From the NCBI GenBank assembly GCA_049599895.1, contig JBMYPC010000018.1:1-32289 (forward strand): a DNA stretch of 32,289 bases, given 5' to 3'. The translations under genes were made by a program, and so were the position numbers. Shown here in pieces: positions 1 to 32,289 of this stretch. Positions within the stretch are counted from its first letter, which is position 1, and each line of letters starts with the position of its first letter. Under the pieces are notes generated by a model. That model was not told where the DNA came from. It was given only the letters and a program-made list of their open reading frames with translations, and made no database searches. Origin of the DNA: Bacteriovoracaceae bacterium. GTDB taxonomy: Bacteria > Bdellovibrionota > Bacteriovoracia > Bacteriovoracales > Bacteriovoracaceae.

Positions 1-596
1 TCCTGAACTTGCTTAGCAAGGGCCAAAGGGTTTTCTTTAAAGTTTGGATGATTTAAAATTCTTTGTTGCATTCCTTGAATGACTCGAATGTAATTCTCAT
101 AAAGACTTTGAGAATAATATCCAGAATGAAGTTCAATCGAATCATTAAGAAGTTCTGGTGTGATTGTATTGGGTCTCCCTGTTCTTAAAGTAAGAGCAAA
201 GGTATCACCTCTAATCACTTTAAGCTGCTCTTCGCTGGTTGAGCTTTTTGAAACCACATCAAGAATTCCGTTGAGAAAACGATGCTTTTTACTAAGTTCT
301 ACAAAGTTCGCTGGCTCAGGACTCATTAACTTTTGAAGTTCAGCATCGATGTTAGGATCTCGATCAGCAATATTTTTCTCGGCCGCTTTAATCATTTCCT
401 CAGCCGTTAAGCCTTCATAACTTGGAAGAGAAACTGCCTTAGACGCCCTGATTGAGCTTGAAATAGACGGAAGACAACTTGCCTCATCATCTTCAGCATA
501 AGCTGATTGAAAGACCACAAGAGAACCTACAAGCAAAATAAGTGCTTGTAGGGAGCAAGGAAAATGCAAGAAAATCTTGGGTCTCAATTTTTTCAT
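1..596 (-). CDS. Hypothetical exported protein, 3'-truncated by the window edge
   Basis: Manual translation from ATG at 596 (MKKLRPKIFLHFPCSLQALILLVGSLVVFQSAYA-EDDEASC...) stays open to position 1. Signal-peptide-like N-terminus ending AYA; AAGGA lies upstream. Not in the ORF track. Confidence 0.75.
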   Translation of the reverse strand, partial: MKKLRPKIFLHFPCSLQALILLVGSLVVFQSAYAEDDEASCLPSISSSIRASKAVSLPSYEGLTAEEMIKAAEKNIADRDPNIDAELQKLMSPEPANFVELSKKHRFLNGILDVVSKSSTSEEQLKVIRGDTFALTLRTGRPNTITPELLNDSIELHSGYYSQSLYENYIRVIQGMQQRILNHPNFKENPLALAKQVQ

Positions 597-706
597 GATT
601 CCTTATTTTTATCACGCCTAGGCGTTAAAATATGGAATTCTCTAAAAATTACATGCCTGCTTAGTTGCTGAACGGCTGATCAGAAGAAGGTTTTGGGGAA
701 TAATAT

Positions 707-733
707 AAAAAGCCTGAAGAAACTTCAGGCTTT
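707..733 (-). terminator. Intrinsic terminator of the oxidase operon
   Basis: AGCCTGAAG (711-719), 3-nt loop, CTTCAGGCT (723-731), followed by a T run on the minus strand, about 35 nt after the last operon gene. Confidence 0.8.
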
Positions 734-767
734 ATCGAAACTGTCTAAAAATTTGATAATTTTTAAA

Positions 768-935
768 TCACTTACCGTGTCGTTTATCGTCTTTAATGTA
801 GATAAAAACCTTTAAGATCACGAAAACAACAATAAGGAAAATCGGAATTCCCCAATAAGGCATTGAAAACTGATCAGGGATAGGTTGTTTTAATGGGGCT
901 GCTGCTGCGACTGATTCTTTAACTTCGTTATTCAT
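768..935 (-). CDS. 55-aa single-pass membrane protein, last gene of the oxidase operon
   Basis: Manual translation MNNEVKESVAAAAPLKQPIPDQFSMPYWGIPIFLIVVFVILKVFIYIKDDKRHGK*. Strong SD (GGAGGGG) right after the subunit IV stop, one hydrophobic helix, followed by the terminator. Confidence 0.8.
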   Translation of the reverse strand: MNNEVKESVAAAAPLKQPIPDQFSMPYWGIPIFLIVVFVILKVFIYIKDDKRHGK

Positions 936-945
936 TTTCCCCTCC

Positions 946-1233
946 CTATCTGTACATTGACTCTAAAATAACGACGATTGCATAGATCCCAGCCGAGATT
1001 GGAATTGCCGCAATGAACTTGAGCCACTTTGTTTCATGATTTAAGTGCATATAAAAATAAGCAACAACAAAAGCTTTCCCAATAGCGAGAAAAGTAAGTG
1101 AACTTGCTTTCATCGCATAGGAGAGGTTTTCTGTTTCTGGAATCCAAATTTCAATAATAGTTAAGACACAAAGAGCTGCAAAAACAAGCCAATACTCTAA
1201 GTGCTGCTTTTTTCTCGATAGTTCTTTTCCCAT
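946..1233 (-). CDS. ctaF: Cytochrome c oxidase subunit IV family protein
   Basis: Three TM helices, KAFVVAYFYMHL motif typical of prokaryotic subunit IV, operon context. Confidence 0.88.
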   Translation of the reverse strand: MGKELSRKKQHLEYWLVFAALCVLTIIEIWIPETENLSYAMKASSLTFLAIGKAFVVAYFYMHLNHETKWLKFIAAIPISAGIYAIVVILESMYR

Positions 1234-1265
1234 TCCTATTTCCTCTTTAAATATCCGTGACGCTT

Positions 1266-1922
1266 TTAACTTTTACTAAATGCCGCATTAATAAGAAGCC
1301 CTACATCGATCATCATTCGATCAACAGACTCCTTATCATGTCCGTAAAAAGCTCTCACATTTCCTTTTTTATCTACTAAAAACATTCTATCTGAATAAAC
1401 ATTTTGTCCCTGTTCATTAATCATAAAAGGGACCTTTAAAGAGTTATTGGCAAACTCTTTAAGCTTCGCTCTCTCGGCAGTGACAAACTTCCATACGAAA
1501 GGATTGGAGTCATAAGATCGAGAGACATTATAAAGATCTTTGAGACTTACTTTTTCAGGGGCAGCATTAAGAGAAACGATGGCCATATTAGTTCCAAGCC
1601 CACGAACTCGTTTTTGAATTTTTTGAAGACCCCTAAGTTTTCCATCACATTCTGCTGTCTTACATGAAAAGTCATGAAAATGAATGATCGAAAGACGATC
1701 GTTTAAAATCGCATTATTAATCTTTTCATTTTGTTCTGTTTGGAACTCAAAAGACTGAAGCTTAAAAAGAATCGGCAACTCTGCAGGCAGACTTCTATTT
1801 AACGATCGATAAATAGGGTAAGTGAAAACAATACTTAAAAAGATAATCCAAACCAAAGGCTTAGTGGCAAGCTTTTCAATTATTGAATCATCTCTTTTAA
1901 AAGCAACACCTTTAGTGGCCAT
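1266..1922 (-). CDS. SCO/SenC-like thioredoxin-fold protein with an atypical Cu site
   Basis: N-terminal TM anchor; FSCKTAEC at the CxxxC position; VSLNAAPEK, WKFVTA and MFLVDKKGNVRAFY match SCO segments. Confidence 0.75.
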   Translation of the reverse strand: MATKGVAFKRDDSIIEKLATKPLVWIIFLSIVFTYPIYRSLNRSLPAELPILFKLQSFEFQTEQNEKINNAILNDRLSIIHFHDFSCKTAECDGKLRGLQKIQKRVRGLGTNMAIVSLNAAPEKVSLKDLYNVSRSYDSNPFVWKFVTAERAKLKEFANNSLKVPFMINEQGQNVYSDRMFLVDKKGNVRAFYGHDKESVDRMMIDVGLLINAAFSKS

Positions 1923-1936
1923 AACGATGCTCTGTC

Positions 1937-2824
1937 CTATTGATTAACAAGTTTTCCTAAAAGTTCTTTACGTTTCTTTTGGTCATCTTTTGTTTCCATA
2001 AGATCTTTAACGTAATAAGAAACAGCCCAAATTTCTTGATCTGAGAGAGTGTCCTTCCAACTTGGCATTGCTGTACCACCAACACCTGCTAAGAGTCTCA
2101 CATAGATCTCTGGAACAGTTCTAGCTGATCGAACATGGTGCCAAGTAAAATCTGGCGGGATATTAAGATATCCATGCTCAGTTTCTTGAAGCTTAATCTT
2201 ATAGAGATCATCTTCAAACTCTTCAATTGGCTCGTCATTGTATTTCATTGAATATTTATTTAGCTCATCTTTCGTTACATAGGCCCTGTGACAAGTCTGA
2301 CACTGAGCAACTGCGTGATAAACCTCTTTACCAAGTTCAATGGCTGCCGTTTTATGGGCCATACCAAATGGATCCTTCCCTGCAACAAGCTTCTCACCAA
2401 GAGTCTTATCCTTTCCTTCCCAGGCATCTGGAGCAAAAGTTTTAATGTATTGAACGACTGCGTGTTTCGCACCATCAGTCATATCCCAAGGAAGCATCGC
2501 TGATCCGTGTAGACCTTCATCGAGTATTTTAAAAAAGTCATCATCATGCGGAAGTTCTCCCGCGACAACTCGACCAAATTTATAAATACCAAGCTTTAAG
2601 TTTCTTGGTGGTACCTGCATTCCCTTAGCGGCAACCCCGTTTCCATCACCACTTTCTCCGTGGCATGGCATACAGTATTCCGTATAAATGAGCTTTCCTT
2701 TATTTAAAGTTTTCGCATCAACATAAAGATTTCCAGCGAAATACTTCCCTTCCACGAACTCTTTTTTAGAACAAGAGACCAGGGCCAGTAAGCTCACAAA
2801 GAAGAAGATCCTACTCATTTTCAT
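1937..2824 (-). CDS. Diheme cytochrome c lipoprotein
   Basis: Lipobox LVSC; CMPCH and CQTCH; distal Met motifs GSAMLPW and GTAMPSW. Confidence 0.88.
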   Translation of the reverse strand: MKMSRIFFFVSLLALVSCSKKEFVEGKYFAGNLYVDAKTLNKGKLIYTEYCMPCHGESGDGNGVAAKGMQVPPRNLKLGIYKFGRVVAGELPHDDDFFKILDEGLHGSAMLPWDMTDGAKHAVVQYIKTFAPDAWEGKDKTLGEKLVAGKDPFGMAHKTAAIELGKEVYHAVAQCQTCHRAYVTKDELNKYSMKYNDEPIEEFEDDLYKIKLQETEHGYLNIPPDFTWHHVRSARTVPEIYVRLLAGVGGTAMPSWKDTLSDQEIWAVSYYVKDLMETKDDQKKRKELLGKLVNQ

Positions 2825-2848
2825 TTACCTTTTCCTAAAATAACCTTC

Positions 2849-3424
2849 TCACCAAATAAAAAGAGAGAAGAATAAAATTAACCAAATAACATCTAAAAAG
2901 TGCCAAAACTTTGAAACAAAGCTTACGCGTCCAGCATAGTCTTTTTCTAATCCCCTCTCACCAAGAGCTGGAAAAAGAAAAAAGAGTGCAGCCACCGCGA
3001 AAACAATATGAGCAGCATGAGTCCAAGTCAGGGCATAGAGAACAGATTGAAAAATCCCCTCTCCTGCAACATAACCTTTGGCCTCAAGATCAAACCAAAA
3101 ATAGGTTTGAACTGCCATAAAAGCGGTCCCAAGAACAATCGTACTCCAAAGCCAAGCTTTGGCAGTTTGTGACTGCCTTTGATCGCAACATTTCTTCAAA
3201 GTAAAACTACTTAAAAGAATGATAAACGTACTCAATAGAGGAAGAGTCAAAGACACTCTCTCTAATCCCATTGGTGGCCAAGCCTCGCTTGTGAGACGAA
3301 AAGCCACATAGCCAAACATCATCGTCGCAAAAAGCATCGAAAAAGAAAGAAGCACAACGATTTCACTCACTGAGCGTCCTACTTCCTTTTGCTTTGAGAG
3401 AATCTGTTGTTCAGCTAATTCCAA
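2849..3424 (-). CDS. ctaE: Cytochrome c oxidase subunit III (short 5-TM form, copy 1)
   Basis: LTWTHAAHI and FWHFLDVIW motifs; TTG start directly after subunit I. Confidence 0.88.
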   Translation of the reverse strand: MELAEQQILSKQKEVGRSVSEIVVLLSFSMLFATMMFGYVAFRLTSEAWPPMGLERVSLTLPLLSTFIILLSSFTLKKCCDQRQSQTAKAWLWSTIVLGTAFMAVQTYFWFDLEAKGYVAGEGIFQSVLYALTWTHAAHIVFAVAALFFLFPALGERGLEKDYAGRVSFVSKFWHFLDVIWLILFFSLFIW

Positions 3425-3428
3425 AGTT

Positions 3429-5162
3429 TTAAGCTCCCGCTAATTCTTCAGTTTGATACTGATAATCTTTTCCCTCCTCAAGAGCTGGGTTTCCATACTC
3501 ATGCGGTCCACACTTAACAACTGGAATTTTATCGAAGTTGTGAACAGGAGCCGGTGAAGGAATAGTCCATTCAAGTGTTCCCACTTCCCAAGGATTTGCA
3601 CTTGCTTTTTCTTTCTTAAAGAAAACTGCGTAGCAAAAGTTCCAAACAAAAATGATCTGCGCTAATCCCATTAAAAAAGCTGAATAAGTCACAAAAGTGT
3701 TGATGGGAATGAGTTTTTCAAGGAATTCATAAACAAACGGGTTATAAAGACGTCTGTGCATTCCACCGTAACCCACAATCATCATTCCCATGAAGACACC
3801 ATTAAGACCAAGCATGGTTAGCCAAAAGTGCGCTTTTGCCCAAAACTCGTTCATCATCACACCAAACATCTTTGGCATCCAAAAATAAACGCCGGCAAAT
3901 CCACCAAGAAGAACAGACGCCGCCATTGTGTAATGGAAGTGACCAACAACAAAATAAGTATCGTGAAGGTAAAGGTCAGTTGTCACAGTTCCAAGATAAA
4001 GACCGGTTAAACCACCAAGACCGAAAACGAAAACAACTCCTAAAGAGAAAAGCATAGGAGATGTAAATCTTATTGAACCTCTCCAAATTGTCCCGAGCCA
4101 GTTCGTAAAGAAGATCGCCGAAGGAATCGAGATGGTCATCGTCAGAGTCATAAATGTTTGCGTTAAAAGCGGACTCATCTGAGTCGTAAACATGTGGTGA
4201 CCGTAAACGACTGTTGAAAGAACAGTAATTGCCGTCATCGAAAGAGCTGTTGCTTTTGCCCCAAAGGCTGGCTTTCTTGCAAAGAAAGATAAAAAGTCGG
4301 AAACAACACCCCACGCCGGAAGAATAAGAATATAAACTTCAGGGTGGCCAAAAATCCAAAAAACATGTTGAAAGAGAATCGGATCTCCGGTTCCACTTGT
4401 TGCTGCAGCTCCTGCAAGAAAGAAGTTTGTTCCAAACATTCGATCGAAAATCAGAAGAAGAACACCAGCACCAAGAACTGGAATAAAGATTGCGTTAAGA
4501 ATCGCTGTTAACCACAGTCCCCAAATTGTGAGTGGCATATCAAAGTATCCCATCCCTGGAGCTCGAAGAACGATAATCGTTGTAATGTAATTAACCGCAC
4601 CAAGGGTTGAAGAAACACCTAATATAAAGATGGCCCAACACCAAAGGGTTTGACCTGCACCAGGAGAACCTATCAGCGTCGAAAGGGTGGGGTAAGAGGT
4701 CCATCCCCCGGCGGCGGCTCCAAGTGGTGAAAAAATTGAAATAAGAACAAGAGCACCAGATAAAAAAGCAAACCAAAAGGAAAGCATATTCATTAAAGGT
4801 GACCACATATCCCGAGCGCCAATCATAAGCGGTATGCAGAAGTTTCCGAACGCTCCAATAAGTATCGGAGTAATGGCATAGAAGATCATGATCGTTCCGT
4901 GCATAGTAAATAACATGGCATAAGTATCAGGAGGAATGACACCACCAGATGTTGGAAAGAAGAGCTTTCCAATAAGTGGAAATGGTTGTCCTGGAAAAGC
5001 AAGAGTCCAACGAATCATTAAGGCCATGATTCCGCCAACTCCTAAAAAGAAAATTCCGTACCAAAGAAATTGCTTCGCGATGACTTTGTGGTCAAAGCTT
5101 ATAATGTACTTTGATAAAAATGTTTTCGGGGCATCGTGAATATGCTGCTCAAAAAATGCCAT
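3429..5162 (-). CDS. ctaD: Heme-copper oxidase subunit I, A-family (A1 signature)
   Basis: DHKVI, TMHGTIM, FGHPEVY, YGHHMF, LHDTYFVVGHFHY, GMHRR. Confidence 0.97.
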   Translation of the reverse strand: MAFFEQHIHDAPKTFLSKYIISFDHKVIAKQFLWYGIFFLGVGGIMALMIRWTLAFPGQPFPLIGKLFFPTSGGVIPPDTYAMLFTMHGTIMIFYAITPILIGAFGNFCIPLMIGARDMWSPLMNMLSFWFAFLSGALVLISIFSPLGAAAGGWTSYPTLSTLIGSPGAGQTLWCWAIFILGVSSTLGAVNYITTIIVLRAPGMGYFDMPLTIWGLWLTAILNAIFIPVLGAGVLLLIFDRMFGTNFFLAGAAATSGTGDPILFQHVFWIFGHPEVYILILPAWGVVSDFLSFFARKPAFGAKATALSMTAITVLSTVVYGHHMFTTQMSPLLTQTFMTLTMTISIPSAIFFTNWLGTIWRGSIRFTSPMLFSLGVVFVFGLGGLTGLYLGTVTTDLYLHDTYFVVGHFHYTMAASVLLGGFAGVYFWMPKMFGVMMNEFWAKAHFWLTMLGLNGVFMGMMIVGYGGMHRRLYNPFVYEFLEKLIPINTFVTYSAFLMGLAQIIFVWNFCYAVFFKKEKASANPWEVGTLEWTIPSPAPVHNFDKIPVVKCGPHEYGNPALEEGKDYQYQTEELAGA

Positions 5163-5190
5163 TTTCCCTATCTCCTAATGATCTCTATAT

Positions 5191-6087
5191 TTATAATGTT
5201 GTACTTGATAATCGTTCTCGACTCTCTTTACTAAGATTTGGTTGCCATTTCCAACCCCAGTAAAGATCCGGATCTTCTGGATCATTGTCTTCGAAAGCTC
5301 TCTCTTGGGCTTCTTTCATCCAAGCGTTGTAATCAGCTTCGTTCATTGCTGTATACTTGGCCTGCATTCTATAGTGATAAGTCCCGCACATCTCGGCGCA
5401 GGCAAGATCAAAAGTTCCCGTTTTTACAAAATCGATCCACATTCTTGTAATTCTTCCAGGAATCGCATCAACTTTTCTTCTTGTATTTGGAAGATAAAGT
5501 GCATGGATCACATCTTTTGAAATCACTTGGAAAACTACTTTCTTATGAGTGGGAACTTTTAAATCATTAAATGTGATGACATCGTCTTCAGTATTGAAAA
5601 CACCATCTTTTCCAGCGTAACGAAAGTTCCACGCCCACTGTTGCGCCATAACTTCAATTCTTTCAACTGGCTCTTTATCTTCTTCAGGCCAGTTAATAAA
5701 AACTTCTGTGTAATCAATTGATGACTTTGTTGAGATGTATGAATCGATACAAAAGAAAACCGCTGCACCAATCACTGTTGCGATAGTGATGTGAACTTTT
5801 TTATTTCCATAAGTATACTCAGGCTTAGGATGCTTCTTGGCTGAGTAAAGATAAGAAAAACCAAAAAGACCAAGACAAACAAGAGCAAAAAAGAAAATGT
5901 TCATGTAAGTGGTGTAACCAAAAAGCCAATCGATTAAGTGTCCATTAGCTGAGATATCTTCTGGTGGAAGCATTCGGCTCCAAAGACTTCCACTAAATTT
6001 TTCACCTACCTGAGCGGCACCTTCTACCAAAAACCCAGTCATTTTAAACAGAGCCGTGTCCATTATTTGAGATAAATAATTACTCAT
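5191..6087 (-). CDS. ctaC: Cytochrome c oxidase subunit II (CuA, no fused cytochrome c)
   Basis: Two TM helices, AQQWAWNF, DVIH and CAEMCGTYHYRM CuA ligands; no CxxCH. Confidence 0.95.
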   Translation of the reverse strand: MSNYLSQIMDTALFKMTGFLVEGAAQVGEKFSGSLWSRMLPPEDISANGHLIDWLFGYTTYMNIFFFALVCLGLFGFSYLYSAKKHPKPEYTYGNKKVHITIATVIGAAVFFCIDSYISTKSSIDYTEVFINWPEEDKEPVERIEVMAQQWAWNFRYAGKDGVFNTEDDVITFNDLKVPTHKKVVFQVISKDVIHALYLPNTRRKVDAIPGRITRMWIDFVKTGTFDLACAEMCGTYHYRMQAKYTAMNEADYNAWMKEAQERAFEDNDPEDPDLYWGWKWQPNLSKESRERLSSTTL

Positions 6088-6202
6088 TTCGCTACCTTTA
6101 AAAAATATCTTTTAAGTTGTCGTTTATATTAGCATAGAAGGAGTACGATGAATACGAGGAAAGACGACTTATGCACCGCAATCTCAAGACAAAAATTCCC
6201 AT

Positions 6203-8083
6203 CTAGTTTTTGAGTAACACCATGGCAAGCATCACGAGAGGCAGATAGATAATTGTTGAGTAAAAGTATCTTCTTGCCCAAAGCTTTAGACCATTCGCAG
6301 TAACAAAGTCTTTTCCCTGAAAGGAAGTGTTAATCAGCATGAGAGCACCTAGAACCAGTGAAACTCCTAAATAGGACTTGCTCACTGAACCAAAAACACT
6401 TGGCAAGGCCGAGAGAACAACCAGGCTAACAGTGCAAAGCAAAATCATCCAATAAGCACCTGAATAGCTCATCTTTTCTGTATAAACTTTAAGACTTGCT
6501 GCACTGTAATCTTCTTTATGAAAGAGTGTGATGGAAAAAAAGTGGGGAACTTGCCAAAAGAACATAAAAGCAAAGAGGCATCCCACTAAAAAATTAAATC
6601 GCTCAGAAACCAAGGAATATCCGAGCATAGGGGGAAGAGCTCCGGGAATTGCTCCAACAAAAAGGTTGAAGGCAGACTTTCTTTTCATCGGAGTATAAAG
6701 AAGAACGTACGTTAAAGAAGCAATTGCCGTTAAAACTGTAACTCTTAAGTTAAACCAAAATAACAGCGCCCCCAAACCAAGAATTGTAAAAAAGATCCCA
6801 CAAAAGAGAACCATTGATCCGGGAAGCCTTCCGGAAGGAAGTGGACGGTCTTTAGTTCGATTCATTTTCCCATCAACATCTTTTTCCATATAGCAATTAA
6901 GAGCCGCCCCACTGACAACTACTAGGCCAATAAGAAAAAGACCCCAAACTGCTTTAAAAAAGTTAATCGTATCGGGAGCCACTAAAAGTCCTACCACAGC
7001 AGAGATGAGAACAAGTCCAGATAGTTTTGGCTTTGTTAGGCTAAAAAGATCAGAGAGAACCGAATGGGTATTCGTGAGTTCAAATTTCTTTTGAACAGCA
7101 CTAAGAAACAGCGCTTGAACCCAAAGAATCATAAGAACTAATGTTGCGATCGAAAGGTGAAGAGTTGTTGGAAGAACCGCTAGGTTTTTCCAAATCATAA
7201 TCAGCCCTAAGGCCACTTGAAATAAAATAAGAAGAGGAACTAAAACGAAAGAAACTCGAAGCCAAAAAAGTTTTTTAAATGCTTCACCAAGAGAGTTCTT
7301 TAAATTTTTATAAATAAAATAGCTAGTCCAAGAAACAAATCCCGTTACAATTACAGCAAAAATTCGATGAAGCCAATGAAGTTGAGATTCAGGTGCAAGA
7401 GGTAAGAGAGTAAGTCCCCATTTTTTCATATCAAAACAAAGAAAAACAGATTGCTCGCCAAGTCCACAAGCAGCCCCTGCTCCAGAATGCCTCATAAAGG
7501 CGCCTAGAAGCATTTGTCCATAAAAGAGAACGAGACTGATAAAAGCCAAATGTGTGGCAATAGGTTTCCAGTTTTCCCTAAAAACTTCTTTTGAACTTTC
7601 AAGTTTTTGCCAAAATGAATCTCGCGCAAAAAGTAAAAAGTTTAAATAAAGTAGGCTTAAAGTGTAGATCATTGAAAGAGCGAGGTGAAAAGTTGAAACC
7701 ATTGTGGGAAGTTTCATATAAACCGTAAGGCCTCCAAGAAGACCTTGAATAATCACAAGAACAAGTACTGCCCAAGAAGTAAAATAAACTTTTCTTCCTA
7801 ACTTTCTTGTAAAGATCACTAAAAGAATTGAAAAGAATCCAACCAAGCTTGCGAGTAGTCGGTGACCATGTTCTATAAAAACATTTCCCACCATTTTGGG
7901 AAAAAATTCACCGTAACAAAGAGGCCAATCAGGACAGGCCAAAGACGATTCAGTATTATGAACAACCCCACCCCAGGTAATAAGTGTGAAAGTTAATAAA
8001 AGTGTAATTCCTCCCAAAACCTGAGAGAGCTTAGCGAATTTTTGATTATTTAAATTTTCTGAATTGGTTTTATCTAATAACAC
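6203..8083 (-). CDS. ctaA-ctaB: Fused heme A synthase (CtaA/COX15) and protoheme IX farnesyltransferase (CtaB/CyoE)
   Basis: N-half has CPDWPLC, IEHGHR, LHWLHR. C-half has LTKPK, EKDVDGKMNRTKDRPLPSG, YTPMKR, GAIPGALPP, WQVPHF. Confidence 0.93.
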   Translation of the reverse strand: MLLDKTNSENLNNQKFAKLSQVLGGITLLLTFTLITWGGVVHNTESSLACPDWPLCYGEFFPKMVGNVFIEHGHRLLASLVGFFSILLVIFTRKLGRKVYFTSWAVLVLVIIQGLLGGLTVYMKLPTMVSTFHLALSMIYTLSLLYLNFLLFARDSFWQKLESSKEVFRENWKPIATHLAFISLVLFYGQMLLGAFMRHSGAGAACGLGEQSVFLCFDMKKWGLTLLPLAPESQLHWLHRIFAVIVTGFVSWTSYFIYKNLKNSLGEAFKKLFWLRVSFVLVPLLILFQVALGLIMIWKNLAVLPTTLHLSIATLVLMILWVQALFLSAVQKKFELTNTHSVLSDLFSLTKPKLSGLVLISAVVGLLVAPDTINFFKAVWGLFLIGLVVVSGAALNCYMEKDVDGKMNRTKDRPLPSGRLPGSMVLFCGIFFTILGLGALLFWFNLRVTVLTAIASLTYVLLYTPMKRKSAFNLFVGAIPGALPPMLGYSLVSERFNFLVGCLFAFMFFWQVPHFFSITLFHKEDYSAASLKVYTEKMSYSGAYWMILLCTVSLVVLSALPSVFGSVSKSYLGVSLVLGALMLINTSFQGKDFVTANGLKLWARRYFYSTIIYLPLVMLAMVLLKN

Positions 8084-8260
8084 TTAAGGTCTCACCTAGA
8101 GGGCCATATTTTATTTGCTGAATTATCAATCTTTTTAGTAGGTTATTTATACACAAGGCGTATGAGCTAATCAATCAAAAAGCCCTCTAGGTCCCATAGA
8201 AAGATTTGAGGCAAAACTGCTAACGCCTTAATATTTAAACCATTTTTTTAGGACGGAAAC

Positions 8261-9343
8261 GTGAAAACTTATTATCGAGATTACCTAGGACTTAACACAT
8301 TGCTAGATAGCCAAAAGCCTATGAGTTTTGACACCGACAATCCGATTCAAGATGAGATGCTCTTTATCATCGTTCATCAAGTTTACGAACTTTGGTTTAA
8401 ACAAATGCTCCATGAGCTAAAACAAATTCAAGAGCTCATGTCAGTCGCTCCTATTCGTGAAAAAGAACTCAATATCGTCTCTTCTAAGTTTCAAAGAATT
8501 AAAGCAATTCAAGGGCTCATGACAGGGCCTCTTGAAATTCTTGAAACTATGACACCAATGGACTTTCTTGAATTCAGAGATCTCATTGTTCCGGCCTCTG
8601 GTTTTCAAAGTGTTCAGTTTCGAGAAATTGAAATTCGCCTCGGCCTTACAGAAGGTTTAAAGTCTCCCGTTGATCGAAAGTTCTTTATGGGAAGAATGGA
8701 CGAGCAAGATCAAAACCATATTCGCTCAATTGGTTCAAACTCATTGTTTCATCTTGTGGAAGGCTGGTTAGAAAGAATGCCATTCGGAAAAATGAAAAAC
8801 TTTAATTTCTGGAAGTCTTATGAAGCGGCTGTTAATAAAATGCTTGATTCAGAAAAAAATATTATCGAAGAAAACCAAGCTGAACTTTCAAGTGAGTTAA
8901 TGGAGACTCAACTTCAAAAACTTAATGAAACTCAAAAACATTTTGAAAGTCTTATGGACGAAGAAAAGTATAAAGCTCTTATTGAAAGTGGAAATAAAAG
9001 ACTTTCCCAGAAGGCCACCCTTAATGCTCTTTTTATTTTACTCTATCGATCTGAACCTCTTCTTCATCAACCCTTTCAAATCCTCACTCACTTAATGGAC
9101 ATCGATGAAAACTTCACTTCATGGAGATATCGCCATTCGATTCTTGCGCAAAGAATGCTTGGAAGAAAGATTGGAACAGGTGGATCGTCTGGTCATGAGT
9201 ACTTAAAAAGAACGGCTGAACAAAATAGAGTTTTTCTCGATATTTTTGATCTTTCTTCGTTTTTAATCCCCAATAGAATGAAACCAACACTGCCTACAGA
9301 GCTAAAAGAGAAGCTCTCCTTTCACTATGAAATTAATCCCTAG
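8261..9343 (+). CDS. kynA: Tryptophan 2,3-dioxygenase (long form)
   Basis: DEMLFIIVHQVYELWFKQ, PASGFQSVQFREIE, WRYRH, GTGGSSG; GTG start. Confidence 0.96.
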   Translation: MKTYYRDYLGLNTLLDSQKPMSFDTDNPIQDEMLFIIVHQVYELWFKQMLHELKQIQELMSVAPIREKELNIVSSKFQRIKAIQGLMTGPLEILETMTPMDFLEFRDLIVPASGFQSVQFREIEIRLGLTEGLKSPVDRKFFMGRMDEQDQNHIRSIGSNSLFHLVEGWLERMPFGKMKNFNFWKSYEAAVNKMLDSEKNIIEENQAELSSELMETQLQKLNETQKHFESLMDEEKYKALIESGNKRLSQKATLNALFILLYRSEPLLHQPFQILTHLMDIDENFTSWRYRHSILAQRMLGRKIGTGGSSGHEYLKRTAEQNRVFLDIFDLSSFLIPNRMKPTLPTELKEKLSFHYEINP

Positions 9344-9437
9344 TTTGTAATTTCAATATCCTACGAGTGTTAACCGACACAAAGGACATGTGTTAGCACC
9401 TTTTACAAAATAAATCGTGTAATTATTTTCAGGTCAA

Positions 9438-9467
9438 TTGAAGCCAATGTGACTCTACCTGTATAAC
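9438..9467 (+). promoter_or_regulatory. Candidate sigma70 promoter of the 307-aa secreted protein
   Basis: TTGAAG (9438-9443), N18, TATAAC (9462-9467); GGAGG SD before ATG 9535. Confidence 0.4.
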
Positions 9468-9534
9468 CTCTCCAACTTTCAACAAACGAATTGGGTTTGA
9501 CCCAAGGGGAACACAAAAAAATCTCGGAGGAATT

Positions 9535-10458
9535 ATGAGAAGAACTTTAGGAACACTCGTTATTTCTGCATCTTTAGCATTTTCAAGCGTTGCTTCTGCA
9601 AGCGCAACATCTGCTTTAGTTGACATTGAAAATAACCTTAAAGAAGTAATTGTAGAAACTGGACAACTAGCATCTAATGCTATTCCAACTCTTAAGGGTT
9701 CAGCTTCTAACAGAGCTATCGTAGGAACCGCTCAAACTGTAACAGGTACTTTATCACTTGACGGTGAAAGAGTTGCTGACGGACTTGAGAACATTGGTGA
9801 AGCTGCCGTTAAGCTTGCTTCTGATACTGGATCTCTTGCAGTTGCAACTGTTCAAGCTGGATACGACAGCTTAAATATTCTTGACGAAAACACTGCTGCT
9901 CACGAGTTTATCGTTTCAGTTGGTAACAAGCTTGACGACGCTATCGACCAAGTTGATGACGAAGGTTTTAACTTCGTCGCTAACAAGCTTGCTGAAATCA
10001 CAGACAATGATCCAGTTGTTGGATTTGTTCTTGTTTCTTCTTTAAAGTCTATGGGTGACGCTTCTGAAGCAGGTTTCGACGCTGCTGGACAGATCTTCAT
10101 CAAGTCTCCATTTTCTCTTGCTAAGTCTGCTTACATGAACCTTTTCTCTTTTGCTAAAGGATTCACAGACGGATCATACGACAGCCCAAAAGACGTTCTT
10201 AAGGCAGTTGCTCAAGCTGGATTCAACATCATCCAAACAGCTGCTCAAGAAATCGTTAACATCATTTGGTCAGCTGTTCGATTTGCTAAAGAAGCTGCTG
10301 AAATCGTAATCGGTGAAAAAGGTGCGAAACTTTTCGCTATCTTAGAATTCATCGGTAACGGAGTTGAAGCGACTGTAGAAGGTGCTGGTAACCTACTTGA
10401 TAAAATCTTCAGTGGTAAGGGTACTCAAAAGAAATTTAAGAACCCAAGACTTAGATAA
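9535..10458 (+). CDS. Secreted Ala-rich helical hypothetical protein
   Basis: Signal peptide (MRRTLGTLVISASLAFSSVASA), GGAGG SD, own terminator; no recognised domain. Confidence 0.8.
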   Translation: MRRTLGTLVISASLAFSSVASASATSALVDIENNLKEVIVETGQLASNAIPTLKGSASNRAIVGTAQTVTGTLSLDGERVADGLENIGEAAVKLASDTGSLAVATVQAGYDSLNILDENTAAHEFIVSVGNKLDDAIDQVDDEGFNFVANKLAEITDNDPVVGFVLVSSLKSMGDASEAGFDAAGQIFIKSPFSLAKSAYMNLFSFAKGFTDGSYDSPKDVLKAVAQAGFNIIQTAAQEIVNIIWSAVRFAKEAAEIVIGEKGAKLFAILEFIGNGVEATVEGAGNLLDKIFSGKGTQKKFKNPRLR

Positions 10459-10489
10459 TTCATAATCTAAACTGAATTTCTTTATAATG

Positions 10490-10517
10490 AGGCCACCTAG
10501 AAATAGGTGGCCTTTTT
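10490..10517 (+). terminator. Intrinsic terminator
   Basis: AGGCCACCTA-GAAA-TAGGTGGCCT followed by TTTT. Confidence 0.9.
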
Positions 10518-10606
10518 AGTTTCTGCCGAAAAAATTTCCCCCCTGATTCACTCAACAAAATTCGATACGCTAGATGCCAAGATTGTCTTCAAACAAAGGA
10601 AAACCT

Positions 10607-10858
10607 ATGAAATGGTCAGCACTTGTTAATGTTAAATGGTCAAAAACAACTCCAGAAACAAAAGACTGGACATGGTTAAAAGATTGGAAAGAAGTTCAAA
10701 CCGCTTGGTCAACAATGGGACCGTGGGATGCGACGATTTGGGTCGATCTTGATAATCCAGGTGAAGTTGAAAGTTTTGTTCAAGAGAAACTTTGGTCTAA
10801 AGATTGGGTTGCGAAGACGGAGACTCATTGGGTGAAACAGGTCTGGAACGCCGCCTAG
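10607..10858 (+). CDS. 83-aa Trp-rich stand-alone Lrp/AsnC ligand-binding (RAM)-like domain
   Basis: ATG 10607 follows AAGGA. VQTAWSTMGPWDATIWV and WVAKTETHWV resemble the AsnC V-x6-G-x-[YW]-D and V-x2-T-x-T patterns. No HTH. Confidence 0.7.
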   Translation: MKWSALVNVKWSKTTPETKDWTWLKDWKEVQTAWSTMGPWDATIWVDLDNPGEVESFVQEKLWSKDWVAKTETHWVKQVWNAA

Positions 10859-10996
10859 CTTATTGGCTTCGAGATAAAATCCGGCCGATGCTTCATAACG
10901 TGCCACTGGCACCTTATGCCGCAGGTCGGTGGGTGAAACAGGTCTGGAACGCCGCCTAGCTTATTGGCTTCGAGATAAAATCCGGCCGATGCTTCA
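10829..10996. repeat. Perfect 67-bp direct repeat (10829-10895 and 10930-10996) with a 34-bp spacer
   Basis: TGGGTGAAACAGGTCTGGAACGCCGCCTAGCTTATTGGCTTCGAGATAAAATCCGGCCGATGCTTCA occurs twice, period 101. Confidence 0.97.
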
Positions 10997-10999
10997 ACC

Positions 11000-11044
11000 G
11001 GAGTGCATAAAAAGTTGCCGTTTCCGGCAAGTTTTTGTGCATCC
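11000..11044. repeat. Long imperfect inverted repeat; REP-like hairpin or bidirectional terminator between convergent genes
   Basis: TGCATAAAAAGTTGCCG-TTTC-CGGCAAGTTTTTGTGCA (15 of 17 Watson-Crick pairs), extended by GGA/TCC. Confidence 0.8.
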
Positions 11045-11064
11045 AGCGGAAGCCTTGATTGGTT

Positions 11065-11544
11065 TTATTTCAAAAACTCACAAGAAACTTTCTTATAAGT
11101 CTGAGTCCAGGGATCATAGAGATCCTGGACTTTTTCTCCATCAGTTAAAAAACTAAAATCGGGAATGTTCTCCCAAGTGTCGTAACAGCTTAGATAACTT
11201 ACGACCTGATTCAATGAGAGAAATTCTTTTTTGCACTTCTTAGCTTTGACATAAAGCTTTTTTGTCTCTTTGATTCGATCTGACTTTGAAATATCAATTT
11301 TTTCATTTTTCTTAAATTCAGTTTTGTTGAGGTTGTCATCATAAGCGTAAGTATTCTTAGGTCTGTAAACTGATTTAAGGTCTATTACGAGTTCACACTG
11401 AAAGGGTTTTGTATTTTTATTAAGCTTTTGCGAGAGAACTTTAAATTTCAGACAATAGGCTGCTGGGTTATGGGGAAAATTACAAAGTCCCCAAACATTG
11501 AAGCTTATCAGAGTTAAAAATAAGATAAATAGTTTTTTCACCAT
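11065..11544 (-). CDS. Secreted Lys-rich, Cys-containing hypothetical protein
   Basis: Signal peptide MVKKLFILFLTLISFNVWG; six Cys; starts 1 nt after the kmo stop. Confidence 0.7.
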   Translation of the reverse strand: MVKKLFILFLTLISFNVWGLCNFPHNPAAYCLKFKVLSQKLNKNTKPFQCELVIDLKSVYRPKNTYAYDDNLNKTEFKKNEKIDISKSDRIKETKKLYVKAKKCKKEFLSLNQVVSYLSCYDTWENIPDFSFLTDGEKVQDLYDPWTQTYKKVSCEFLK

Positions 11545-11545
11545 A

Positions 11546-12880
11546 TCAGAGAATATTGATCAATCTCTCAGCGTAATCAAAATCGATTTCGCTTAAATCT
11601 CTTTTATTATCGCATAATTTCTGAAGGATATGTTCTTGTTTTTTACCTTCGTTCTGGGCCTCGACATAGGGAACCAGAGTTTGGGTAACGAGGTAATATC
11701 GTGGCTGAAAGCTCTCCTTAAAACGATTGGCAAGAACCTTTTCCACTTCTTTTTTAAAAAGAAATTTCTCATTGGCCACTCGAGTTTGCATCTCAATAAA
11801 GTTATCTAAGGCCATATCAGCAATGGCATCGGCATTAGGTTTTCTTCTTTCATAAAACTTTTGAAGTAAAACTGAGATATCTTCACTCCAGTCAAAGTCT
11901 GACAAAAGATCATTTAAGATGAAGCAGTCTTCAAATCCTGCATTACAACCCTGTCCAAAAAATGGTACGATCGCGTGAGCAGCATCCCCTATTAAGGTAT
12001 AGCGATCAAAATTCCAGGGAGTTGACCAAACCGTTCCTAGTTTTCCAACAGGATGAGTTTCAAATTCTTCTTCAAGATTAGGAAGCTTAGGTAAAATATC
12101 TGAATAGTATTTTTCAAAATACTTTTTCGCTGTTCGGTGACTTTCAAGATCATCAAAGCTTTCTTTTCCAGCATGGGGAAGATAAAGAGTCAGGGTAAAA
12201 CTTTTATCGACGTTGGGAAGGGCCATAAGAAAATGATGTCCTCTGGGCCAAAGATGAAGTTTGTCTCCTTCAATCTCAAACTCTCCACTCTGATCAGGTG
12301 AAAGAGAAAGCTCCTTATAACCCGAAGAAATAAATTTTACCGTTTCTTTAATTTGCCCTCGCTCAACCAGATGATGTCTTAGAGTTGAACCAGCTCCATC
12401 AGCACCGATAAATAAATCATAGTCTTCTTCAGTAAAAGAATTGAATTTGGCCCGATGGTGAGTGAAGTCAATGTGCTGAAGAACTGCTTCATAACGGATT
12501 TCAACCCCCGCGTTTTCAGCTTCTTGAATGAGAAAACGGTTCAAATGATTCCGATTGACCGAGTAATTGCACTCGTTTCCAGTTGGCCCATAAGACTGGA
12601 AAGTACATTCCCCTTCAATTGAGTGAACCATTCTTCCATAAACAGGAGTCACAATTTCTTTAACTTTTCCCCAAAGAGAAAGCTCTTTTAAAGCATGAAC
12701 ACCTCTTGAAGTTAAAACAAGATTAATTGATCTCCCATCGTCAAACTCATTACTTTCAGGACTTTTTCTTTTTTCAACAAGAATGGTTTGAAACCCAAGT
12801 TTTCGACAATAAATCGCCTGCAAGGTCCCAACCAGCCCTGCTCCAACAATAAGAATTTTTTTAGATTGATTTTTATTCAA
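11546..12880 (-). CDS. kmo: Kynurenine 3-monooxygenase
   Basis: GAGLVG, GRSINLVL, GADGAGS, LHLWPRG, LIGDAAHAIVPFFGQGCNAGFED, MALDNFIEM. Probable start is the TTG at 12880 overlapping the kynU end; the ORF track start at 12922 lies further inside kynU. Confidence 0.94.
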   Translation of the reverse strand: MNKNQSKKILIVGAGLVGTLQAIYCRKLGFQTILVEKRKSPESNEFDDGRSINLVLTSRGVHALKELSLWGKVKEIVTPVYGRMVHSIEGECTFQSYGPTGNECNYSVNRNHLNRFLIQEAENAGVEIRYEAVLQHIDFTHHRAKFNSFTEEDYDLFIGADGAGSTLRHHLVERGQIKETVKFISSGYKELSLSPDQSGEFEIEGDKLHLWPRGHHFLMALPNVDKSFTLTLYLPHAGKESFDDLESHRTAKKYFEKYYSDILPKLPNLEEEFETHPVGKLGTVWSTPWNFDRYTLIGDAAHAIVPFFGQGCNAGFEDCFILNDLLSDFDWSEDISVLLQKFYERRKPNADAIADMALDNFIEMQTRVANEKFLFKKEVEKVLANRFKESFQPRYYLVTQTLVPYVEAQNEGKKQEHILQKLCDNKRDLSEIDFDYAERLINIL

Positions 12881-14141
12881 CAGTCTTTCCCAATTCATCA
12901 ACAAGATGGAAAACATCTTCATAATTATTATAAATAGGAACAGGAGTAAATCTTAAGATATTAGGCTCTCTAAAATCGGCAATAATTTGTTTTTCAACAA
13001 GTTTTTTATAAAGTTTTTTCCCATCTCCTGAATAAAGAACACTCAGCATTGATCCTCGAGTTTGTTCTTCTTCGCAAAACTTCGGAGTGACAACTTTTAT
13101 TTTCCCCTGACACTTATGAGTAAGACCAAGTTCAAGGTATGAAGTCAGTTTATCACCACGAGTTCTTAGATTTTGGATTCCCGCTTTTGTATAAAGTTCA
13201 AGGCTTCCTCTTAATGAAGCTAAAAGAATTGTTGGAGCATTACTTAATTGCCAAGCTTCTGCTGTTGGAATTGGTTCAAAAACATCCTTCATAAGAAATC
13301 GATTCTTCTTATCTGTTCCCCACCAACCTTCAAAACGAGGAATACTTGGGTCATGGTGGTGTTTTTCATTCACAAAAACAAAAGAGATATTCCCTGGACC
13401 AGAATTAAGATATTTATAAGAACAACAAACAGCAAAGTCCACGTTGTCTTTTGAAAGATCAAGAACCAAGTTCCCCGCTCCATGCGCAAGGTTCAGACCA
13501 AAGAGTGCTCCAATTTCATGAGTCTTTTCCGAGTATCTTTTAATAGAAAAGGCCTGTCCTGAAAGGTAGTTACAATTTCCAAGAAGAACCAGAGCAATCT
13601 CATCTTTATTGTCTTCAAGAAAATCAAAACATTCTTTTTCATCATGGGTCCATCCATCTTCTGAAAAAGGAAGAATAAGAAGGTCTTCTTCAGGATTCAA
13701 ACCATGAAATCGAAGCTGAGATTTCACAGCATAAACATCGGAAGGAAAGCAATTCCCTTCAATCACAATCTTTCTTCTTTTCCCTTCGGGTCTAAAAAAA
13801 GAAACGAGCATTAAATGAAGATTTACAGTCAGAGTATTCATCGCCACAACTTCTGATTCTTTCGCTCCAAGAAGATGACTAATATCACTGGCTAAAAGTT
13901 CATGATAAGGAACCCAGGGCTCTTTTGGCACAAAGTGGCCTTCGACAGCATAATGCTTCCACTTTTCGAGCTCTTCATTGATGTATTCCACTGACTTTTT
14001 AGGCCTTAGCCCCAGTGAGTGTCCTGCAAAATAAAGGGAGGCTTCAGAAAAGTCGAACTCTGAGCGAAAGCTTGAAAGAGGGTCCTTTTGGTCCAATTCC
14101 TTAGCATTTTCTAATGTAAAGTCTGATTCTGTAAAACTCAT
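12873..14141 (-). CDS. kynU: Kynureninase (PLP-dependent)
   Basis: YFAGHSLGL, MNTLTVNLHL, FPSDVYA, AHGAGN, CSYKYLNSGPG, GWWG, WQLSN. Confidence 0.96.
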   Translation of the reverse strand: MSFTESDFTLENAKELDQKDPLSSFRSEFDFSEASLYFAGHSLGLRPKKSVEYINEELEKWKHYAVEGHFVPKEPWVPYHELLASDISHLLGAKESEVVAMNTLTVNLHLMLVSFFRPEGKRRKIVIEGNCFPSDVYAVKSQLRFHGLNPEEDLLILPFSEDGWTHDEKECFDFLEDNKDEIALVLLGNCNYLSGQAFSIKRYSEKTHEIGALFGLNLAHGAGNLVLDLSKDNVDFAVCCSYKYLNSGPGNISFVFVNEKHHHDPSIPRFEGWWGTDKKNRFLMKDVFEPIPTAEAWQLSNAPTILLASLRGSLELYTKAGIQNLRTRGDKLTSYLELGLTHKCQGKIKVVTPKFCEEEQTRGSMLSVLYSGDGKKLYKKLVEKQIIADFREPNILRFTPVPIYNNYEDVFHLVDELGKTVE

Positions 14142-14674
14142 TATCTAAACCTTTTGATGAAGTCCTTATAAACATCTTCTCTTCTCTCACCTTGACACCA
14201 TCTTTTAACAGAGGATCGATTAAATGGTTGAGATTTTGCAATTAGAACGGCTTGATCCATCCCTTCGCGGTCTTTGAAATAAATATAACTCGCAAGCCGA
14301 TCTTTAATGCTATCAGTAGGAGAAAGAATTTTTATTATACTCCCATCAACCATCTCTTCTCTAGGTCTAATGTCATAATCTTCCCCAATTCCGAGTGGTC
14401 CAGATGGAAACTCTACAAAAAGATGTGCGCAATGAGGATGCCTATATTCTTTGCCCTTTTTTAAAAATCCTATTTCTTTCATAACCTCAGGCAATCTTTC
14501 CTTCGATAGGTTTTGAATTACAAAATCCAAATCCCCAGACTCATACGCTCCTTCAGAGTACACAGAAACAACTGCACCACCTACCAACACAGCATCAAAT
14601 CCACTATCAGAAAGATGTTTTCCAACAAATCTCCATAGACCTTCCTCTGTTACAGTGCTGAAATCAATCTTCAT
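14141..14674 (-). CDS. Pol-beta-superfamily nucleotidyltransferase-like protein (AbiEii-like)
   Basis: AVLVGGAVVSVYSEGAYESGDLDFV fits the GG...S-x-D-L-D NTase motif; start overlaps the upstream wHTH stop (ATGA). Confidence 0.65.
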   Translation of the reverse strand: MKIDFSTVTEEGLWRFVGKHLSDSGFDAVLVGGAVVSVYSEGAYESGDLDFVIQNLSKERLPEVMKEIGFLKKGKEYRHPHCAHLFVEFPSGPLGIGEDYDIRPREEMVDGSIIKILSPTDSIKDRLASYIYFKDREGMDQAVLIAKSQPFNRSSVKRWCQGERREDVYKDFIKRFR

Positions 14675-15018
14675 GAATCACGACCTATAACTGACTTCCC
14701 TTTCCTTCTTGGTCTTCTTCTGGATGAAAAAATTTCTTCTTTTTCTTTTAGAGGTATTGATTCATAACAAAGCTTTACTAATTCAATAAATGGCTTAGTA
14801 ATCGCACCTTGTTTTTTGTTAAACTGATAAACTCGCGTTCTTCCAGATCGCTTTGAAATAATAACTCCTGCCTCTTCGAACCGATCAAATTGTCTTTGAA
14901 CCTGTCCAAGGGATATTTTAAAATCTTTCGCAACACCAGTAGGATAAGACTCACCATAGTGATAAAGGTGTAAAAATATTTTCTGTGCTGTCTTAGAGCC
15001 TAATATTTTATCGAGCAT
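14671..15018 (-). CDS. Winged helix-turn-helix protein (putative antitoxin or regulator)
   Basis: YPTGVAKDFKISLGQVQRQFDRFEEAGVIISKRSGRTRVYQFN is HTH plus wing; basic tail RRRPRRKGK. Confidence 0.8.
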   Translation of the reverse strand: MLDKILGSKTAQKIFLHLYHYGESYPTGVAKDFKISLGQVQRQFDRFEEAGVIISKRSGRTRVYQFNKKQGAITKPFIELVKLCYESIPLKEKEEIFSSRRRPRRKGKSVIGRDS

Positions 15019-15024
15019 ATTAAA

Positions 15025-15053
15025 ATAATATGAGAAAACCTAGTCAAAATCAA
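15025..15053 (-). promoter_or_regulatory. Candidate leaderless sigma70 promoter of the wHTH-NTase-kynU-kmo unit
   Basis: TTGATT (15053-15048), N17, TATTAT (15030-15025), N6, then ATG (15018); no SD. Confidence 0.6.
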
Positions 15054-15112
15054 CCCCCAAGAGGGGTTTTATAACCCCCTTTAGGGGTGTTACAAATAAC
15101 ACTCTCTTGTAA
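15052..15112. promoter_or_regulatory. Tandem palindromic operator-like sites in the divergent intergenic region
   Basis: AACCCCCAAGAGGGGTT (15052-15068) and AACCCCCTTTAGGGGTG (15073-15089), 21-bp period; TTACAA-N11-TTGTAA (15090-15112). Confidence 0.55.
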
Positions 15113-15132
15113 GTGCAAATCTTAATAAAGAA

Positions 15133-15840
15133 ATGTATTCTAACACCATGAACTTAGACAAAAATCCCATACAAATCATTGATATTTCTCCATTAATTTC
15201 AAAAGATTTAGGGGTCTTTCCTGGAGATAAGACTTTTGAGCGCCACACAAACCTCTCATTTGAAAGTGGACATAACTTAGAGCTTTCAAGCATTGAGACC
15301 ACTCTTCATCTTGGGGCCCACACCGATGCCCCTAATCATTATCATTCTGAAGGAATGGGCATCCATGAACGTTCGCTTCACTATTATTTGGGAGATTGCC
15401 AGGTCGTTGAGATCAAAACTGCAAGTGGAGAAAATAATAGAATCATCCCAAGTGACTTTGATGGGGATTCTATTAAATCGCCCAGGGTTCTTTTTAAGAC
15501 AAATAGCTTCCCCGATCCCGATAATTGGAATTCAGACTTCTATTCTTTTGCTCCAGAAACAATTGAGCTTCTGGCCTCCAAGCATGTGATCACCGTTGGA
15601 ATCGATACACCTTCCGTTGACCCTGAAAATGACAAAGACCTTCTCACTCATAATCAAATCTTTAAATTCAATCTGGCCATCATCGAAGGTATTGTCTTAA
15701 AAGATGTTGATCCAGGTCATTACTTTTTAAGTGCGCTTCCATTAAAAATAAAAGATGCTGATGCGGCTCCCTGTCGAGCTGTTTTAATAAAAGAGGTAGG
15801 CCATGCTGAAGCCTTTCAATCTGCAAAATTGGATCGATGA
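15133..15840 (+). CDS. kynB: Kynurenine formamidase (cyclase family)
   Basis: HLGAHTDAP (HxGTHxDAP variant), [29 protein letters not shown]; start could be 15148. Confidence 0.9.
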
Positions 15841-16306
15841 ACACAGAGAACTTTTAAAACCACCCGTTGGTAACAAAGTCATTTGGAAAGATTCTGAGTT
15901 CATCGTCATGGTTGTCGGTGGCCCCAACTCTCGAACAGATTATCACGTTAATGAAGGTGAAGAGTTTTTCTATCAACTCAAAGGAACTCTCACATTAAAA
16001 ATTGTCAATAACGAAGGGAAGCTCGAAGACCTGATCTTAAATGGAGGCGATGTTTTCATGCTTCCAGCGAACGTCCCCCATTCTCCACAGAGAGCCCCTG
16101 AATCCATTGGACTAGTAGTGGAAAGAAAAAGAAAGCCTGAAGAAAAAGATGGTCTTCAATGGTATTGCCAAAACTGCGGTCACAAGCTTTATGAAGAGTT
16201 TTTTCATCTCAAAGATATTGAAAATCAATTCCAAGCAGTTTTTGATCGATTTAACTCAAGCAAAGAAAATAGAACCTGTTCCGTTTGTGGAACGACCCAC
16301 CCTTAG
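15803..16306 (+). CDS. nbaC: 3-hydroxyanthranilate 3,4-dioxygenase
   Basis: [39 protein letters not shown], rubredoxin-like CQNC/CSVC; GAGG SD. Confidence 0.96.
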
Positions 16307-17322
16307 CCTTTCTTTCTTCCTAAGATCACTTTTGAAAAAAGCACTTTCTTATGACTTATGATCTCAACACCGAGTTCTTCAAGAATTGGTTCAATGGGAT
16401 TAGCGATATAATTTCGATAGAATGGCTCGTGATATTTTCTCGGAAAATCTTCTAAAATTTCTTTCCACTCTGGAGCATCATGAGTTTGTAAACTTTCAAT
16501 AATAACGACAAGGCCATCTTTTTTAGTCACTCTCACCTGCTCTTCAATGGCAAGTTTTCTCTCTTTTTCAGGCAATTCATGTAAAAGAAAGATCTGAAAT
16601 GTGAGATCAAAAATCTCACACTCGTAAGTAAGAGATGTAGCATCTTGAGCAAGAAATTCAATATTCTTATAATCACTAAACTTTTCTTTAGAGTATTGAA
16701 TATATTCTTCACTGATATCCGTGGCAGTGATGTGGGCCTTAGGGTAAACCTTTGAAAGAATTCTTGAACCAATGCCTGTCCCGGCTGCGATTTCAAGAAC
16801 AAGAGGATTTTCCATTTTCAGATGTTTCTGAAGAGGTTCAATCATCGCCCTTCTCATCACATTGGCCATTCCTCCAAATAGAATTTCCACTTGATGCTCG
16901 TAAAGTCTTGCAGAGTGCTCACTTGTGTAACCATCTGTTTGAAAATGAAAAGATCGGTTGAAGTATTGCGGATAATCAGAGCTATCATCTAGAGTTGTTT
17001 TATTTTTATACCTTCTCCAGATTACACTTGGATAATCTTTAAGAATAAGTGAGAAAGATTTCAAATGCTTAAGCAGGTCTTCTTTGGGTTTCAGAGACTC
17101 TGGGTAGATTCCCTTAGTGAAATTTTCAGCATCTTGATTCATCACCTTAAAAACTTCTCGGATTATGGAACGTCCATAAGTCTTAGCAAGAGCTTTATTT
17201 CGTAGAGGTTTTCCGGAAAGTGTCGATAAAGTATCAAGAACTCGAAACTCAAGGTTGTACTTCTGTGTATAGAGAAAATTATCGGCAAAGTGCTTATATC
17301 TTTTTATTGTTTCGTTAGTCAT
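16303..17322 (-). CDS. Class I SAM-dependent methyltransferase (UbiE/MenG-like C-domain), substrate unknown
   Basis: VLEIAAGTG motif I, ATDIS, FLLHELP; N-terminal FHFQTDGY...[10 protein letters not shown] segment. Confidence 0.85.
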
Positions 17323-17384
17323 GGTGTCATTTTGTTAGATTCTAAGAAAAAGATCAAGAGGACAAATATTAGATCACCGTTTAA

Positions 17385-17936
17385 TTAGGTTTCGAGATTT
17401 AAAAACTTAAGAAAGAAATAGATCATCACTCCTGTAAAGGAGACATAAACCCAAACTGGAAATGTCCATCTTGCGATTTTTTTATGCTTTTCCCATTTTT
17501 TCACTGCGGCAAAATAAAGAGTAGAGAAAACCATAGGAACCATAATCATTGAGAGAAGGATATGAGTAATAAGGATAAAGAAATAGACATAACGGATAAG
17601 ACCCTCTGTTAAAAACTTCGTATCCCCTTGATAATAATGATAAACAAGATAACTCACCAGAAAGAGAGCCGATGTCAGTGTCGCCGAAAGCATCGCCTTT
17701 ATATGCGCTTCTCTTTTTCCATTTTTGATGAAGATATAACCAACAATCAAAAGACAGGTGGTTATAAAGTTTAAGCTCGCATTGACTTCAGGAAGATAAG
17801 CGACCCAAGAAGCTCTCACCGCTGCCCCTTGATTAATATAAATAATCCAAAAAAGGAAAATACAGATGATAACGGAGAGAACTCCGATGATGGTAAGAGC
17901 ACTTTTGTCACTAGAATGATTATTCTGTAGGTTCAA
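17385..17936 (-). CDS. DUF420 family membrane protein (CtaM/YozB-like oxidase assembly factor)
   Basis: LPEVNASLN, HIKAM, FLVSYLVYHY, LITHILL, HKKIARWTFPVWVYVSFTG. Confidence 0.88.
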   Translation of the reverse strand: MNLQNNHSSDKSALTIIGVLSVIICIFLFWIIYINQGAAVRASWVAYLPEVNASLNFITTCLLIVGYIFIKNGKREAHIKAMLSATLTSALFLVSYLVYHYYQGDTKFLTEGLIRYVYFFILITHILLSMIMVPMVFSTLYFAAVKKWEKHKKIARWTFPVWVYVSFTGVMIYFFLKFLNLET

Positions 17937-18120
17937 TTTGGTTTAAATCCTTATGTTTTTTTATCGTTCGATAGATAAAATAAAAAGGAACATAGATTAA
18001 GGCCACAAACCCTGTGAGAACGAGAAAGTATGTCCACTCTTTCGGATTATCCATCGAGCCTGCACAACCAGGACAGGCATAAGCAGACTCAATTAATAAC
18101 TGAAAAAGTACATTCATCAT
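17920..18120 (-). CDS. Small membrane protein with a CPGC motif (about 66 aa)
   Basis: MMNVLFQLLIESAYACPGCAGSMDNPKEW followed by a TM helix. ATG is 2 nt after the subunit III stop; its end overlaps the DUF420 start. Confidence 0.72.
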   Translation of the reverse strand: MMNVLFQLLIESAYACPGCAGSMDNPKEWTYFLVLTGFVALIYVPFYFIYRTIKKHKDLNQIEPTE

Positions 18121-18122
18121 AG

Positions 18123-18746
18123 CTAAAGAAGATAGACAAATGTGAAAACGAGAATCCAAACAAGGTCGACAAAGTGCCAGAAAAGCCCAGCAATTTCGAG
18201 CTGATTGATATCCCCATTATCAAATTCACCTTTAAGGGCCTTCAGGTACATACAAATGAGATAAATCACACCAGTGAGAACGTGAAGTCCGTGAAATCCA
18301 GTAATGGCATAGAATGTTGAAGAAAAGAGGTCATTTCCGTGAGCATATGTCGTAAAAGACATACCAAGGTCACTATAAAGGTGAAGGTATTCATAGACCT
18401 GAATTCCAAGAAAGATTGCCCCACCAATGATTGTCGTGAGTAGCCAATTGAGCATGTTCTTTCTTTCTTTTCTTTTACAAGCATCAATTGCAAAAACCAT
18501 CGAAACAGATGAACAGATCAGAATAAATGTCATGAACCCAGATAGAGCAACACCACCGAGTGCTTCAACCGGAACTGGCCAGCTTGTCGCTGTTGCTCTT
18601 AAGACTGCGTAAGCGAGAAGAAATCCAGAAAATGACATTCCGTCGGTAACAAGAAAGATCCACATTCCAATTTTACCTGGAGTCGCTTTTCCAAATTGCT
18701 CGTCCACGTGATCATAAGGAACGGATTCATGTCCATGTCCACCCAT
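18123..18746 (-). CDS. ctaE: Cytochrome c oxidase subunit III (short form, copy 2)
   Basis: GKIGMWIFLVTD, FYAITGFHGLHV, GLFWHFVDLVWILVFTFVYL. Confidence 0.92.
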   Translation of the reverse strand: MGGHGHESVPYDHVDEQFGKATPGKIGMWIFLVTDGMSFSGFLLAYAVLRATATSWPVPVEALGGVALSGFMTFILICSSVSMVFAIDACKRKERKNMLNWLLTTIIGGAIFLGIQVYEYLHLYSDLGMSFTTYAHGNDLFSSTFYAITGFHGLHVLTGVIYLICMYLKALKGEFDNGDINQLEIAGLFWHFVDLVWILVFTFVYLL

Positions 18747-18772
18747 AAGTTTCTCCTATCTCGTTTCTTTAA

Positions 18773-21652
18773 CTATCTTTGTACGTAATTCTTTCTTCTT
18801 GCTGACATTTTACCGCCAACTTTATCCTTAAACAATGGACTGTACTCATCATGCCCCATCTCTAGGATAAGCTTAATGACAGCATCCATTTGCCTCTCAG
18901 GATCACCCCCGAGAATATCTGGCATAAGAATTTCACCATCTTCATCAATGAAAAGATTCGGCATAAGAGTTCCAGGATAAATTGCCTGAGGATTCTTTAA
19001 CCACTCTTTAATCCAAGCTGGTCTCAATCTTCTTTTTGCGTAAAAGAGATTTGGTGCCGAAGGTTCATCATCAACATAGCCATGTGTGTGACAAGACGTA
19101 CAAGCGGCTAACTCTTTATAAATTTCAAGAGCCGCCTTCTTTTCACCTGGCTCCCAAGTCACTTTGCTGTAGTTCTCTTCAAAAGTCTGAGCTTTTGCTT
19201 TCGCCTGGAATCCAGCAACAAGAATATTTCTCTCTTCATTTGTTAACTCATATGAAGGCATTCTTACGTTTAACCAAGGTCTGATTGGATAAACATTCGC
19301 AAGAAATTGGTGGAACCAGTCTGATTGAGCTTTCGCTCCCTGCTCAACAAGTCTCGGTGGCCCTTCGTTAACATCATCATACATCTTAAGAAGATCCCCA
19401 CGCTCGCCATCAATCTGGTGACAACCAACACAGTTAAGTTTGTTCGCAAGCCTCATTCCTTCCTCTGCCACTTTTTGATTTTCATCCAAGTGGTAGAGAC
19501 CTTTCATTGGAATGTAATCACCAACTTGTCCAATAAGAGCAACTGTGATGGCAAACGCTTCAGCGTCACTCATGTAAAAGTTCGGCATTTTTGTAATATC
19601 GCCAAAAGACTTATCAATTCCCTCATCCCAGCGACTTGGCTGAATAAGGTGAGCTTTAATCCATCCATCTCTTGAGTGCTCAACCACTTTTTTCTGATGG
19701 TTGAATCCAAATTGCGTCAGTGGCTTTGATCCAATTTTAGTAAGTTCTGGTCCAATCGGTGCTCTTCCTTCAAAGCCATCAATTTGGTGACAAGAATAAC
19801 AACCGTACTTACCAACAGAACGCTTACCTAGCTCATGAGTTCTCTCTTCATCAGTCATCGCAAGAAGCTTTTTCTTGGCTGTTTCTTCTGTATCAAAAGC
19901 AGTGAAGTAGTTCATGAGAAGTTCATCTCTAAGACCTTCATCAAGCTTTTCAAACCCTAAGTTTTCAAACTTCTTATTTCTTAAACTTAAAAGATATGCG
20001 GCCATATCATTCGCTTCTTTATCAGTCAGTCTAAAAGAAGGCATGATCGTATCTGGATCGTAATGTGATGGTTTGACTAGCCAACTTACGAGCCAGTCAG
20101 GATCAACTTTTGAACCCGTTCCAGAAAGATGAGGCCCAGCGTAAGCTCCAACTTTTTTCGACTCAGCTTCAAAGCCATCAACCCCGTGACAAGACATACA
20201 ACCGACGGTTCCGATTAACTCTTTCCCTCTTTCGACGTCGCCGCCTTTATACTTTTTAAATGGTTCATACCCTTTTGAAATTTTAAAGAGGTATTCGGCC
20301 ATGGCGTTGACTTCAACAGCGTTGAGTTTTTGAAACTCAGCACTTTTATTATTGTCTTGCATGAAAAAGCTAGGCATTCGTGCATGCTTATTAAATGACT
20401 TTGGACTCCATACCCATGACTTAAAGAATTCTTTTGAAAGTTTCCCTTTCATCTTTACAAGACTTGGACCAGGAGTTCTCTTATGTTCCCAACCTTCAAT
20501 TTTGTGACATCCGTAACAGCCGAATTCTTCCATCTTTCTTCGACCTTCATTCACAAGGTTCGCTTCTGGAATAAATTCTTGATCACCGTGACACTTAATA
20601 CATCCCGCTTCCGTCATACTTCTTTTGTACATCGGCTGAGGAATTTTATGAGGCTCGTGCCAATTGTATTTAGCAACCCATTCTTTTCTTTGTTCTTCAT
20701 TTTCAGGAGTGTGAGCAGCAGAGTTAAAGTCATTCACTCGGTGACCTTCACCACCGTGACAAGCTGTACATCCCCAAACTTTCATTGGGTGTTTTGACTT
20801 CGCTCCCACCATAAGATCAAGTCTTGGGTGAGTGTTATGTGGAGGAGGAGCATCTTCAAATCCAGGCTTATCCATATTTGTATGACAAGTCATACAACGA
20901 TCAACCTTAGGAACCTGTTGGAAGTAACGATCATCAGTCACTTTATCAACAACGACCTGCTCAATCTTTAATGTTGGATCAAGAAAATCAATAAAAGGAA
21001 GGTTTCTGACAACATAGATTGGATCAATTTTTGTTTTCTTAAGAGCAATTCCTAAAAGCTCAACTTTTTGTGTGATTCCCTTTATCTCTTTCGCTGTTGA
21101 AATCTCTTCTTTTTTAAGTTCAGCGATTTGCTTTTTTAAACTACTTTCTTTTACCTGAAGAGCTTTCAGTCGGTCTTTCGATTCAGCAAAAAGAGCTTTG
21201 TTTTCACGCATTTTTTGAAAAAGCTCAGCTGCGTTAGGCTTTTTCTTTGAATAAGCGATTTCGTAATTAAAAGCAGAAGCGGCAACGTTTGAGTTGGCCT
21301 TACCATTAGTAATCGTTTCATTACTAATATCTCTTGTGACTTTTGTAAGTTCTCTTTCAACTTCTTTAATTTTAAGAGTTCTTTCAGCGACTTTGTCTTT
21401 CGCCATTTGAAGCTGCTCTTTAAGTCCATCCAGTTTCTCTTGATTGATCTCTTTTTCAGCAAGCTTAATATCATTTTGGATTTTTTGCTTACGGATCTTC
21501 ATAGCTTCAACTTGGATCGCTTTCCATGGACGAATATAATCATCGAGGAAAACCCAAATTGTTGTTACGAGGAAGATAATCGAAAGAAATGCAAACACCT
21601 TATTGAGTTTTTTGGTGTCATATGCCATTCCTGGTTCTAACTTCTTTTTCAT
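18773..21652 (-). CDS. Membrane-anchored octaheme cytochrome c subunit of the Rieske/cytb complex
   Basis: N-terminal TM, coiled coil, eight CxxCH: CMTCH, CTACH, CIKCH, CYGCH, CMSCH, CYSCH, CVGCH, CTSCH. Confidence 0.92.
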   Translation of the reverse strand: MKKKLEPGMAYDTKKLNKVFAFLSIIFLVTTIWVFLDDYIRPWKAIQVEAMKIRKQKIQNDIKLAEKEINQEKLDGLKEQLQMAKDKVAERTLKIKEVERELTKVTRDISNETITNGKANSNVAASAFNYEIAYSKKKPNAAELFQKMRENKALFAESKDRLKALQVKESSLKKQIAELKKEEISTAKEIKGITQKVELLGIALKKTKIDPIYVVRNLPFIDFLDPTLKIEQVVVDKVTDDRYFQQVPKVDRCMTCHTNMDKPGFEDAPPPHNTHPRLDLMVGAKSKHPMKVWGCTACHGGEGHRVNDFNSAAHTPENEEQRKEWVAKYNWHEPHKIPQPMYKRSMTEAGCIKCHGDQEFIPEANLVNEGRRKMEEFGCYGCHKIEGWEHKRTPGPSLVKMKGKLSKEFFKSWVWSPKSFNKHARMPSFFMQDNNKSAEFQKLNAVEVNAMAEYLFKISKGYEPFKKYKGGDVERGKELIGTVGCMSCHGVDGFEAESKKVGAYAGPHLSGTGSKVDPDWLVSWLVKPSHYDPDTIMPSFRLTDKEANDMAAYLLSLRNKKFENLGFEKLDEGLRDELLMNYFTAFDTEETAKKKLLAMTDEERTHELGKRSVGKYGCYSCHQIDGFEGRAPIGPELTKIGSKPLTQFGFNHQKKVVEHSRDGWIKAHLIQPSRWDEGIDKSFGDITKMPNFYMSDAEAFAITVALIGQVGDYIPMKGLYHLDENQKVAEEGMRLANKLNCVGCHQIDGERGDLLKMYDDVNEGPPRLVEQGAKAQSDWFHQFLANVYPIRPWLNVRMPSYELTNEERNILVAGFQAKAKAQTFEENYSKVTWEPGEKKAALEIYKELAACTSCHTHGYVDDEPSAPNLFYAKRRLRPAWIKEWLKNPQAIYPGTLMPNLFIDEDGEILMPDILGGDPERQMDAVIKLILEMGHDEYSPLFKDKVGGKMSARRKNYVQR

Positions 21653-21707
21653 TTTTTTAAAGCCTTTATAAAAAACTAATTCAAAATTTCTTTAATACTT
21701 TCTGTGA

Positions 21708-22787
21708 CTAAAGGTTAAGCTCAAGCTCTGGTAGAGCCACGATGTACTTAAGACCAAATAACCAACGTAAAACCATCTTAATTGGAAGAGAGGCCATAGT
21801 GACCGCTAGAAAAATCATGATGTAAAATCTGATGTTTCCAACTTTTCCAATAAGATCTTTCCCCCACTTCGTTTTCATCCCAATATAAAGAGGAATAAGA
21901 ACGATATATGCTAGTGAAAGAATAATTCCTAAGAGTTCTCTCACAATCATGTTACTTGGCATGGCCATATTAAGACCTTTAATCCAAAGGAATTCTGAGA
22001 GGTTCACGTTGTATTCGGCGACAACTTTATGAAAATCCCAGTACTCAAACGGTCCATAGAAGGTCCAGTTCGGTCCCCGTAAAAATGTTCCAACGAGAAT
22101 GAGGTAAAACCAAAGAACGAGCCACCCATAGAGAAAAAGAAACATTGCAAGCTTTCTCTCTTTAAAGGAGTAGTATCCGTTTCCTTTTGGGTTCGTATCA
22201 ATATAAGGAATCGCAATAAGACCAACGACAATAAGTCCTGGAAGAACAACACCGGCCATCCAAGGGTCAAAGTAAACAAGCATTTCTTGAAGACCAAGGA
22301 AGTACCAAGGGGCTTTGGCTGGGTTAGGCGCCCATGTTGGGTTTGCAGGTTCTTCAAGTGGGGCTTTAAAAACAATCGCCCAAACAACTAAAAAGACTGT
22401 CCCTGCGATAATCGCAAATAATTCTGTATAAACAAGGTTTGGCCAACACCAAACTTTTTCTCTGTTTTCAGGTGTTGCTTCGATGGGAACTTCACCCGCT
22501 TCGATTCTTTTATCGTTTTCAACAGCTTTATGAAGTGAGAACCAAGTAAAGAAAGCAATAGCAAACAGAAGAATGATAATAGGAATGTTATCTGGCCAAA
22601 GAATAATTTTAATAAAGTTAGGATCAGCACAGAACCAAACGATCACTGGAATTGAAGCAATTGTCGTCCATTTTGCAAATGCCTTTGAACCAAAGACTCT
22701 CACGTATTTAAACATCCACCAAAACATCAAGGTAAAGATAGGGAACGATCTAATCGGGTCCGCCATGTAGTTAACAAATTCTTTCAT
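21708..22787 (-). CDS. Cytochrome b C-terminal (subunit IV/PetD-like) protein with extra TM helices
   Basis: WPNLVYTE, APLEEPANP, PNPAKAPWYFLGLQE (Qo motif variant), IPYID. Confidence 0.88.
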   Translation of the reverse strand: MKEFVNYMADPIRSFPIFTLMFWWMFKYVRVFGSKAFAKWTTIASIPVIVWFCADPNFIKIILWPDNIPIIILLFAIAFFTWFSLHKAVENDKRIEAGEVPIEATPENREKVWCWPNLVYTELFAIIAGTVFLVVWAIVFKAPLEEPANPTWAPNPAKAPWYFLGLQEMLVYFDPWMAGVVLPGLIVVGLIAIPYIDTNPKGNGYYSFKERKLAMFLFLYGWLVLWFYLILVGTFLRGPNWTFYGPFEYWDFHKVVAEYNVNLSEFLWIKGLNMAMPSNMIVRELLGIILSLAYIVLIPLYIGMKTKWGKDLIGKVGNIRFYIMIFLAVTMASLPIKMVLRWLFGLKYIVALPELELNL

Positions 22788-22813
22788 TATTTTATTCCTT
22801 CAAAATTTCCTAA

Positions 22814-23596
22814 TTAAAGCGGAGCCGAGATCCCACCGTCTTTTCTAACTCTCCAAAAGTGAACGGCTATAAGTGTCCCAACAACAAGTGGGATAAATAC
22901 ACAGTGAAGAATGTAGAATCTTAAAAGCGCAGGCTCACCAACGAAACGTCCAGCAAGAAGCTGGTATCGTACGTCGTTTTTATCAGAAACCATCACAAAG
23001 TCACCAATCTGAGCAAGGGCAGCACCAGGACCACCGTGACCAGCAAATGGAGTTGCCTTTGCCATGTTCGCACCAACGGTAATCGCCCAAATTGCAAGCT
23101 GATCCCATGGAAGAAGATATCCTGTAAACGAAAGCAGAAGTGTTAAAACTAGAAGGATAACCCCAACACCCCAGTTAAATTCTCTAGGTGGTTTATAAGA
23201 ACCAGTCATAAAGACTCGGAACATATGAAGCCAAACAGTAATAACCATGGCGTGTGCTCCCCATCTGTGAATCTCACGCATAATCCCGAGAGGCACGTGT
23301 TCACGAAGAGCAATAATATCGTTGAAAGCATATTCAGCAGTTGGACGGTAATAGAACATTAAAAGAACGCCCGTTACTGTAAGAGCAAGAAAAACGAAAA
23401 AAGAAAGTCCACCCATACACCATGTGTATCCTAACTGAACCCCAGACTTTTTTAACTTAATCGGGTGAAGGTGAAGAAATACGTTACCGGCAACAACTGC
23501 GGCTCTGTTTCTTGCATTGTCTGGAGGTCCGTGACGAAAAATCGACTTCCAAACCTGGGTCTCTCTTACTCTTGTTGCAAAACTTTTTTCTGCCAT
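22814..23596 (-). CDS. petB: Cytochrome b6-like N-terminal subunit
   Basis: WCMGG, TGVLLMFYYRP, HRWGAHAMVITVWLH (H-x13-H), YKPPREFNW, FTGYLLPWDQ, LHCVFIPLVVGTLIAVH (H-x14-H). Confidence 0.95.
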   Translation of the reverse strand: MAEKSFATRVRETQVWKSIFRHGPPDNARNRAAVVAGNVFLHLHPIKLKKSGVQLGYTWCMGGLSFFVFLALTVTGVLLMFYYRPTAEYAFNDIIALREHVPLGIMREIHRWGAHAMVITVWLHMFRVFMTGSYKPPREFNWGVGVILLVLTLLLSFTGYLLPWDQLAIWAITVGANMAKATPFAGHGGPGAALAQIGDFVMVSDKNDVRYQLLAGRFVGEPALLRFYILHCVFIPLVVGTLIAVHFWRVRKDGGISAPL

Positions 23597-23633
23597 TTTT
23601 TATTCCTACTTAAATCAACAAAATATTTTTAAA

Positions 23634-24131
23634 TTAAACTGCGATAAATGAATTTGGGTGATTCCACTGACCTTTTTCGTAACGATAGATCTTAGTCTTA
23701 TCAACTTTGATCGTTCCATCAGGGTTTGTTGTTACGGCGTATCTTTCAAGTGGCCGAGGTGCTGGACCTTCGAAGTTAATTCCATTCATGTAATAACCAG
23801 ATCCATGACATGGACATTTAAATTTCATTTCGGCTGGCATCCAAGTTGGAACACAACCTAAGTGAGTACAGATGTTTGAAAGTGCAACAAGCTTTCCTTC
23901 TTGCTTAACAATCCAAACTCCAAAACCATTTTTCCATCTTTCATCAACACCGGTTTCATATTCTTCGGGTCTTCCAGCATTGAATTCCATTTCAGGTTCA
24001 AAGTTGACGTTGGGATAAGAAAATCGAAAAGCTAAACTTACTAACCCAGCGCAAGCAGCTGTGAAGGTGACCCAACCTACACCTAACCAACTAAAAAATT
24101 CTCTACGATTTAGTTGTTTACCAGATAACAT
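23634..24131 (-). CDS. Rieske [2Fe-2S] subunit
   Basis: Tat motif NRREFF, CTHLGC and CPCHGSGY, GPAPRPL; ATG 24131 follows GAGGGG. Confidence 0.95.
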   Translation of the reverse strand: MLSGKQLNRREFFSWLGVGWVTFTAACAGLVSLAFRFSYPNVNFEPEMEFNAGRPEEYETGVDERWKNGFGVWIVKQEGKLVALSNICTHLGCVPTWMPAEMKFKCPCHGSGYYMNGINFEGPAPRPLERYAVTTNPDGTIKVDKTKIYRYEKGQWNHPNSFIAV

Positions 24132-24285
24132 GACGTTCCCCTCGAGAGTCCTCAAGACTACAATATTAGCTTGAAACCCAGACCAAAAAATACCTTTTAC
24201 ATGAGCGTAGTTTTATAGGCTTTTTCAGGCGGTTTCAAGTACTTTTCTTCCAATTTATAACCATTTAGATTATGCGTTTTAATGC

Positions 24286-25173
24286 CTATTTTTTCAACTC
24301 ATTTAGGATTTTTCGAGCCTTTGTCACAACTTTGACGTCAGGCTCTTTATCAGAAATTTCCTCAATTTCAGAGCGCAAGGCTGACCACTTCACTCGGTCG
24401 ATCGCAGCAAGTGCGTTAAGTTTTAAATTTTGAACTTGCTGAGCAGTAAAACCCTCCGCCAGCAATGACTCAGCGCCGGGCTTTAAAAGCTCCTGCAGGA
24501 CGGGGATTGAAGCTTCATTTCGATAATGAACGAGTGCTGTTGCCGCAACGAATCTTAAAATCTTTCCACCTTGATTCTGTATGTTAAGAATCTCTGATTC
24601 TGAGCTTTGGACCTTGTGTGACGCAAGGGCCAAAATAGCCGCTTGTTTTAATCCCTCATCTTTTGCAGTGAGAAATTTTTCCACTGGCGCCCAGTCAATT
24701 TTTGTGCCCTTTGGCATATTACCAAGTGCAACAACGCCGTGAAACTTGATCGCACTTTGAGAATTCGGATCTTCTGGTTCTGTAAAAGCTCTTTGAATCA
24801 AAGGAATAGAAAGTGGATTTCCAAGAGCTCCGGCTGCAACAACAAGAAATTCTTTTGTTCTTAAATCTTTAGAAGAATCATAAGCAGAAGTTAACTCTCC
24901 CACTAACCAAGGAATATCTTCATTAGGAATACTCTTGGTTGAAATGAGCTTTGAGAGCTCATAGGCGGCAATCCAGCGGTTTCCAAATTTCTTTGATTGC
25001 ATCTCACGAACAAGATCTTTGTAGGAGCGATCTGTAGAAATCATCTTTGTGACACCAAAAATAATCAGTGCACCCGTTAAAACAATAGCAATGGGAACAA
25101 CCAAACTACCGACAAAGGGATTCTCTAAAAGTTTTTTATTGGGACCAGGGGAAGGCTTTTCTTCTGCGCTCAA
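24286..25173 (-). CDS. Membrane-anchored HEAT-repeat protein
   Basis: One N-terminal TM, then repeated R/K-x2-AAxxL helical units (RWIAAYEL, KFHGVVALG, KQAAILALA, RFVAATAL); TTG start. Confidence 0.75.
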   Translation of the reverse strand: MSAEEKPSPGPNKKLLENPFVGSLVVPIAIVLTGALIIFGVTKMISTDRSYKDLVREMQSKKFGNRWIAAYELSKLISTKSIPNEDIPWLVGELTSAYDSSKDLRTKEFLVVAAGALGNPLSIPLIQRAFTEPEDPNSQSAIKFHGVVALGNMPKGTKIDWAPVEKFLTAKDEGLKQAAILALASHKVQSSESEILNIQNQGGKILRFVAATALVHYRNEASIPVLQELLKPGAESLLAEGFTAQQVQNLKLNALAAIDRVKWSALRSEIEEISDKEPDVKVVTKARKILNELKK

Positions 25174-25288
25174 CTAAGACACCTTGTGTTACATGAATTT
25201 TATTTGTACATCTTCAATAGCAAACGCAAAAAAACTAGGCAAGCTTGAGTCTGTCACTATTAATTTAGTGAAACTTTTGTGTTAGTTA

Positions 25289-25846
25289 ATGCTCATGGCA
25301 TATTTATTAAGAGCTCTTATTCTTCTCATGGTTGTGGGTATTGCCCTCACCGTCCTCACAGCATTTGGCATGATTGACCTTGGAATGGGCCATATCTCAA
25401 TTGCCATTCCAAGCTTTATTTACGTCATCTTCGCCCAAGCGTTTGTGATGTTTTATTTTATTGGTGTTGCAAGGCTCACTAACAACGTTGATTTTATTTT
25501 AAAGAGTGAAAATAAAGAAAACTTAAAAGAACTTTTTGAAGATCCACCTGAGGATCTAGGGCCTTACCTAAAAAAACTTAATCAATTTGTCCATGAAGCC
25601 AATACAGCAAAAAGACAGACTGTCCCTTGGGGCGGTCTTATGGTGGTTTTAGGAATGATCGCTTTTCTTCTTGGAGGGGCTCACGACACTAACCTTGTCG
25701 CAATGACAACTCACTCTGGTGTTGTGTATGGGTTTTTAGTGGCGATGTTTATCGGTTTTTTTCGCCAATGGTATTATCTTGGTAAGGCCCATCGCTTACT
25801 TCGAAAACTTAAGACTCTTTTTTCAATTCCAGATGCCCAAATGTAG
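25289..25846 (+). CDS. Hypothetical 4-TM membrane protein
   Basis: Four hydrophobic segments with His near helix ends (GHIS, GGAHD, THSG); divergent from the HEAT gene. Confidence 0.75.
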   Translation: MLMAYLLRALILLMVVGIALTVLTAFGMIDLGMGHISIAIPSFIYVIFAQAFVMFYFIGVARLTNNVDFILKSENKENLKELFEDPPEDLGPYLKKLNQFVHEANTAKRQTVPWGGLMVVLGMIAFLLGGAHDTNLVAMTTHSGVVYGFLVAMFIGFFRQWYYLGKAHRLLRKLKTLFSIPDAQM

Positions 25847-26091
25847 TCGGGGCATTTTTACTCTCATGATTTAAATCTTTACAGGAAAGAATTTCATCCC
25901 CAAATCTAGAGAATGACTTATTTCTTAACAAAATGAGCCACAACTTTCAGTCACTTACCTGTCAGACATTGTAAGTTTTATTTACTATGTAATTTTTCCA
26001 ATCTCACTCCGTGTCATTTTTTCATGGTGCTAAGTTCACACCATCTAGTGTCGGCAAGGCTCCAAAAACCGCGTCATTTCATCCGAAAACA

Positions 26092-26107
26092 CGGCATGGT
26101 TTTTGCG
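26092..26107 (+). promoter_or_regulatory. Candidate sigma54 (-24/-12) promoter
   Basis: CGGCATGGTTTTTGCG: GG (26093-94), N10, GC (26105-06), close to TGGCAC-N5-TTGC; about 85 nt upstream of ATG 26191. Confidence 0.65.
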
Positions 26108-26190
26108 ATACTTGCTACCCGTAATCAAAATGTAACCACGAACGGTTTCGTTTAACTCAACAAGTCAGATGATTTCTGAGGGGGAATCTT

Positions 26191-29100
26191 ATGAAAAAAT
26201 CAATGTTACTCACATTATCTCTCGTAGCCTCGACTTTTGCGCCACATGTTTTAGCTCAAAGCATCCCTGACGACATTAACGTTCCTAAGTACAAATCAAT
26301 TTACGATCACGCCGCCCAGACTTCAGCTGACGCTAGGGCGAGAGCCGACATGCTTTTAAAGAAGGCCCAAGACATTGATCTTGAGATCAAGGCGAAAAAA
26401 CAAAAAGTGATTGATAACACTGATCAAGTCGCCACAAACAAAGACACTCAAAAAGTTCTTAATGATGAAATCCCAAATCTTGTTAGTGAGATCCAAGACC
26501 TCCGGCAAGAAATTGATGGTCTTGATATAAAGGTTTCTAAGCACGAATCACTAAAATCTGACTATGAAACGGAACTTGAGAAGATTGACCTTGATCTTAA
26601 CCTTAAGGTTGATGTTCTCAACAATATCAATAAAGCTCTTCAAATAACTCTAAGTGAAATTTCAACGCTTAATTCAAGTATTGATCAAACCAATGACAAT
26701 ATTAACCGGCTTCAATCACGAAGTGCTCGTCTTTATGATAGGGTCAATAAACTTGAAAGAGATAAAAGAGCCGCTAGAGCTGAAGTCGACGACCTTATTG
26801 TTAAAAAGGGCAACGTTGAAAATAGACTTCAGAATTTAAAATCAAAGAGATCGGCTCTCCAATCCCAAAAAGATGATCTTAAGGCCAAGGTTGATCGAAT
26901 CTCAGCTCGCCTAGAAAATGTATCCCTTAAAAAAGATCAAGCCCAAACAACCTTTCGCTCTATTAAAAATGAACTTAAAAAGAAAGGTGATCGAAAACAA
27001 AAACGAGAAGCTGAAGTTTCAGACATTAAACAAAAGCTTCCAGGAATGACTGACAGACTGAACCGAAATGAGCAGAAGGCCAACAAGCTTAAAACTCAAA
27101 TTGGAAGTCTTAATAGTGAAGAGACGACTCTTGCTGGAGAGATACCAAGTCTTAAATCTCGAGTTTCAAACTTATCTTCAAAACTGACCAATCTTAGAGG
27201 TCAGCTCAAGCCATTAAAAGAAAAGAAACAAGATCTTGAAGCAAGAAAAAGTAGACTTCAAGCAAAGCTTAATAAACTCAAGAACAATCCTGCTGATCAC
27301 CCCTCAATCAAAGCGAAAGTTCAAAAGGTTAAAGCTGAAATCAGCTCAGTCCAATCTGAGATTTCTTCTCTTAAGAGTAAAATCAGTCGAGTGAAGTCAT
27401 CACTTGATTCAAAAGTTTCGACAAAGAATCAGCACGAATCAAAGATCAGCTCACTTGATTCTGAAATTCAATCAAAACAAAATGAATTAAGACAAAACCA
27501 AAACAACCTTCCTTCACTTCAACAAGAACTTAATTCTGAGAAATCAAAACTTAGTAACTTCCAGTCAAAGCTTCAAGCTGCAACAGCAAAAGTTAATGAT
27601 CTAAAGCCTAAGGTTGATAAGGCCAGAGCAACCAAATCCCAACTTGAAGGAAAGCTAAGACCTCTTAAGTCACAACAACAAAGACTTGCAAGCACAATCA
27701 GCAATACAAAAAGTAAAATTGCTGAAATCGAAGGACAAAACCCGAACGATAGAAGACTTCCAAGACTTAAGACTCGTCTCGCAAAAGCCGAGCAGAAAAA
27801 GACCAATGTTGATTCTCAAATTAGTGACATTGAACCCAAACTTGCGAATGCAAAACAAAGACTTAGTAATTTACAACCTAAGCTTAGCGATGCTCAAAGT
27901 AAAAAGTCGAACTTTGCTTCTAAAGTAAGCTCATCGAAGTCCAAAGTTTCTTCTTTACAGCAAAAAGTGAATAACTTCTCTTCTTATATCGCAGAACTTA
28001 AAAGTTCGATTCAATCGAAGAAAAGTAAAAAGAGTCAACTCAGCTCTGCCGTTCAATCTTTAAAGCCACAAATCAAATCTTTAAGAGACAACTTAAAAGC
28101 AGAGAAATCAAAGCTTGATAGTGAGAAATCCAAACTTTCAAGTCTTCAAACAAAACTTTCTAACATTCTCGCAACTCCTGCCAACGACCCTCAAGTTCGT
28201 GCAGAGATCGCAGAGCTTAAAAGAAAGATTCAAGATCTAAGTGGAAAAATTGCCAGTGTTCAATCTCAAATCGCGCCCCTTCAATCACAGGTTGCTGACG
28301 TCAAATCAAAGAAAGACAATGCTGAGTCTAGACTTTCTAAAAAGCAAAGTAAGCTTTCAAAAGTTCGCTCAGACCTTAGGGCAGCAAAATCTTCTCTAAA
28401 AGATGCCAGAGGTAAAATTAAAGATCTTAAAGCAAAGATCGAAAACTCAACAAACACTCTTGCAGACAATATGGATAAGATCCAAAAGCTTTCACAGAGA
28501 CTTTCAAAGCTAAAGTCGGATCTTCCCGGTGCAAAAGCTGAACTTGATCGAGCTGTCTCACAATTTCAAAAAGTTTCTTCGAATCTCGAAGTTAAGCTTT
28601 CTGAACTTAGAGACGTTCGAAAAGAACTTAAAGATACGAAAGATCGTCTTGACCAGGCTCAAACGAGATACAATCGAATTTCAAACCGTATTCCAGAGCT
28701 GAGAAGATTTATCAAGGACACGCGAGAGCAAATCCGTCTTGATAATATAGATCTCGCAAACATCAACGATGACCTTAACCAACTTGGAAGAATTCTTAAT
28801 GACTACGAAGCTAAGTTGGACTACCAAATTTCAAAGAGAAACAATCTTGAAGATCAAAAAAGATCTCAAACAATTCTTGTTGAAAGAGCTGAAGCACAGT
28901 ACGAAGCTCAAAAGAACCTCGTTGATGAGCAAGATTCAATCCTTAGATCACTCTACAGTGAAATTCACACTCGTGAAGATCAAATTCAAAACAACCAAAG
29001 CACTATTACTTATAACAAAAATAAGATTGATGAGCTTAAAGAAGAAAATGACAACCTTGCTTCTGAAATTTCAAGTATCAACGCTGAACTTCCGAATCTT

Positions 29101-30954
29101 AAGAACCAGTCACCTGTCGCTTGGAGTGAGTTTAAAAGAGCTGACGATAAAGCTACTGGCTTGGAAGCTGACACCGCTGAAAAACTTAAAAAACTCACTG
29201 AAACTCAAACTCGTTACACTTTTCAGTATAACGAAGCCGTTGCAGCAGGTGTTTCTCAAGGTGAACAATTTGGTGAAACTGAAGGTTCAACCACAGGAGA
29301 GCAAAAAGGTGCTCTTGCAGGGCAGGCCGACGGATCTGATCTTGGGATGAAAGTTGGTGTTCTTTTTGGTTATAAAGAAGGACTTCTTCTTGGAATGGAA
29401 GAAGGAAAGAAAAAAGGTTACGCCAATGGCCTAAACGCTCCTCAAAACTACCAAACAGGCTTTGATAAAGGATACAAGCAAGGTGAAGTTGATGCTTTAG
29501 CTTACGCGAAGGAAAACTCTTATCCTAAGGGACAAGCCGATCAAAAAGCTCTTCTTCTTTCAACTCTTCCCACTAATAAAATTGAATTCTCAAATAATGG
29601 TGGAACGACAAACTTTAATGTTCTAGCTGAAGATCAAGTTGTCTTTAACCAAGCAGGAATTGAAGATGCTCCAACAAATGCAGGATTTGATTTTGAAGAT
29701 CAGCTTGTAGGAGATGAGACCCAAGAAGAGATCAAAGTGAAAAAGAAGGCCTTCTCACTTTCGACTCAAGTCGCTGCACTTGAAAAAGCTCTTGCTGGAG
29801 CCATTGAAGACGCTGGAAAAGGAATCGTCATCAACATTCAAGCAGATCCATCTCAAGCGGACTGTGCAAGAGGTTATGATTATTTCAACACCCTCTGTCT
29901 TGATAACTTTAAAAAGTCGTTTGTTGACACCTACACTGATAGCTACAGAAGCGCTTACAAAGTTTCTTATGTCGACACAATTGAAAGTTCGTATGACTCT
30001 TCTTTCGCTGATCACAAATCAGACAAGGCCCAAACAGGGTTTGATGAAGCTTACGCTCCTGTCTTTGCGGCATGGGATACGATTGGTGCTGAAGAGGCCA
30101 TGAGTACTGGCTACTCTGATGGAAAAACGAAAGGCTATAACGACTACATTGGTCAGTTTGAAAATGAGCAGTATAAAAAAGGTCAACAGAATGTGAATAA
30201 CTTCTTTACCAACAACGCTGTTCTTAGGGTGAAAGACTTTAGCCTCGAATCAACTGATGGAACTTTAATTCCTGGATCAAAACTTGCTCTTAACATGAAG
30301 GCGGTAAACTTTGGTGGAGTTGCTTCGACAAGAGGTCAAATCAAAGTCAGTGTTCAGTCTCGAAACTCAAACTTAGTTGTGAGCAATCGAGGAGCCACTC
30401 CGATCCAAGGGTTCTCTAAAAAGACTCAAGCGAAAGTTAAAGACATCCACACTGTCACAATCGCAAGCCACGTAAGAATGGGTGATACTCTTGCATTAAC
30501 GGCAACAGCAACTCTTCCAAATGGCGAAACAGTTTCAAAAGAGATTAATCTCAAGGCGCAGCAACACATTGGAGCAAACCTTGCAATCTCAGGAGATACA
30601 GAACCAAGAATCTGTGTCAGAAGAAACTGCAACTCTCGATTTGGTAGAAGAGGACGTGGAAATGCAACCAAGAAAACTCATAAGTTAAAGGTTAACATTG
30701 CCAATAAGTCTAAAACTGTTCTCGATACTCCCTTTAGAGTTGTCTTAACAAGTGATAATAGCGAAATTGATATCAACAAGAGATCAATTACAACTGAAGT
30801 CTACGGAAGAAAGCTTTCTGGACAAGTTGAGTTTAGCTACAAGATCAAAGACAAGAGACTTAAAGGACGAAGAGTGACTCTTACAGCGAAGATCTATTAC
30901 GGAAATGATTCAACAGCACTCGATCAGGAATCGTTTACCATCGTTCCAAGATAA
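26191..30954 (+). CDS. Large secreted coiled-coil protein with GxxxG repeats and C-terminal beta-rich domains
   Basis: Signal peptide ending VLA; about 950 aa of heptad-like sequence; G-x3-G array; no Walker motifs; GAGGGGG SD. Confidence 0.85.
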   Translation: MKKSMLLTLSLVASTFAPHVLAQSIPDDINVPKYKSIYDHAAQTSADARARADMLLKKAQDIDLEIKAKKQKVIDNTDQVATNKDTQKVLNDEIPNLVSEIQDLRQEIDGLDIKVSKHESLKSDYETELEKIDLDLNLKVDVLNNINKALQITLSEISTLNSSIDQTNDNINRLQSRSARLYDRVNKLERDKRAARAEVDDLIVKKGNVENRLQNLKSKRSALQSQKDDLKAKVDRISARLENVSLKKDQAQTTFRSIKNELKKKGDRKQKREAEVSDIKQKLPGMTDRLNRNEQKANKLKTQIGSLNSEETTLAGEIPSLKSRVSNLSSKLTNLRGQLKPLKEKKQDLEARKSRLQAKLNKLKNNPADHPSIKAKVQKVKAEISSVQSEISSLKSKISRVKSSLDSKVSTKNQHESKISSLDSEIQSKQNELRQNQNNLPSLQQELNSEKSKLSNFQSKLQAATAKVNDLKPKVDKARATKSQLEGKLRPLKSQQQRLASTISNTKSKIAEIEGQNPNDRRLPRLKTRLAKAEQKKTNVDSQISDIEPKLANAKQRLSNLQPKLSDAQSKKSNFASKVSSSKSKVSSLQQKVNNFSSYIAELKSSIQSKKSKKSQLSSAVQSLKPQIKSLRDNLKAEKSKLDSEKSKLSSLQTKLSNILATPANDPQVRAEIAELKRKIQDLSGKIASVQSQIAPLQSQVADVKSKKDNAESRLSKKQSKLSKVRSDLRAAKSSLKDARGKIKDLKAKIENSTNTLADNMDKIQKLSQRLSKLKSDLPGAKAELDRAVSQFQKVSSNLEVKLSELRDVRKELKDTKDRLDQAQTRYNRISNRIPELRRFIKDTREQIRLDNIDLANINDDLNQLGRILNDYEAKLDYQISKRNNLEDQKRSQTILVERAEAQYEAQKNLVDEQDSILRSLYSEIHTREDQIQNNQSTITYNKNKIDELKEENDNLASEISSINAELPNLKNQSPVAWSEFKRADDKATGLEADTAEKLKKLTETQTRYTFQYNEAVAAGVSQGEQFGETEGSTTGEQKGALAGQADGSDLGMKVGVLFGYKEGLLLGMEEGKKKGYANGLNAPQNYQTGFDKGYKQGEVDALAYAKENSYPKGQADQKALLLSTLPTNKIEFSNNGGTTNFNVLAEDQVVFNQAGIEDAPTNAGFDFEDQLVGDETQEEIKVKKKAFSLSTQVAALEKALAGAIEDAGKGIVINIQADPSQADCARGYDYFNTLCLDNFKKSFVDTYTDSYRSAYKVSYVDTIESSYDSSFADHKSDKAQTGFDEAYAPVFAAWDTIGAEEAMSTGYSDGKTKGYNDYIGQFENEQYKKGQQNVNNFFTNNAVLRVKDFSLESTDGTLIPGSKLALNMKAVNFGGVASTRGQIKVSVQSRNSNLVVSNRGATPIQGFSKKTQAKVKDIHTVTIASHVRMGDTLALTATATLPNGETVSKEINLKAQQHIGANLAISGDTEPRICVRRNCNSRFGRRGRGNATKKTHKLKVNIANKSKTVLDTPFRVVLTSDNSEIDINKRSITTEVYGRKLSGQVEFSYKIKDKRLKGRRVTLTAKIYYGNDSTALDQESFTIVPR

Positions 30955-30977
30955 ATTAATCTAAAAAGGTTATTTTC

Positions 30978-31004
30978 AAAGGCCCTCAAACGAGGGCCTT
31001 TTTT
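30978..31004. terminator. Bidirectional intrinsic terminator
   Basis: AAAGGCCCTC-AAAC-GAGGGCCTTT-TTT between convergent genes. Confidence 0.88.
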
Positions 31005-31008
31005 ATTT

Positions 31009-31974
31009 CTAAAATAAGTATTGCCAACCAAGCATATACTGAGAGCTTTGAAGCATCTGTGGCCCGTGAAGATTTTGAACAACAACTTGTCCATACTCAA
31101 GAGCGAGTCTTTGGCCTAAGAAACTAAAGTTAAATCCCACAAAAGCATTAAGCCAATTTCCACCCCAGTTTTCGGTATTAGCAGTAGGATTCATGGCGGG
31201 CATAACAGAGAGCCCTTTATCTTTTCCTTCTATATTATCTCGCCATTTCCAGTTTAGTCGAAATGATGTACTCACCCATTCAGCAAGTCCCACAGCAAAC
31301 CAAGTATTAAAAAGAAATTCATTTCCCAATCGATACTCTTCAGCGTTCTTCCCCGTTCGAATAAGATAATCGGCTTGAACACCAGTGCTAATTTTTGAGC
31401 CTTGATAAACATAAGTGAGGGCAAGGGAAGGATCCCATGTTCCTGATCCAATCTGCATAGGATACGGAAGTCTCGTCTCACCCATTCCGGGAATCTCATC
31501 ATTTTCTTTAATACTTCCAGTGGGAACACTCATTCCGAATCTCCCAATAAGGCGATGAGATGAGCTTGAAAGAAAATCATAAAGAGTTGAAAGTTTAAGA
31601 TCTCCCTGGGCTTTTGATTCGGTTTCAAAACTCACGTCAGTCATTGCATTGTAGAGATCCATGGAACGCTTCACATAGCTTCCCATAAACATGAACGTCA
31701 GGTTGTCGGTGATACCATACATCCCCCCAAGCATGGTCATTTGTGAATCCATTTCTCTTGGTTTAATTCTCTGAGAGTATTCACCATCACCAAGTATATT
31801 CGTGCTTGTTCCCATCTCCTCCATCATCATGCCCATTTGACGAAGACTGATCATAAATTCACCTTGACCATGAACGTGATCACCCATTACGCCAATAGGA
31901 GCATGAGACAAGGGAGAAGCTGAGACTGAAAAATGAAAACTTAAAACAAGTAAAAGAAAAAAGAGAGACTTCAT
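31009..31974 (-). CDS. Putative outer-membrane beta-barrel transporter with a His/Met-rich N-terminus
   Basis: Signal peptide, HAPIGVMGDHVH, QMGMMMEEMG, PMQIGSGTWD, amphipathic strands, terminal WQYLF. Confidence 0.75.
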   Translation of the reverse strand: MKSLFFLLLVLSFHFSVSASPLSHAPIGVMGDHVHGQGEFMISLRQMGMMMEEMGTSTNILGDGEYSQRIKPREMDSQMTMLGGMYGITDNLTFMFMGSYVKRSMDLYNAMTDVSFETESKAQGDLKLSTLYDFLSSSSHRLIGRFGMSVPTGSIKENDEIPGMGETRLPYPMQIGSGTWDPSLALTYVYQGSKISTGVQADYLIRTGKNAEEYRLGNEFLFNTWFAVGLAEWVSTSFRLNWKWRDNIEGKDKGLSVMPAMNPTANTENWGGNWLNAFVGFNFSFLGQRLALEYGQVVVQNLHGPQMLQSSQYMLGWQYLF

Positions 31975-32043
31975 ATGATTATCGATCCTTGATTGAATTT
32001 GATTATTTCTAGATTAGGAAATTTTGAAAATCAGACAAGGAAA

Positions 32044-32061
32044 ATATAGGGAGGGGGGTAT
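32044..32061 (-). promoter_or_regulatory. Candidate CsoR/RcnR-type operator
   Basis: ATATAGGGAGGGGGGTAT: a G tract flanked by AT-rich inverted ends, lying between the repressor gene and the OM protein gene. Confidence 0.55.
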
Positions 32062-32067
32062 CGTAAA

Positions 32068-32289
32068 CTAGCGATTATTTTTAAGAATGGTCATCACTTC
32101 GTCAATCTTGGCGTCAACTTCATCTGGATTTCCCTTTTCGATTGCGGTTTTAACGCAGTTTCTAAAATGGCCTTCAAGAACTGAAACTTCAAAGCTCTGA
32201 AGGGCATGGCGAATGGACTTTGACCTGTGGACGATATTGATACAGTATTTTTGATCTTCAACAAGATTGATGATGTTTTGAAGCTGGCC
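32068..32289 (-). CDS. CsoR/RcnR family metal-sensing repressor, 5'-truncated by the window edge
   Basis: Manual translation ...GQLQNIINLVEDQKYCINIV...VLEGHFRNCVKTAIEKG...NR*; Cys...His-x3-Cys ligand set. Confidence 0.85.
   Translation of the reverse strand, partial: GQLQNIINLVEDQKYCINIVHRSKSIRHALQSFEVSVLEGHFRNCVKTAIEKGNPDEVDAKIDEVMTILKNNR

Follow-up and report, generated by a model that had tools for sequence, protein, structure and literature searches.

In model enzymes, substitution of K362 nearly abolishes turnover; the lysine-less aa3 oxidase of Acidithiobacillus was reportedly active in O2 reduction when purified. Two old questions in the accessible parts of the literature (PMC7196763, PMC13342887) are what A-family oxidases need two proton channels for, and whether protons actually pass through the K-channel or it serves charge compensation alone. 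K-channel mutations are described there as impairing the reductive steps of catalysis and sparing peroxidase activity (PMC7196763, PMC10095113). The closest described systems come from a sequence survey that, in its accessible part, contains no assay (Degli Esposti et al. 2021, PMC8239418). Its Supplementary Table 3 tabulates dozens of lysine-less A-family sequences, including those of Halobacteriovorax (WP_114706215) and B. stolpii (WP_102242033), both listed with K354=F, T351=S, S357=N and E292=D and with the labels 'KC-channel' and 'hybrid'. The accessible rows of its Supplementary Table 1 assign 'K-channel: no, KC' to an 'Oligoflexia' subclade, and those of its Table 1 record a CtaA-CtaB fusion for Halobacteriovorax. 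The bioRxiv version of the same work covers iron oxidisers and, in its accessible part, leaves Bacteriovoracaceae unmentioned. The accessible data of Murali et al. (2024, PMC11214002) give B. stolpii and H. marinus one A-family and one C-family enzyme each. We found no biochemical study of the clade in the literature searched, which left subscription journals largely uncovered. The initial annotation of our locus overstates its novelty, as the Lys-to-Phe change in Bacteriovoracaceae already stands in PMC8239418 Supplementary Table 3. The substitution is known at the sequence level and family-wide, and the clade apparently lacks bench characterisation; what we add is a well-supported clade, genomes in which the enzyme is the sole oxidase found, and a set of co-varying residues.

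The window, a 32,289-nucleotide stretch of Bacteriovoracaceae DNA, carries a minus-strand oxidase run with intergenic gaps of 4-115 bases. In order of transcription it comprises a fused heme A synthase/heme O synthase, CtaA-CtaB (6203..8083; PF02628 and PF01040, TIGR01473 above cut-off); subunit II (5191..6087; PF00116) with the CuA ligands H195, C230, E232, C234, H238 and M241; a CoxI/CtaD-like subunit I of 577 residues (3429..5162; PF00115, E 3.5e-135) with the A1 motif GHPEVY and six His ligands; a short subunit III-like protein (2849..3424; PF00510); a dihaem cytochrome c (1937..2824; two CxxCH motifs, PF13442/PF00034); a divergent SCO-like protein (1266..1922; PF02630, E 6e-4, below cut-off); and subunit IV (946..1233; PF03626). 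Both the cytochrome and the SCO-like protein are conserved in the operon, and the former, judging from its gene position, is likely the electron donor. A second subunit III-like gene (18123..18746, minus strand; PF00510) is followed by a DUF420 gene (17385-17936; PF04238), and in many relatives the pair adjoins the oxidase operon. These two come after a Rieske/split cytochrome b/eight-CxxCH cytochrome cluster within the region 17385-24155. Structural RNA was considered as the cause of contig breaks downstream of the operon and gained no support, with one tRNA found, in one of five sources.

Residue equivalences in subunit I were established by alignment to E. coli CyoB rather than to the R. 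sphaeroides sequence itself, the two numberings being, we assume, identical at the compared sites. The offset from CyoB is a constant 11 between residues 269 and 471. In the active site, H273 (codon 4346-4344) aligns with H284, E275 with E286, Y277 with Y288, H322/323 with H333/334 and H408/410 (codons at 3941/3935) with H419/421. In the K-channel region, F351 aligns with K362, S348 (4121-4119) with T359, S288 with S299 and Y320 (4205-4203) with W331, and elsewhere S345 with A356, W284 with F295 and R470/471 with R481/482. Alignment to the P. denitrificans sequence similarly places F351 (TTC, 4110..4112, minus strand) opposite K354 with no gap. The ligands H88, H273, H322, H323, H408 and H410 are all kept, together with E275, the putative cross-link Tyr Y277, the Mg-site pair H400-D401 and the Arg pair R470/R471. 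The defining D-channel residues (D132, N121, N139, N207 and E286; PMC3084760 Table 2) are present as N107, D118, N125, N191 and E275, each invariant in 120/120 close homologues. The canonical K-channel set is absent, its positions being occupied by F351, S348, S288 and Y277 in subunit I and His99 in subunit II, and no substitute conserved Lys occurs at the tabulated helix VI-IX positions. The enzyme resembles canonical A1 aa3 oxidases (P. denitrificans 1AR1, R. sphaeroides 1M56/2GSM, bovine 1OCC) in its fold, GHPEVY motif, six His, D-channel, Mg site, Arg pair and CuA, but differs in K362->Phe, T359->Ser, W331->Tyr, F295->Trp and A356->Ser, in lacking the entry Glu, and in carrying an Asp in helix 2 of subunit II, at an overall identity of ~38-43%. 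The retained residues and the first three of these substitutions had been read from the DNA in the initial annotation, and alignment and homologue counts uphold both. The NCBIfam CtaD_CoxA equivalog TIGR02891 scores 539.9 bits, below its cut-off of 670.75, and an AlphaFold (AF2) model (mean pLDDT 94) has the A-family fold, with TM 0.85-0.87 to aa3 structures; no solved structure of the clade was present in the PDB as searched. By its sequence, subunit I is not a canonical A1 oxidase, yet it belongs to the A family in published schemes. A private oddity of the window protein is W120-S121, where 120/120 homologues have Phe121.

Loss of the lysine is not confined to this contig. Among 120 close homologues (81-86% identity), position 351 is Phe in 118, Leu in two and Lys in none, so the proposed check for Lys in relatives came out negative. 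Similarly, 79 of 80 genome loci encode Phe (55 TTC, 24 TTT) and one encodes Leu. Reading frames are stop-free across the family, and one contig of a sequencing run, possibly that of the source sample, spans the Phe351 codon and is identical. Since Phe or Leu occurs throughout the homologues and loci, and TTC and TTT both encode the Phe, the loss is a fixed trait rather than chance or error.

Named homologues belong to Halobacteriovorax, Bacteriovorax and unclassified Bacteriovoracaceae or Bdellovibrionota; those named for the two genera share 82-85% identity, and B. stolpii MAG loci 80-81%. In a sample of 301 genomes from the phylum, the orthologue was found in 63 of 74 genomes of the window's family at 78-87% identity, as a single match in 59 of the 63. 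Of the remaining family genomes, four had other A-family enzymes only and seven gave no match. All 14 genomes of another Bdellovibrionota family carry it as well, at 59-66% identity, and 11 of these plus one same-order genome have the full set W284, D289, Y320, S345, S348 and Phe/Leu351. A profile built from the distant members retrieved a further 118 proteins (46-65% identity); the few that carry a name are mostly Myxococcota. In these Myxococcota-type sequences position 351 is Leu in 114, 348 is Ala in 110 and 345 is Ser in all 118, and the D-channel residues are present in 112-118. A metagenome scan for Myxococcota-type loci yielded two partial loci, a viral scan revealed no member of the clade, and a plasmid search returned Lys-bearing Bacteroidota enzymes as its best matches.

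Sequences from Bacteriovoracaceae, the other Bdellovibrionota family and the Myxococcota-type group form one branch with SH-aLRT 100 (71 rows), and FastTree recovered the same branch from 160 rows. Quick, midpoint-rooted trees place a Lys-bearing group of Bacteroidota type as sister to this branch, with support of 91-95. Conservation, tree and gene order in relatives thereby bear out the expectation of a conserved lysine-less clade with this operon layout. A single clade of all hydrophobic lysine-less sequences was rejected (p-AU 0.0008, 33 rows), and at least four changes at the lysine position are forced on the starred branches. Therefore, the lysine changed several times, in a direction that only a root would fix.

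When set against the published systems, the window enzyme matches the 'Oligoflexia' A1 COX1 subclade most closely. All ten tabulated subunit I residues agree with the Halobacteriovorax row (Y, S, F, S, N, D, G, T, S, S; here Y277, S288, F351, S348, N354, D289, G301, T305, S308 and S316), and the Bacteriovoracaceae host and fused CtaA-CtaB are shared. The table differs in giving Ile/Ala as the subunit II entry residue, where our alignment places His99, and in omitting S345, Y320, W284, T313, Asp115 of subunit II, the Myxococcota-type branch and the sole-oxidase genomes. The lysine-less enzymes of Acidithiobacillus and Acidiferrobacter (acidophilic iron oxidisers), Thioclava, Elusimicrobia and archaeal COX1-3 likewise combine a hydrophobic residue at K354/K362 with a kept D-channel and a lost subunit II Glu, and lysine-less representatives of other clades share S345. 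However, they have separate origins, and the W284-D289-Y320 signature is absent wherever their sequences could be seen, the named Acidithiobacillus enzymes lying outside our tree. By our own mapping, positions 289, 305, 316, 348 and 354 correspond to columns that PMC8239418 Supplementary Table 3 gives for the C-family KC channel, and 316 is where C-family enzymes carry their cross-link Tyr. The columns of V. cholerae Y227, S244, Y255, S287 and N293 are all polar here (D289, T305, S316, S348, N354). Unlike C-family (cbb3) oxidases, the window enzyme has its cross-link Tyr in helix VI, a D-channel and a CuA-type subunit II. Likeness to the B family is limited to a polar residue at ba3 S309; the T312, Y244 and Y248 positions, assigned by spacing from the active-site His, are Phe, Trp and Ser, the D-channel is present, and ba3 chains match the window protein only at E ~1e-6.

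Bacteriovoracaceae are aerobic predators. The window's genome has two PF00115 matches, this gene and a divergent C-family oxidase on another contig, and cytochrome bd was not found in it. In 16 of 121 family genomes, the lysine-less gene (Phe351 in 13, Leu in three) is the only PF00115 match; kin among these 16 are not independent, and the genomes are 92-100% complete and include one single contig at 99% completeness. Cytochrome bd was found in 20 genomes, none of them among the 16. Repeating the search in five of the single-oxidase genomes at E 0.1 added one sub-cut-off fragment, and a cbb3 oxidase could have been missed in the 16. With no other terminal oxidase found in these genomes and its active site preserved, the enzyme very probably reduces O2. 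The earlier view of an intact enzyme stands on the same conservation, tree and genomes. Such an enzyme, which lacks the lysine by nature, keeps its D-channel, occurs in cultured genera of neutrophiles and in some genomes is the sole terminal oxidase found, offers a direct test case for the two-channel question.

To identify residues that accompany the loss, we scanned 366 helix positions in 250 clade sequences against sets of 89 and 78 Lys-bearing enzymes. Eight clade-wide polar gains (171, 223, 305, 313, 320, 345, 412, 465) and three losses (32, 351, 461) were revealed, and helices VII-VIII hold four of the eight gains (p ~0.018, assessed post hoc). The gains T305, T313, Y320 and S345 stand alongside the retained D289, S316, S348 and N354. 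Thr or Ser at 305, near the cytoplasmic end of helix VII, occurs in 250/250 clade sequences versus 0/89 Lys-bearing ones. Ser345 (4128..4130, minus strand), a hydroxyl gained in helix VIII, is equally universal in the clade, versus Ala/Gly in 88 of the 89 Lys-bearing representatives. The helix VI signature W284...S288-D289 (4296..4313, minus strand) has its W284 and D289 in all 250, with D/E at 289 also in 42/89 and Ser at 316 in 18/89 Lys-bearing enzymes. Among the KC columns, T/S305 and S316 are invariant, and S308 is replaced by Ala in 54/120 close homologues and 101/118 Myxococcota-type sequences.

The pairing of 345 with 351 extends beyond this clade. In 141 representatives, 13 of them set aside for other residues at 351, Lys351 is accompanied by Ala/Gly345 in 87/88 (Ser/Thr in one), and a hydrophobic 351 by Ser/Thr345 in 38/40, although only four independent starred pairs underlie this co-variation (p 0.125). 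A helix VIII acid is present in 19 of the 40 lysine-less and in none of the 88 Lys-bearing representatives. T305, T313, S316 and Y320 (4203..4250, minus strand) form a candidate ladder in helix VII. On an ideal wheel positions 305, 309, 313, 316 and 320 share one face with the CuB ligand His323, an argument weakened by the AF2 model, which breaks helix VII at 316-319. Alternatively, the polar gains could reflect altered packing against helix V (N223, F226, L218).

Subunit II changes along with subunit I. Asp115 (5743..5745, minus strand), a candidate buried carboxylate in helix 2, is invariant in 88/88 and 120/120 homologues, two overlapping sets. Across 95 subunit I/II pairs (three truncated ones were excluded), an acid in helix 2 accompanies 27/27 hydrophobic lysine-less subunits, 0/5 Gln-type and 1/63 Lys-bearing ones. 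The K-entry Glu column holds His99 here and His in 72 of 88 Bacteriovoracaceae homologues. In a search that started from the second Bdellovibrionota family, with two taxon-named rows, both Bdellovibrionota, Glu is present in 50 of 120. Together these counts argue against a clean 'channel erased' picture. The co-varying S345, T305, Y320 and Asp115 are specific candidates for making the lysine dispensable.

From these residues we infer a proton path, tentatively and at somewhat less than an even chance: an O2-reducing A1-type oxidase in which reductive-phase protons would follow a rerouted cytoplasmic polar path through helices VI-VIII to the putative cross-linked Tyr277, with Asp115 of subunit II replacing the charge of the lysine. 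Electrons would pass from the Rieske/cytochrome b/multihaem complex to the dihaem cytochrome c and on to CuA, and the D-channel would carry the pumped and oxidative-phase protons. One or two reductive-phase protons would enter from the cytoplasm near D289, with His99 of subunit II, and move along T305-T313-S316-Y320 and S348/S345, much as in the C-family KC path. The charge tuning that normally comes from the lysine would be taken over by a putative buried carboxylate next to S345. This reading is for the most part in line with the KC label in print, and conservation, tree and sole-oxidase genomes lend support to the initial annotation's suggestion of another route for chemical protons.

The strongest alternative, a possible though rather unlikely one, is that the D-channel delivers all eight protons per O2. 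The role of S345, Asp115, T412 and Y320 would then be confined to adjusting the pKa and potential of Tyr277 and heme a3, which would let the reductive half-cycle proceed with no K path. Such a scheme fits the D-channel set invariant in the close homologues and kept in nearly all Myxococcota-type sequences. It also fits the loss of both the lysine and the canonical entry Glu in Bacteriovoracaceae, as well as the loss of T359 in the Myxococcota-type branch, where that position is Ala in 110/118 and the S299 position is variable. In most of the other lysine-less clades the D-channel and S345 are present and the helix VII ladder is missing, so the ladder is not required for life without the lysine. 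The bioRxiv preprint of Degli Esposti et al., in its accessible part, reads such enzymes as having no functional K-channel. However, the scheme leaves the T/S305 contrast unexplained, sits poorly with the entry-column Glu in the other-family subunit II search, and is at odds with several long-branch clade members that have lost D-channel residues too.

A broader proposition, which we regard as doubtful, is that A-family oxidases have repeatedly exchanged the K-channel lysine for a 'serine plus buried carboxylate' module (S345 with Asp115 here, S345 with a helix VIII Glu elsewhere). The module would feed the cross-linked Tyr by a route unlike that of any characterised oxidase, possibly periplasmic, and cultured Bacteriovoracaceae would respire on it. 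Uptake of the reductive-phase protons from the periplasm, through Asp115, Tyr/His389 and S345 to Tyr277, appears improbable for the clade and would cost one or two charges per O2. Asp115 does lie in the outer half of its helix, although its register against canonical subunit II is ambiguous by ~5 residues. The helix VIII acids of other lysine-less enzymes, at 338, 342, 349 or 350, likewise fall on the S345 face, and in the Myxococcota-type branch E349 (85/118) and E338 (16/118) never occur together. Position 389 is Tyr or His in 132/132 Bdellovibrionota, but Phe or Leu in 63/118 Myxococcota-type sequences. Moreover, such a sacrifice of charge would be hard to justify in neutrophilic heterotrophs with a sole A-family oxidase.

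A specialist role in NO or peroxide reduction rather than respiration, the kind of altered chemistry raised in the initial annotation, is very improbable as the main function. K-channel-blocked oxidases do keep the peroxidase partial reaction (accessible part of PMC10095113), and some family genomes encode a qNOR (accessible part of PMC11214002 Dataset S6). In the known NO reductase types (cNOR, qNOR, eNOR, sNOR, bNOR, nNOR and gNOR), as given in the accessible part of PMC11214002, the active-site Tyr is absent or replaced, and there is an FeB Glu ligand or a B-family ancestry. By contrast, Y277 is invariant here, the three CuB His are kept and no NOR-type Glu ligand is present. The operon supplies heme A synthase, CuA, subunits III and IV and an SCO-like protein, five of five genomes tested had no nirS and no nirK above cut-off, and the sole-oxidase genomes also argue against this role.

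Sequencing error or gene decay, for which the private W120-S121 is the one sign, has a negligible likelihood and is ruled out as an account of position 351 by Phe/Leu in every homologue and locus, two Phe codons and stop-free frames. A basic residue, K303 in the window protein, is found at the cytoplasmic start of helix VII, and this position is Lys or Arg in 120/120 homologues.

Close to the D-channel, the window's subunit I carries an unusual residue pair. W120-S121 (4800-4805, minus strand) directly adjoins the D-channel entry residue D118 and stands where homologues have a small or aliphatic residue followed by Phe; indeed, position 121 is Phe in 120 of 120 homologues and Ser in the window. 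The pair was matched by run X1, which is possibly the source sample itself. Within the W-D-Y clade, the lysine-less subunit I group with W284, D289 and Y320, D-channel residues are also gone from the long-branch members P0122, P0125, P0127, P0139, P0144, P0183, P0191 and P0216, with metal ligands retained.

A separate lysine-less group has Gln at the Lys position (loci L133, L137 and L142, and proteins P0209, P0224, P0239 and P0256). Its members retain Ala at 345 but have no acid in subunit II helix 2, and their D-channel is degraded; in three genomes of the family this Gln-type enzyme is an additional oxidase. A few family genomes (G041 and G212, plus genus g6 judging by score) are without the lysine-less enzyme of the window and encode a Lys-bearing A2-type oxidase in its place, which suggests a replacement within the family. 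The window's own genome also encodes, on contig C5 (G000:C5:33842-36659, corresponding to L002:647-3467), a divergent C-family, cbb3-like oxidase. With 230 bits, its subunit I stays well under the CcoN cut-off, which lies at 583. It is flanked by a CcoO-like gene and by a dihaem cytochrome related to that of the window's oxidase operon.

In another Bdellovibrionota family carrying orthologues, the Glu of the subunit II CuA motif is replaced by His (L114-L124; 83 of 120 homologues from a search built on that family), and the remaining CuA ligands are all retained. In the window, the SCO-like protein (1266-1922, minus strand), which falls below the Pfam cut-off, has two Cys in CxxxxC spacing, the usual SCO motif being CxxxC.

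Elsewhere in the window, a minus-strand cluster (18773-24155) encodes a Rieske protein, a cytochrome b split into parts of 260 and 359 aa, and a cytochrome c of 959 aa that carries eight CxxCH motifs; the cluster probably represents the quinol-oxidising partner complex. It is preceded by a HEAT-repeat protein gene (24286-25173) and followed downstream by the second subunit III and then DUF420.

Like the window, the contigs of many relatives stop 3.5-6 kb downstream of subunit I, hinting at a repeat located there (window 1-945 and the relatives' contigs); an Rfam search brought up nothing to account for this. The long coiled-coil protein of 1587 aa at 26191-30954 (plus strand) matched only generic coiled-coil models above cut-off, and no other family. 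The oxidase operon is separated from the second subunit III gene by a set of kynurenine-pathway genes (8261-16306), comprising tryptophan dioxygenase, an FAD monooxygenase, kynureninase, a cyclase-family protein and 3-hydroxyanthranilate dioxygenase.
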